Positions 1 through 64,000 of a DNA stretch of 64,000 nucleotides are shown piece by piece (positions within the stretch are counted from its first letter, which is position 1; every line of letters begins with the position of its first letter). Below the pieces are notes generated by a model. It was not told the origin of the DNA. It made no database searches and saw only the letters and a program-made list of their open reading frames with translations. The position numbers were made by a program, and so were the translations under genes. Source of the DNA: Squalus acanthias (taxonomy: Eukaryota); assembly GCA_030390025.1 (NCBI GenBank), contig CM059432.1, positions 81,470,001-81,534,000 of the forward strand, read 5' to 3'.

Positions 1-820
1 AACATCTAGGCTTGGGCTGATAAGTGGCAAGTAACATTCATGCCACACAAGTGCCAGGCAATGACTATCTCCAACAAGAGAGAGTTTAACCACCTCCCCT
101 TGACATTCAACAGCATTACCATCGTTGAATCCCCCACCATCAACACCCTGGGGGTTACCATTGACCAGAAACTTAACTGGACCAGCCACATAAATACTGT
201 GACTGCAAGAGCAGGTCAGAGGCTGAGTATTCTGCAGTGACTGACTCACCTCCTGACTCTCCAAAGCCTTTCCACCATCTACAAGGCACAAGTCAGGAGT
301 GTGATGGAATACTCTCCACTTGCCTGGATAAGTGCAGCTCCAACAACACTCAAGAAACTCGACACCATCCAGGACAAAGCAGCTTGCTTGACCGGCACCG
401 CATCCACCACCTTAAACACTTACTCCCTCCACCACCAGCGCACCGTGGCTGCAGTGTGCACCATCTACAAGATGCACTGCAGCAACTCACCAAGGCTTCT
501 TCGACAGCACCTCCCAAACCCGCGACCTCTACCACATAGAAGGACAAGGGCAGCAGGTGCATGGGAACAACACCACCTCCAAGTTCCCCTCCAAGTCACA
601 CACCATCCTTATTTGGAAGTATACCGCCATTCCTTCATCGTCGCTGGGTCAATATCCTGGCACTCCCTATCTAACAGCACTGTGGGTGTACCTTCACCAC
701 ATGGACTGCAGCGGTTCAGGAAGGCGGCTCACCACCACCTTCTAAAGGGCAATTAGGGATGGGCAATAAATGCTGGCCTTCCCAGAGACACCCACATCCC
801 GTGAATGAATCTTTTTTTAA
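1..820 (+). mobile_element. 3' part of non-LTR retrotransposon 'LINE-A' (CR1/L2-group RT C-terminus and 3' UTR), degenerate, cut by the window edge
   Basis: ORFs 40-240 and 301-756 (MEYSPLAW...HHHLLKGN*). Tail gggcaattagggatgggcaataaatgctggcc is shared with copies at 10.7-11.1, 12.3-12.5, 33.5-33.8 and 47.2-48.0 kb. Confidence 0.9.
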
Positions 821-1149
821 ATGCATGCCTTGCCAACACCCACATCTGAGTATTCGTATTTTTAAATTTACTAATTAAACTAAAATCCATGGGAATCCAG
901 TGTGGAATGTGATACTGACCATTCAAGCTTTCTCTCAAACATTTTAAAGCATAAATCTACAGGTTTCAACAACATTTATTTGGCCAATCTTAGCTCAGTC
1001 CCCACTGGATCCTGCTCAAAGGACCTGGATGCCAGTGTCCACATCACCGGGCATTAGGGAGGCCATGATCAAGGGATCAGAATACCCTCTCTCCATCCCG
1101 CCCCCTCCAACGTCATGGGCCATGTTTGGGATGAACTTCTTCCGTCACT

Positions 1150-1315
1150 TTACATTGGGAGGAGGCTGGTAGGGTGGTAATTGGCTAGCTTAGATTTATC
1201 CTGTTTTTTGTGGATAGGACATAACTGAGCAATCTTCCACATTGTCGGGTAGATGCCAATGCCATAGTTGCACTGCAAAGCTTGCCTAGGAGGGTGGCCA
1301 GCTCTTGCGCACAGA
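1150..1315 (-). mobile_element. Old LINE-A RT fragment
   Basis: Reverse complement resembles 46575-46650 (WKxAQVCPxHKKQDKSNxANY). Confidence 0.55.
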
Positions 1316-1792
1316 TCTTTAAACTACATATGTCACTGGATAATTACCAAGAGAGAGAATACTAGCTTTTTTACTTCTTCTTCCTAGTCCAGGGACACTG
1401 TGCCCAGTTTTAGTGATGCACTGTTACCTTGGCTAAGATCAGCTAAATCAACATAGTCAGGGAAACATATCTGAGATCTTACTTGTTGGTGTGCCTCAGT
1501 ATATCACCATGAAGGGCATTTGCTCAAGGAACCATCAGGGACTCCATTAAAATTATTTTTGAAAGATTACTAAATTTTAACACTGATGGCTCAACCAAGG
1601 TTTAAAGTTTTAGTGATTTAAATTAATACATTTTATCACTTTATTTGATGCTATGGCTGGAAACAGGTTTGTGATACTGTAACTGAGATCTTCATCAAAT
1701 ATACTCGAACATTTCTGGTGTGGTTATTGTCAGTAAAGATAAAAAGTGAAGAGTTCCAACACTCTCTGTGTACATGGTCTGATAAAATAGAA

Positions 1793-1937
1793 ATGAGAAG
1801 TCGCACAACACCAGGTTATAGTCCAACAGATTTATTTAAAATTACAAGCTTTCGGAGCTATCGCCCCTTCTTCAGGTAAAGTTACAATGAGTGAATCTAC
1901 AAAAGTTCACAGAATATAAACACAGATCTCCGCATCA
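1793..1937. mobile_element. Tiny Penelope-like insertion: inverted pLTR piece plus 3' tail remnant
   Basis: 13-bp TSD tgataaaatagaa (1780-1792 / 1938-1950). 1793-1879 nearly matches 51897-51983, and the end atctccgcatca resembles 52106-52116. Confidence 0.8.
1842..1879 (-). ncRNA. Minimal hammerhead ribozyme motif (PLE-type)
   Basis: Minus strand reads UUAC-CUGAAGA-A-GGGGC-GAUA-GCUCC-GAAA-GCU-U-GUAA: core boxes present, 5-bp stem II, 4-bp stem I, palindromic AGCU stem III. Confidence 0.7.
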
Positions 1938-4219
1938 TGATAAAATAGAAGCTGGATTGCATTTCCACATGAATGAAGTAGTCAGGTAAAATAGATTATC
2001 AGATCTGACTGCGTCAGTCGCTCTTTAGCACTTTCTGTTTCCTGATCCTTATAGAGTACTGGATTTCACACCTAATGATTCCATCTTTCGCCAGGTACCA
2101 CTAATGCAGTATTTGTAGACTGTGTTTGCCAGGGCTCAGGTCTCGTATTGAATGCTTCCGACTTGGAGGCAAAACCATAATATGATCCAATGCCTTTAGG
2201 GCCTCCAAAGCTGTCATTTTCACAAATGGAATCCACTAATTTTCTATTATGCTGTAAAGAGGTCAGAAAGTTATGTAGTGCACTAAATACAAATATTTTG
2301 TGCTCGGATATCACACAAGATAGATTAAGTTTGACTTATGTAATGGTTAAGAGAGGTAAACTTATCTTTAATTTATAGACAATAACCTATTGTGAGTACT
2401 TCAGTTTCACTTCAAAAGTTGGCTTTTTAGATGTTTGGTAAAAGTTATACATATTTAAAGGAATTAAGTAATGTCTGCCTATGTCCTGCTAGAACTACCT
2501 ACTACTTTATAACTAACTGTCTTGCATCACCAGTTATGTCTGCCACTGCAATTTATACATTTTCTGATCAGGGCCCACCATAGGTGACGTGGCTAGAGTC
2601 TGTCCTCTCTGCTGATGACAGCTCATGTAACCTTTCCAGCCAGCCCCCTCAGATGCCTGCTCATTTGGTGTGAAGATACAGTATCAGACTGCCTACACAC
2701 CTGCAATGATGATGCAGTCTGCTGAATAATCGTGCCAGGGCAGGAGTCATAAGACGAGGGCCACCTTGGTCCTAAGAGGTTCACAGGTAGCCCTCAGGTA
2801 GCACCTTGGTGTATCACCAGAATAGTTTAAGAACAGCACATTGAGGCACCAGCATTGCACATTGGTAAGAAGAAGCACCTGTTATAAATATGTATGTGCA
2901 CAGTAAAACCACTTTGTGATATGAAGACCATTGTTTCAAGGTACATCTGTTTTTCATATTTTCGTGTTTGGAACGATGTTGGTATTCAGTTTCAATCAGT
3001 ACATATAGTTCCTTCTATGCCTTTTAATGAGCCACTCCTCCTTAAGCAGATTGCTTCTGATATATTATCAAAAGAATGGTCCAGTTTGGTACCTCCTATG
3101 TGGTTGTCTTCTCCTTTGGTGCAGCCTTATCGTGCATGTCTCTCTCATATCCTCCTCTGCCTGCATCATCAGGATATATATGGGAATGGCCCTAATGAGA
3201 CCCATGGTAAGGGCACCATGACAGAAGGTGGGAAGAAAAAGCTTTTTAATTAGTGCTTCTGGCAAAGCTGATGTTTCAGACAAAGATTGTGAATTCTCAG
3301 AGCCTGTGAACTCAACCGCTTATGGTTTAATAAGTCATGCAGCTAATTTACCCATCTTTTCCACAGGCTGAAGTTAAGTCAGGTGCAATTCTGGTGTAAA
3401 TAGCAGAATTTCTGGTACAGCGGTTTTTGCCCTGATTATCCTGTTTTTTACATAAATCCACCACTTTGGAGGCAGCTGCATTTTCTGACAACATCCAGTT
3501 CCACTGTAATTATCACAAGTTTTAGAATAGGTGTGACTCTGGCATATCTGTCTTTGCTTCAAAATCCAATACTTTATGTGGGACAGTACGACTTTTGCCC
3601 CAGAAAGATCGCAGAATTTTGGGCCCAGATTGTCTTTCTTTGTGCTTAATTTGAGTACTTTCTTTCAACAAATAAATTAGTTAAAATTTGAAAGCAAACA
3701 GAAATCCTTTAATTATCAACTGATTAACATCTGAATTTGGTTGATAGTTAGAAAATGCAAACATTCTAATTACTGAAACCCATGAGACAGTGAGAGGCAG
3801 ATAGAGTCTCTTTTCTTACCTTAATTAGAATATTTTGTCAAATTTGAAAACAATTTTGAAACAGAAAAACTCTAATTATCACTTGTGTTTTGCTGATAAT
3901 CAGAAAATATAAATATTCTAATTTGTGAGAGTTATAAGATACAGAGAGGGAGAGAAAGACAGAGATAGATGGAAATATACACCCAACATCCAGGAACCAA
4001 TCACAAAAAATTTACACCCTGAGATTGCACAGAACCAGTTGCCTTGAGGAAATGCGACCAATCCAGTCCAGTGTTGGTCCTACCATTGCTCATGGAGTGA
4101 GCTTATTTGCATACTCACTGGTCGTGGTATAGTGCAATTCCTAAATAACACAGTCAGAGTGTGCAAGTGAGGGGCGGAAACTTGACATGTAGCCTTTAAA
4201 AATTAGCACTCACTATTTG

Positions 4220-6196
4220 AGTGTAAAGAAAGAGGCATACACTAAGTATCTGGACAGCAGGGGAGAGCATGACAAGACAGAATACAAAGAGGTTAGGAAA
4301 GAAGTCAAAAAGCAATTAGAAAGGCAAAAAGGAACTATGAAATTAAATTATCAAGGAACATAAAACAAAATAATAAAATATTTTACAGGCACATAAATAA
4401 AAAAAGGGAAGCCGGGATAGAAATAAGGCCACAAAGGGATGGACAGGATAATATCACAGGCAGCAATAGAGAGATGGCAGAAATATTAAATAATTACTTT
4501 GCTTTAGTATTTACAAGGGAGACAGAACAGGTGGGTATGACATCGGATTATGAGATTAGAAATAAGATAACTGCATTTAAAATAAAAAGAGGAGAAATAT
4601 TAAATAAACTAATCAAACTCAAAGAGGATAAAACCCCTGGTCAGGACGGATTACATCCATGCATTTTAAAAGAATCTAGGGAAGAGATAGCAGAGGCATT
4701 ACTACACCTATTTAATAATTCGTTAGAACAAGGTGTAGTGCCAGAGGACTGGTGGATAGCTAACGCAATACCTATATTTAAGAAGGAAGATAGACATGTC
4801 CAGGGAACTATAGCCTAGTCAGCTTAACATCAGTGGTAGGAAAAATAACGGAATCCCTACTAAAGAAGAAAATAGAAGAACCTCTAGAAACCAAAAATAT
4901 TATAATGAATAGTCAGCATGGATTTCAAAAGGGAAAGTCTTGCTTGACCAACCTCATTGAATTTTTTGACGAGGTAACAGAGAGAGTAGACAAGGGTAAT
5001 GTAGTAGATGTAATTTATCTAGATTTTTAAAAGGCCTTCGATAAAGTACCACTTAATAGACTAATGAATAAGGTCAGGGCATGCGGAGTCAGGGGACAAG
5101 TAGCAGAATGGATAGCTAGCTGGCTTCAAGACAGAAAGCAGAGTAGGGGTAAAGGGTAGCTATTCAGAGTGGCAGAAGGTAGAAGAGATGTTCCACAAGG
5201 ATCAGTGCTGGGACCACTGTTGTTCACAACTTATATTAACAATTTAGATTTGGAATCAAAAACACAATTTCTAAATTTGCAGCTGACACCAAATTGGGGG
5301 GGATGGTCAATACTGAGGAGGACTACAACAAATTACAAGACATTAATAAACTTGAAGATGGGCATATATTTGGCAAATGAAATTCAGCACAGATAAATAT
5401 GAGGTATTACATTTTGGTAAGAAAAATAAGGAGGTCACATATTACTTGGAAAATACAAAGCTAAGTGGGGTAGAAGAGCAAAGGAGTACAAATACACAAA
5501 TCACTGAAAGTAGCAACACAGGTTAACAAGGCCATAAAAAACGCAAACCAAGCGCTAGGGCTTATTTCTAGAGGGATTGAATTGAAAAGTAGTGAAGTTA
5601 TGCTAAACTTGTATCGAACCTTGGTTAGACCACACTTGAAGTACTGCATACAATTCTGGTCGCCATATTATAAAAAAGATATAGAGGCACTGGAGAGGGT
5701 GCAAAAAAGATTTACAAGGATGATACCAGAAATGCGAGGGCATACCTATCAGGAAAGGATGAACAGGCTGGGTCTCTTTTCTCTTGAAAAGAGAAGGCAG
5801 AGGGGTGACCTAATAGAGGTCTTTAAAATTATGAAAGGTTTTGATAGAGTAGATACAGAGAGAGTGTTTCCAATTATGGGGAAGAGCAAAACTAGAGGCC
5901 ATCAATATAAGATAGTCACCAAGAAATCAAATAGGGAATTCAGAAGGAACTTCTTTACCCAGAGAGTGGTGAGAATGTGGAACTCGCTACCACAGGGAGT
6001 GGTTGAAGTGAATAGTATAGATGCATTTAAGGGGAGGCTAGATAAGCATAAGATGGAGAAGGGAATAGAGGTTTATGCTGATATAGTTCGATGAGGAAAG
6101 ACGAGAGGAGGCTCGAGTGGAGCATAAATGCCGGCATGGATTGGTTGGGCCGAATGGTCTGTTTCTGTGCTGTATATCCTATGTAGTCCTATGTAA
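4220..6196 (+). mobile_element. 5'-truncated CR1 LINE, RT domain with frameshifts and stops
   Basis: ORFs 4474-6094 contain PGx[34 protein letters not shown], LVRPHLxYC and RNFFTQRVV. Tail is gaatggtctgtttctgtgctgta followed by a cctatgt repeat. Confidence 0.95.
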
Positions 6197-6337
6197 ACTG
6201 TCAATAACAGGCTGGGGGAGCAGCAGGTAAGTGTACCTTCTGCGAGACTAAATGTAATGCCAGATAGTGGCTTCAAGTGTCTCATCTGAGATTTAATGAT
6301 TATTTTCATAGAATCATCGAATATGATTGTTTTAAAC

Positions 6338-6520
6338 AATGTCTTCTTCTGAGGGAGCAGGCAGTTCAAAGGGACAGACAGGAGCCCAAAACTTTAATGA
6401 ATTTGACCTTCAGACACTCTTGGATGAATGGCAGCAGAGAGCAAAGACTGTTAGGTGCCCATCAGAAGAAATGTCAGAAAACTGTTGAGAGCCATGTGGA
6501 GAGAGGTGGCAGTTCAACTG
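6338..6520 (+). pseudogene. Degenerate Harbinger-type Myb/SANT exon fragment
   Basis: Reads MSSSEGAGSSKGQTGAQNFNEFDLQTLLDEW..., then after a frameshift RAMWREVAVQ, resembling the Myb N-terminus at 22881. Confidence 0.45.
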
Positions 6521-6783
6521 ACTGCCACCTTTCTCACCCTCCCGCGCCCCCCACCCCCCCCCCCCCCCCCCCCCCCCCCGCCGCCCCAGGTCTCCAGACC
6601 AATATCGTAAATGTCAGTGACTTGATAATGGCAGACAAGGTAACAGACAGGCCACTCTCCCTATATTTCTTGGGCACCATGAACACCAACACAATGTCAA
6701 TTCTCTAATATAACTTCCTGCACAAGTCCTTCTTCCCACTGCACTGTAGGCTCAGGGGGTTCACTGGCTTTGTCGCTTACATT

Positions 6784-7546
6784 GGGCCAGAAATTCGGCT
6801 GTTGTCGGGTGAGTACGCGCTGTGTACTCACCCGTAAGGCCATCTGAAGTGCCGGTTTCCTGCATGCGCTGTGAATGCGCGGGAAACCGGAACTTCCGTT
6901 CCCCTGAAGGGAGGGGTTCAGAAGTCGAACACGTGCACGGGAGAGGCTGCGCGCAAGCAGCGAACTTCAGGTTTTTTATCAGGTTTCTCCGGGAAGGTAA
7001 GTATGAAGAAGCTGCGCTTTTAAAAAGGAGGCGCAAGGCGTGTTTTTAACAAGGTAAGTAGTTAATTAATTACAATTTAAAAACATTTTCAACAGGTTTA
7101 TCTTTTTTAGATACTTTAAAGAAAGGCAAGTTTATTTTTAGCACCATAACAAAGTATAATTAATTTTTTCAAAAATTTAAATTTTTGCTTAAAGTAGTTA
7201 ATTTATTTAACTTATAGTTATTTTAAAAATGTGATGTTTTTTTTAAAAATTTATTTGAAGTTTAAGTGTAGTTTTGGGGCCGATCTCTATTCATAGATTT
7301 GATAGGTCTTCCTTTCAAATCTATGAATGAAAATGCCCTGCTAGGATTGGCTCTCCATGGCCCACGTGATCCCAGGGGACGCTTCGAACTAACTGCGCCC
7401 CTGGGATACACAAGCACTGCGCGCCGGCAGCTGGAGGAGGCCCAGGACCCGAAGTCCTCGTGGGCCCAAAGCACAACTGCAGGCACGGTAGGCAAGTACG
7501 CGTGCGATGCTTGCACCCGCAGGAAGCCTGAAAGCTGAATTTCTGT
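6784..7546 (+). mobile_element. Non-autonomous Harbinger-like MITE (family M1)
   Basis: Left TIR gggccagaaattc, decayed right end gaatttctg. Colinear with the inverted copy at 29983-30717. Confidence 0.8.
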
Positions 7547-8026
7547 TTTGGGAGTTACCCTTGAAAGAATGACTTGCATGCAAAGCATTCACTTCAACAG
7601 GGTTCTACCAGCAGACTTGTTACATCAGCTGTCTGATGCCACGCAGGAGACATCCCTCACATGCTATGTGAGTGCCATCATTTGCAAATAGAAGTTTGTG
7701 AAACTTAGAAACTTGATAAAACTGTGTGCGACTATCATGCAGCTGTCTGACATTTATGCCAAACTAAATGAAATACTCTGCTCTCCTATAAATGGTGTCA
7801 GTGACCTGATGAATACATGGTACCCTGGGTGATATTACACAGGTCTTCATGGCTGCTTGAAATGAACCGGTGGCAAAAATATCAAGTGCTATGGTTACTA
7901 TTACTGCCACAGTCAGAGTTGTCTAGGCAGATGATCTTGGCTGCAGACCTTCATGCAGAAGATGGCACAGCTCTCCCGTAGTCTCTTTGGTCAAGTGCAC
8001 CCTGCTCCCACAGAGCTCAACACTGA

Positions 8027-8784
8027 GGGGTAATACGATCTGCTGACCTATTGCGGCAAAATTTGCAATCGGTATGACGTTGCACTCTCAGAGTACGCCG
8101 TCATACCGCCTCTGGAATTGACTGCAAGTTCGGGATTTGCAGCGTTAAATCCCGAACTTGCGATCTGTCAAGTTCCGACTAGACAGATCATCTGCAGTGA
8201 CTGTCAAGTCCTCATTTGAAATGATGTGCTGGCACAGAGTTGGGCTAATTGCCCACCAACTGCGTTTCAATTATGCTGGAAAATTTTACGGCTGGTGCAG
8301 ACAGGCGTAGGAGCCTGTTTGCACAGCGTAATGGGAAGGGGGATGAGAAAATTGTATAAATAATTAAACACAAACACATAAAAGCTCCGTGTATCAATCT
8401 ACTAGGCAGCTGTAAAGGCTTGGTTTGATGGATGAGATCATTTTAATCCTTTTTTTAAATCTTGCAGAGTCTTCCAGTAAATAACTGTACTTACTCCAAA
8501 GTATTTTCTGTACTTTTTTAAAGCCAAGTACTGTACTTGTCAAATAAATATTCACACCGTTTAATTTAAAATTTGATTGATGTCGGGCATCGGAGATTTT
8601 GTTTCCTGATTGGCTAGTGAAACAACGGTGTGCCCCTGGGATCCGTGGGCCACTACACTGCGCACAACTCTGCAGCATTTCAAAGTAAGTTTTCGTTTGG
8701 GGCCTCGCACCACGTAAGTGCGGATTTCTTTCGGAGGTCGGAGGCGTACTCCTGAGCTACACCGCTGACTGAAATTTCAGGGCC
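8027..8784. mobile_element. Harbinger-like MITE (left end uncertain)
   Basis: Right TIR gaaatttcagggcc followed by att. Internal cgatctgtcaag...gacagat hairpin is shared with 22324-22351. Confidence 0.5.
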
Positions 8785-10209
8785 ATTAATTCTTTTAGGG
8801 AGCAATATCTTGTGGGATACATCCTCCTCAACTGTTTTTTCCTTCATCCTGTATTACTGCTCCTGCTCCTTCATTAAAGTAGCAAACAAGGGAATGTCGA
8901 TTGGGAATTCCATAACATTACCACAGAATCTCTTTGTTGGGGTGGAGGATATTTCCCATGGTCTCACAGGTCCTCAGGTTGTCAGAGGCATGGTCAGCCA
9001 TCTACAATTTGATAAGTATTCATTGCAGATTTTTGTTTTATTCAATTTGAATATAATTTCTTCTGGTGTTTTGCAGTTTACCGACTAATAAGCACAGAGT
9101 CTAATTGCAGATCATCATGGAGTTATTTGCAAAGTAGCTCTACAGCAGGCAATTGTTGATGTAAAGTTGAATAAATGTATTTATATTGATTTAACGTTGC
9201 TCACTTACACATTATCTGTGATCATTTCTGGCTCATATTGATTACAGAGGGATCCCACTGACAGATCTCCAGTGTTTAATTGACAGCAAGATCTGGCTAT
9301 TAATATGGCTTCACAGGGTTGTTTTGCAATACCAGAGAGAGAGATTGTTTGATTAACTGCATAAACTAACAAAACCATGGATTGAAATTTGAATCATTCA
9401 GTGTTAATAGCATTTATAAAAGTCCAAATTAATTAGGAAATGTTGAAGTAAAATCTAGGATAATTCATTCTGGCAGGGATAATGTTGTTTCAGAAACGTG
9501 AGAGACCAGTAGCTCACACATGATATACTGGGGCTAATTTTTGTTTTCACTGCCTGGGCAGTAAAGGCAGGACACATCGCCTGCCTATTATAGAAACCAC
9601 GTAGTTTCATTTGCATTGTGAGCACCTGAGTCCCCTGCAGCAGAGCTAGTATGTGATATCGCCCGCCAGAGAGCTGGTACCTGTGGCGTCCTTCTCACCC
9701 TGCCCTACCTCCTGTGCACTTGTGGGTCACTTTGTGAAGACCTCTCTTATAGCCTAACTTCTAAAGTACGCGTGCTACCTGTCTCTGAGCTGGTGCTTGC
9801 TATGGTCAGATCAAGTGATGGTGCATCTTCAGGAAGGTTGGCCTCCTCTTCCTGAAGAGGAAGAGGTATCTCCACATTTTTAGCACCTGAAATAGAGGGA
9901 CGAGTGTTCATTTTTATTGTGAAGGGAGAGGAAAGAGAGCTGCAGCTTGTCGTGCAGAGTGTCTTGGGTGAGATAGAATTAAGAAGGGAAAAAGAGGATA
10001 AGGGTGTGCAGAAACACTGTGCGTCATCTCCTCCAGCATTGCCACTCACCACGGCTATGATCCTGCCCGTATTAAATAGCATCTTTTTTCCATGGGGGAC
10101 AGGGTGAGGAGATGGACTCAGACTCCTCTGGTGGCAGCCTCCTGGCGCAAGTTGTGTGCAACCTTCTGATGCAAAAATGAAAGGAGTGTGTTAGTGATAT
10201 CCTTATGAG

Positions 10210-11423
10210 GGGGTAGAATTTCTGCTTTGGGTGCAATCGGCGATCCGGGCGCAAATTGCGCCCAAAATTGCATCCGTTTTCAGAAGTGTTTTTTTCCTAA
10301 TTTTCCTCTCAAACTCATTTGCATACTGTCGAACGCAAATTCTGCCAGCAACCAGCGCAATCGGGCAGCGTTTTTAAATGTAATTTTTTTTTTAAATTGC
10401 TTTAAAATATATTCCTTGATATATATAGTGGTAACTTGTTGCAGTTTGATTAATACAGCTGAAAATGGGTTTATCACAAAAAATAAGCATTTTTAATCAC
10501 AGTGTTAAACCACCACCTGTGAGTAACCTGATTTTAAATGACTGAAAATTACTTCTAAAAAATATACAGAACCATTTGGTAGATATATAGGGGTACAGTA
10601 GTCAGTTTCTTAGTAAATTTAAAAAAAAATCACTTTCAAAAAACTTTTAACAGGTGCCTATTTGTGTCCTTGCTCCAACAACACTCAAGAAGCTCGACAC
10701 CATCCAGGACAAAGCAGCCCGCTTGATAGGCACCCCATCCACCACCTTAACCATTCACTCCCTCCACCACCGGCGTAGTGTCTACCATCTACAAGATGCA
10801 CTGCAGCAACTTGCCAAGGTTTCTTTGGCAGCACCTCCCAAACCCGCGACCTCTTCCACCTAGAAGGACAAGGGCAGCAGGCGCATGGGAACACCACCAC
10901 CTCCAAGTTTCCCTCCAAGTCACACACCATCCTGACTTAGAAGTATATCGCCATTCCTTCATCGTCGCTGGGTCAGAATCCTGGAACTCCCTACCTAACA
11001 GCACTGTGGGAGTACCTTCACCACACGGACTGCAGCGGTTCAAGAAGGTGGCTCACCACCACCTTCTCAAGGGCAATTAGGGATGGGCAATAAATGCTGG
11101 CCTTGCCAGCGACGCCCACATCCCATAAACAAATTTAAAAAAAAGAACCAGCTTAATTTTAAGAGCCTCCTCAAAGGCCCGCAAACGGGCGCAATTAGTG
11201 GAAACTCACAATGGTGATTAATTCATCTTGGGGGCATGGCCAGTTGTGGACAGGGCTGGCCTCTAGTGTGATGTATTTTTAAAGTAGTGCAATAGATTGC
11301 GGAAACTTGATTTGTGCTGAACATAGTTTGCGCTTAAAATACCGTGATCTTTTGCGCGGATTATGCCTATTTTTGGCGAATTGCACCAAAAAAACCAGCG
11401 CACCCAAGTGGAAACTCTACCCT
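10210..11423 (+). mobile_element. Harbinger-like MITE (family M2) nested in the element above
   Basis: TIRs ggggtagaatttc / gaaactctaccct with a 3-bp TSD gag. Homologous copy at 49243-49890. Confidence 0.8.
10670..11144 (+). mobile_element. LINE-A 3' fragment inserted into MITE M2
   Basis: ORF 10778-11080 and A-rich tail. The M2 copy near 49.7 kb shows the empty site (gtgtccttgc...aaaagatccagc). Confidence 0.9.
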
Positions 11424-12249
11424 GAGGTGTTTAGAGAATGTGCCTATCATGTTTGAATAGTTGGCATGCAGTGTGGGGAAGTGAGGCTGGCAGTGGTGAG
11501 AAGGTGGAGTGTGATTCAGTGATTGCAGGAGAATGAAGGGAAGTGGGGGAGGGGAGCATTGTGAGTAGTGAGGCTTAAGGTGATAGAGGTGTGAGCAGAG
11601 AGTAAGAGAACAGTATTCTTACCTTGACAACTCTGGTGAGGTAATTGAACTTCTTTCGGTATTGCAACCATGTCCTGGGAGCTAGGCTCCTGGCATTGAC
11701 CTCCTCAGCGACCTCTTCCCACTGGTGGTGGAGGTGTTGCCTGATGTATTTTCTGCCCCCTGGGGGGGGAGCAGGATCTCCCTCCTCCTGTCCACCACCT
11801 GGACCAGGGTCTCCAACATGGCATCAGAGAACCTGGGTGTCCTATTTGGACCTCTTTCATCCATTTTTTAAGTTTCCCTGTTGTCTGCAACCAGAGTGCG
11901 CCTCCCCTTTAAGAGATGCCAGCTGCCTTTAAATGGAGTCAGTGAAATCCGATTTCCCACCCTCCTAAACAAATGTACAGCCAACGAATAGCACGGATAG
12001 TACTGGCTGCACGCCTGAGTCATTATAATGAGGTCGCAGCACCAATTTCACATGGTCCCTGAGACTACATAAACAGGCATATGCAGTGCACGCCCTGCCC
12101 TGCGAACAGGTTTTCGGTGCAATCAAATTTCTAGGCCTTTGTTTCTACTTATAGTATATCAGAAAAAAACCTATTTGTAAATACATGGCATAGCAATACT
12201 GCTGCGGCTCTTAAAGTACTGAATGAATAGACTATTAAAACAAAGCACA

Positions 12250-12540
12250 TGCAGCGACCTCTAACACCAAGAAGGACAAAAGCAGCAACATCATAGTTGT
12301 ACCATCACCTCCAAGTACCCCATCAAGTCACACATCATCCTGACTTGGGCATATACCATTGTTCCTTCATTGTCACTGGGTCAATATTGTGGAATTCCCT
12401 ATCTAACACCATCGTGGGAGCAAGCCTTACCACAAGAACTGTCGTGGTTCAAGGAGAAGGCAGCCCATCATCACCTTTTCAGGGCAATAAATGCAGCCTT
12501 GCCAGTGCTGCTCAAATCCTGAGAACAAATAAGAAAAAGG
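12250..12540 (+). mobile_element. Old LINE-A 3' fragment
   Basis: HHLQVPHQVTHHPDL...WNSL and a gggcaataaatgc...cttgccag tail. Confidence 0.8.
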
Positions 12541-14559
12541 TTCAGTCACACTGCAGCTGGATATTAACTTAGTTTACTTAATATTTCTCTTCATTTATGC
12601 TGTATAGGTTTAATAGTGTTGCAACATTTCCAAGTATCATTAGATATGGGGCTGAATTCCCTCAGCCATTCTGCCAGATTCCCAACATAACTATGGCAGG
12701 AGTCCAGCAGAATGGCGCGGAATAAGGCTATAAGCTGAGGGTGCCGGGTCCCAACGTTAGCTGGGAAATCCCAATTAGCCTTGTAAGGAGTGCATCTTCC
12801 ATCCACCCCTTATAAGGCCAGCCATATCAAAGAGGATGGGGCCAGAGGTGGGGACTACTTTGCCAACCTATAAGGGACCCGGGTGTGACACTGGAGACTG
12901 ATATACCCAGTGAGAGGAAGGGCAAAAGTGGGCATTACTGGCAGGAGTGCTAAAGAGGCACGGTAGGTTTCCTGGACTCCCGAAGATGGGAATTTAAAAA
13001 AAGTTCCACTGCTCAGCTTACACAGGAATTTTCAGCAACACGGTACAGGTACCCGAGATGTACCCAGGTGCCCGCCAGCCCCATGTATACTCCAGCTGGG
13101 TCAGTGCTAGAGGGCACTAGCTGGTGTGATTCTAGTGTAACTGCCGCGATTGGGGCCCATGCATTTTCCGGGTCAAGATTATTTGCCAGAGTTCTATGTT
13201 TAGTACAGTACCAATAATCTGTGCTTTCTGTTTCTTCAAGGTTTATGACCTGAAGCAAAGACCTTCAAGAAAGACTTAACACTGATTATGCAACTGAAGA
13301 CAAAGGGAAAGTTTGAATACCTTCTGTATATTGAATTAAAGCTACACAATTTTTATATTTTTATAAGTACAACCACTGTTAATGATGAATTATATAAGGA
13401 ATATAATAATAGAAAATTGCTTTGCACCATCAATTACTTTAGCCTGTTTGCAATAAATCATTTTAATCAAGTATGATGAGGACTAAAATTGTGTTACAAA
13501 GGCCATGTATCCTACATTGTGGGAATTTTAATATTTAATTTCAATACATTTTTGTCATAAATGTTCGTTGTAAAATCTAGTGAATAAGTCACACTTTTAT
13601 CTCTACAGATGTTGTGCAAATCGCCGTGTCAAATGGATGCCTATTTGTTAAACATAGTAGAAGATCCTTTGCTTTAGAGGCCTTACAGAAGACCTCAAAC
13701 AACAGACCTATACACTAGATTTTACTGCAGCTTAATGGTTGTTGCGATGGGTTCTCCTTTGGCTAGGATTACATATAAATAATGGCAAGAGTTTTTGCTT
13801 GATTAAAAGAATTGTATGTTTGGCAAAATATCACTATTTTTATTTTGTAATTAAAGAAAAACGAAAACTTTGGAACAAAAGGAAAATTGATTTAAATATG
13901 CAGGCATTTAATGCAGTTTCCCTGGTTGTCGAGAATTACATGATGAAAATTAAAGTAAATTACTGAGATCAATGATGCAAATTTCTCCACTGTTGTATTT
14001 TCCCATCTGGACTTGGAAAAAATCTGATCACCTTTCTGCTCACGAAACCTGCAGACACTAAATACTGTAATTTCTTACTTTATTTTCTCATTTGCTGCAA
14101 AATAGTTTCAAATACATGTTGTCAGGCTCTTCAATATTGTACATTTAATATTTTTAAGTGCATTAGTACACTCTCTAGGGATTGTATGCAATTGCATTGT
14201 GTTATTTATTCTAAATATTTGCATCCTGTTATTGCAATGAATTATTTCTATCATAAAAAGACATTGGCCGGAATTTTCTGTTCCTGGGCGAGTTGGGTGC
14301 GGGCGGTCGCCGTGGCGGGTCACGACCCCGTTCTTCATACCATGCCGCTCCTGAGATCGACTTTATGTTAATGAGGTTTATTAAGGCCGCCCTGCGTGTT
14401 ACCTGGCCCATTTAAATGGTGCGGGTCTGATAACGTCAGCGATGACGCGTTTTCAGCTGGGATATTTAAAGGAGCCATGGCCACATTGCATTTAAAGATT
14501 CATCTAGGATAGTGCAGGCAGCACTCTGCAAAATTGGACTGCTACAAAGAGTGCCAAAC

Positions 14560-16448
14560 ATGACTGCACTGAGACAGAGGGCTACACTCAGGTTCTCCGA
14601 TGACTCCCTCCATATGCTGTGGAGGGAGTGAGAGCACGCAGGGAGGTCCTCTTCCCTTCTAATGGACGGAAGAGAGCTCCCCAGGAGACAAAAGGAGCCT
14701 GGCTCCGAATAGCAGAGAAGGTGAACAGCAGGGGTGTGGTCAGGAGGACCTGGGTGCAGTGCCGCAAACTGTTTCAATGATCTCATTAGATCTGGAAAGG
14801 TGAGTGCAAAGCCACACTCAACTTCATCCTGCTGCGCCACTCATCACATCCCCATCACTCTGCCTTCCCAACTCTGCTCCTGCACATCCGTACTCACACC
14901 AACTTACCTTGCACGTCCACCTATCCCTCGCTATCTACATTATCACATCCCCATCTGACTAGCCACCCCTCACACTCACCCTCATGCTAATGCAATCATA
15001 CCAACTAACAACACACAAGGAGGCCACTTGGCATTGCCACCCCTCTCCATCATAGTCACCCTCTACAGATGTAACCCATCCATTCCTTACACTCTTTCCA
15101 TCACTCTCACTCAACCTTCTCTTCTTTCCCTCCTTGCAGTAAAAGTGAGCCCACAATAAGAGGGCGAGGGAGAGAACCGGAGGTGGCACTCCATCATTGG
15201 CCACCCTAACATCAGCAGAGGAGGCTGCCTTGGAAGTCTCTGGAGTCGTCGAGCAGCTGGAAGTTGGGAGACGGAGAGAGGGAGACCTCTCAGCAACCTT
15301 GCGACAGAATTACATATTATACAGCTGCATGGCATACAGCAGTCACTCATATGGGGACTGATGTCAGCAGCCAGTGAATGTTCATCATGTGCATAATGGT
15401 ATCTGGACCCCTTCAAATGACATATCTAACTCCTCTCTTTACTCTCCCACAGGTGCATCAAGTGACCCCCCCACTGTCCAGGAGGAAGAGGAAGACGACT
15501 TCTCAGAGCAGCCTCTGAGGGCGCACTGTCACCAGACATAAGCGCACCCAGCACCAGGGCAGATACGCACACCTCGGTGGGTCCCCCGCGAGATAGAGTA
15601 GTGTTGTCACCTGGTGTCTCACAACTCACAAGTGAGCAAGAGCAGATGGTGGAGAAAGGACGGCAGTGGAGACTCTTCGCCAGAGAGCGCAGGACGCTCC
15701 CAGCTCTGCTCAGCTGCATGCAGACGCTGAGCTTCGGGGGCCATCAAGAAAGAGGGCATCCTGGATGTGCAGCAAGAAGTGTAGGAGGCTGTGACAGGTT
15801 TTGCGGCCGCGATGTCTGCAAATGTCGAGAGAATGGAGGAGTCCATCTCCAACATGAGCACCACCGTGTTGCAGGTGATGGTGACTCTAGGCTCTTCCAT
15901 GGATAGGATGGCCTCCTGCATGGAGCAGCTGATGCGCTACTCAGAGGAGCACATGGTCTCTATGGGGAATAGATGGCTATATGGAGGATAGATGGCTATC
16001 TATGGGGAATAGATGGTAGAGGCTCATAAACGTCCTCTCTAGGAGGGATGTCAATGTAGAAGTGGGTCCTCATGGCCCCACTGCTGGCAGCAAGGTGCTC
16101 TCCAGCTCCTTGCTAGCAGGAAAGTGCAGGTGGCCCATGAGAGGGATGATGGTGAGAGGGGACATGCAAGTGGGGGCTACTTCAAAGCGCTCGCACTTCT
16201 CCCCGGTTGCCCCCCTCAGTCAGAGCCCCAGATGCCTCCTTGGATCACGATGGCCAAGTTTGCCCCTGCACATTCACAGGAGAAGCAGACTTTGGCGGGG
16301 CCATAACAGGCTCCAAAACCCAGAGGATGTCCGCCAAAAAGATCTATGCAATCGCAGCAGGGAAGTGAGCAGGCTGCCTCTACCTCTGCTGAAGCCACGG
16401 GTAGCACCTCGTAAAAGCACACGTAAGAGAAAGATGAAACACAAGTAG
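14560..16448 (+). pseudogene. Harbinger Myb/SANT partner gene, multi-exon, frameshifted
   Basis: RFSDDSL...W..IAEKVNS...RTWVQCRK...NDL motifs. Donor aag|gtgagt near 14800, acceptors near 15139 and 15452, basic C-terminus PRKSTRKRKMKHK*. Confidence 0.75.
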
Positions 16449-16759
16449 ATTCACAAGGGTAACCTCTTGGGTGTTTTATTAAATATGTTTCTGTAAAGTT
16501 TCCATTACTGTGATGTCAGAGATAAAAAGAACTTTATTTTCACCACTTTCCGATCATGGACAAATTTGTGTGCACCTTTGGAAGTGGCTTAGTCAGTTGG
16601 AGTGAATGGTGAGACATAACGTTACCTTCCAGCAATGGTGGTCAGTGTGAAAAGAATGGCTTGGTCATTGTAGGGATGCTTTATGATGTTGCTGTGGGTG
16701 ATGCCAACCTGGCGCAGCGTGTGGCAGCCATATGGGTGTAATACGTAAAGTTAAGTAAA

Positions 16760-17985
16760 TCTGGCCATGATGAGCCCATCCCTGGCCTCCTGGGCAGCAA
16801 TGTGCTCGGGTGCTGGTGGGATCTGGACCGCAGGTTCCTCCTGCTCCTCCTCCTCGTCTTCCAGCTGATGCTCCTTCTCCTCCTCTGAAGAGGTTGTGCA
16901 CTCAGAGCCTTGCTCCTTATGCAGCGCTACTCCTCACTGCTGCATTACATTGTGTAGGGCGCAGCAGACCACGACGATACTGGAGACCCTGGCTGGTGCG
17001 TACTGAAGGGCTCCTTCAGATCTGTCAAGGCATCTGAAGCACATTTTCAGCATGCCTATTGTCTGCTCTGTGACACATCTGGTGGACATGTGGCTTTCAT
17101 TATATCTCTCCTGGGCCTCAGTACTTGGCCTCTTCAAGGGTGTCATGAGCTATGTCTTCAGTGGATAGCCTTGTCTCCAAGCAGCCAGCCGGAAAGTCTG
17201 TTTGGAGGAGCAAAGAGCCGAAGGAGGGTGGACTGGCACAGGATGAAAGAGTCATGACAGCTGCCAGGGAATTTTACGCACACATGCATGTTGATCTTCC
17301 TATGGTTGCAGACGAGCTGCACATTGAGGGAGTGGAAGCTCTTGCGGTTAACACAAACTCCTGGGTAATGATGGGGTGCCCTGATGGCCACATGTGTGCA
17401 GTCGATGATGCCCTGCACCCATGGGAAGCCAGCCAGAGTGGCAAAGCCGAGCGCCCACTCAGTAACACTGGCTTCATCAGTGGCAAAGTTGATATAATTG
17501 GCTGACTTGTCAAACAGGGCATCGGTGACCTGTGTGATGCATCTGTGGGCAGCCGACTGCGAGATGCTGCAAATGTCTACTGCAGATTTCTGGAAGGAGC
17601 CTGAGGTGAAGAGGTTGAGGGCGCTGATGACTTTGACAGCCACTGGTAAGGCATGTCCACCCGCTCCTCTGGGCTGCCGGTCTTTCTCGAGCAATCTGCA
17701 AATGTCTGCAATGACCTGGCGCGATAGCCTGAGCCTCCTTTGGCACTGCTGCTCAGTCATGTTGAGGAAGCTCATCCTCTGCCTGTATACCCTGTGTTGA
17801 GGGTATCGCCTCTGGCGCGGTGCAGCCCTGCGCTGATGCCCTCTGTTCTGTGCAGCATCAGGTGGTTGAGGAGAAGGTTGGTGGTGTTGTTGTTGGTGCT
17901 GCTGGTGAGCCTGTTGCTGCTGGTGTTGGGGCTCATTGTGGTCCGATTCTGAGGACCAAGGTGAGACAGTATAAATGGCACCCAT
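16760..17985 (-). pseudogene. Harbinger DDE transposase (HARBI1-like), frameshifted
   Basis: ORFs 17158-17985 ([34 protein letters not shown]) and 16934-17146 (TEQTIGMLKMCFRCL, CCALHN). Confidence 0.92.
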
Positions 17986-20220
17986 GCTGATGAAATAGAT
18001 GGCAGGTCAATGACAGAAGCAATCTGTCAATGGTGTGATAGGTTCTACCAATGAGGTGACACTGGACGCGGACGTTGCTGGAAACACTTGCAACCTCTAG
18101 AAAGCTAAATCTGTGCTGGCAATGCAGTCAGCAACAGCATCTGCCTTAGGAAAGTGATCAGCTGTGAGGTTGGAGTTTTTATTGTACTTCTCATGCTGTG
18201 CACTAATGAACTGGATCAATGGCCACTCAACCTCCGCCTCAGGTTCACAGATGTGGTTTCCGAGCTGCGTGATTCCCACGCTCATCCAGGGAAATTTGAA
18301 AGGTCGGGTGAAAAAAGGTGCTTAAGAGTCTGATAAGTACCTCATAATGATTTAAATTAGCTCGCTCGCCTCTGTCATTCCGGTCGCTGCCGCACCGGCA
18401 AACGCGCCTGAGGGAAAGGCGTGTGGGGGCGAGATTATGGCGGGTTCCCGACCCGCTGCAGGATATTTCAAATTTCCCATCCGACCCGCCTCCAATCGCG
18501 CCCGCACAGACCCCAGAAAATTCAGGCCATTGTTCCAGAAATTGCTCTAGGACGCATTCCTGACAGTTACACCTTACATACATGCACGTTCATTCCTTCT
18601 TACACCAGGATCTGACGGCCAGTTACCTCTGCCAGTGAACCACCAGAATATATGGGGTCGGTGGGATGTCACCCTAGTTAAATATTGCCAGCTGGCACCC
18701 ACACCACTAGAGGGGCATCTTTGATTCCCGCCAGCCCCCACAGGCTAGAATGTCCAGTGGCAGTCTCTCTCCTGCCCACCCTCCCCAAAGATGTTTGTAT
18801 GACCCCTTTGGCCTCTGTTGTAAGAGGGCTGATATTATCATTAATTAAAAAGATTTAGAATTACCTTGTCTTGATGGCCCAGACCACTTATCTGACCTGA
18901 CCTGGACTTCCAGGTGGGGCCCACTTAGATCCTTCAAGTGGCTGGTATGCTTTATCTCACTTGGTGTATTAGCCTCTAACTTATGCCAGGCCACTTTGAG
19001 GCCCAGGAAGTAGAAATTTCCAGCAGCAGAAGTCCCGGCCTCAGCCTCACCCCCCTCTGCTTCAGTGGCGATGTTTGGGGCAAGGGGATGCTCTGTTCCC
19101 AAAACAAGGTCGCCAGAAGCTCCATCATAAGGCCAGAATCCGGCATATCCAGGCCCTGGCAGAGTTTGCGACCGTTTTACCAGACTCCTACCTGAGCTAC
19201 GGTCAGAATCCACTGACCAGCTGAGCAATATGGGGGTCATAACATTTTAGAAAAATATATTTCAGAAAAACATGATTTTGGAAGTGTTTTGGTCCAATAG
19301 ATCCATACGTTAAGACATAGGAGCCCCAAAAATTCACAGGCTTCCAGTGGACTCCGACTGCAAGTTGGCAAGAACACAGTGGAAGACCTGCAAATTAGCC
19401 CAGATACACTGGGCTCCCAGCCTAGGGCTGCTACTTTCTGCAGGACCTTGTTTGATGTGGAAACTCCATCCAGTCCAAACACGGTCTCCTACATCAGAGG
19501 GGGGCATGTCTGGGGGGCTCCCCGGTTGAGAATTTCCTTGGCCCTGCCTAGTTTTCCATTGGGCAGCCAATGAGGGGGAGGGCTTCCAACCATTTATAGA
19601 AGTGGTAATTTTATGAATCATGCTCCAGACCTGGAGCCTCACAGCCCAGGAGTGCTTTTCGGGAATTCAGGTGTGCCCCACAATTGTCTGTACATACATG
19701 CCAGGCTACAAAATTCGGAAAAGCTGACATATCAAGAAAACAACGTACAACTTAAAAACAGCCCTGAAAAAAGGCCAATGACCAAAGGCAGTGCTTCAAA
19801 GCAACTTAATAAATGAATTCCTATTTATTACATCGAATTTCAGGATTTTTATCAATGTCTTGGAGTTTCATTCTGCAATTCAGTTTGTTTTTTCTGGGGA
19901 TCAAACTGTGCCCATCTCCATGGCTCTGTGCTGGAGAACTAATGCTGAACTACCATGATGCTGTGAAGCTAAGGAAAGAAGCCCTGGAAAGACAGCAGTG
20001 CAATGAGAAAATGTCAGAGGAAATGTAATTTCTCCATGAGTTTGGCGACATTGTGTGTCCCTCTGTGCACAAGGCACTGTCAATGGCTTTATCAGCACTC
20101 TGCGTAAGTATAATTTTTTTACATTTGTCTCAGTACTGTATTAAACATTTTAAAAACAAAATTACCTTAAGAGGGATTGTTTATAGTTTTTAAAAGGAGA
20201 AGCTCCTTCCTAATCTTAAT

Positions 20221-20280
20221 TTAAGCGCCTTGGGACGTTTTACTACGTTAAAGGCGCTATATAAATACAGGTTGTTGTTG
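20221..20280 (+). mobile_element. Extremely 5'-truncated L2 tail
   Basis: aagcgccttgggacg...aaaggcgctatataaatacag(gtt)n, flanked by the TSD taatctt (20211-17 / 20281-87). Confidence 0.7.
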
Positions 20281-20419
20281 TAATCTTCGCTAGTCTGAAT
20301 TGTTCCAAATTGAGATCTTTTGTATAGAAAGGTGAAGTGGCCCAATTATGGTCTCTTGGTTGCTCAGTTTAATTTGATATTCATCCGTAATGGTGATTTT
20401 GATGACTTGTTCAGATAAT

Positions 20420-20580
20420 GAAGGGGAGCCTGAATGAGTGTCCTGTCCAATATTTAACCCACAACCAACATCACTAAAACAGATTATCTGGTCATTATCT
20501 CATTATGTAATTGGCTGTAAAGCGCTTTGGGTCTTCCTGAGGTTGTGAAAGGTGCTATATAATTGCAATTCTTTCTTTTA
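20420..20580 (+). mobile_element. DeuSINE 3' fragment
   Basis: Matches 56830-56905 and the L2-like tail tgtaaagcgctttggg...ggtgctatat. Confidence 0.7.
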
Positions 20581-21659
20581 TTCAGTACCAAGAGGAGGTT
20601 ATATTTTGCATTCCATGGCTTGTCATTATTTATGTTTATACCTAACTAATTAAACTAAATTCAATGTAGAAATCATTTTTCACATTACATGATGAAGAGG
20701 AATGGGAAGAGATGATTTAAAACCCACAGGCATGTACCCACCTTTAGTTCATTAATTGCAGTTCCTGGTCCCGCAAAGATTCTAAATGCCATGACTATTG
20801 CAGCAGTACAATATGGGCTGTAGTAGGTGGCAAACAGCATGAACGGGGCTAGAAACAGATGGCAGGGATATAGTAGTAGTGATTGAGCCCAGGCCTCCTT
20901 AGTTGAACAGTTGCAAGTTCAAATCACACAGGAGGGTACAGATGTAGCAGTGATGAAACCCACCCAGCCAAAGCAGACCAATGTGATAGACAAGTAACCC
21001 TGGGACTTGTCCTGAAAAAAGTTCAGACATGAGCAACAGGTAGCCCTAGGATTCCTCAATGAAAATGTAGATTCAACTGTTTTAAATATTGGGTCAATGC
21101 ATAAATATTTTATAGAAGACATATTTTGGAATTTGGGGTATATTTTGAAATGGAAATCTATTGAACAGTCATACAAAAAGCATACCAGCTTTGATTTGAT
21201 CAGTCTGGATTAAGTTAGCTGAAAAGCACAAGGAGCTGTGGGAAGCCAGCTTTTGTGACATTAAACATTCTCTATTCCTCTACGATATTTCCTTTTAAAA
21301 TATCTGGTAGATTCAGAGTAAGCTATCTTCCAATTCTGACACCATGAGCATTTGCTATTGGCCCAAAAGTTGCTGCCAAAATAACGGTGAGTTTAATGGC
21401 GCTCGCCGTTATTAATGTGTAAATTGTCCAGCAACTTGAGGTGAGGAAGAGATAGCCCATGAATTGCAAATTGCCACAGGTTGCTGGACGATTTACACCA
21501 CTCTGCCATTAGCCTCACGAAAACGGCAGCTCACCCTCAACCTCCTCGTGAGTTTCAGGAAGTTGCTGCATTTACACATTAATTGACAATTAAACTTGCC
21601 ACAGAAAGTTAGGGCTGGAACTTAACAGCGTAAGGACCTCTTTAATGATGAGATTTATG

Positions 21660-22448
21660 GGCTGGAAATTGCAGCCAGAGGCTTCCCGCGGGCGAATGCC
21701 TCCGAACCGCAAGAAAAGTCCGCACCTACCTGGTGCCTCTGTATCTTCGAAGACTCGCGCTCCTGGGCCTGCAGGCATACCGCTGCATAAAGGCCCACAT
21801 ATCCCAGGGGCGCATGTGGTTCGCAAGTGTTCCTGGGATCATGTGGACCGGCCCAACCAATCACAAAGGGGGATTCCCATTATCCTTATGGGGATTCCAT
21901 TTACGGACAGAATTCCCATAAGCAGAATTAGGAATCCCCTAAAAAATACATTTCACAGCACTGAAATAAAAATAAATCATCACATGTTCAAAATTAATTA
22001 AAATACAATTTCATTAAACATTTAAAACAAAAAAATAATTTTTTGAAAAATAAATTTAAACATTTTTCATGGGGCCAAAAATAACCTAAACTAATTTTAA
22101 AGGTTTTTGTATGGTTAAATCATTTAAAAAAAATTATTTTAATATTTATTTAAACCCTTATGCCGGTAAAAGAAGGCCTTACGCCTGCTTTTACCATGAT
22201 GCGGAGATGCCGGTGTTGGACTGGGCATACCAGGCATAAGAGTTTTGTGGGCATTCGCTGGGCAGTAGTTGGGCAAATGGCCCAACACTGCACCAGCAAA
22301 TGTCCATTTCCTGCGGATTCGTACGATCTGTCAAGCTGAAACTTGACAGATTGCAAGTTCCAGGTTTTCGCGCATGCGGGTCTTGCAGGGCACTTACAAC
22401 CGTGTACGCTGTGCGATTGCGGTCATAGGCCCCGGAAAATCCAGGCCC
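21660..22448. mobile_element. Nested Harbinger-like MITE
   Basis: Ends ggctggaaatt / gaaaatccaggccc, candidate TSD atg. CpG-rich arms, AT-rich core and internal hairpins. Confidence 0.65.
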
Positions 22449-22880
22449 ATGTTTCTGCAATGCCACTCAACCTCTCTGGACCAGAAAGTATTAAATTATT
22501 GCTTAAGATTTTTTAAATTTTATGGGGTAGAAATTAGGTCGCGCCCCATTTGGGGCGCAAATATCGTCCGAGCGCAAATATTAGCGCCTGGCGCTAATTA
22601 TCGGCACTGACAGGAAACTTCACTTTTACCGCCCCGGGAGGTGAGTGGAGCGCTAAAGCAGGCGCTGCACACCTCTCTTAAGGCGCAAAGGCCTAGGAGT
22701 GAGGCGCTACCTCAGCGCACGAGCGCAGCGCAGCTGCTGCCAGTTAGCGAGGGAACACAGACACACTGGCGCCGGACACTTCTTAAAGCGGGGGGGTCCA
22801 CTTGCTCCCCAGCCACACCCTGCTCATTGCAGCCTTGAATCTCAGCCTGGAGAGACCTGTAATCCATTTTGCTGCCAAGC

Positions 22881-24703
22881 ATGGAGAGGGTGAGAGAACG
22901 CGCTCATCGCTTCACCGAGCGGGCCTTGGATGCTCTGGTTGACGCAGTGGAGCGCAGACGATGCATGCTGTTCCCGGAGAGTGGCAGGAGGCCTTTGCCA
23001 CGCGAGTTCAGAAGAGTGTGGAGGGAGGTGGCTCAGAGCGTCTCCTCCAGGAGCATGGTGCCCAGGACCCATGTTCAGTGCTGCAAAAAGTTCAACGACC
23101 TCACTCGGGTCGTCAGGGTGAGTGGCTTTTTCTCAATACCTCTCCATCCCTCCATCTCAACCTCACTCTATGGCCAGAGGGTCTTAAAACCCCAATGCAC
23201 AACACTCATGCAACACCTATGGCCCTTTCATCAAACACACACACACATTCCACACTTTGCATACAGTAAGGGCTATTCACCTATGGGAGGCACATCAGGC
23301 AAGACCATGGCTGCATATTGTAAGGGCTATTCACCTATGGGAGGCACATCAGGCAAGACCATGGCTGTATATTTACTCAGATGCTGTCCTTTTTCTTGCA
23401 GGCTAAGCTGGCTCATAATCGGAGACAGCAGCAACGGACGGGTGGAGGGCGGCTTCAGCTGCAACCCCTCAGCGATCTGGAGGAGCGCGTCCACAGGATT
23501 GTGGCAAGCCGGGTGATCGGTCCCGTCGCCACTGGGGACGCCGACCCCGTTGTGGACAGCAATGGTAAGGTCATCACCTTTTTGTCCTCTGTCCTTCCAC
23601 TTGTCCCTCACAATACCAGCCTTTGACACTTTCAATCCAACTTGCTAACTCGCTGCACTTATTCCTCCCTTACTGCCACCCTGTCCTCACGCTAAAGCCA
23701 CTCTTGTACCTCCCTGCTTTCAGATGGTGATTCACCAGCTGAGGAGACGGGCCCTGAAGCTGCCACTGGGAGTGATGCTGCAGCTGAGGAGGAAGAGGAA
23801 GCCGGAGCATCAGTGCCACCCTCTCCCGAGGAAGCCCATGGCCACACTGGGAACACGCCTTCCCCGGAGGGGAGCAGGGGGGAAGGGGCTGATGATGGTG
23901 AAGCTCCAGGACCCAGCGGGCTGCAGCAACGCCATGGGGGGGGGAGGGAAGAACGGGAGCCTTCTCCCCAGAGGGAGAGTATGCCAGACACTCCTACTGC
24001 AATGGACGCAGAGGAGGAGCGGCTGATTGCAGAAATGAACAGCCAGGCGGTGGGCATGCACACTGAGCTCATGGGTGCAGTGGGAAGGGTGCCCGAATGC
24101 ATTGAGGCACTGGCAAGGAGTGTGGAGCACTTCGCTGTAGCACAGGCGGATGCCACACTAAAGCTTAGTGCTGCAATTCAGTCACTGGCTGCCAGGAACC
24201 CATCTGAGACTGCTCTCATGCAGACTCAGATTGAGGCCATGCGAGCACTGACTGCTGCCATCCTCGATGGTTCGTGCACATGTCCCCGGGGCTGTCACCG
24301 CGCCGCAGCAGGCCAGCAATCTGTTCTCCGGCAAATTGCTCCGGATGCTGAAGTGCTGCCCCGTGGGAGTGCCAGTGTGTCGGGCGAGCAGGGAGTTGCT
24401 GTCCTCTCTCACGATGACAGCATTCCTGCTGCCAACACTGTCACTTCTCCACTGCACTTGCCACCGCCTGTAGGACAGACTGCTGCCGCCCATGCAGAGT
24501 TGGTGCAGTCTGCAGCCGGGCCCTCCAGGCCCAGAAGTGGTCGAGGCCGTCCTTCAGGGGCATCTGCAGTGTCAGGGTCTGACGAGCAGCAGCCTTCCAC
24601 CAGCCTTGCTGCAGCCACTGAGATCCCATTACGGAGGAGCAGTAGGGTTAGAAGGGGGGAAGTGCGCAAGGGAAGGAGATCACCCTCGAAGGGCAAAAAG
24701 TAG
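22881..24703 (+). CDS. Harbinger Myb/SANT-like (trihelix) DNA-binding protein; predicted exons 22881-23117, 23402-23564, 23724-24703 (~459 aa)
   Basis: MERVRERAHRFTERALDALV...WREVA...RTHVQCCKKFNDL | AKLAHNRRQQQRTGGG. GT-AG introns of phase 0 and 1 join in frame to ORF 23813-24703, which ends in a basic NLS-like tail. Confidence 0.85.
23258..23365. repeat. 54-bp tandem duplication in Myb intron 1
   Basis: tgcata..gtaagggctattcacctatgggaggcacatcaggcaagaccatggc occurs twice. Confidence 0.9.
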
Positions 24704-24997
24704 GAGGTGTGCCAAAATGCTGGTCATTTTTTTATTAAAGGCCGAGGTTCATGGCCCAACTTTTGTTTAGTGTTTTGGACATTATCTCCAGGTTGTGAGA
24801 ACCAGTTATGTTATTGACTGTTTTTTTGTGTTTATTTCTATGAGTTTGTCATGAGGAATTGACACACACAGAGTTTGTAAAATAAATAAGTTTCTGTATT
24901 CAAAATATACATGGCTGGTGGTTGGAATTATTGGTGCCTTGGCCGGCTTAGGGGTTGCGTGCTGGGTTGATTCGTGTTTGTAGCAATGGCAGGGGCC

Positions 24998-26158
24998 CTA
25001 GAAGCGGCTTGCTATTAGTCGTTGACGGACGGCCCTTGCAGTTTGACCATTGTGGGCCGCCCTCCTGCCTTGGTGCTGCTGATGATCATCGTCCTCGTCC
25101 TGTTCCTCCTCTTCCTCCTCCTCCTCTGGTGGTGCTACAAGGCCTGGTGGCATTGGCTGGGTCCTGAGGATTGCCATGTTGTGCAACATGCAGCACACGA
25201 CTACGAAGTTCGAAACTTGCTCAGGCGAGTACTGCAGGGCTCCTCCGGAATGGTCCAGACAGCGGAACCGTTGTTTCAGCACGCCGATTGTGCGCTCAAT
25301 AATGTTCCTGGTTGCTTGATGGCTTTCCTGGTACCGCAGCTCAGCAGGGGTGTTTGGCGCACGGAGCGGTGTCATCAGCCAGGTGCTCAATGCGTACCCC
25401 TTGTCCCCCAGAAGCCAACCAACTGGCTGATGCGGTGCCTCGAAAAGTTCTGCCACGGTAGTCTGGCGCAGGATGAAAGCATCGTGGCAGCTGCCCGGAT
25501 AGTGGGCATTGACAGCGAGAATCACCTGTCTGTGGTCACAGACCAACTGCACATTCAAGGAATGGAACCCCTTTCTGTTCCTGAATTCCTCTGCATTCTC
25601 TCGCGGAGCACGCAAAGCCACATGCGTGCAGTCAATGGCGCCCTGCACCATGGGGAAGCCCGCTACCCTCGCAAAGCCCATAGCACGGTCATGCTGCTTG
25701 TCTGGGGTCATAGGGAAAGAGATGAAGTCTCGTCTCCTTCTGAAGAGGGCATTGGTGACCTGCCGGATGCAGCGATGCACCGCAAACTGGGAGATATTGG
25801 CGAGGTCCCCAACAGCAGCTTGGAATGAGCCAGTGGCGTAGAAGTTCAAAGCCACTGTGACCTTCACTGCCACCGACAGAGACGTCCTGGACCTCAGCTG
25901 AGGCTGCAGATCTGGCTGCAGCAGGTGGCAGAGCTCAGTGACCACCTCCTTGCTGAATCGCAGCCTTCGCAAACACAGCTCCTCGGACATATGGATGTAG
26001 GAGAGCTGTTCACGATATACCCTGGGAGGGTAAGCTCTCCTGTACATGCGCCTGATGGCCCTCCTCCGTCTGGCCATCATTGCCACTCTCTGTCTGCGTC
26101 TCACTATCCTCCGATTCAGCTGGAGCAGGACGACGCCCCCAATCATTGCAGCCCCCAT
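24998..26158 (-). CDS. PIF/Harbinger DDE transposase (HARBI1-like nuclease), 386 aa, uninterrupted
   Basis: Catalytic motifs GAIDCTHV, GWLLGDKGY and RNIIERTIGVLKQRFRCL; HTH region; YPGSCHDAFIL; CCMLHN. Confidence 0.96.
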   Translation of the reverse strand: MGAAMIGGVVLLQLNRRIVRRRQRVAMMARRRRAIRRMYRRAYPPRVYREQLSYIHMSEELCLRRLRFSKEVVTELCHLLQPDLQPQLRSRTSLSVAVKVTVALNFYATGSFQAAVGDLANISQFAVHRCIRQVTNALFRRRRDFISFPMTPDKQHDRAMGFARVAGFPMVQGAIDCTHVALRAPRENAEEFRNRKGFHSLNVQLVCDHRQVILAVNAHYPGSCHDAFILRQTTVAELFEAPHQPVGWLLGDKGYALSTWLMTPLRAPNTPAELRYQESHQATRNIIERTIGVLKQRFRCLDHSGGALQYSPEQVSNFVVVCCMLHNMAILRTQPMPPGLVAPPEEEEEEEEQDEDDDHQQHQGRRAAHNGQTARAVRQRLIASRF

Positions 26159-26351
26159 ATTCTCTTTGCCAGAAAAGTAATGAGGTACAGCAACTAAAGT
26201 AGCAACAAAGTTAGGATGAACTAGGCCAAACTACCTCACAAAGCGTTGAGTCAATGTAGAAGTCTCTCTCTCTCTCTCTCCGAATCTCTCTCTCTCTCTC
26301 AGAACGAGTGGTGCATAAATGTCGACCACAGAAAAAGACAGGAAGAGGCCC

Positions 26352-26498
26352 CCTTTAAATAGCGCCCCCCCCAGCCCCACACCGATTGATAACGTTCCAG
26401 TCTTCCGGTCGTTGGAAGCGCCAGGCGGTAAGGCAGGGGGCGCCACTCAATTTCTGCTCCGGGGCGCCCCAAGGGCATTGCACCATGGAATGACGTCA
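26352..26498 (-). promoter_or_regulatory. Putative transposase promoter (TATTTAAA box, CRE-like TGACGTCA)
   Basis: ctttaaatagcgc near 26354 and tgacgtca at 26491-98. Both motifs are retained in the derivative (near 27427 and 27554). Confidence 0.4.
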
Positions 26499-26852
26499 CA
26501 ATCTGCGCGCGCAGGTGGTCGCAGCGGTAAGTTTTAGCGCCGCCGCACAATCTCAAGTTAAGTTCTCGAGCGGCGCAAACAGCGCTGCGCCCGGGCGTTA
26601 GCGGCTTAACGCCCCATTAGCGCCCCTTAAGGCGCTAACGGGAGGCGCAACCAAGTGAATTTTTACCCCTAAATGTTTTAATTTTTTCTTAATTTTCCTT
26701 TCTGTCTCTTTTTTCTCCCTCTTAATCCAATCTTTCTTTCCCTCTCTTTATTTCTCTTTCTGTACCTGATTTGACTCTAATTCGCCCTAATTCCTTCTCA
26801 GTCATTCCTCTGTTTCTTTCTCAATCCTTAAAGTTAATTGGTTAAAGAGATA

Positions 26853-27733
26853 GGGGGAGAAATTCAGTTTCGCCCCATTTGGGGCGCAATTATCGGCCGG
26901 GAGCAAAGATTAGCGCCTGGCGCTAATTATCGCCACCGACTGCAAACTTGACTTTTATCGCCCCTGGAGGTGATTGCAGCGCTAAATCAGGCGCTTCACA
27001 CCTGTCTTAAGGCGCAAAGGCCGAGGAGCGAGGCGCTACCTCAGAGCGCTGGCGAAGCTCATGTAATGTCAGTCAGCAATGGAACACACACACAATGGCA
27101 CGGGCCAGTTCTTAAAGGGGATGGTTAATCTTGCTTTCCATCCACATCTTGCTCATTGCAGCCTTGAATCTCGGCCTGGAGAGACCTGCACATCAAATGT
27201 GCTGGAAAGAACAATGGCGAGTACCAGGCAAAGAGCTCAGAGTGCAGCCCCCACAGTCTCTGCTAAATCGATACAAGGAATGGCAAATCAAAATGACCCT
27301 GCAAAGTGCTGCTCATACCCAAAACTCCTTCACACAACGTTGAATCTCTCCAGAAGTCTCTCCCTCTCTCTCTCAGAATGCGTAGTTCAAAAATGGCACC
27401 AACAATAAAAGGCAGGAAGCGGTCACCTTTAAATAGCGCTCCCCCTTTCCCTTCATGACTGCAGAACGCTCCCCTCAAACTGTCGTTGCTAGCGTCAGGC
27501 GGTAAGGCAGGGGGCGCCACTCAATATCCGCTCCGGGGCGTTGCGCACTCGAGTGACGTCATGATCTGCCGGCGCAGGAGATCGTGGCGGTAGTGTTTAG
27601 CGCCGCCGCAAAATGTCTAGTTAATTTTGCGAGCGGCGCAAACTTCGCCGCGCCTGGGCGGTAGATGCTTTGCGCCCTATTAGCGCCCTCTTAAGGCGCT
27701 AACGGGAGGCGCAACCAACTGAATTTTCCCCCC
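26853..27733. mobile_element. Internally deleted non-autonomous relative of the 22524 Harbinger
   Basis: TIRs gggggagaaatt / aattttcccccc, TSD ata. The left ~330 bp and right ~390 bp align to the ends of 22524-26669, with no coding core. Confidence 0.92.
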
Positions 27734-28630
27734 ATAGACTGTTGGTCCCATTGTTCACCAAGGTCCCAGATGCCCCATTTCCCTCACACTTCCAGCAACT
27801 TACTGGGCAAAATATTTTTGAGCTGAAGGGTGAGGGAAAAGTAACAAACTGGGCAGGCTGCGCGATGCCGGCCTGCTCCAGCAAAATCTGGGCCATTAAC
27901 TTCAGTTGTTAAACTATAAAAGACTCCAGGGCTTCAAAACAAGGGCTGTTTATTGACTCGCTATTTCAGTTTACTACTTGGAACTGTTAACCATACAAAC
28001 ACTTTGTGGTGAGAGAGAACAGCCAGGGAACATCCTGTACTTGACTATGGATACAAAGTTACACCAACTTTAATTCAACCATAAAAAGTTGCAGGCTCCT
28101 ACCTAAACTGATATTTCCATCAGCACTCTGAAGGGGAGTCAGCTTCATGATGGGCACATCTCTTAGCTAATGTACCTCACATGAGGATCTGGATTAAGCA
28201 ATTTCTGCTGCGCAAGCCTGGTGTGCAGCATTGGGCTTGCATGCCTGGATGATTGCACACCCTAAATGTCTGTCATACAGCAGATGAGGAAACTCTGATG
28301 CTAGGCACAAAGCTGCTGGAAGGCATGAGCTGGAAGTTGGGTACGAGACTATGCACTCATATGTGTGCAGTTTGGCACCTAATAGGGAAATGAGTAGTTG
28401 CTCCTGAAATTCCACATCCCCAACTGTTGAAACCAACATTCAATGATGTATGGTGTGTGTCTGTGCTATGGTCAGAAGGGTGGTAGCAATATCCTCACAC
28501 ATGTTATGATGAGTTGCACAACTCATCATGCCACTTGTGAGGAGTTCCTGGTAGCTGCTGTCTGCCTAGCAAAGGTTTAAACCTGTGCTTCTGATTTTTC
28601 TGATGACCAAATAATGACTATCCTGCTTGG

Positions 28631-29069
28631 TATCAGTTTGGCTCAGTTGGCAGCACCCTCACCTCTGAGTCAGAAGGTTGTGAGTGCAAACCCCACGAAG
28701 GACTTCAGCAAATAATATAGGCTGGAACTAGTACTAAGGCAGTGCTGCATTGTTGGAAGTATTATCGTGTAGATGAGTCATTCAGCCGAGGCCACATCTG
28801 CCTACTCAGGTGGATGTAAAGGGTCCCGTAGCACGAGTCGAAAAAGAGCAGGGAGTTCTCCCACTGCAATGGCCAACGTTCCTCCCTCAACCAATACTAC
28901 CAAAAATAGATTATCCGATTAGTCATTCATTTGCTGTTTGTGGGACTTTGGCTGCAGTGTTTTCTTAAATAGCAACAGTGCCTACACTTCAAATGAAATC
29001 ATTGTTTGTAAAGTGCTTGTGACATCTGAGGATACAGTAAGATGCTACATGAATCCAAATTCTTTCTTT
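28631..29069 (+). mobile_element. Deu-domain SINE (tRNA head, L2-like tail), older copy
   Basis: A box tggctcagttgg; colinear with 56600-56961 joined to 61511-61605. Confidence 0.8.
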
Positions 29070-29982
29070 GGGGCAGTAGGTAAGTGGGGTCTCTTTGATT
29101 CCGAGATGACATGCCTGGAGATGGAAGAATGGAACTGAGTCAACCTTCCATTGCAATTATAGTGACCTGAAACCTGAACCAGTAAGGTTCACAGTACTTC
29201 AGAGCATTGTTGATGAGTGACCAGTTAATCTGGGTCATAAGTGGGATCTGGAGGAGTAGACGTGTCAATGGGGGCTTGGATTATTCCCACTTGGCTCCAG
29301 ATATGCTTGCAAGCCAATGCCCTAATTGGTGGGGTGGTCCTAGCTGGAAGGAAGCTTACCAGCTGATAAACTACATGGACTTACCTAGTAAAATTGTAGC
29401 AATACCCCTGCACACATTTGTCAACCTGCACCTAAACTCTCTGGAATTGGGTAAGTGTGGTTTGTCTCTCCAGAGGGAACATGAGTAATTTTCTAACTTA
29501 AATGGTTGGAAAATCACACGCAACATGCACGCAAATATTTGATATCTGCTCCTGGCTGGCAAGGTTCCCTGTCTGAAGCCTAAAATGTGCACTCCATATT
29601 GGGTAAACAGAAAATCTGTGTGGATTTCTCAGTAGCTTAGTTTGGAAACTTTACAGCACAGTGATGGGATTCTGTGTGTTTAAGACATCTGCCTGACCAA
29701 AAACAAAACTTAAATTAGAACAATTTAATAGATCTATTAGGCCTATCATTTTTTTAAATCTTTCTATGGGAAAGTACATGGACTCCATTTGGTAGCTGCC
29801 CACAGTGCTATAATTGAAAACTGGAGCTCGCTATATATTAATTGCATGTGCAGACACGCACACCATCACTCCATGGTCTAGTGTGCTGCAGAATTCCTGA
29901 GAGCAAGATATTGTGTGACCCTTGAGTGAGCAGCACTGATCTGAGTGTTGGATATGTTATGTTGCCCAATAGTTCCAACAAT

Positions 29983-30717
29983 GGCCCTGAAATTCGCCTC
30001 TCCGGCTTGCCGCGGGTGCAAGGATCGCGCGCGCACTTACCTACCGCGCCTGCCGTTGACCTCTGGGCCCACGGGAACTTCAGCTCCTGGGCCTGCTCCA
30101 AGTGCCGGCGCGCAGTGCTTGCGTGTCCCAGGGGCGTAGTTAGTGCGATGCGTCCCCTGGGATCACGTGGGCCATGGAGAGCCAATGGCAGCAGACCATC
30201 TTTCATTCATAGATTTGACAGGAAGACCTGTCAAATCTATGAATTGAAATCGGCCCCAAAAGAACAGCTAAACTTAAAATAATTTTTTTTTAAAACCATC
30301 ACATTTATAAAGTAACTATAAGTTAAATAAATTAAAATTTTTGAAAAAATTAAAATACTTTTTAAGAGTGCTAAAAATAAACTTACCTTTCTTTAAAGTA
30401 TCTAAAAAAGATAAACCTGTTGAAAAAATTTTTAAATTATAATTAATTAACCACTTACCTTGTTGAAAACGGGTCCTGCGCCTCCTTTTTAAAAGCGCAG
30501 GTTCTTCAATACTTACCCTCCCGGAGAAACCTGAAAAAAAACCTAAGTTTGCTGCGTGCGCGCAGCCTCTACCACGCACGCGGTTCACCTATGAACCGCT
30601 CCCTTCACCAGACCGGAAGTTCCGGTTTCCCGCGCATGTGCAGTGCATGCAGGAAACCGGCACTTCAGGACGCCTTACGGGTGAGTACACACCCGGCAAG
30701 GGCCGCATTTTTGGCCC
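29983..30717 (-). mobile_element. Harbinger-like MITE family M1, complete copy
   Basis: TIRs ggccctgaaatt / atttttggccc, flanks aat/att. Inverted homolog of 6784-7546. Confidence 0.85.
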
Positions 30718-32314
30718 ATTAGATTTAAATGCATGTATTAAGAGTGTGTTACGATTTTTTTTTTACACCAGACAAGAAATCTATTGAATATCAGTAGTCA
30801 AGTGGTTAAGCAATTCTTTACTGAATAACTACAAAGTTACCACAACAAATGCTGCGACTAATACTTTTAAGAGTTATTGGGCGTTCTGGAAGAAATTACA
30901 GTTCTAAACTTGTTTTGTGTTAATGACTGAACTCAAAATAGTGCTTCAAAGGAGACACATACTTCATATACACAAATTCCACATGTAAAGAGTAAGTATC
31001 TGTTTTTAATGACCTCCTTACCCTATAATTTCAAACTGTCAGAAATCAAAGGTGCTGGATATGCATTTTAAGCACTCTAGCTATTTTGAAATGTAGTATT
31101 AAATTTCCTTTAAAAAAAAATCTGGAATGGCACCAAGTATCTACAATAAGATTTCATGTGTCGGCCATGTACATTGAGTCTGTCAAACCTGTTGTCTGTG
31201 GAGCAGTCAGTTGGTTTTCTTCTTCCTCACTGATTAAATGTTTAAACCTCTCTTGGCTGGGTTTGGCTAAAACCATATGTGCAATATTAGCTTACAAACG
31301 CTTAACACATTCATGAGAAATTCCTTTGTCAACTATTTTAAACGCAGGTGTTAATCCATTGAAAATAAATGCCTACATTAAAAATAGAGAACAAAGAAAT
31401 TTCATCCAAATGTGTTACGCCTCACATGATTTTAAACCCCGTTTAGTTTTTCTTCTAATTAGTTACTTTCTACTTTTGTTATGCACCGATCATATTGCCC
31501 AAAACATTTCTACCCAATTTCAATTCTGTCCCCAGTCATTTTCCACCAAAAACTTTTACCCAATCACAGTAAAGCAAAACAAATTCTTTGCGACACACGT
31601 ACCTGGCCTCATGAATATTCCTGACCCTTTCTCATTAATTCTCGTCATAAAAGCTCAAATTCCATAAAATAAACTTCTGTATGATAAAGTCACTAGAGAG
31701 TTCACTTGGCCCATCTAATTGAGGCCCGACTGGAGCAACTTGTCTGTCAAAAATGGCTCCGCCGCCGACTATCTTTTCTTACAATGTGCCCATCAAAAAA
31801 TGTCTGTCTCCCCCAGCCATTTAAAATGGTTCCGCGTGAAAATGACTGAATAAAATAATTAAATAATGTCAGGGCATGTTGCAGTTTCAGCTGAATTCTC
31901 AACTTTATTTCATTATTTTGTGAACCTTGTGGCTGCGAGAAAGAAGAAGGTAGACATAGCAGGATACCAACCAGGCCAGAAGCAGTGCAGATGTACAGCA
32001 AATCAGGTCATAACACAGCTGTGTAGTGGAGAGAAGTAATTAGAAACTAAAATAATAACCCCTGAGAGAGAGGGAGAGACAGGGAATGAGCTCACAGACT
32101 GAAAGGAAAGTTTCAGCGAGGGAATAAGTAAGATGAGAAAATAAGGATTCTGCTTCTGATCACATAAATATGAATACTGCCTACCAGCAGCTAAAGAGAG
32201 AGGTGAAACCCCAGCCCAAATCCATAGAAATCTGCAGGCATTATCATAGGCAGTCAACTAGTTTAGTTATAAATATGGCAGCAGATTTCTCCAAAATCTG
32301 CGACATAGAAACAT

Positions 32315-33322
32315 GGGGGGAATTTTAACCCAAAAAAAACAGGTGGGTTGGCGTCGGGTGGGAAGTGAAAGTGTTAAAAATCTGAATCGCGACCAGTACC
32401 CGCCCACTTCCAGTTTTAACAGAGGCGGGACAGGAGGCGGGAAGCAAACCCGCTCCCAGGAGGACAATCTTCCAATTAAATATTATAATGAGGCTGCTGT
32501 GCCTCAGATTTATCCTCCATTTTAAATTTAACTGTAGCTGGTCAGGTTTTGCAGGCCTCGTGAAACCCACCAGCTAAAGTAAGGCGAGGACTGTGGGATC
32601 CAGGAGGTAAATGCCTTTACACTTACCTCCTGGATCCAGCGTCCCTGCCTAACCCACCCTGTGTGATTGGAGACCCCCCCCATGAGGCCTCGGATCTCCC
32701 CCCGAGACCTCCAATCATACACCCCCACCTCTCCAAATGAGGCCTCTCCCCACCATGCTCCTCTGGCCTCCCCTTTGCTGCTCCTGGCCCCCTCGTGCTG
32801 CCCCCCCGATCATAGCTGCTCCTGGACCTTCGAAGATTACCCCTCGGCCCTGCCCTGCTCCTCCGGCCCTCCGATAATCACCCCCAACCCCCACACGAGC
32901 CTCCGGCCCTCCGATAATCGCCCCGCCACTCTCCTCCCGCCCCCGATCAGCCGCTCCCAGCCCTCCGATCGTTCCCGAACTCCCCACTCCACACCTCTGG
33001 CCCTCTGATTGTTCCAGACTCACCCGCGCCCCCCCCCCCCCCCCCCCTCCTCCAATCGGTCTCGAGCCCCCCCACCGCTCCTCTGGCCTTCCGATCATTC
33101 ACGAACCCCACCTCCCTCCCTGCTCCTTCGGCCCTCCAATTGGTCCCAACCCAATCTCTCCTGCGGCCACCACCATCCCCCCGGCCTCCATGCGATCCCT
33201 CCCACCCTCCTCTCTGCAGCCTAATGCTGCAGGCATACCCACCCACAACAAGCTGGCTGGTTGTGGGTGGGAAACAAAGGTTTCCAATGCAAATCAAGCC
33301 CTGCCATTAAATTCTGGGCCCC
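32315..33322. mobile_element. Harbinger-like MITE with C-rich degenerate ccgat-type repeat core
   Basis: Ends ggggggaatttt / aaattctgggcccc; low-complexity core at 32650-33210. Confidence 0.5.
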
Positions 33323-33548
33323 AATGGTGGATGTCCGTACCCAGAATGCACTGCATACTCGAAGAATCCCTATCCATTGTAGAGTCAAGTCATGGCTGCT
33401 AATCCCCATGACTCTTACCAAAGAAAGAGACCGGCGCTGCATCTTTCCTTTTCCGGTACCCAGACTACGATGGCAGGGGTCTCTCATCACCATCTTAGAC
33501 ACGGGAGTGGATCCCGGAGCACAAGTACTCCAAGTAATAGCACGCGAT

Positions 33549-33831
33549 TTTTTCTTTTTATTCGTTCCTGGGAAGTGGGCGTCACTGGCAAGGCCAGCAT
33601 TTATTGCCCATCCTTCATTGCCCTTGAGAAGGTGGTGGTGAGCCGCCTTCTTGAACCGCTGACATTCGTGTGCTGAAGGTACTCCCACAGTGCTGTTAGG
33701 GAGGGAGTTCCAAGATTTTGACCCAGCGACGATGAAGGAACAGCGATATACTTCCAAGTCAGGATGGTGTGTGACTTGGAAGGGAATTTGGCGGTGATGG
33801 TGTTCCCATGCGCCTACTGCCCTTGTCCTTC
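33549..33831 (-). mobile_element. LINE-A 3' end
   Basis: Reverse complement of the LINE-A tail with a poly(A)-like run. Confidence 0.9.
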
Positions 33832-34797
33832 TATAAGAACATAAGGAATAGGAGCTAGAGTAGGCCATTTGGCCCTTTGAGCCTGCTCCGCCATTCAACA
33901 AGATCATGGCTGATCTTCTACCTCAACTCCACCTTCCCGTACTATCCCCATATCCTTTAACTCCCTTCGTTCCCTAAAATTTATTGACCTCTGTCTTGAA
34001 TATACTCGATGACTGAGCATCCACAGCTCTCTGGGGTAGAGAATTCCAAAGATTCACAACCCTTTGAGTGAAGAAATTTCTCCTCATCTCAGTCCTAAAT
34101 GGCCGACCCCTTATTCTGAGACTGTGCCCCCGTGTTCTAGATTCCCCAGCCAGGGGAAACATTTTCCCAGCATTAACCCTGTCAAGCCCCTTAAGAATTT
34201 TATATGTTTCAATGAGATCACCTCTCATTCTTCTAAACTCTAAGGAATATAGGCCTAGTCTACTCAATCTCTCCTCATAGGAAAATGCCCCCATCCCAGG
34301 AATCAGTCTAGTGAACCTTCTTTGCACTTCTCTAAGGCAAGTATGTCTTTCCTTAGGTAAGGAGACCAGAACTGTACACAGAACTCCAGGTGTGGCCTCA
34401 CCAATGCCCTGTATAATTGTAGTAAGACTTCTTTACTCTTATACTCTAATCCCTTTGTAACAAAAGGTAATATACCATTTGCTTTCCTAATTGCTTGCTG
34501 TACCTGCATGTTAACTTTCTGTGATTCATGTACAAGAACACCCAGATCCTTCTGAATGCAAACATTTCCCAGTCTCTCACCATTCAAAAAGTATTCTGCT
34601 TTTTTGTTTTTCCTACCAAAATGGATAACTTCACACTTCCCAACATTGAATTCCATTTGCCATGTTCTTGCCCATTCAGTCAACCTGTCTATATCTCTCT
34701 GCAGCCTCTTTGCATCCTCCTCACAGCTTACTTTCCCACCTCACTTTGTATCATCAGCAAACTTGGATATGTTACACTCAGTCCCTTCGTCTAAGTC
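33832..34797 (-). mobile_element. CR1 3' portion
   Basis: ORFs 33974-34327 and 34303-34683 (WQMEFNVGKCEV, LVRPHLE, RNFFTQRVV); ataagaac tail repeat. Confidence 0.92.
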
Positions 34798-35756
34798 ATA
34801 GAATCATAGAATGGTTACAGCACAGAAGAAGGCCATTCAGCCCGTCGAGCCCGTGCTGGCTCTCAGCTAGTCCCACTCTCCCACCCTTTCCTCGTAGCCC
34901 TGCAAATTTTTATCCTTCAGGTACTTATCCAACTCCCTTTTGAAAGATAAGATTGAATCTGCCTCCACCACCCTTTCAGGCAGTGCATTCCAGATCTTAA
35001 CCACTCGCATAAAAAAGTTTTTTCTTACGTCGCCTTTGGTTCTTTTGCCAATCACCTTGAATCTGTGTCCTCTGGTTCTCGACCCTTCTGCCAATGGGAA
35101 CAGTTTCTCTCTATCTACTCTGTCCAGACCCTTCATGATTTTGAACACCTCTATCAAATCTCCTCGAACAACCCCAGATTCTCCAGTCTATCTACGTAAC
35201 TGAAGTCCCTCATTCCTGGAATAATTCTCGTAAATCTTTTCTGCACCCTCTCGAAGGCCTTCACATCCTTTCTAAAGTGTGGTGCCCAGAATTGGACACA
35301 GCACTCCAGTTTGGGCTGAACCAGTGTTTTATACAGGTTCATTATAATTTCCACACCTTTGTACTCTATACCTCTATTTATGAAGCCCATAAGCCTTTTT
35401 AACTGCTTTCTCAACCTGCCCTGCCACCTTCAACGATTTGTGCACTCATACCCCCAGGTCTCTCTGTTCATGCACCCCCTTTAGGATTGTACCATTTAGT
35501 TTATATGTCCTCTCCTCATTCTTTCTACCAGAATGTATCACTTCACACTTGTGGCCTGTACACCCACGTTCAAGTCATTAATATATATCAAGAAAAGCAG
35601 TGGTCCTAGAACTGACCCCTGGGGAACACCACTGTATACCTTCCTCCAGTCCGACAAACAACCATTCACCACTACTCTCTGTTTCCTATCACTTAGCCAA
35701 TTCCGTATCCATGCTGCCACTGTCCCTTTTATTCCAAGGGCTTCAACTTTGCTGGC
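34798..35756 (-). mobile_element. Second CR1 subfamily 3' portion, internally deleted
   Basis: catagaat tail repeat; ORFs 34867-35157 and 35154-35414; [13 protein letters not shown]...[10 protein letters not shown]. Confidence 0.9.
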
Positions 35757-36314
35757 ATCATTCAGGTCTTGCTGCATGTGGGCATGGACTGCTTCATTAT
35801 CTGAGGAGTTGCGAATGGCACTGAACACTGTGCAGTCATCAGCGAACATCCCCACTTCTGACCTTATGATGGAGGGAAGGTCATTGACGAAGCAGCTGAA
35901 GATGGTTGGGCCTAGGACACTGCCCTGAGGAACTCCTACAGCGATGTCCTGGGGCTGAGATGATTGGCCTTCAATAACCACAACCATCTTCCTTTGTGCT
36001 AGGTATGACTCCAGCCAGTGGAGAGTTTTCCCCCCGATTCCCATTGACTTCAGTTTTACTAGGGCTCCTTGATGCCACACTTGGTCAAATGCTGCCTTGA
36101 TGTCAAGGGCAGTCACTCTCACCTCACCTCTGGAATTCAGCTCCTTTGTCCATGTTTGGACCAAGGCTGTAATGAGGTCGGGAGCCGAGTGGTCCTGGCG
36201 GAACCCAAACTGGGCATCAGTGAGCAGGTTATTGGTGAGTAAGTGCCGCTTGATAGCACTGTCGATGACACCTTCCATCACTTTGCTGATGATTGAGAGT
36301 AGACTGATGGGACG
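35757..36314 (-). mobile_element. LINE-A RT core fragment
   Basis: [40 protein letters not shown]; matches 46640-47195. Confidence 0.92.
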
Positions 36315-36806
36315 GTTCCTCTGTCAGAATCTCCTCTATCTCACCCTCGAGTCACTTGCTTTCTCAGTCCCACACACCAGCTCAGATATTTTCACGCAAA
36401 GTGAATTAGATAGTGTTAGTGAGGATGTGGTACCGGATAATTCACAGAGCATGATTATGGCAAAGAAATGTATGCCCATAGGGAATGCCGTAGCTACTCC
36501 TGAGAAGCTTTCACTTTGGTGATGGAAATCAAAGTCCTTTGGTGGTCTCACACTCCTACAGGCAGTCCAAGGATGTCTAGGCTCATTGCCAAAATATCAT
36601 TCCAAAAAGTTGTTTCCAGCTTCAATAATCTCTGCTCAAACTTTCAGTAGTCATTAGTCTCAAAAACTCCTCATTTCCACCAATTTCAGTTGATCGTGGC
36701 AACAGCTGCACCTAATATTTCTCTTTCCAACTTACCACTGATGCATTGAGAGTGTAAATCCAGGAAATTTGTGGCTGAAATGCCACTGGCCCTCATTTAA
36801 ACATAT

Positions 36807-38031
36807 GGGGGGTGCAATTAGATTCGACCCGAAAATGGGCGCAGGGATTGCAATCAGCCCGCGCTCGTTGAAAGGAGTGCAGGCAGCATGTAAAATTCGT
36901 GCTGCCTACTAATTATAATGATGGCAGCGCACAGCCCAGCACTGAGCGCGCTGCTGACTGGCTGTACGCTCAGCAGGGGGTTGAAGTTTGCGATGTTCGC
37001 GCGAGGCTAGCTTTACTTAAAGCTTTATTTAAGGCTAGCCTGTGCCTCTTAAAGGCAGCCTGCACCTCTGAAAGGAGAGCTGCCTTCTGGTGATCAAAAA
37101 TTTTAAAACTGCTTCAGCACAAACCAAAATGGCTCAACAGGCCAGGGAAGCGGCACCCAGGGTCTCGGGACGCAGCCCTCGAAGCTTTGTGCAGGGGGCA
37201 AATATTTGAAGAGAGGTCCTCTACCCACAGGGGTCTAGGAAGCCGTCCTGAAACACTGTAAGCAGGATGTGAGACCAGATCGCCGAGGCGGTGACTGCCA
37301 GCTGTGTCACCCCCAGGACGTGGCTCCAGTGCCAAAAGAAGTTTAATGACCTCAGACGAGTGGTCTAGGTCATTGAATGCATCTTTAAAAGCCGTCTCCT
37401 ACCACTGCACCACTAGCCTCACACACTATTCAATGCACGACACCCCCATCGCTCACCTACCAACAATTTCTACCAAACATGACTCATACCTCACGCTCAT
37501 AGCTTCACCTCACTTGCACACACATACTACTGCTGCACATCTCACAGCTTGAACACACTGTCAGCTATTCAACCATGACAGCCATATCACCCAAACACAT
37601 TACACCACACTCACTAACACACTTCCCTTTCTCCTGCAGGCTCGCCTGCATCACTTCACTCCCCATGGAAGAGACGGTGTTGGTCATTCTTGACAGGAGC
37701 ATAGCTGAGCCCATGGCCAACGGCGGGGCTGAAAAAATCCAAGATGCCGGTTTCCTCATACATTATCCTCCTTCTCACATCCCACTTCCCCCTTATCCCA
37801 CAATCTCTTCTGATTTACAAGCTGCACATGGTGTAAGCATGCAGCTCTTGCTTTACACGATCTGCTTCATTTACATTCTTCTGCCACACACAGGCAGCAG
37901 CCGTGCTACAGACCTGCCCTAAATGATGATTGCCACAGCCCACACCAGAAGTGGACAGAAGCGAGGCGGCCTCTATTTTTCTGCCGAAACCAGCCTTAAA
38001 TGCCAGCGCTAATAGGGGGGATTTCATGGCC
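36807..38031 (+). mobile_element. Degenerate Harbinger derivative with Myb exon remnants
   Basis: 37128-37370 reads MAQQAREAAPR...PRTWLQCQKKFNDLRRVV. Acceptor ctcctgcag near 37639; decayed G-rich TIR-like ends. Confidence 0.6.
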
Positions 38032-39269
38032 ATAGTAATTAGGTACATGTGGATTCAGTAGACGGATCGTGGGAAGGACCAAGTTGCAATTGGAAATTTG
38101 GGTGGTTCGTTTTTGGGATACAAAATTGGTAGAAGCTGCTTCAATTTATTGGTCAGTCAGGAATTGTCCCAATTTTAGGCCCTAGAAGCACCCAAAACAG
38201 TATGGAATTTTGGGATCATGTCATTGGGATGCAGTAATAAAAAGTAGGAACTGTGGCAGCCATGTTTTTAGTGGACAGGGTAACTGTACTTGTCTCAAAA
38301 TAAATTTGGCACTGGATACAAACTTGGCATTCAGGGATGTTAGGGCAGGACAAAACTGCTCTGTTGTGATGGCCCCCATGATTAAATTACCTGCTCACAC
38401 CCACTTCCAAGGCTCATGGAAGGCACCCATAGAACAGCAAGGCAACAAAAGGTGTGCCTCCAAAATAGAAGAGGAGAAAAGTGTAGAAGTTTTTCCTCTT
38501 AAAAAAAACCTGCTAGTGATATTTCATTTTTATATATGCATGCCTAAGGCATGAAGCATCTGTGTGTGAACTGTGGCCTCCATCCACTAAGATCGTGTGG
38601 CTTGCAGCAAATTTGCAGTAAATTCAATCTATGCAAGAAGTTTGATGAATATTACTGCACAACTATTCAAGTTAACTTCTACTGAAAAATCTGCAGAGTT
38701 GCAAATGTAACTGAAGGAAACTATCAAAGAGCCGGATAATGCCACATAAGTGATGGATCTGCAAGGAATTCTCGCCATGTAGTCCATTATGTTTGCTGAA
38801 ATCGACAAATTTGCTGCTAGGTTCAGAAAAAGAAACATTCAACTTAACAAAGTCGATGGCCTCATTTGCTACAAAAGATTTGTAATACCTTTCTTTAAAT
38901 ACAGTCATAAATCGGGGAATGCAACCTTTGTAGAGTTTGAGCCTCTGGGGTCAGTTTTTTGACTATGTCCACCTCAGAGACTTCAGTAAGAGTTAGCAGT
39001 AGATCCAATGTGAAGTAGTTGCCTATTTTGTGTTTTCTTCTTGAATTAGTCTAGACATTTCAAATAAAATAAAAGATTTTTTACAAATGAAAGTGCTATG
39101 CATTCTAAATTAGGTCTCTTTTGTGTTTAGCATGAGGTAGTTTTGACAAAGATGAATCATTTTGTTGATCAGACTAAGTGGGTATCCTTTCACTGTGGGC
39201 CCTCCTTGACATGCTGAAGCTGCTTTTTCATCAAGTCAGGGTTGTCTCCACAGATAGAAGGGGCTCTGT

Positions 39270-39400
39270 CTTCTCGTGACCAGTCTTTACTGTCTGGTGG
39301 TGACTGGATAGCAAATGCAAATAAGGGTCAGTATGTGCAGATCTTCCATAGACTCCAAATTCTAGGAAACTGTTTTCCTTTCTAGTAACCATGGCACCTG
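39270..39400 (-). mobile_element. Old Penelope-like RT C-terminal fragment
   Basis: VYGRSAHTDPYLHLLSSHH resembles the PLE motif VYRKPTHTDxYLxxxSxHP. Confidence 0.45.
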
Positions 39401-40665
39401 GCAGTGTTGCCTCTTCTCCTTTAACACTGTGATGCTTTTTACAGAGGGATGAATACTGTTTAGAAAATTCTTGAAATGTTCTAGACTTGGCTTCAGGCAG
39501 GTGTAGACAGCACACAAGGACCACAGGTAAAAAACTTGCTCATTTTTTCTTCTTATGCGAAAATAATGGATTCTTTGTTTTTAACAAAAGATCTCTCATC
39601 TGAGTTGGTGATGCACAACCTTCCTTTTTTTTAAATGGGGTTCGCCAGTCTTCGTGGATTTTTATTATTTATTAAGCGTTACCATGTCACAAAATTTGTG
39701 ATTCATGCCTAGGAGATCTTTTCTGAGTCAAGACAGAAAGCTGTACTATTTCTATTTTAATTGTCTTTCGAACCAAGCCTATTCTGAAAAGGTTGCTTCC
39801 CATTGGGAGTTCATGCTGCTGGTATTCACAGGTGCAATAAAATAAGCCCTTCTTGGTTTGATTTTTTTCAAAGGAGCAGTTCTGACAGGTTTGCATTGTG
39901 ACAGGAATCATCACTAATACAGCAAATCTTACAGGAAAATTATGCAATAATACCTTCCAGGACACCAAACATGATTCGATGCTGGCCTGTGATGAGATTC
40001 CCATGCTCAGAGCAGTATTCCATGCAGTATTCAATCTTTATGCATGTACTTATCTATAGAAATGTTAATCCTTCTTATAACTAGTTAAAACCTCAAATGT
40101 GTTTCCTAAGCATTCTTCACTATGCCCCTTCTCGAACTTTCCCTTTATTTGAAGTATTTATTGCTCCCTGTGGAACCAATTTCCCTGTCTTCACTAATAT
40201 TTACAATAATCTACTTCCATATTACTGTGAAAAGTGTGCAATAACAGGATAAGTAATCTTTGCTTTGCTAAAGGCATAATGAGGGAAATCTTGGTCTCCT
40301 TAATGCCCTATTTGTGTTCAAAAATAGGGCAGTAGCAGATGGAGTTGGAGTCCAAGTTCTTCGCACTCAGCTGGTTGCAGAACTTGCCTGAATTTCAAGA
40401 TGGAGAGTAATTCCTAGTGGACAGAGCTCCCATCTGAAACAGGCAGGAACCTCATGAATATGTGCAAATCTGGGTTACGTGATGTCATTATAACACTGAC
40501 ACAATTTCCCAACCTTACCACCTGACTAACACCACTTCCTGCTCTCTTCCATAAGCCATAAATTGTAGAAGTTCTGAGGTGATCATTTCATATGTGATTT
40601 AAAGGGATGCTGAGCTGCTCTCAGGTAAAGTTATGTCCCCTGATGGTATTTTGTGAGAACGTTAC

Positions 40666-40802
40666 TGTAATATATGTAGGTAGAACAAATGAAGGACAGA
40701 GACACGATGAGTTGCTAGTCCATGTGCTTCCTTTATTAGGCCAGAGCGAACTGAGCATGCTCATACCAAACCATGTGACAAACCATGTGATAATACATTA
40801 CA
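40666..40802 (-). repeat. 3' LTR
   Basis: tgtaat...attaca termini; adjacent PPT (minus strand aaggggggaaagcag, 40803-40817). Confidence 0.95.
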
Positions 40803-41149
40803 CTGCTTTCCCCCCTTAAAAAAATATATGTATTCCCCTCTCAAATAGAACAAAACTATGGTCCCACCTTTCCCAGCATTACATGTACTACATAACAAAA
40901 GCTCCAGGCTTTTTGTCTTTTAAATGAACTACAAATCCTACAAATGAACTACAAATCCAGTTTAATAACAGGTTTGCGGAGCCTTCCTGATCTCCTTACA
41001 GAAGGTTTTATTGTTGAACCAATTTTTGGGCCGTTTTGTTTTGGTTCTGAACTCAAAGATAATTCTGTTTCTATCTCAGTATTGTTTGAACCTGGTACTT
41101 CAGTTACTGAAGTCTGAACTGAGTCAAACTCATGTATATGTTCATGATC

Positions 41150-43160
41150 AAGTCAAGATCACTGTCCAATCCAGGCCAGTAAACAAAGCTTCTTGAAATT
41201 GATTTCATACTGACAATCCCTGGATGTTCAGTATGAAGTTCGGCCAGAATTCTATCTCTCCAAGAAGTAGGTACCACCACTCTGTTTCCCCACTTGATAC
41301 AACCTTGCTCACAAGACAATTCAGTATGACGGTTATGGAATGGTTTCAATTCTGTGTCCATACATTGATCAGTCCATCCATTCAAGGTGTTTTCATACAC
41401 TCTTTTCAGTACTGAGTCCTTTTGAGTCTCATGTGCAATCTCAGTTGCATTCACGGGAAAGTCTTTGTCAACTGCAGCTAGTGTGAAAATCTCACCTTCA
41501 CTCCCAACACATGAGTCTTCATGTGGCAACCTGGACAAGGCATCTGCGATTGCATTTTGCTTTGAAGTGCGATATTCAATCATGCAGTCATATTGTGACA
41601 ACAACACTGCCCAATGTTGCATTCTTGATGCGGCCATTTCAGGAATGGTAGATTTGGGCCCCAATATTGCTAGGAGCGGTTTGTGATCAGTTATCAGGGT
41701 AAACTTTCTGCTGATCAGGAACTGTTGGAATTTCTTGATTCCAAACGCTATAGCGAGTGCCTCCTTTTCAATTTGCACGTAGTTTCTTTCGCTTTTTGTG
41801 AGGGTTCGCGATGCAAATGCGATTGGTTTCTCTTGGCCATCATCCATTACGTGGCTTATGACAGCTCCCACACCGTAGCTGGAAGCATCACACGCTAACT
41901 TAAGCTCACGCTCTGTGTCGTAGTGCACAAGTAGAGCATCGCTAGAGAGACTTCTCTTACAAGCATCGGAAGCTTCCTATTGCACTTTTGTCCACTTCCA
42001 CTGGACATGCTTCTTGAGGAGCTCGTGCAATGGAGCTAACGTGGTCGTTAACTCAGGTAAGAAACGTGCATAGTACTGGACCATTCTAAGGAACAATCTT
42101 AACTCAGACAAGTTCTGTGGCTTTGGAGCATTGATGACAATATCAACCTTTTCATTCACTGGTTGCAAACCATTTGCATCAACTTTGAGACCAAGGTACA
42201 CAACCTCGGGCTGCACAAAAGCACATTTGCTCCTTTTCAATTTGACGTTGTGGGCATTCAACCTTCGAAGCACTATATCTAACACTTCTAGATTTTATTC
42301 CTCGCTGCTTGTTGCGATCAGCATATTGTCTTGATTGCATAAGCAATTTGGAACTCCTTGCAAAATCTTATCCATCGTAGCCTGGAAGATTTTGGGGGAA
42401 GACTTTACACCGTACGGCAGCTTGGTGTATGAGTAGAGTCTCTTGTGTGTATTGATGGTGAGATACTGTTGACTCTCTTTGTCAACATTCAGCTGAGCGT
42501 AAGTGTGTGACAGGTCAAGCTTGGAGAAAATCTTGTAATGGGTACTGCTTATCGTCAAATGCTTGGTTGATAGTAATTTGTAGTCTCCATACAAGCGTAC
42601 AGTTTTGTCTGCTTTGGGCACTACCACAATCGGGGTAGCCCATTCACTTTTGTCAGTTTTTACTAGCACTCCGTTATCTCTCAGCTTCGTTAGCTCTTCC
42701 TCCACCTGACTTTTCAATGCATAGGGGCCCAGCCTTGCCTTACAATAGACAGGCTTCACATTGGACTTGATGCGGATATGCGCGTCATACCCAGTGATGC
42801 CCTCATAACTGTCTTTGAACATGCTTTCATACTTGTTCAGCATTTTGTCGAGTCGCTTCTTTGAAGCATCTACACTGAAGACATTTTTCCAGTCTAGTTT
42901 TAACTTTCTCAACCAGTCTTTACCTGTGAGGGTTGGCCTGTTGTTGTAGGTCGCTACAATAGTAGGCAGCTTTACTGACTGACCATTGTGTTGAACTGTA
43001 CATTCCATTTGTCCACATGTCTCTAGGATTTCTCCAGAGTAGGTTTTTAACTCTACAGTACTCTTTGTAAGTGTTACTTGATTAAACTTACTCTCCTATG
43101 TGTCCTTACTCATGATAGACCAGTCCGCTGCCGTGTCGATACACATATCAATATATTGCT
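41150..43160 (-). pseudogene. Gypsy pol (protease-RT-RNase H-integrase N-terminus), frameshifted
   Basis: IDTAA protease motif near 43130; WATPIVVVPK, FSKLDL, LPYGVKSSP, ACDASSYGVGAV, EKEALAI, TDHKPL, LHTEHPGI. Confidence 0.9.
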
Positions 43161-43349
43161 CGTTGATCAAAAGTTTTGTACAGAAGTCTTTCTCATGACT
43201 GCTAGCATTGCCACTAGTGGCACAGATACTGTAGATGCCTAGTTCTTCAACATCAGGTGTGTTCACTTCAATATTGTGAACTCCTCCCTTTTGTTATCAC
43301 TGCTTTGCATTGCCACTAGAATGGTTCTTACTTCCTGATTTAGTTCTCG

Positions 43350-44138
43350 CTCTGCAAGCTGTTGAAATATGGCCTTGCTTCTGGCAGTGAAAACACTTTG
43401 CATTTCTATATTGGCAGGTCTGTGGTGAGTGATTTCCATTGCAGCGATAACAATTCACTGACCCAGTCTCATAGCTTTAGGTTCGGCGGTGGCTTTGTGT
43501 CTGTAGACCTCAGCTGCACTAGTCACTTGAGTTGGACGGAGCTCCCTAGCATTCTTAGACACCATCTCCATAGATAGGGCAATTTTGCATGCTATGTCAA
43601 ATGTTAGGTTCGGAGTGTTCAGTAACTTGGACTGTGTGCGCTCATCCACCAGTCCACACTCAAACTTATTTCGCAACACACGACCCAAAAATGTGCTGAA
43701 GTTACAATGCAAAGACAGGTTCTTAAGAGCTACAATGTACTTACTGATGGTTTCACTTTGTTTTTGCTTTCTGGTACCAAACTTATAGCTCTCTGCTATT
43801 TCTAATGGCTTTGGGTCCAAATGGTCCTCGAGTTTCTCGACAATGTCTTCAAACGACGCATCCTTCGCTTTCCCTGGTGCGAGTAGGTTTGTCAACGTTC
43901 CATAGACATCTGGCCCGATCTCCGTTAGAAAAATTACTTTTTTACATTCACAAATTACTTTATTTTGAGCTTGAACATTCTCATCTGCTCCTTCGGTCTC
44001 AATAATATTATTGGCTCCAAAAAACATCTCCATCCGCTCAATGTAAGAACTGAATGGTTCGCGAGATTGGTCATAAATACCAAAGTTACCGATGAATCCC
44101 GTAGGTGCGGCCATGATTGTCCCAATCCCGTCGATCAT
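43350..44138 (-). pseudogene. Gypsy gag with two zinc knuckles
   Basis: ORF 43455-44138, followed out of frame by CYRCNGNHSPQTC...CFHCQKQGHISTAC. Confidence 0.88.
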
Positions 44139-44321
44139 TGACTCGGCGCACTACCTGTGTACCTGTGAGAATCAATGCCGCCAACATGAAGGTGAAGCAC
44201 AGATGATTCTGCATGAGCATTAACAGTAAAACATCACAAAAATTCAGTTTAGGTGTCACAAATTCACCTTAAACTTTTCAACTCGAAGGTTGAACACTGT
44301 GTCCTTCTAATATCCCTAAAA

Positions 44322-44339
44322 ATCCCATCCTCGTTGCCA
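44322..44339 (-). other. Primer-binding site, complementary to the tRNA-Ser(GCU) 3' end
   Basis: Minus strand tggcaacgaggatgggat lies 3 nt from the 5' LTR. From memory, vertebrate tRNA-Ser(GCU) ends ...AUCCCAUCCUCGUCGCCA (17/18 match). Confidence 0.8.
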
Positions 44340-44342
44340 AAA

Positions 44343-44478
44343 TGTAATATATGTGGGTAGAACAAATGAAGGACAGAGACACGATGAGTTGCTAGTCCAT
44401 GTGCTTGTTTTATTAGGCCAGAGCGAACTGAACATGCTCATACCAAACCATATAACAAACCATGCATAATACATTATA
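44343..44478 (-). repeat. 5' LTR
   Basis: About 8 substitutions and 1 indel versus the 3' LTR; followed by the TSD gttac. Confidence 0.95.
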
Positions 44479-44539
44479 GTTACAGACAAAATTATCCGAG
44501 ACAAATGCTGGCAGCGAGGTAACTCACCCCCCACCAGTG

Positions 44540-47500
44540 TGTAATGGTAGCGTAGTGGTAATGTCACTGGGCTAGTAATCCAGAGGCCTGGACTAATGAT
44601 CCAGAAACATGAGATCAAATTCCACCACGGCAGCTGGAATAAAAAGCTAGTATCAGTAATGGTAACCATGAAACTATCAGATTGTTGTAAAAACCCATCT
44701 GGTTCACTAATGTCCTTTGGGAAATCTGCCATCTTTACCTGGTCTAGCCTATATGTGATTCCAGACCCACAGCAATGTGGTTGACTCTTAACTGCCCTCA
44801 TAGTTGTAACAAATTGCTATGAAACACAATAATAAGAATGAAACCGGATGGACCATGTGGCATTGACCGTCATGGACACAGCAACAGCCCAGTCAACCCT
44901 GCAAAGTCCTCCTCACCAAAGTCCCACAGACTAGTCAAGCAACAACCTGACATAGTCATACTCACAGAATCATACCTTTCAGCCAATGGTCCAAACTCCT
45001 CTGCCACCATCCCTGGGTATGTCCTGTCCCACTGGTGATGGAGGAGTTTGGGACCAGGGTGGCACAGTGGTATACAGTCGCGAAGGAGTGGCCCTGGGAG
45101 TCCTCAACATTGACTCCGGACCCCATGAAGTCTCATGGCTTCCGGTCAAGCAATGGACAAGGAAACCTCCTGCTGATTACCACCTACCGCCCTCCCTCAG
45201 CTGATGAATCAGTACTCCTCCATGTTGAACGACAATTGGAAGAAGCACTTAGAGTGCTAAATGGGATAGATTCAGAACAGATCTTTTGCAGCTCAAAACT
45301 GGGCATCCATGAGACACTGTGGGCCATCAGCAGCAGCAGAATTGTATTCCACCACAATCTGTAACCTCATGGCCTGGCATATCCCTCACTCTACCATTAC
45401 ATCAAGCCAGGGGACCAACCCTGGTTCAATAAGGAGTGTAGAAGAGCATAGAAGATAGGAGCAGGAGTAGGCCATTCGGCCCCTCGAGCCTGCTCCGCCA
45501 TTCAATGCGATCATTGCTGATCATCCAAATTCAGTACCCTGTCCCTGCTTTCTCCCCATATCCCCTAACTCCTTCTTGAATATATTTAATGAATTGGCCT
45601 CAACTGCCTTCTGTGGTAGAGAATTCCACAGGTTCACCACTCTCTGGGTGAAGAAATTCCTCCTCATCTCAGTCCTAAATGGCTTACCCCTTATCCTTAG
45701 ACTGTGACCCTGGTTCTGGACTCCCCCGCCATCGGGAACAGCCTTCCTGCATCTAGTCTGTCTAGTCCTGTTAGAATTTTATAAGTTTCAATGAGATCCC
45801 CTCTCATTCTTCTAAACTCTAGCGAATATAAGCCTAATCAACCCAATCTCTCTTCATATGTCATTCCTGCCATCCCAGGTATCAGTCTGGTGAATCTTCG
45901 CTGCACTCCCTCCATGGCAAGAACATCCTTCCTCAGATAAGGTGACCAAAACTGCACACAATACTCAAGGTGTGGTCTCACCAAGGCCCTGTACAACTGC
46001 AGCAAGACATCCTTGCTCCTGTACTCGAATCCTCTCGCTATGGAGGCCAACATACCATTTGCCTTCTTAACCGCCTGCTGCACCTGCATGCTTACCTTCA
46101 GCGACTGGTGCACAAGGACACCCAGGTCTCGTTGCACTTCTCCTTTTCCCAATCTATTGCCGTTCAGATAATAATCTGCCTTCCTGTTTTTGCCACCAAA
46201 GTGGATAACCTCGCATTTATCCACATTATACTGCATCTGCCATGCATCTGCCCAATCACCCAACCGGTCCAAATCATAGTGGAGTTTCTCTGCATCCTCC
46301 CCGCAGCACACACGCCCACCCAGCTTTGTGTCGTCTGCAAACTTGGAGATATTACATCTAGTTCCCTCGTCTAGATCATTAATATATATTGTGAATAACT
46401 GGGGTCCTAGCACCGATCCCTGCGGTACCCCACTAGTCCAGCATGCCAGGAGCAGCAGCAGGCGTACCTAAAAATGAGGTGCCAACCAGGGGAAGCTGCA
46501 ACACTGGACTACATGCATGCTAAAAAGCGGAAGCAGCATGCTATAGACAGGGCTAAGCGATCCCACAATCGACAATGTGGAAAACTGCACAGGTATGTCC
46601 TGCCCACAAAAAGCAGGACAAATCCAATCCGGCCAATTACCGCCCCATCAGTCTACTCTCAATCATCAGCAAAGTGATGGAAGGTGTCATCGACAGTGCT
46701 ATCAAGCGGCACTTAATCACCAATAACCTGCTCACTGAAGCCCAGTTTGGGTTCCACCAAAACCACTCGGCTCCCGACCTCATTCCAGCCTTGGTCCAAA
46801 CATGGACAAAGGAGCTGAATTCCAGAGGTGAGGTGAGAGTGACTGCCCTTGACATCAAGGCAGCATTTGACTGAGTGTGGCATGAAGGAGCCCTTGTTAA
46901 ACTGAAGTCAATGGGAATCGGGGGGAAAACGCTCCACTGGCTGGAGTCATACCTAGCACAAAGGAAGATGGTTGTGGTGGTTGAAGGTCAATCATCACAG
47001 CCCCAGGACATCGGTGCAGGAGTTCCTCAGGGCAGTGTTCTAGGTCCAAATATCTTCAGCTGCTTCATCAATGGCCTTCCCTCCAACATAATGTCAGGAA
47101 TGGGGATGTTCGCTGATGACTGCACAGTGTTCAGTGCCATTCACAACTCCTCAGATAATGAAGCAGTCCATGCCCGCATGCAACGAGACCTGGACGACGT
47201 TCAGGCTTGGGCTGATAAGTGGCAGGTAACATTCGTGCCACAGAAGTGCCAGGTAATGACTATCTCCAACAAGAGAGAGTCTAACCACCTCCCCTTGACA
47301 TTCAACGGCATTACCATTGCCAAATCCCCCACCATTGACCAGAAACTTAACTGGACCAGCCACATAAATACTGTGGCAACAAGAGCAGGTCAGAGGCTAG
47401 GTATTCTGTGGCGAGTGTCTCACCTCCTGACTCCCCAAAGCTTTTCCACCATCTACAAGGCACAAGTAAGGAGTGTGATGGAATACTCTCCACTTGCCTG

Positions 47501-47983
47501 GATGAGTACAGCTCCAACAACACTCAAGAAGCTCGACACCATCCAAGACAAAGCAGCCCGCTTGATTGGCACCCCATCCACCACCTTAAACATTCACTCC
47601 CTCCACCACCGGCGTACCGTGGCTGCAGTGTGTACCATCTACAAGATGCACTGCAGCAACTCGCCAAGGCTTCTTCGGCAGCACCTCCCAAACCTGCGAC
47701 CTCTTCCATCTAGAAGGACAAGGGCAGCAAGCGCCTGGGAACACCACCACCTCCAAGTTCCCCTCCAAGTCACACACCATCCTGACTTGGAAGTATATCG
47801 CTGATCCTTCATCGTCGCTGGGTCAAAATCCTGGAACTCCCTACCTAACAGCACCTTCACCACACAGATTGCAGCGGTTCAAGAAGGCGGCTCACCACCA
47901 CCTTCTCAAGGGCAACTAGGGATGGGCAATAAATGCTGGCCTTGCCAGCGACGCCCACATCCCATAAACGAATAATAAAAAAA
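44540..47983 (+). mobile_element. Near-full-length LINE-A with tRNA-like 5' head, APE endonuclease and RT remnants, internal deletions, and a nested CR1
   Basis: A box tagcgtagtgg at 44548 and degenerate B box near 44611. Coding motifs QQPDIVILTESYL, TIPGY, GGTVVY, TYRPPS, PWFN; RT ORFs 46575-47804; A-rich tail. Confidence 0.85.
45450..46439 (-). mobile_element. CR1 3' portion nested in LINE-A
   Basis: ORF 45838-46413 (FADDTKL, LVRPHLEYC); TSD agcat (45445-49 / 46440-44). Confidence 0.93.
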
Positions 47984-49242
47984 GTGATTGTCTGATTTGC
48001 TCTGGCAGGAGGTGTGACTCACCACCAAGCTTCAGATTGATATAGAATTCAGAACTACTGCTTTGGTGTTCATGGCATAAACATGTGGGATACTCAAAGA
48101 CTAGTCACATCTCTCTAATACTGTCGAGGGTGGATTTTAGCATGTAGTAGACTTGGGTGTCCAAGCTTTTTCCTGAATGTGCTGCTTAGATACATATCAT
48201 GGAGCCTTGGGGTACTCGTATAAAATTGAAATGCATGCTCTCATTAATTTGCATATAACTAAAGTTGCTGATACTAACAGATCTTGGTGTTCTGTTTTAG
48301 GATTTATCCACCAAGAAGGCAACAGCTCTGTAAACCAAACCTCCAGGCCTATAAAATTCAAACAAGCAAACCAGCAAATAAGAAATATAAGCACAGATGG
48401 GACCGAGCTGTCAAGGCTTGGGGCTGTTTATGGCCTTCGGGCTGCAGGTTGGGCACCTCTGCAGTAGACCATCCTCATCGAGTCTGGATTAATTGGGACG
48501 GTACAAATTCCAGGAAAAGAGTTGGATACTGAATGTTCCTTCCAGCCCCAATGAGAGTAGGCCATATATAAACAGCCCCCATTCCAGAAAAATGGGTCAA
48601 GGTCATGACGGGGTTGACGAGGTGGGTGGAAGTCCTGCCCCAACCTTCCTCCATCTACCAAGGCATTTCCACATTTTAGCAAATGCTATAGCACATCTTT
48701 CATCAATCCAGGGCGATGAGCCAATGCCAATATTTAAATAGGATATGCTGTTTTTCAGCACTGAATATGATGTGTTTGGTCTGAGTTCAGATGAAATCTG
48801 GATGTTTTTGAAGGGTAGGTGGGATACCCATCCAAGGGAGCAACTTCCTGCTTGAAATTATTCCATTTGGCCCTAACGACCCTTGCGGTTGGTGTTCCTT
48901 TCAACATACCACGAAAGTCTGCTTGGTACCAAACCAAGTTATGGTCAAACAGACCATCAAATACTAACATTTCTTTTCCACAAACTTGTCATTGAACAAT
49001 CTAGCACGCACATGCAGTGCTGTACATAAATCAGATTCAGCTATTTAGTATTGTACAAAACTGAGCCCATTGGTTCTCTGCTTATAGCATGGATATCACC
49101 TTTAGGTGCCTGAATTCTGCCCAGAATTCGCCAGCTTGGACAAGTGGATTCAGATTGTCACCTTTCTCTGCCATAACAAAATAGGTCCTTTGATACTGGT
49201 GGGCGGGCTTTACGGGGCGGGGGGGTGGGGGGGTGCGGCGTG

Positions 49243-49890
49243 GGGGTAGAATTTCTGCTTTGGGCCCAATAGCCAATTCCGGCGCAAATTGAGCCCAAAA
49301 CTGCGCTCGTTTTGAAAAGTTTTTTCTCCCTGAGTTTCCACTCAAACTCATTTGCATATCGCCAAATGCAAAATCTGCCATGAACCAATGTAATCAGGCA
49401 GCGTTTTAAAACGTCATTTCTTAAAAAAAAATTTGCTTTAAAAAATATTCCTTAATATATTTGAGTGGTAACTTGATAAAGTGTGATTAATACAGCTGAA
49501 AATGGGTTTATCACAAAAAATAGGTATTTTTAATCAGTGTCAATGCACTACCTCTGAGTAACCTGATTTTAAATTACTGAAAATTACTTTTTAAAAATAT
49601 ATAAAACTATTTTCTAGTTAGATTGGAGTACAGTAGTCAGTTCCTTAGTAAATTTTTAAAAATACTTTCAAAACCTTTTAAAATGTGCCTGTTGGTGTCC
49701 TTGCGCCCAAAAGATCCAGCCTAATTTTTAGAGCCTCCTCAAAGGCCTGCAAACCAGTGCAATTAGTGGAAACTCCCTGTGGTGATTAACTCACCCTGGG
49801 GGCAGGGCCAGTTTGCGTTGGACACAATTTGCACTTAAAATTCCGTGATCTTTTGCACCAGTTATGCCGATTTTAGACAAACTGAAAGTG
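49243..49890 (+). mobile_element. MITE family M2, second copy (right end decayed)
   Basis: Colinear with 10210-11423 once the LINE insert is removed. Confidence 0.8.
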
Positions 49891-49899
49891 CCTAATTGA

Positions 49900-51782
49900 A
49901 AGATGACGTTCTGGGAAGACATGGGACAGGCTAACTTTTTGTCATGGGCTCCTTGGCAGCCTGGTCCTGCAGACTTAAGTCCTGGAATCTCTGTGAAATT
50001 ATCTTGTAAAGACTGACCTGCAAAGCATCTGTTGAAGCAGCCATACTTGCCACTGTTGTCCTTAGAGCCTCCTCCTGACAACTTGTTGCAACAGATATAT
50101 CCTGGACTGCTACATTCTCCAGAGTGTTCTGCATGGCCTGGCTCACTTCCTGCATGGAAGGAAGTGGACTCCTGCAACCTATCCAGCAGCTCCACCACAT
50201 GCATGAGGACCATCTCTACTGCCTGCACATAAGATTGATTCTCCTGTATCAGTTTTTTTCTCTTGAAAAGTGAACCCGAGTCCCTAAACTCCTCAGTAAA
50301 GGGCAGTCATTTCTCCACCCTGTGGCAAGGCTCCGACTCTTCCCCTTCACAGCTCCTCCTGCTCACTTGTGCTCAGAGCGTCACCTAGTCTGACTCACTA
50401 TTTAAATACTCCTAAGTAGGTGTATCTGGGCTGCTACTTAACTAAGTAAGCTGCCAGAACAGAGTGAATGACGCTGGTGCAGGAGTGCTCGAACTGGAAG
50501 TGCCAAACTGTTCTTGAGACTCCTCATCTTCTGGCTGAACATCACCTCGGAGGGTTACAAAGGGAATAGATTGAGGAGAATGGACTCTCACACCTGACTT
50601 TGAAGAACTAACTGAGAAATGATAGAGCTTACAATTAAGGTGAATGCCTGGAGACTGGAACAACGCATTGCACTCCATTCTGTTACCAACCTGTTCTTGG
50701 CGGCTTACTTCCAACTTCTCCATGTACCTGGTATATCACCTGAGGAATCCGCCTCATGGTAGGATGGCAGCTGTGGCTGTTCTTTGCTGCTGATAGTGAA
50801 GAAAATCAACTGAACATTTAATTTCGCCTAGACATCTGCAACCCTTCCCACAGTGAGATTGATTCAGATACAAGCTGTGCATCACTCTTTCCTTTTATCA
50901 GTTTAACACTACCACCACTGGTCTCAGACACTGGGACAATTAGTGTGGAATGGGGTGTGGGTCGTGAGCAATATACCCTCTAATTTTTTTTCCCTGTGCA
51001 GGCCCTTTAAATTTCCTACAGCGGCCGCGCATGCGGGGTATCACTTCCAGCAATAGCAGCTGGTGAGCAGCCTGCGCGGGACCTCACGAGTGATGCACGG
51101 CCGCGCACCTTAGGGAGAACACCGGTCGTGAGGTGCCTTGGGAATATTAACTGACACATTCACTTTGTCGTTTACACTGCAAGGGCATGGTAGGTATAGG
51201 TGTGAGTCATGATTCCAACATTCTTTAAGGTTGTGCATGGGTATTCGTGCCTTTACTTACCTTCAACAACCTCAAGAGATCATGAAAATGTTTCCGGCAC
51301 TGTGTTGTCATACGTTGTTGTCAAGGTACCACTGACTGCCTGATCCACCTCCCTCCATAATGCCTGCACCATCCTGTTCTGGGGTCTCCTTTCTAGAGTG
51401 TCAAAGAACCAGTCTTTCCTTGATCTTACCTCAGTCAACAAAATATCCATGAAAGTGTCTGAGAACTTGGGGGTCTTGTCACAGCAGGAGCCCTCGATGC
51501 TGCTCCTCCTTCTGTCAATTCAAGCATCTGTTGGCTCTCTCTTAGTATTCCTCAATTTCAAGTTCTTTGGCTCTTTAAGCAGCTACAGCCTTTTCACCAC
51601 TGCAGCAACACTGCATTTCCCTCCCTCTCAGAGTCAGTGAGCCAAACAGGAGCAGGAATACTGCTGAAATGCCACCCTGCATATCAAATGAGGCCTCATC
51701 TAGGAAAATGCAATGGGTTCCTGCCCAGTGTCACATGGGCGACGGAAGTCCTGCCCTGCCCTCTTTCTGGGAAATTGAGCCC
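49900..51782 (-). mobile_element. Degenerate Harbinger derivative with Myb exon (left boundary uncertain, possibly near 49105)
   Basis: Minus strand 51262-51480 reads PKFSDTFMDILLTEV...WREV...TQCRKHFHDL followed by a gtaagt donor; end gaaattgagccc. Confidence 0.6.
50969..51124. mobile_element. 156-bp hAT-type MITE
   Basis: 8-bp TSD gtcgtgag; imperfect TIRs caatataccctctaa / ttagggagaacaccg. Confidence 0.8.
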
Positions 51783-51893
51783 TGGCTCAGTAGTCAATCT
51801 TTACCTACTGTTCTGCTACTCTACTGATGCAGTTTTCTGAAATGTTTGCAGAAATATTAACATCAACTTGCGCTTACATAACATCTTTAATTT

Positions 51894-52118
51894 AAAATGA
51901 GAAGTCGCACAACACCAGGTTATAGTCCAACAGTTTTATTTAAAATTACGAGCTTTCGGAGCTGCTGCCCCTTCGTCAGGTAGAGGTACCTTTACCTGAC
52001 GAAGGGGCAGCAGCTCCGAAAGCTCGTAATTTTAAATAAAACTGTTGGACTATAACCTGGTGTTGTGCGACTTCTCATTTTTGTCCACCCCAGTCCAACA
52101 CCGGCATCTCGCATCATG
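51894..52118. mobile_element. Penelope-like mini-element: 188-bp palindrome of pLTR plus 37-bp tail
   Basis: Arms 51894-51987 / 51988-52081 with one mismatch; tail 52082-52118; 12-bp TSD atctttaattta. Confidence 0.9.
51992..52029 (+). ncRNA. Minimal hammerhead ribozyme motif (mirror copy on minus strand near 51946-51983)
   Basis: UUAC-CUGACGA-A-GGGGC-AGCA-GCUCC-GAAA-GCU-C-GUAA. Confidence 0.75.
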
Positions 52119-52512
52119 ATCTTTAATTTAGAAGAACGCCACAAAATACTTTACGTGACTGGAGAGGTGGGATACAGCAGGAGTTAGAAGAGTCAATGAG
52201 GTAATGAAGACATGCGAAGAGATAGCTTCCAAGGAAGATATTGGAAGTGGGGAAGAGTGAGCTAGCTAAAAGCTTTGTCACCAGAGGTGGTGTGTAGCGA
52301 TCAGGCATCATTATATTTGGCTATAAATAAGACAATAGCTGATGCCTTTAAACTATTTAAAGATTTTTTTGTGGTTATTATCATTTTGTTTGACATAATA
52401 CTATATAACAGTCATGCATTAGATTGATAACAATTTAATAATAATTGGATTTATTACAGTTTGCGACATATTTTACCAAGTTGACTGACACCAGCTAAGT
52501 CATCTTCTCTCT

Positions 52513-53600
52513 GAAATAAAAACAGAAAATGCTGGAAATACTGTGGAGATGTAACAGTCAGGCAACATCTGTGGAGAGAGAAACAGAGTTAACGTTTCAG
52601 GTCGATGACCTTTCGTCAGAACTGGAAGAAGTTGGCGATGTAACAGTTTTTAAGGAAGTACAGAGGCAGGGAAAGAAGAGTGGGGGGAGGAAAGAACAAA
52701 AGGGGAAGTCTGTGATTGGGTGGAAAGCAGAAGTGATGAAATGACAAAAAGGATGGTGCAAGGTAAAAGGGGGTGGTAATGGGACAAGTAAAGAAACAAA
52801 AGATGGGTCTAGAGGAGGTGTAAATGGCAACAGCAGAACCATTAACAGCACCTGCTGTCCGAAAAAATAGGAGCAGTGGCTATGATCTGAAATCAGTGTT
52901 GAGTCCGGAAGGTTGTAAAGTGTCTAATTGAAAGATGAAGTGCTGTTCCTCGAGCTTCTGTTGCGCTTCATTGGAACAGTGTAAGAGGCCAAGGACAGTG
53001 AGGTCAGAGTGGGTGTGGGACGGAAAATCAAAATGGCAAATGACTGGAAGCTCGGGCTCACGCTTGTGGACTGAAGGGAGGTGTCCAGTAAAGCGGTCAC
53101 CCAATCTGCATTTGGTCTCTCCAATGTAGAGGAGACCGCATCGTGAGCAGCAAATGCAATATATTAAATTGAAAGAAGTACAAGTGAATCGCTTTTTCAT
53201 CTGAAGGAGTGTTTTCGGGCCCTGGACGGTGGGAACGGAGGAGGTGAAAGGGCAGGTGTTGCATTTCCTGCACTTGCACGGGAAAGTGCCGTGGAAAGGG
53301 GAGAAGGTGTCAGGGTGAATTGAAGAGTGGATCAGCGTGTTGCGGGGGGAATGGTCTTTTCGGAATGCTGAAAGGGGAGGCATTTGAGGGAAGGGGAAGA
53401 AGTGTTTGGTGGTGACATCGTGCTGGAGGTGGCGGAGGATGATCCACTGAATGTGGAGGCTAGTGGCATGGAAGGTGAGGACAAGGGGGACCCTATTGTG
53501 GTTCTGAGAGGGAGGGGAAGGTGTGAGGGCAGTGGTGTGGGAAATGGGATGGACATGGTCGAGGGCCATGTCAACCACAGTGGAGGGGAATCCATTGTGC
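52513..53600 (-). mobile_element. Penelope-like (Neptune-type) element 3' part with GIY-YIG endonuclease and pLTR
   Basis: ORF 52880-53623: Cys-rich linker CKCRKCNTC, NLIYCICCSRCGLLYIGET, RF..H, EQHFI..L.TL.P.GLN. Confidence 0.9.
52587..52623 (-). ncRNA. Minimal hammerhead ribozyme motif in Neptune pLTR
   Basis: AGUU-CUGACGA-A-AGGUC-AUC-GACCU-GAAA-CGU-U-AACU; palindromic ACGU stem III. Confidence 0.75.
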
Positions 53601-53824
53601 ACTTCTGCAGAACTTCTCTGCACAAGTTACTAAAGAGGGGGCCTAGGTTATAAAGGAATGCTAATGCATATGGGAACTTGGGACCTCAGGCCATTACTTC
53701 TAGCTGCCTTTTTTATTCTTGACCCCTCTCGGGCCCTTCACTCCTGTCTTCTCCGCATCCTGCCAGCCAGTCATGCCACGTTTTATTTCTCCCAAATTAT
53801 GAGGACAGGTTGCACAAACGTCAG

Positions 53825-54163
53825 CATGTATTCCCTTGAGTTTAGTAGGTTGAAGGATAATGTAATCAGGGTATTGTAAATTATTAAGGGATTCGGTAGG
53901 GTAGATGCAGAGAAACTGTTTCCTCTGGTGGAGGAATCCAGAATAAGAGAACATAATCTTAAAATTAGAGTTAAGTCATTTAGGAGTGAAATCAGGAAAC
54001 ACATTTTTACACAAAGGTATTGGAAATCTGTAACTCGCTCTCCCAAAAGGCTGTGGGTGCTGGGTCAATTGAAATTTTCAAGAATGAGAATGAAAGACTT
54101 TTGTTAGCTAAGGGTATCAAAGGTTATGGAGCAATGGTGGGTAAATGGAGCTGAGGTACAGAT
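53825..54163 (+). mobile_element. Degenerate CR1 3' fragment
   Basis: YSLEF.RL, DRVDAEKLFPL-like and RKHIFTQR motifs. Confidence 0.75.
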
Positions 54164-56594
54164 GGCGACATCTTGCCCCTTTCCGAAAACTTTTTGCCTG
54201 GCTATACTTTCCAGCACCTGCACCGCCCAAACCACCGTGGAAGTGGTATGGGTCTTATCACCAAATTACACCTTGGTCTCTACCCTTACTCCTCTGGTGG
54301 CTTCTCCTCATTTGAGCACCTTGCCATGTTCCACTATTCTTGATTCTCCTTTAAAATCTTCATTCTCTACCACCGACCCATCCACCCCCCACCAACCCCA
54401 GCCCGAGTTTTTTCCTGAGGTATCCTCCCTCAGCCTTTGCACTGAGCGAGTCCTCATCTTCAGTGATTTCATTCTATATCTCAACTTACCTCTCCCTCTC
54501 TTTGATTTCATGGGCCTCCTGTCCCACCTAAAACTCTCCCTTCCATATAAACTTTCCTACCCATATTCAGACCATCCCCTTGATCTCACCACCTCACGTG
54601 GCCTCTCCGCTCCCATGATTTCAATCATAGACAGAGCCATCTCTATTCCCTGTATCCCTCATCACCCACATCCCACTACCCGCTTCCAACCCTAATTTCT
54701 TCAAGCTGCTAACTGCATAGCCTCTGCCCCTCCATTCACCAAGATACTTCTGTTCAACCATTCATCCACCGTTGATACCCTTGTCCCCAGTAAAACCGTT
54801 ATTCCTGGTTGTGCCCCCTGGTATGACCCCCATATTCACTCCCTCAAGTCCAAGGGATACAGACTTGAGCATATGTGGTGCATATCTGGTTTAGTCATCC
54901 ATCACCAGATTTGCCTGGACCACATCAATCGGTATTGGGTCTCATCTGCCAAAACCTCTCAGAACTCCAAGATCATCCTGGAGAGCAACGATAACCCCTG
55001 ACTTCTTTTCTCCACATCAACCATCTCCTTAACCCTCACCTCCTGCCTTTCTACCTTCACTTCCAACAACAAATATGAGGAGCTCATGGAATTATTTGTC
55101 ACTTAGATTGAGACCATCTGTTCAGCTGCCTCTGATGCTTCACATCTTCCCGTTGCCCACTAAGCCAAACCTTCTCCACAGGTTCTCCCTGCTCTAGCTC
55201 TGATCCTGCATTCTTCTCTAGCTTTTCTTCTCTCTCTCCTCATGCCTGCTCTGAATTCATGTTGTCCGTGAGACCCACCTTCTACTCCCTTGATCTCATT
55301 CCCACTAAAGTGCTGACCACTCAACCTCACTTCCTGGCTCATGCTAGCTGACATTGTTAATGATTCCTTCCCCTCAGGTACTGTTACCCCTCCCTTTCAT
55401 AACCACCATCATCACCCCTCCCCTGATCAAAAAACCCACTCTCGACATCTCTGTTCTTGCAAACTACCACACCATTTCCAATCTCCCTTTCATCTCCAAA
55501 GTCCTTTAATGTGTAATCACCTCTCCAATCTGAGCCTATCATTCCTGCAACTCCATGTTTCAATTTCTCCACTCAGGCTTCTGCTCTTGCCACAGCACTG
55601 AAATGGCCCTAATTAAAGACACAAATGAGATCTCTGTGACGTGACCGTCATGCACTATCTTTCACCATTCTCTTTGACCTCAATGCAACCTTTGACTTGG
55701 TCGACCACACCATCTTCCTCCAAGGCCTCTCTTCAGTTGTCTGGTTCAGTGAGACTGCCCTTGCTTGGCTCCACTCTTGCCTATCCAATCATATTCAGCA
55801 ATGCCTTCTCTTCCCAGTCCCCACACTGTTACCTCTGGAGCCCTCCAAGGATCTCTCCTTGGTTTCCTCCTCTTCCTCATCTGCATGCTGCCCCTTGGTG
55901 ACATCATCCAAAGACATGGGGTCAGCTTCACGTAAATACTATCTCTCCACTACCTGTTTTGACCCCTTAACTGCCTCTGTGCTGTCAGAATGCTTGTCCG
56001 ACATCCAGTCTTGTATGAGCCGTAATCTCTTCCGGTTAAACATTGGGAAGACTGAAGCCATTGCCTTCGGCCCCCGCCAAAAACTCCGAACCTAACCACC
56101 AATTCTATTCCATTCCCTGGGCATGGTCTCAGGATGAACCACAATTTGTCTAACCTTGGCACCCTATTCGACCTGAGCTGAGCTTCCGAACCCATATCCT
56201 TTGTATCACAAAGATCACCTACTTCCACTTCTGTTACACCTATTTCCACTACCTCAGTGCATCTGCTGCTGCAACCCTTATCCATGCTTTTGTCACCTCC
56301 AGACTAGACTACTCAAATCTTTTCCTGACCAGGCACCCATCCTCCATAAACTTCAGCTCATTCAAAACTCTGCTGCCTGTATCCTATCCCGCAACAAGTT
56401 CTGCTCAAACATTGGCTCCCAGTTCCCCAATGCGTCCAATTTAAAAATTCTCATCCTTGTCTTTAAATCACTTCATAGCCTCACCCCAGTATCGAGGCTT
56501 TGACCACACCCACAACGCCCCCCGCCCCCCGCTTCACCCCCAACCCCCGCAGAACGCAGTATTTCTCTGACTCTGGTCTCTTGTCCATCCACTG
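54164..56594 (+). mobile_element. L2 LINE body (EN-RT, heavily decayed); 3' end resumes at 61606
   Basis: Pyrimidine-rich; LDL, PWY, VDHTIFL, NIGKTEAI and LQLIQNSAACIL motifs. Confidence 0.85.
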
Positions 56595-56961
56595 TACCGT
56601 CAGCCATGGCTCAGTTGGTAGCACTCTCACCTCTGAGTCAGATGGTTTGTGGGTTCAAGTCCCACTCCAGAGAATTGAGCACAAAAATCTAGGCTAACCC
56701 TCCCGTGCAGTACTGAGGAAATGCTGCACTGTCGGAGGTGCCGACTTTCAGATGAGACATTAAAACCGAGGCCCTGTCTGCTCTCTCAGGTGGACGTAAA
56801 AGATCCCATGGCACTATTTCGAAGAAGAGCAGGGGAGTTATCCCTGGTGTCCTGGCCAATATTTATCCCTCAATCAACATAACAAAAACAGATTATCTGG
56901 TCAGTATCACATTGCTGTTGGTGGGAGCTTGCTGTGTGCAACTAGCTGCCGCGTTTCCTAC
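56595..56961 (+). mobile_element. Deu-domain SINE, 5' part (continues at 61511-61605)
   Basis: A box tggctcagttgg, B box gggttcaagtcc, Deu-like core gtcggaggtgcc...agatgagacattaaaaccgagg...aaagatcccatggcact; TSD cactg (56590-94 / 61606-10). Confidence 0.85.
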
Positions 56962-59900
56962 TTCTTAGGCAGTCCCTTGGAACCGAGGATGCCTTGCTTC
57001 CATACTAAAAATTAGTTCTCAGGTGACTGATGAGTCCAATGCGGGACCTACAGTCTCTGTCACAGGTGGGGCAGACGGTGGTTGAAGGGGCGGGTGGGTG
57101 GGGTGCTTGGGTTGACGTGCGCTCCTTTCGTTGTTTGCGCTTGGCTTCCGCTTGCTCCCAGCGAAGAGACTCAAGGTGTTCGGCGCCTTCCCAGATGCTT
57201 CTCCTCTACTTTGTGCGGTCTTGGGCCAGGGATTCCCAGGTGTCGGTGGGGATGTTGCACATTTTCGAGGAGGCTTTGAGGGTGTCCTTGAAACGTTTCC
57301 TCTGCCCACCTGGGGCTCTCTTGCCGTGTCGGAGCTCCGAGTAGAGCGCTTGTTTTGGGAGTCTCGTATCGGGCATGCGGACGATGTGGCCCGTCCATCG
57401 GAGCTGATCGAGCGTGGTCAAAGCCTCGATGTTGGGGATGTTGGCCTGAGCGAGAACACTGACGTTGGTGCGCCTATCCTGCCAATGGATTTGCAGGATC
57501 TTGCGGCGGCAGCGTTGGTGGTACCTCTCCAGTGCTTTGAGGTGCCTGCTGTACATGGTCTCTGAAGCATACAGGAGGGCGGGTATCACTACTGCTCTGT
57601 AGACCATGGGCTTGGTGCTGGGTTTGAGGTCCTGGTCATCAAACACTCTCTTCCTCAGGTGACCGAAAGCTGCACTGGCACACTGAAGGCAGTGTTGGAC
57701 TTCGTCATCGATGTCTGCCCTTGTTGACAGTAGGCTCCCGAGGTATGGAAAGTGGTCCACGTTGTCCAAGGCCTTGTCATGGATTTTGATAATCGGGGAG
57801 CAGTACTGTGTGGCGGGGGCAGGTTGGTAGAGGACCTTTGTCTTACGGATGTTTAGTCTAAGGCCCATGGTCTCGTACACTTCGGTGAAGGTGTTGACGA
57901 TGGTTTGGAGTTCGGCCTCAGAGTGGGCGCAGACGCAAGCGTCGTCTGCATACTGTAATTCGATGACAGAGGATGGGACGACCTTGGATCTGGACTGGAG
58001 GCGACGGACGTTGAACAGTTTCCCATTTGTAGATTAGCTCCACTCCTGCGGGGAGCTTACTGAGGGTGAGATGGAGCATTGCAGCCAGGAAGATCGAGAA
58101 GAGCGTTGGTGCGATGACACAGCCTTGCTTGACCCCAGTCCGTACGTGAATTGGGTCTGTGATGGATCCGTTGGTCAGGATCATGGCTTGCATGTCGTCG
58201 TGAAGCAGGCGGAGGATGGTGACAAACTTTTGAGGGCAGCCGAATTTGAGGAAGACACTCCATAATCCCTCATGTTTGACGGTGTCGAAGGCCTTTGTGA
58301 GGTCAAAGAAGGCCATGTACAGTGGTTGGTGCTGTTCCCTGCATTTCTCTTGTAGTTGACGCGCGGTGAAGATAATGTCCATTGTGCCCCTTAGTGGGCG
58401 GAATCCGCATTGCGACTCTAGGAGGAGCTCTTCAGCCACTAGGAGAAGGCGATTGAGGAGGATTCTTGCGATGACTTTCCCTGTGGCAGACAGCAGGGAG
58501 ACTCCTATGTAATTACCACAATCGGACTTGTAACCTTTCTTGAAGATGGTCACGATTACGGCATCTCTGAGATCCCCGGGCATGCTCTCCTCCTTCCAAA
58601 TAAAAGAAATGAGTTCATGTATTCGCGTCAATAATGCTTCTCCGCCATGTTTTAGCGCCTTGGTGGGGATTCCATCTGCTCCTGAGGCCTTCTTGTTCTT
58701 CAGTTGTCAGATGGCCTTTTCAACCTCATGCCGGGCTGGGGTTGTGCTGAGATGGTGGTGGGTAGCATGCTGCGGGATGGAGTTGAGGACACTCACATCG
58801 AAGACAGAGTGTCGGTTAAGGAGATCTTTGAAGTGCTCCTTTCAGCGGGCACTGACTGCCTCTCTGTCCTTGATGAGTACCTCTCCGTTCTTGGCCCGCA
58901 GTGTGGTAAGACCTTGGGTGCTTGGGCCGTAGGTGGTCTTGACTGCGCTAAAGAATCCACGCATGTCGTGGTTGTCGGCTAGCTGCTGGATCTCCTGCGC
59001 TTTCTCCACCCACCATCTGTTCTTTAGGTCGCGCGTTTTTAGTTGGACCTCGGCCTTCAGGCGTCTGTAGAGCTGCTTTCTTGCTCTCCAGTTCTGTTGC
59101 TGTTTCCAGATCAGGAATGCCTTGCGCTTGCGGCTTATTAGATCCTGGATCTCCTGGTCGTTCTCGTCAAACCAGTCTTGGTGTTTCCTGGTTGAGTGAC
59201 CGAGCGTCTCTTCACAAGTGCTGATTATAGAGGCCTTGAGTGCAGACCAGGCGCTGTGGACACTCTGTGTCTCTGAATCCGTGGGTGGTCAGGTTGGTTG
59301 TGAGGCGCAAGCTGAATAGGGCTTTCTTAGCAGGATCTTTGAGTGCTCCAGCGTTGATTTTCCTACGGCATTGCCTCTGTTGCCGCCGCTGTTTTGGGGC
59401 TACGTTGATGGAGATGACAGAACGGATTAGGCGGTGGTCTGTCCAACAGTCGTCAGCTCCTGTCATGGCGTGGGTGATGCGGACGTCCTTGCGGTCCCTC
59501 GCTCGGACGATGACGTAGTCCAGCAGGTGCCAGTGCTTGGAGCGAGGGTGCTGCCATGAAGCCTTGTACTTATCTCTCTGACGGAACAAGGTGTTGGTTA
59601 TGACAAGACCATGTTCTAAGCATTTCGTCAGGAGGAGGGTACCATTGGAATTGGCTTTCCCTACCCCCTCTCTGCAGATCACACCTCCCCAGACGTCTGT
59701 GTCCTTTCCAACTCTGGCGTTGAAGTCGCCAAGGAGCATCAGCTTGTCGCCTGTTGGGACTCGGGACAGGGATTGTTCGAGGCTGGAGTAGAATTCTTCT
59801 TTGGTCTCGTCTGTGGCTTCCACTGTGCACTGATGACCGTAGCGCACTGGTTCCGGGCTAGGGTGAGCCGTAGAGTCATGAGGCATTTGTTTATTCCACA

Positions 59901-61500
59901 AGGGGAGTCTCCGAGACGTTCAACTAGCTCATTTTTTATGGCGAAGCCTACCCCATGGAGGTGGCGTTCTTCTTCAGGTTTGCCTTTCCAGAAGAAGGTG
60001 TAACCACCGCCTTGCTCCTTGAGCTGGCCTTCCCCTGCCCGCTGGGTCTCGCTTAGGGCGGCGATGTCTATGTCGAAACGTCTGAGCTTCTGGGCAACGA
60101 TAGCAGTACGACGTTCCGGTCTGTCGCTGTTGGGGTTGTCCATGAGGGTCCTGACGCTCCAGGTCCCGAACTTCATTTTAAAGGGTGGAAGATGCCTGTG
60201 CGTGAATTCTTTTAACGTAGGGTGGCCGTTGCACACCAGGTACCACACGGGCTTGACAGAGCGAGGTCTTGGTCCAATGGCAAGGGGATCCAAGACGATT
60301 GGAGACCAGGCTCTGCTACATCGGCCTAGCACACACACACAAACATACTCCTACTGTCCTCCTCCCTCCTTCCCGCAGGTCCTCTCTGCCTGGGTTTCAT
60401 AGGCTGCAGTGTGGTCCTCCCGACCCCGCTGCTGGTCCATGCTGCGCCACTCCTGGGCCTCGACTTCGCTGCTGGGCTCGTCCTCGCTCCTGGGCCTCGT
60501 CCTCGCCCCTGGGCCTTGACCTCGCTCCTGGGTCCCGTCCTCGCTCCTGGGTCCCGACCTCGCTCCTGGGCCTCGACCTCGCTCCTGGGCCTCGACCTCG
60601 CTCCTGGGCCCCGTCCTCGCCCCTGGGCCCCGTCCTCGCCCCTGCCCCTCGTCCTCGCTCCTGGGCCTCGACCTCGCTCCTGGGCCTCGACCTCGCTTCT
60701 GGGCCCCGTCCTCGCCCCTGGGCCCCGTCCTTGCTCCTGGGTCCCGACCTCGCTCCTGGGCCTCGACCTCGCTCCTGGGCCTCGACCTCGCTCCTGGGCC
60801 CCGTCCTCGCCCCTGGGCCCCGTCCTCGCCCCTGCGCCTCGTCCTCGCTCCTGGGCCTCGACCTCGCTCCTGGGCCTCGACCTCGCTCCTGGGTCCCGAC
60901 CTCGCTCCTGGGCCTCGTCCTCGCTCCAGGGCCTCGACCTCACTCCTGGGCCTCGACCTCGCTCCTGGGTCCCGTCCTCGCTCCTGGGTCCCGACCTCGC
61001 TCCTGGGCCTCGTCCTCGCTCCAGGGCCCCGACCTCGCTCCAGGGCCCCGTCCTCGCCCCTGCGCCTCGTCCTCGCTCCTGGGCCTCGACCTCGCTCCTG
61101 GGTCCCGTCCTCGCTCCTGGGTCCCGTCCTCGCTCCTGGGTCCCGACCTCGCTCCTGGGCCTCGACCTCGCTCCTGGGTCCCGTCCTCGCTCCTGGGTCC
61201 CGACCTCGCTCCTGGGCCTCGTCCTCGCTCCTGGGCCTCGTCCTCGCTCCAGGGCCCCGACCTCGCTCCAGGGCCCCGTCCTCGCCCCTGCGCCTCGTCC
61301 TCGCTCCTGGGCCTCGACCTCGCTCCTGGGTCCCGTCCTCGCTCCTGGGTCCCGACCTCGCTCCTGGGCCTCGACCTCGCTCCTGGGCCCCGTCCTCGCC
61401 CCTGGGCCTCGTCCTCGCTCCTGGGCCTCGCCCTCGCTCCTGGGCCCCGACCTCGCTCCTGGGCCTCAACCTCGCTCCTGGGTCCCGACATTACATGTAA
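56962..61500 (-). mobile_element. Essentially full-length RTE-clade (BovB-like) LINE, frameshifted, with 5' tandem array
   Basis: EN motifs MKFGTWSVRTL, AALSET, LGDFNARVG, TDH; RT motifs QCGFR, FFDLTKAFDTV, GVKQGCV, YADD; C-terminus HIVRMPDTRLPK. Candidate TSD cgtttcctac / cgttttctac. Confidence 0.9.
60450..61489. repeat. GC-rich minisatellite, 19-bp unit (cctcgacctcgctcctggg), ~54 copies
   Basis: Direct reading; 19-aa periodicity in the translated frames; a 228-bp (12-unit) higher-order duplication at 61021 vs 61249. Confidence 0.95.
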
Positions 61501-61510
61501 CGTTTTCTAC

Positions 61511-61605
61511 ATTACAACAGTGACTACACTTCAAAGGTACGTCATTGGCTGTAAAGCACTTGGGAATGTCCTGAGGTTCTGAAAGTGCAAGCCTTTCTTT
61601 CTTTT
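61511..61605 (+). mobile_element. DeuSINE 3' part
   Basis: attacaacagtgactacacttcaaa...tgtaaagcactttggg...(cttt)n, colinear with 28970-29069. Confidence 0.8.
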
Positions 61606-61857
61606 CACTGCTTCCTTCACCCACTATTGGGGCCTGTGCCTTGAGCTGTCTGTACCCTGCACTCTGAAATTCCCTCCCTGAACCCCTCTGCCTTTCCACC
61701 TCCCTTTCCTCCTTTAAGACTCTCCTTAAAACCCATCTCTTTTACCAAGCTTTTAGTCTCCCCTCCTTTTTCGGCTCAGCATCTATTTTTGTCTGTAAAG
61801 TGCCTTAGGACATTTTTCTATGTTAAAGTCGCGATATAAAAGCAATGATGTTGTTGC
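61606..61857 (+). mobile_element. L2 3' end
   Basis: ctctgaaattccctccct...ctccttaaaacc...tgtaaagtgccttagg...atataaa...(gtt)n. Confidence 0.85.
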
Positions 61858-62907
61858 TGAACCAGCTTTTCCTATCCTCATTTAGCATTGAGTGCTCAAT
61901 CCATGATGAATTCAGATACTGAGGAGCACTAGAAATAAGAGTCTACAGTCAGGTAAGTGACACAGATACAAGTTCTTTTGAAATCCACAAATTCTATAGG
62001 AACTGACAATTCAGATTGAGTGTCTAGAAACCATGCACCATTGGTTTTCTGAGTTTGCTCATGCAGTAATATTGAGTCACAGACTTCATACTGAATCCAC
62101 ACATTTTGATGCACCTTTTTGCTGATTTTTTTCCGTGATCTGCACATGATGCAATGGGTAAGGGAACCTCACAACCTAGTTAAGATCTATTTATTCTCTG
62201 GTAGAAACCGCTGTTCCACTGGGGGAATCTGGGAGGCTTGGTAAATATTCTCAGTTCACATCAAAATGCAAGATAAACATTCATTGAATTATTTCCAAAT
62301 ATAAGTTGGTTTCATTGATGTGGCCAGCATTAGCAGTGAGCAATGGAGCCAACCATGGGACAGAGTTAACCCTTTGAGTACCGAAAGATCTTTAAAAGAT
62401 TTCTCACAGGTTCTTATTCCTACCTGAGAGGTACAGAATTTGGTTTGAATGACGAGAGTTTTCATATCTTTTCATTTATGTTTGCGCATGGAGCACTATT
62501 TTATGCAACTTGTTTGTTAAATGAGAAAATTGGGGAAAAGAATAAAGGTCAACGTTCCAAAGAAATTGGAGTCAGGATTGAGTGGTATGCACGGAATTAG
62601 AAGCAGTAACAACCAAAGAGGAATATCATCTAGTGGCTCTGAGAGAGGCAATGCTTAAGTATGGACAGGATTTGCAACTTAATGTGTATTACCAAACAGT
62701 AAAGATCAGATAGAGATGGAGATCTGCAAACATTTGAAAGAGATATTTAAGAACAACAGGACAATATCATAGGACAATATTAACCATCCCAGGATAAACT
62801 GGAATAGAGGTAGTGCATGTAGTCACATGGGGAATGCTTTTTAGAATGTACCCAGTACTGCTTCCTACATTAGTACATTTCAAGTCCAACATGGAAAGAG
62901 TCATTGT

Positions 62908-63043
62908 GAATAAAAAGCAAAGTACTGCAGATGCTGGAAATCATGAAACAAAATCAGAAAATGTGAAAAACACTCAGCAGGTCAGGCAGCACCTGTGCAG
63001 AGAACAGACAAGACTTTTGGGTATAGACCCTTCCTTAGAACTC
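62908..63043 (-). mobile_element. Degenerate Penelope pLTR solo fragment (ribozyme core decayed)
   Basis: Similar to 52513-52623 (cagaaaatg...cagcaggtcaggcagca...gacccttc..cagaact-like). Confidence 0.6.
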
Positions 63044-64000
63044 TGTAGCCATTTAAGTTTTGTTGTTAACTCACAAAATTCTTGGCATTATCTTGAAAAC
63101 TGTAAACATTATGCTTCTGCATTAGAGCAGAGGTACTACTGCAGGCCACAAAGGGTTACGTGAAGCAGTGCAATGCAGTTAATAATAACAGTTCAACATG
63201 AAAACATGCTTTGTTTTGCACACTGGAAAATAAATTATAAAAGAGATTTTTTTTTAAATCAAACTTTCTTGTATAATACCGGATATTATTATTCCTGATT
63301 TGCTTCTTTGACTCAAGCAATTATATTTCCTATAAAACTCATCTCATATGATGCTTTCCTGACCTTAAAGGTAATGGGCACTGAAGAGCTGTGATGGCAG
63401 TTACCCTTTTCTGCTGATTTTATTGTACGTTTTACTTTAAGTCTTTTACAAGGGCAGAATATATCAGCTGAAAATGAGGTTTGCTTACACTAATCTGCTG
63501 ACTTGCCATTGTGCTGCACCATTAGGTTATTCATCTGAAACACTGGCTGCATTGTGCTATAGAATACCTAACTTGCACCAGCTTAAAGTTCATAAAATGA
63601 CGCTGACCTGTTTATTATTCAACATACGCGGAGGTAACATCAAAGGGGAGAGGCAGAAGGGGCCCTCTGCCCCCATCGCAGTTGACACTTGTCTCCCTTT
63701 TAGACACCAATGTTGAGATGTGTTAGCCTAGTAGACCGCTGCAAGTACATTTAAAATAGCAAGGGCTGAGACTGTCTCCTTCAAATTTTAGCTCGAGTCC
63801 ACAATTTACACACTGAAACTTTTGGGTCAGAGGGGGTTACGATTTTGCACAGCAGTCAGGCTCTGGAGAGGACCATGGGCATGCAGATCTTGGTTAGTTC
63901 AGTTGAAGACACTCAGTATCTTTGTGTTTTGTTATAAAGCTGAATAAGAGCTGACTCAAGAGTTTAAAATGGAAGCAGCGTCTGAAAATATCCTCATTCT

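Follow-up and report, generated by a model that had tools for sequence, protein, structure and literature searches.

A complete two-gene Harbinger element, likely a young copy of a multi-copy shark family, in the Squalus acanthias genome

Does this part of the Squalus acanthias genome hold a vertebrate Harbinger transposon that can still move, or one that has merely kept its form? The window, the whole stretch of DNA analysed, is 64,000 nucleotides long, and its positions 22524-26669 carry a Harbinger element whose two convergent genes each have an unbroken reading frame (Table 1). The original prediction had described both TIRs, 3-bp flanks imperfect as tat/taa, an uninterrupted 386-aa transposase with all three catalytic motifs and a splice-consistent Myb gene, amid transposable-element reading frames that are otherwise broken, and this anatomy was borne out throughout. 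Neither protein contains an internal stop, D176, D252 and E288 are all in place, and three exons with GT-AG introns (splicing is predicted) yield a Myb-like protein of 459 aa. Among the 23 ORFs of at least 200 aa in the window there was no other full-length transposable-element protein; twelve other ORFs that were scanned gave reverse transcriptase, RNase H, integrase or endonuclease fragments, or no match, and the window's other Harbinger transposase (about 16946-18006) carries a frameshift. We read the locus, with moderate confidence, as a complete two-gene PIF/Harbinger element whose proteins would jointly excise and reinsert it, and as a probably young copy, less than about 1% diverged, of a multi-copy shark family.

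Table 1. Features of the Harbinger element and its surroundings (window coordinates).
Feature	Position	Strand	Remarks
Likely left target-site duplication (TSD) copy, TAT	22521..22523	+	AAATTT just before
Left TIR, 12 bp	22524..22535	+	pairs 11/12 with right TIR
Left subterminal region, CpG-rich, likely Myb promoter	22536..22880	+	3 TAGCGCC/GGCGCTA motifs
Myb-like gene exon 1, 79 aa, Myb/SANT-like domain	22881..23117	+	profile match
Predicted intron 1, GT-AG, 284 bp	23118..23401	+	carries 54-bp tandem duplication (1 difference)
Myb-like gene exon 2	23402..23564	+	colinear with homologues across both junctions
Predicted intron 2, GT-AG, 159 bp	23565..23723	+	splice signals
Myb-like gene exon 3	23724..24703	+	acidic linker, conserved helical segment, basic C-terminal tail, stop
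Shared 3' region of convergent genes	24704..24997	.	polyadenylation hexamers on both strands
Transposase, single exon, 386 aa, D176/D252/E288	24998..26158	-	ATG 26158, stop 24998
Right subterminal region, CpG-rich, likely transposase promoter	26159..26657	-	4 TAGCGCC/GGCGCTA motifs
Right TIR, 12 bp	26658..26669	-	pairs 11/12 with left TIR
Likely right TSD copy, TAA	26670..26672	+	then ATGTTT
Sister non-autonomous element, 881-bp MITE	26853..27733	+	perfect ATA/ATA TSD
Likely older host MITE	21360..27894	.	GGCCC... ends, ATT/ATT flanks; judged from ends alone

The transposase matches the Pfam family DDE_Tnp_4 (E 1e-38), and its predicted structure (model pLDDT 88) finds its best fold matches among DDE transposases, including piggyBac (Z 9.8, rmsd 5.1, 227 aligned) and Tn5 (Z 8.8). 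No Harbinger chain was among the solved-structure fold matches listed, and one may still exist; a sequence search for a solved structural relative returned seven weak matches (best E 0.065), Foldseek with the model gave none at E 0.001 or better, and a metagenome scan for relatives produced 622 pattern matches and no relative. The protein is off consensus at 8 of 134 conserved columns, the fifth lowest count among 30 aligned sequences. It retains the complete DDE triad, which is kept in 9 of 29 homologues, at least one residue being missing in 20. Q277 and A256 each occur in none of the 29 aligned homologues, and Q277 stands in place of an Asn that 28 of them keep. Position 256 is variable in other homologues (G, S, V), and the Gln codon lies two changes from Asn, which makes a family trait likelier than a single decay event.

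The partner protein matches Myb_DNA-bind_5 (PF13873) at E 4e-8, and a HMMER search for its homologues gave 62 matches where word-index searches gave none. Its exon model is supported by a Pristiophorus homologue that aligns end to end with spliced residues 11-456 (38% identity), and its basic C-terminal tail is a candidate NLS. Between anchors, the helical segment measures 83 aa, against 99-128 aa in all seven homologues measured (16-45 aa shorter), but these homologues are distant (at most 39% identity over exon 3) and their own helical lengths vary by 29 aa. A predicted complex of transposase residues 1-340 with the Myb helical region scored 0.00, a value that counts neither for nor against binding. 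Judged from the sequence, the short helical segment or Q277 could leave the proteins impaired; that they still function as encoded seems to us close to, if slightly short of, an even chance.

The TIRs mismatch once, with G on the left and A on the right at position 7; the neighbouring MITE has the same mismatch, which is therefore a family trait rather than decay. The flanking 3-bp copies agree at two of three bases, a difference of one TSD base in six. Their context, AAATTT-[TAT/TAA]-ATGTTT, fits the register AAA-N3-[TSD]-N3-TTT, a spacing found at 0.12% of window positions in a post hoc count. Because this setting is like that of the zebrafish Harbinger3_DR target, the flanks probably represent a genuine 3-bp duplication in which one base has changed; alternatively, the target may have been duplicated imperfectly when the element inserted, very recently. 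Shifting the duplication or changing its length (2-7 bp) did not improve the fit, and the window holds no empty-site paralogue of the element's immediate flanks. The ends of the element (7) and of its sister MITE (6) account for 13 of the 15 TAGCGCC/GGCGCTA motifs in the window, the element's 3278-bp interior having none, and these are candidate Myb-binding sites. The right subterminal region also contains a TATA-like motif (26354) and a TGACGTCA motif (26491), each present in the sister MITE as well, and the polyadenylation hexamers that the genes presumably use lie at 24734 and 24881 on the forward strand and at 24731 and 24831 on the reverse strand. The sister MITE's ends are 81-83% identical to those of the element (83% for the left ends). 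Both, and probably a third MITE (21659-22448), were likely inserted into the older host MITE, judging from the ends of the latter.

Copies beyond this locus were sought through the element's 31-mers, which occur in public runs under seven organism labels at shares of 53-89%. At least half of them were present in 17 of the 24 runs listed, and the 20 holders span 11 studies. DNA runs of one coded label (organism A) hold 80-89%, where one of the two such samples may be the source itself; the other labels hold 0.53-0.65 and one unlabelled run 0.66. Shares of 0.53-0.66 translate to at most 1.3-2.0% divergence if coverage was full, divergence and partial coverage being inseparable here. Since seven labels hold such shares, several species likely share the family, and this copy likely lies within about 1.3-2% of the others. 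Some holders comprise no more than 1-173 million letters of contigs, from which we infer a high-copy family. None of the holders listed is on record as RNA, although four rows were taken for RNA by guess; this counts neither for nor against expression.

The age of this copy was approached through neutral simulation, in which both reading frames stayed intact with a probability of 0.22-0.34 at 0.5% divergence, 0.04-0.11 at 1% and 0.002-0.01 at 2%. Their intactness thus suggests a divergence under about 1%. The combined likelihood is flat-topped at 0.25-0.5%, equal to 3.6-7 million generations at a mutation rate of 7e-10, which comes from another species with repeats excluded. Cartilaginous fishes have low substitution rates and sharks are very slow mutators; at mutation rates this low, a divergence of 0.5% means millions of generations.

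The unusually well-preserved CpGs that had been reported for this element hold for its ends (o/e 0.76 and 0.96) but not elsewhere: the whole element stands at 0.57 against 0.44 for the window, with Myb exon 3 at 0.40 and the introns at 0.0 and 0.30. Comparing the element ends with the sister MITE, CpG transitions came to 14/137 versus 35/328, a ratio of 0.96. Six control pairs were used, among them three LINE pairs with ratios of 2.6-3.3, two other Harbinger-like MITE pairs with 1.16 and 1.40, and an LTR pair that had just 4 CpG bases and was uninformative. Harbinger-like ends generally seem to show no CpG excess, and we rejected CpG content as a decisive clock; because two other such pairs likewise lack excess transitions, preserved CpGs are a weak sign of youth or activity.

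A currently mobile source element, transcribed, spliced and still inserting in the living species, would account for the intact reading frames and splice signals, the promoter-like and poly(A) motifs, the absence of excess CpG transitions and the high 31-mer share in organism A. We nevertheless think it unlikely, given the changed TSD base, the difference within the intronic duplication, a likelihood plateau millions of generations back, the low CpG ratios of other Harbinger-like pairs and a near-identity over seven labels that suits an older burst. The opposite possibility is an element that looks intact but no longer works, through residues dropped in frame from the Myb helical region or through missense changes that only this copy carries; it draws on the short helical segment and on Q277 and A256. 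It is somewhat less probable still, as the Myb homologues are distant and themselves uneven in length, the Gln codon points more to a family trait and position 256 varies anyway.

Whether this copy is active is one matter, how the family came to be shared another. An active family that recently passed horizontally between marine hosts, as Harbinger-Snek did, instead of being inherited by closely related slow-evolving species, would fit the 53-65% shares in six other labels beside annotated shark and ray proteins that are at most 66% identical, and Harbinger transfer has been published, into sea kraits and between fishes (PMC8437027 for the former). But the labels are coded and the holders may be close relatives, and at cartilaginous-fish substitution rates 1.3-2% may be ordinary congener distance; we regard such spread as improbable. 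A domesticated HARBI1/NAIF1-like pair under host selection is far more improbable, despite both reading frames being intact amid broken elements and database matches named 'putative nuclease HARBI1', a name that is an automatic label. Domestication is recognised by loss of TIRs and TSDs and by a single-copy conserved orthologue, whereas TIRs, a likely TSD, target context and sister MITE are all kept here, the element interrupts another repeat, and no orthologue exceeds 66% among the 120 matches listed (of 250) to annotated shark and ray proteins. Most likely, the family spread mainly at an earlier time, which at the mutation rates of sharks could be millions of years back, and left this copy as an intact survivor.

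By analogy with Harbinger3_DR and Ping/Pong, the two genes of this survivor would be transcribed inward from promoters in the CpG-rich ends, and both transcripts would end in the shared bidirectional polyadenylation zone. The spliced Myb-like protein would bind the element ends, with TAGCGCC as a candidate site, and would bind the transposase and carry it into the nucleus. There, the DDE transposase would cut the element out, usually precisely, and it would be reinserted at AAA-N3-[3 bp]-N3-TTT sites with duplication of the central 3 bp. The neighbouring MITE may have been moved by the same proteins or by those of a sister subfamily.

Within PHIS, the ISL2EU and Spy groups are not known to have a Myb-like partner gene (an exonuclease partner or a single ORF instead), and the Myb-like second gene sets this element apart from them. 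Elasmobranch 'putative nuclease HARBI1' and Myb-like proteins (Pristiophorus, Heptranchias, Mobula, Narcine, Carcharodon and others) share the families and lengths of the two proteins. The best transposase matches are 60-66% identical and the Myb matches 28-38% over full length, none close enough to belong to the same family, and the exact transposase is absent from the protein collection searched. Harbinger-Snek of sea kraits is described as having 269 intact two-ORF copies in L. colubrina and one in L. laticaudata whose two ORFs are both covered by RNA reads, together with non-autonomous derivatives, and as possibly still transposing (PMC8437027). It is likewise a native vertebrate Harbinger with transposase and Myb-like ORFs in intact copies, but in another host lineage, the likeness drawn here being one of gene content. 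The prediction of a young, possibly natively active element is supported in part: the two-gene Harbinger is complete, its coding sequences are intact and by its sequence it is young, while native activity stays a prediction. The rarity that it implied was overstated. Zebrafish Harbinger3_DR, rebuilt from a consensus, transposes in human cells with a CWG TSD (PMC3016246, PMC2836001, PMC9392472); it shares the two-protein system, the outer AAA...TTT triplets at equal spacing (PMC3016246) and probably the 3-bp length of the TSD, whereas the present copy is native with a likely W-rich TSD. Coelacanth LatiHarb1, which a transgenic mouse cell line is reported to express (PMC3787270, PMC9179366), is by its description another native Harbinger of a slowly evolving fish, in a different lineage. 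Rice Ping/Pong with mPing, of proven natural activity and requiring both proteins (PMC2836001), offers the same pairing of an autonomous two-gene element with a MITE, in a plant, and has a 3-bp W-rich TSD, as is likely here.

The literature searched credits a single vertebrate Harbinger with demonstrated transposition, and that one was reconstructed. A natively working vertebrate Harbinger in need of no reconstruction, whose family still moves in sharks and is near-identical across species, perhaps through horizontal transfer, which could mobilise a mini-element footprint-free into AAA-N3-WWW-N3-TTT targets, and whose short Myb helix is a minimal partner, is a bold reading that we hold to be a long shot. 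The element is a reasonable candidate for a transposition assay; since the only demonstrated transposer was reconstructed and no solved Harbinger transposase was found, a native intact pair would be a ready reagent for transposition and structure work. With intact native copies already known in sea kraits, it adds a candidate and not a concept. Shark genome papers include the Harbinger superfamily in their lists, and a 2022 survey reported no autonomous Harbingers in the elephant shark and called for further species; the element described here documents autonomous Harbingers in cartilaginous fish.

The element, a PIF/Harbinger copy with a DDE transposase gene and a Myb-like gene, is the complete two-gene transposon of the original prediction, as borne out by its terminal inverted repeats (TIRs), unbroken 386-aa transposase ORF and stop-free predicted Myb-like protein of 459 aa. 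At its termini lie 12-bp inverted repeats that agree at 11 of 12 positions. The sole mismatch recurs in the sister MITE, a related non-autonomous element, and is therefore an inherited trait.

Features of the element and of other transposable elements (TEs) in the window
Feature	Position	Strand	Size	Remarks
Whole Harbinger element	22524-26669		4146 bp	
Transposase ORF	26158 to 24998	minus	386 aa	Single exon
Myb-like gene		plus	459 aa	Three exons, stop-free; GT-AG introns of 284 and 159 bp
Convergent 3' region between the two genes			294 bp	Poly(A) hexamers on both strands
Sister MITE	26853-27733		881 bp	ATA/ATA TSD; CpG o/e 0.87
Probable older host MITE	21360-27894			ATT/ATT flanks; read from ends only
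Second Harbinger transposase remnant	near 16946-18006			About 51-62% aa identity; frameshifted, older
Older Harbinger transposase remnant	7662-8027			42% aa identity
Myb-like remnants	near 11614-11766, 14619-14774, 37135-37365, 51258-51468			
Broken LTR retroelement	40666-44476			135-bp terminal matches, 94% alike
LINE	57206-60350			Fairly CpG-rich; split over four frames
GC-rich tandem repeat	60418-61489		about 1 kb	Adjoins LINE; open frames on both strands

The transposase matches Pfam DDE_Tnp_4 (E 1e-38) and carries the catalytic triad D176, D252 and E288; its AlphaFold model (mean pLDDT 88) has DDE transposases as its best fold matches. A homologue search gave 250 matches at E <= 1e-50, and the 120 listed come mostly from sharks and rays, the closest of them being 60-66% identical. 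The host is thus probably a cartilaginous fish outside the annotated species. Aligned with 29 listed homologues, picked by length and taxon spread, the element's transposase was off-consensus in 8 of the 134 conserved columns, the fifth-smallest number among the 30 sequences, and retained the full DDE triad, which only 9 of the 29 homologues keep. At position 277 it has Gln, whereas 28 of the 29 have Asn. A 523-aa Pristiophorus protein model joins a Myb domain to a Harbinger transposase; it may be a true fusion or an artefact of gene modelling.

Exon 1 of the Myb-like gene matches Myb_DNA-bind_5. Residues 11-456 of the spliced product align with a 554-aa Pristiophorus protein (38% identity), and two Heptranchias proteins align nearly full length; these near end-to-end alignments support the exon model without relying on splice signals. 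Two Myb-like proteins contain two or three tandem repeats of a module comprising the Myb domain and its following helix. Intron 1 carries a 54-bp tandem duplication (23266-23373) with one difference between copies, each opening with a GTAAG donor-like word. A helical segment in exon 3 (24107-24250) spans 83 aa between anchors vs 99-128 in all seven homologues measured, and is thus 16-45 aa short; this may be a family trait or an in-frame deletion. The short helix and Q277 both weigh against function, though each may be either a family trait or a private lesion.

The element is flanked by AAATTT-TAT and TAA-ATGTTT, and the outer triplets agree with the Harbinger3_DR target described as AAACACCWGGTCTTT (PMC3016246). 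Outer triplets so spaced occur at 75 of 64,000 window positions. Because of this fit, TAT/TAA argues for a genuine 3-bp duplication with one later change, in a post hoc comparison made once the target description was known. At the sister MITE, 5 of 6 outer bases match the target pattern and the duplication is perfect; the older MITE's flanks fit AAA...TTT poorly. The sister MITE's ends are 81-83% identical to those of the element, with transversions outnumbering transitions, so it probably derives from a sister subfamily and not from the element by deletion. By its ends, the older MITE appears to host both as nested Harbinger-type insertions, and probably a third at 21659-22448.

Age was estimated indirectly, from shares of the element's sampled 31-mers in public sequencing runs, neutral simulation and CpG transitions. 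For 22400-26800, 20 of 24 listed runs hold the element and 17 have half or more of its 31-mers; the holders span 11 studies and seven coded organism labels. DNA runs of organism A contain 0.80-0.89 of the 31-mers; counting rows that reach at least one half, the shares under the six other labels are 0.53-0.65, equivalent to at most 1.3-2.0% divergence provided coverage is complete. Presence in holders with very small contig sets suggests a high-copy family. Over half of the 31-mers occur in seven labels, yet no listed annotated shark protein exceeds 66% identity. This distribution fits either horizontal spread or a family restricted to one clade of closely related species.

The simulation tracked the two reading frames with their start codons, the catalytic triad and the splice sites, assuming a CpG factor of 8 and an indel ratio of 0.05-0.1. 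The chance that all stay intact fell from 0.47-0.60 at 0.25% divergence to 0.04-0.11 at 1% and to at most 0.01 at 2%, figures that weigh less on age because the element was chosen for its intactness. The likelihood including the TSD mismatch peaks near 0.25-0.5%. A rate of 7e-10 per base per generation, which comes from another species, the epaulette shark, and excludes repeats (PMC10587355), makes 0.5% equal to about 7 million generations. The original prediction also read youth from preserved CpGs. Against the sister MITE, the element's ends have no excess of CpG transitions (ratio 0.96), while three LINE pairs give 2.6-3.3. Two other Harbinger-like MITE pairs give 1.16 and 1.40, and the element's interior has ordinary CpG content, so CpG is no clean clock; the predicted anatomy and coding integrity stand, and the reading of a young, possibly active system is supported in part.

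By analogy with Harbinger3_DR and Ping/Pong (PMC2836001, PMC9392472), transposition would need both proteins. The Myb-like protein would contact the element ends and the transposase N-terminus and import the transposase into the nucleus; the DDE enzyme would then excise the element, mostly without footprint, and reinsert it with a 3-bp duplication. The 7-mer TAGCGCC is a candidate binding site for the Myb-like protein: of its 15 occurrences in the window, seven lie in the element's ends, six in the sister MITE and two elsewhere, with none in the element's 3278-bp interior.

Outside the element, the window consists of TE debris, in line with the prediction that other TE ORFs are broken: none of the others encodes a full-length TE protein (23 window ORFs of at least 200 aa), and the 12 scanned gave nine partial retroelement domains and three without a match. 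In the LTR retroelement, RT, RNase H and integrase pieces lie in separate frames.

In coelacanth, Harbingers account for 9.3% of the genome (PMC3787270), and genome descriptions of whale shark and grey reef shark list them too. Several teleosts transcribe them, with testis-biased expression in medaka (PMC9179366). Among sea kraits, one species carries 269 intact Harbinger-Snek copies, and a second has an intact copy that is transcribed (PMC8437027). In literature whose scope left out most subscription journals, we found no native vertebrate Harbinger proven to transpose and no description of an intact autonomous shark Harbinger, though the cited papers and their supplements may contain shark or fish consensus elements. 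Intactness of a shark transposon need not entail a living one, and we consider it unlikely that the element is mobile in the living species. It would be a reasonable choice for a transposition assay.

Follow-up and report, generated by a model that had tools for sequence, protein, structure and literature searches.

The window analysed here, a 64,000-nucleotide stretch of repeat-rich animal DNA, contains a near-perfect palindrome that carries a hammerhead motif on each strand and a short tail on one side only. The question raised by this locus is whether, as an earlier note on this DNA proposed, the palindrome stands alone as a mini-retroelement or is what is left of the insertion of something larger. 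The best explanation, to which we give a probability of about 0.8, is a stump-sized, 5'-truncated, head-to-head insertion of the end of a high-copy Penelope-like element (PLE). The anatomy of the insertion, the fixed outer ends and variable inner ends of its family, and the absence of the element from the matching site of a second organism are the observations behind this reading.

The features of the insertion, and of the two other copies of its family in the window, are as follows.

51883–51894, plus strand: left target-site duplication, 12 bp, AT-rich target (repeat comparison)
51894–51987, minus strand: left arm, an inverted 5'-truncated element end with no tail; its outer end is that of the copy at 1791
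51950–51982, minus strand: the left arm's minimal hammerhead motif, with a core that starts at 51979 (motif descriptor)
51986–51989, no strand assigned: junction GTAC, self-complementary, which may represent a 4-nt microhomology within the family sequence
51988–52081, plus strand: right arm, a sense 5'-truncated element end (repeat comparison)
51992–52029, plus strand: minimal type I hammerhead motif (motif descriptor)
52035–52040, plus strand: AATAAA, also in copy 1
52082–52118, plus strand: one-sided tail, 37 nt as assembled (alignment of window copies)
52119–52130, plus strand: right target-site duplication (repeat comparison)
1780–1950, minus strand: second family copy (copy 1), a 135-nt tail-less arm at 1791–1925 joined to an oppositely oriented tail end of 14 nt
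22192–22232, minus strand: third family copy (copy 3), 31 nt of tail only with a 5-bp duplication, weak on its own

The two arms are 94 nt each (51894–51987 and 51988–52081), abut with a spacer of 0, and are identical at 93 of 94 sites, the sole mismatch being G51983 versus T51992. They lie within a 12-bp direct repeat, ATCTTTAATTTA, at 51883–51894 and 52119–52130, which is the target-site duplication; repeats of at least 12 at comparable spacing occur at 3 of 20,000 random window positions. Because the duplication and the left arm share one base, the last of the former and the first of the latter, the boundary reads equally as 11+94 or 12+93. The tail (52082–52118) is found on the right arm side only, is A/C-rich, ends in CATCATG, and is predicted by folding to pair back onto the arm. 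The family tail length is probably 38 nt rather than 37, since both other window copies, and the loose contig ends at 52110, have one more C. The AATAAA at 52035 in the right arm is, from its sequence, a candidate signal. The spacer-free 94-bp arms with their single mismatch, the 12-bp duplication, the asymmetric 37-bp tail, and an AATAAA downstream of the motif had all been described in the earlier note, and each is present at these positions.

A strict minimal-hammerhead descriptor written for this analysis has four matches in the 64-kb window and none in 200 dinucleotide shuffles. Two of the four are the arms, one at 51996 on the plus strand with a predicted cut after C52025, and one at 51979 on the minus strand with a predicted cut after 51950. 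The right-arm motif consists of a 4-bp stem I, a core at 51996–52002, an extra A at 52003, a 5-bp stem II, GAAA at 52018–52021, and a palindromic AGCU that replaces stem III. The left-arm motif also has a 5-bp stem II, and its stem I is 3 bp instead of 4 because the arm mismatch at 51983 sits within it; copy 1, which contains the motif as well, carries the right arm's base at this site. A search of the window with Rfam at the gathering score gave no matches. In PMC4209133, minimal type I hammerheads are described by features that are all present here (core, stems I and II, an extra base at 9/10.1, a G10.1–C11.1 pair, and a palindromic 15.2–16.2), and the metazoan PLE minimal hammerheads share with these motifs the core boxes, the placement of the extra base before stem II, the lack of a loop 3, and a short stem I. 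The proposal of a PLE-type minimal hammerhead on each strand, with a loopless palindromic stem III, is therefore upheld by the descriptor and by these features.

Folding predicts that a transcript of either strand forms a hairpin of ~92 bp, at −174 and −179 kcal/mol for the two strands; the two stems of the hammerhead are predicted at −8 kcal/mol, and the AGCU duplex at only −2.5 kcal/mol. Dimer cleavage by minimal hammerheads is summarised in PMC6765202, and an unconstrained two-strand fold did not yield an active hammerhead dimer. The predicted hairpin, at about −174 kcal/mol, agrees with the earlier suggestion that transcripts would mask the ribozyme. In the palindromic copy the ribozyme is probably silent, as the inverted arm would be the first to be made and a tandem partner is lacking. 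The production of siRNA and the formation of a cruciform are plausible for such a palindrome.

Comparison of the three window copies reveals fixed outer ends and variable inner ends. All three have the outer end CATCATG, and the two tail-less arms (palindrome and copy 1) share one outer endpoint, while the inner ends are different in each copy and the duplications are 12, 13 and 5 bp in length (palindrome, copy 1 and copy 3). The duplication of copy 1 becomes 11 bp without the shared TG. The arm of copy 1 is ~92% alike to the palindrome arm over 95 nt, and the flanking DNA of the two copies measured is 70–85% AT. The short, imperfect inverted repeat in which copy 3 sits (22180–22245) belongs to a different repeat family. 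Such fixed outer and variable inner ends argue for truncated insertions rather than for a self-copying unit. The family also continues upstream of the palindrome centre, by 40 nt in copy 1, which has GTAA where the centre has GTAC. In X1, one of the public sequencing runs described below, 17 contigs have loose ends before 51986; over the 14 letters nearest to that point, their consensus agrees with copy 1 at 13. The claim of a free-standing mini-retroelement is not supported by this comparison, because the family runs past the centre and the inner junction varies by copy.

Public contigs provide a broader view of these junctions. Five of 24 listed runs cover most of the window; they represent one organism (organism A), two samples and two studies, and the assembly itself may derive from one of the five. 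Contigs were compared for four of the 24 runs (X1, X5, X6 and X16). The best-supported 27 of 275 joints were considered, namely 15 out of 189 joints, and 12 out of 86 in which letters separate the joined segments; after 6 and 3 rows leaving the element and 4 duplicates were dropped, the remaining 14 gave 12 distinct junctions. At least 12 distinct junctions between inverted and sense arms are thus present among the rows listed, and two of the 12 are symmetric. An inverted, 5'-truncated adjacent copy is accordingly seen in the palindrome, in copy 1, and in the 12 junctions listed. Some junction contigs have depths of 70–180, compared with 11–16 for unique flanks, so several loci share those junctions. 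Recurrent joining would explain this, and so would the re-copying of fold-back units.

The family is a probable member of the PLEs; this assignment comes from structure, as no reading frame can be linked to the family here, and no RT or GIY-YIG frame adjoins any of the three window copies. The characters expected of EN+ PLEs were found, including a terminal hammerhead, an inverted 5'-truncated copy, a one-sided 30–40-bp tail, a short variable duplication, and AT-rich target DNA. Two papers describe the inverted 5'-truncated copy and the 30–40-bp tail as typical of PLEs (PMC8557442; PMC8969392), and rotifer PLE copies are described with an inverted pLTR, a 31-bp tail, 8–10-bp duplications and junction palindromes (PMC3846280). 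The locus resembles Pen2a_Av and its relatives (PMC3846280, PMC8557442) in its head-to-head terminal copies, junction palindrome, one-sided 30–40-bp tail, short duplication and 5' truncation. However, both copies are only 94 bp here, and consequently there is no reading frame between them. The available text of PMC4209133, which does not name sharks, reports PLE hammerhead motif pairs on opposite strands 100–700 bp apart and a stem II of 7–8 bp in Schistosoma families, whereas here the two cores start 17 bp apart and stem II is 5 bp.

A further parallel is with PAc, the Poseidon element of Anolis carolinensis, which in PMC11167929 has AT-rich targets, a structured, A/C-rich tail bounded by two inferred start sites, and a hammerhead upstream of the tail, as the present family does; the hammerhead and tail of PAc lie in the start of its reading frame, and here the tail ends at an ATG. 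Animal non-LTR retrozymes, in a recent preprint (bioRxiv 10.64898/2026.07.22.740005), are likewise non-coding and PLE-related with a type I hammerhead, but they are head-to-tail tandems, unlike the palindrome, which is head-to-head with a tail and a duplication. A non-LTR retrozyme was rejected, as the window contains no direct tandem of the arm. Also rejected was a MITE or fold-back DNA transposon, a class with inverted repeats at both ends, a fixed duplication length and a uniform size; here the tail breaks the symmetry, the duplications are 5, 12 and 13 bp, and three copies have three sizes. Scans with a family pattern gave no matches in metagenomes, viral sequences or prokaryote genomes. 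A metagenome scan with the tail pattern gave eight loci, all of which match only 19–22 bases, and these were dropped as chance. Judged from its sequence, the locus is an instance of the described PLE insertion form at minimal size.

The assembled locus was also compared with independent contigs. In X1, a unique-depth contig from the left flank enters the inverted arm by 23 letters; on the right, flank contigs of X1 and X5 enter the tail with 9 aligned letters and 17 or 20 unaligned ones. These junction contigs, with 23 letters on the left and at most 26–29 on the right, fall below the 31-letter bridging rule, a short reach that is expected, because a unitig that runs into a high-copy repeat should stop no more than 30 letters inside it. 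The left contig of X5 stops at 51889 plus 2 letters, inside the duplication. Among about 68,000 pieces, 32 were listed, and none of these crosses the exact centre of the locus. Run X16, guessed to be RNA, has family contigs and zero cover on the unique flanks of the locus, and is uninformative on this copy. As for small errors, the window is without one base at 52214 that X1, X5 and X6 all have, which indicates that small assembly errors exist in the window, and one C at 52110 is probably also missing; both are likely assembly indels. The possibility that the palindrome is a fold-back assembly artefact, raised in the earlier note, is unlikely: no sign of it was found, and contigs of organism A run from both unique flanks into the element.

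The matching site is empty in a second, related organism (organism B). One 1044-nt contig of this organism joins 51893 to 52146 without the element, with 492 and 254 window letters on either side, and its flanks differ from the window at 26 of 746 positions (3.5%). A clean empty site would have 16 letters at the join; the contig has 5, and is thus 11 short. Hammerhead-crossing sequence closely similar to this copy (bin 51974–52014) has a summed contig depth, which is not taken as a copy number, of 162 in organism B versus 603,601 in X1, and C52025 is present in 0% of the depth in organism B versus 27–45% in organism A. With this sequence nearly absent from organism B, the subfamily looks younger than the split between the two organisms. 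The sequence comparison favours insertion after that split rather than loss in organism B, and agrees with the youth that had been proposed for the insertion. As a marker, the locus distinguishes organism A from organism B by the presence or absence of the insertion.

The insertion was probably produced by an RT-endonuclease of the element acting in trans, which would nick both strands of an AT-rich target ~12 bp apart. By analogy with the biochemistry of PAc, each nick would then prime reverse transcription of element RNA at one of two fixed starts ~38 nt apart, one start site giving the arm with the tail and the other giving the tail-less arm. Both cDNAs would halt upstream of the hammerhead core, ~10 nt from it, and may join via the self-complementary GTAC to form a spacer-free palindrome between the target duplications. 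The palindrome would then be a by-product of insertion, dead on arrival, with a 92-bp hairpin locking up its hammerheads. What we infer in this scheme is the enzyme, the pair of priming events and the silence of the ribozyme. PAc, the only PLE reconstituted in vitro according to PMC11167929, cuts both strands and extends them, favours AT-rich DNA, and begins reverse transcription at two sites bounding the tail. Dual start sites of this kind would explain why there are two arms and why just one of them bears a tail. Two primings are also needed for copy 1, a single case, since its 135-nt tail-less arm stands beside a 14-nt tail end and neither contains the other.

The exact symmetry of this copy is, on its own, equally compatible with single-strand fold-back. 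The same family could have acquired its second arm by self-priming, in which a nucleic acid end folds at GTAC and is then copied, and this would suit a palindrome that is exactly symmetric around a self-complementary word with arms identical at 93 of 94 sites; self-priming has been proposed for rotifer Penelope junction palindromes (PMC3846280). However, it cannot produce copy 1, 10 of the 12 other junctions listed are asymmetric, and the one-sided tail is directly explained by two start sites, leaving self-priming quite unlikely. Less probable again is a non-autonomous unit, in the manner of a mini-retroelement or retrozyme, of which the palindrome and tail would be transcribed and re-inserted whole. 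Some inverted junctions do recur at depths of 100–180 in two samples, and among the contigs listed, two that belong to other copies span a centre close to this position (X1 record 2, with 4 differences and 2 gaps, and X5 record 19, with 7 differences); moreover, non-autonomous PLE derivatives are known from PMC8557442 and bioRxiv 10.64898/2026.07.22.740005. Such a unit should not appear as three structures in three window copies and as at least 12 distinct junctions among the rows listed, it lacks the head-to-tail tandem typical of animal retrozymes, and its ribozyme would be hidden by the 92-bp hairpin.

Least probable of all is that the locus is misread as to its origin, either because the element was present in the ancestor of organisms A and B and was deleted in B with ~11 flanking bases, or because the palindrome is an assembly fold-back. 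The 11 letters by which the organism B contig falls short of a clean empty site would suit a deletion, and the sub-threshold junction contigs, the early end of the X5 left contig at 51889 plus 2 letters, and at least one indel (52214) relative to all three DNA runs would suit an artefact. Yet a direct duplication and a one-sided tail would not be products of read fold-back, unitigs are expected to end where they do, and the near lack of hammerhead-crossing sequence from organism B (162 versus 603,601) counts against ancestral presence. The preferred reading remains an insertion, by two primings, of a truncated PLE end.

A second PLE-like family end lies at 52510–53626 on the minus strand with a 248-codon open stretch. 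Its frame at 52880–53626 has a weak GIY-YIG match (E 0.01, below the cut-off), and its minimal hammerhead (52619–52591) has the palindrome ACGU versus AGCU in the present family, followed by a pyrimidine tract and CAG. This family is also very abundant in the public contigs of organisms A and B. The GIY-YIG-like frame, 750 bp downstream, was rejected as a partner of the palindrome because its hammerhead is different and it has no nucleotide match to the palindrome's family. Several contigs in X1, X5, X6 and X16 join 52077–52110 to 52513–52515, which places both hammerhead family ends close together at other loci, and the two families may insert within or beside each other.

An acceptor-like stretch was noted by eye at 52074–52093. 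Also by eye, a GT lies immediately past the predicted cut; together with a CTCAT that resembles a branch point, a run of pyrimidines and a CAG at 52093, it could bound a 68-nt intron, and the tail's final ATG could serve as a start codon in this putative arrangement (window 52026–52118). No intron-like skip over 52026–52093 was found among the 15 joints listed. A spliceosomal intron in the terminal repeat is a trait of some EN+ PLE families. Elsewhere in the window, the long frames presumably resemble LINE, Harbinger and gypsy proteins; among them is a 410-codon frame at 24998–26230 on the minus strand that we take to be a Harbinger-like transposase, facing what would be its Myb-like partner frame at 22863–24703 on the plus strand. 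A neighbouring frame has just two matches among 555 candidates, ray and shark proteins at 50–51% identity, which is the basis for calling the genome shark-like. A GC-rich tandem array with a 19-bp period and about 50 or more units is present at 60340–61600.

The positions of the inner ends relative to the predicted cut suggest a further possibility. If templates were cut by their own hammerhead in vivo, inner ends should cluster just past the cut and avoid the core. None of 24 inner ends falls in the 30-nt hammerhead core, where a uniform distribution would place 8.6 (P about 2e-5), and eight of 24 fall within 12 nt after the predicted cut, compared with 3.4 expected (P 0.015), in bins picked after the data were seen, on the best-supported 27 of 275 rows, and with ends that are not independent. 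In one listed junction both arms end exactly at 52026, the first base past the predicted cut. Microhomology offered by the words AATT (52028) and TTAA (52032) is a confounder, and where the core has diverged, the 88% threshold may leave junctions hidden. The pattern is a hint of hammerhead cleavage in vivo, and no more. It is possible, though doubtful, that the fold-back stumps form a fossil record of the PLE cycle, in which reverse transcription was dual and many templates had been pre-cut by their own hammerhead in vivo. In RNA-seq of PAc, no reads ending at the cut are reported in PMC11167929, and a literature search did not find genomic evidence of germ-line cleavage by PLE minimal hammerheads.

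As one among very many stumps of an abundant repeat, the single locus matters little. The stump population, in contrast, is a large natural data set on the inverted ends and tails of PLEs and on hammerhead cutting in vivo. If the fossil-record reading is true, these stumps would provide genomic evidence of germ-line cleavage by PLE minimal hammerheads.
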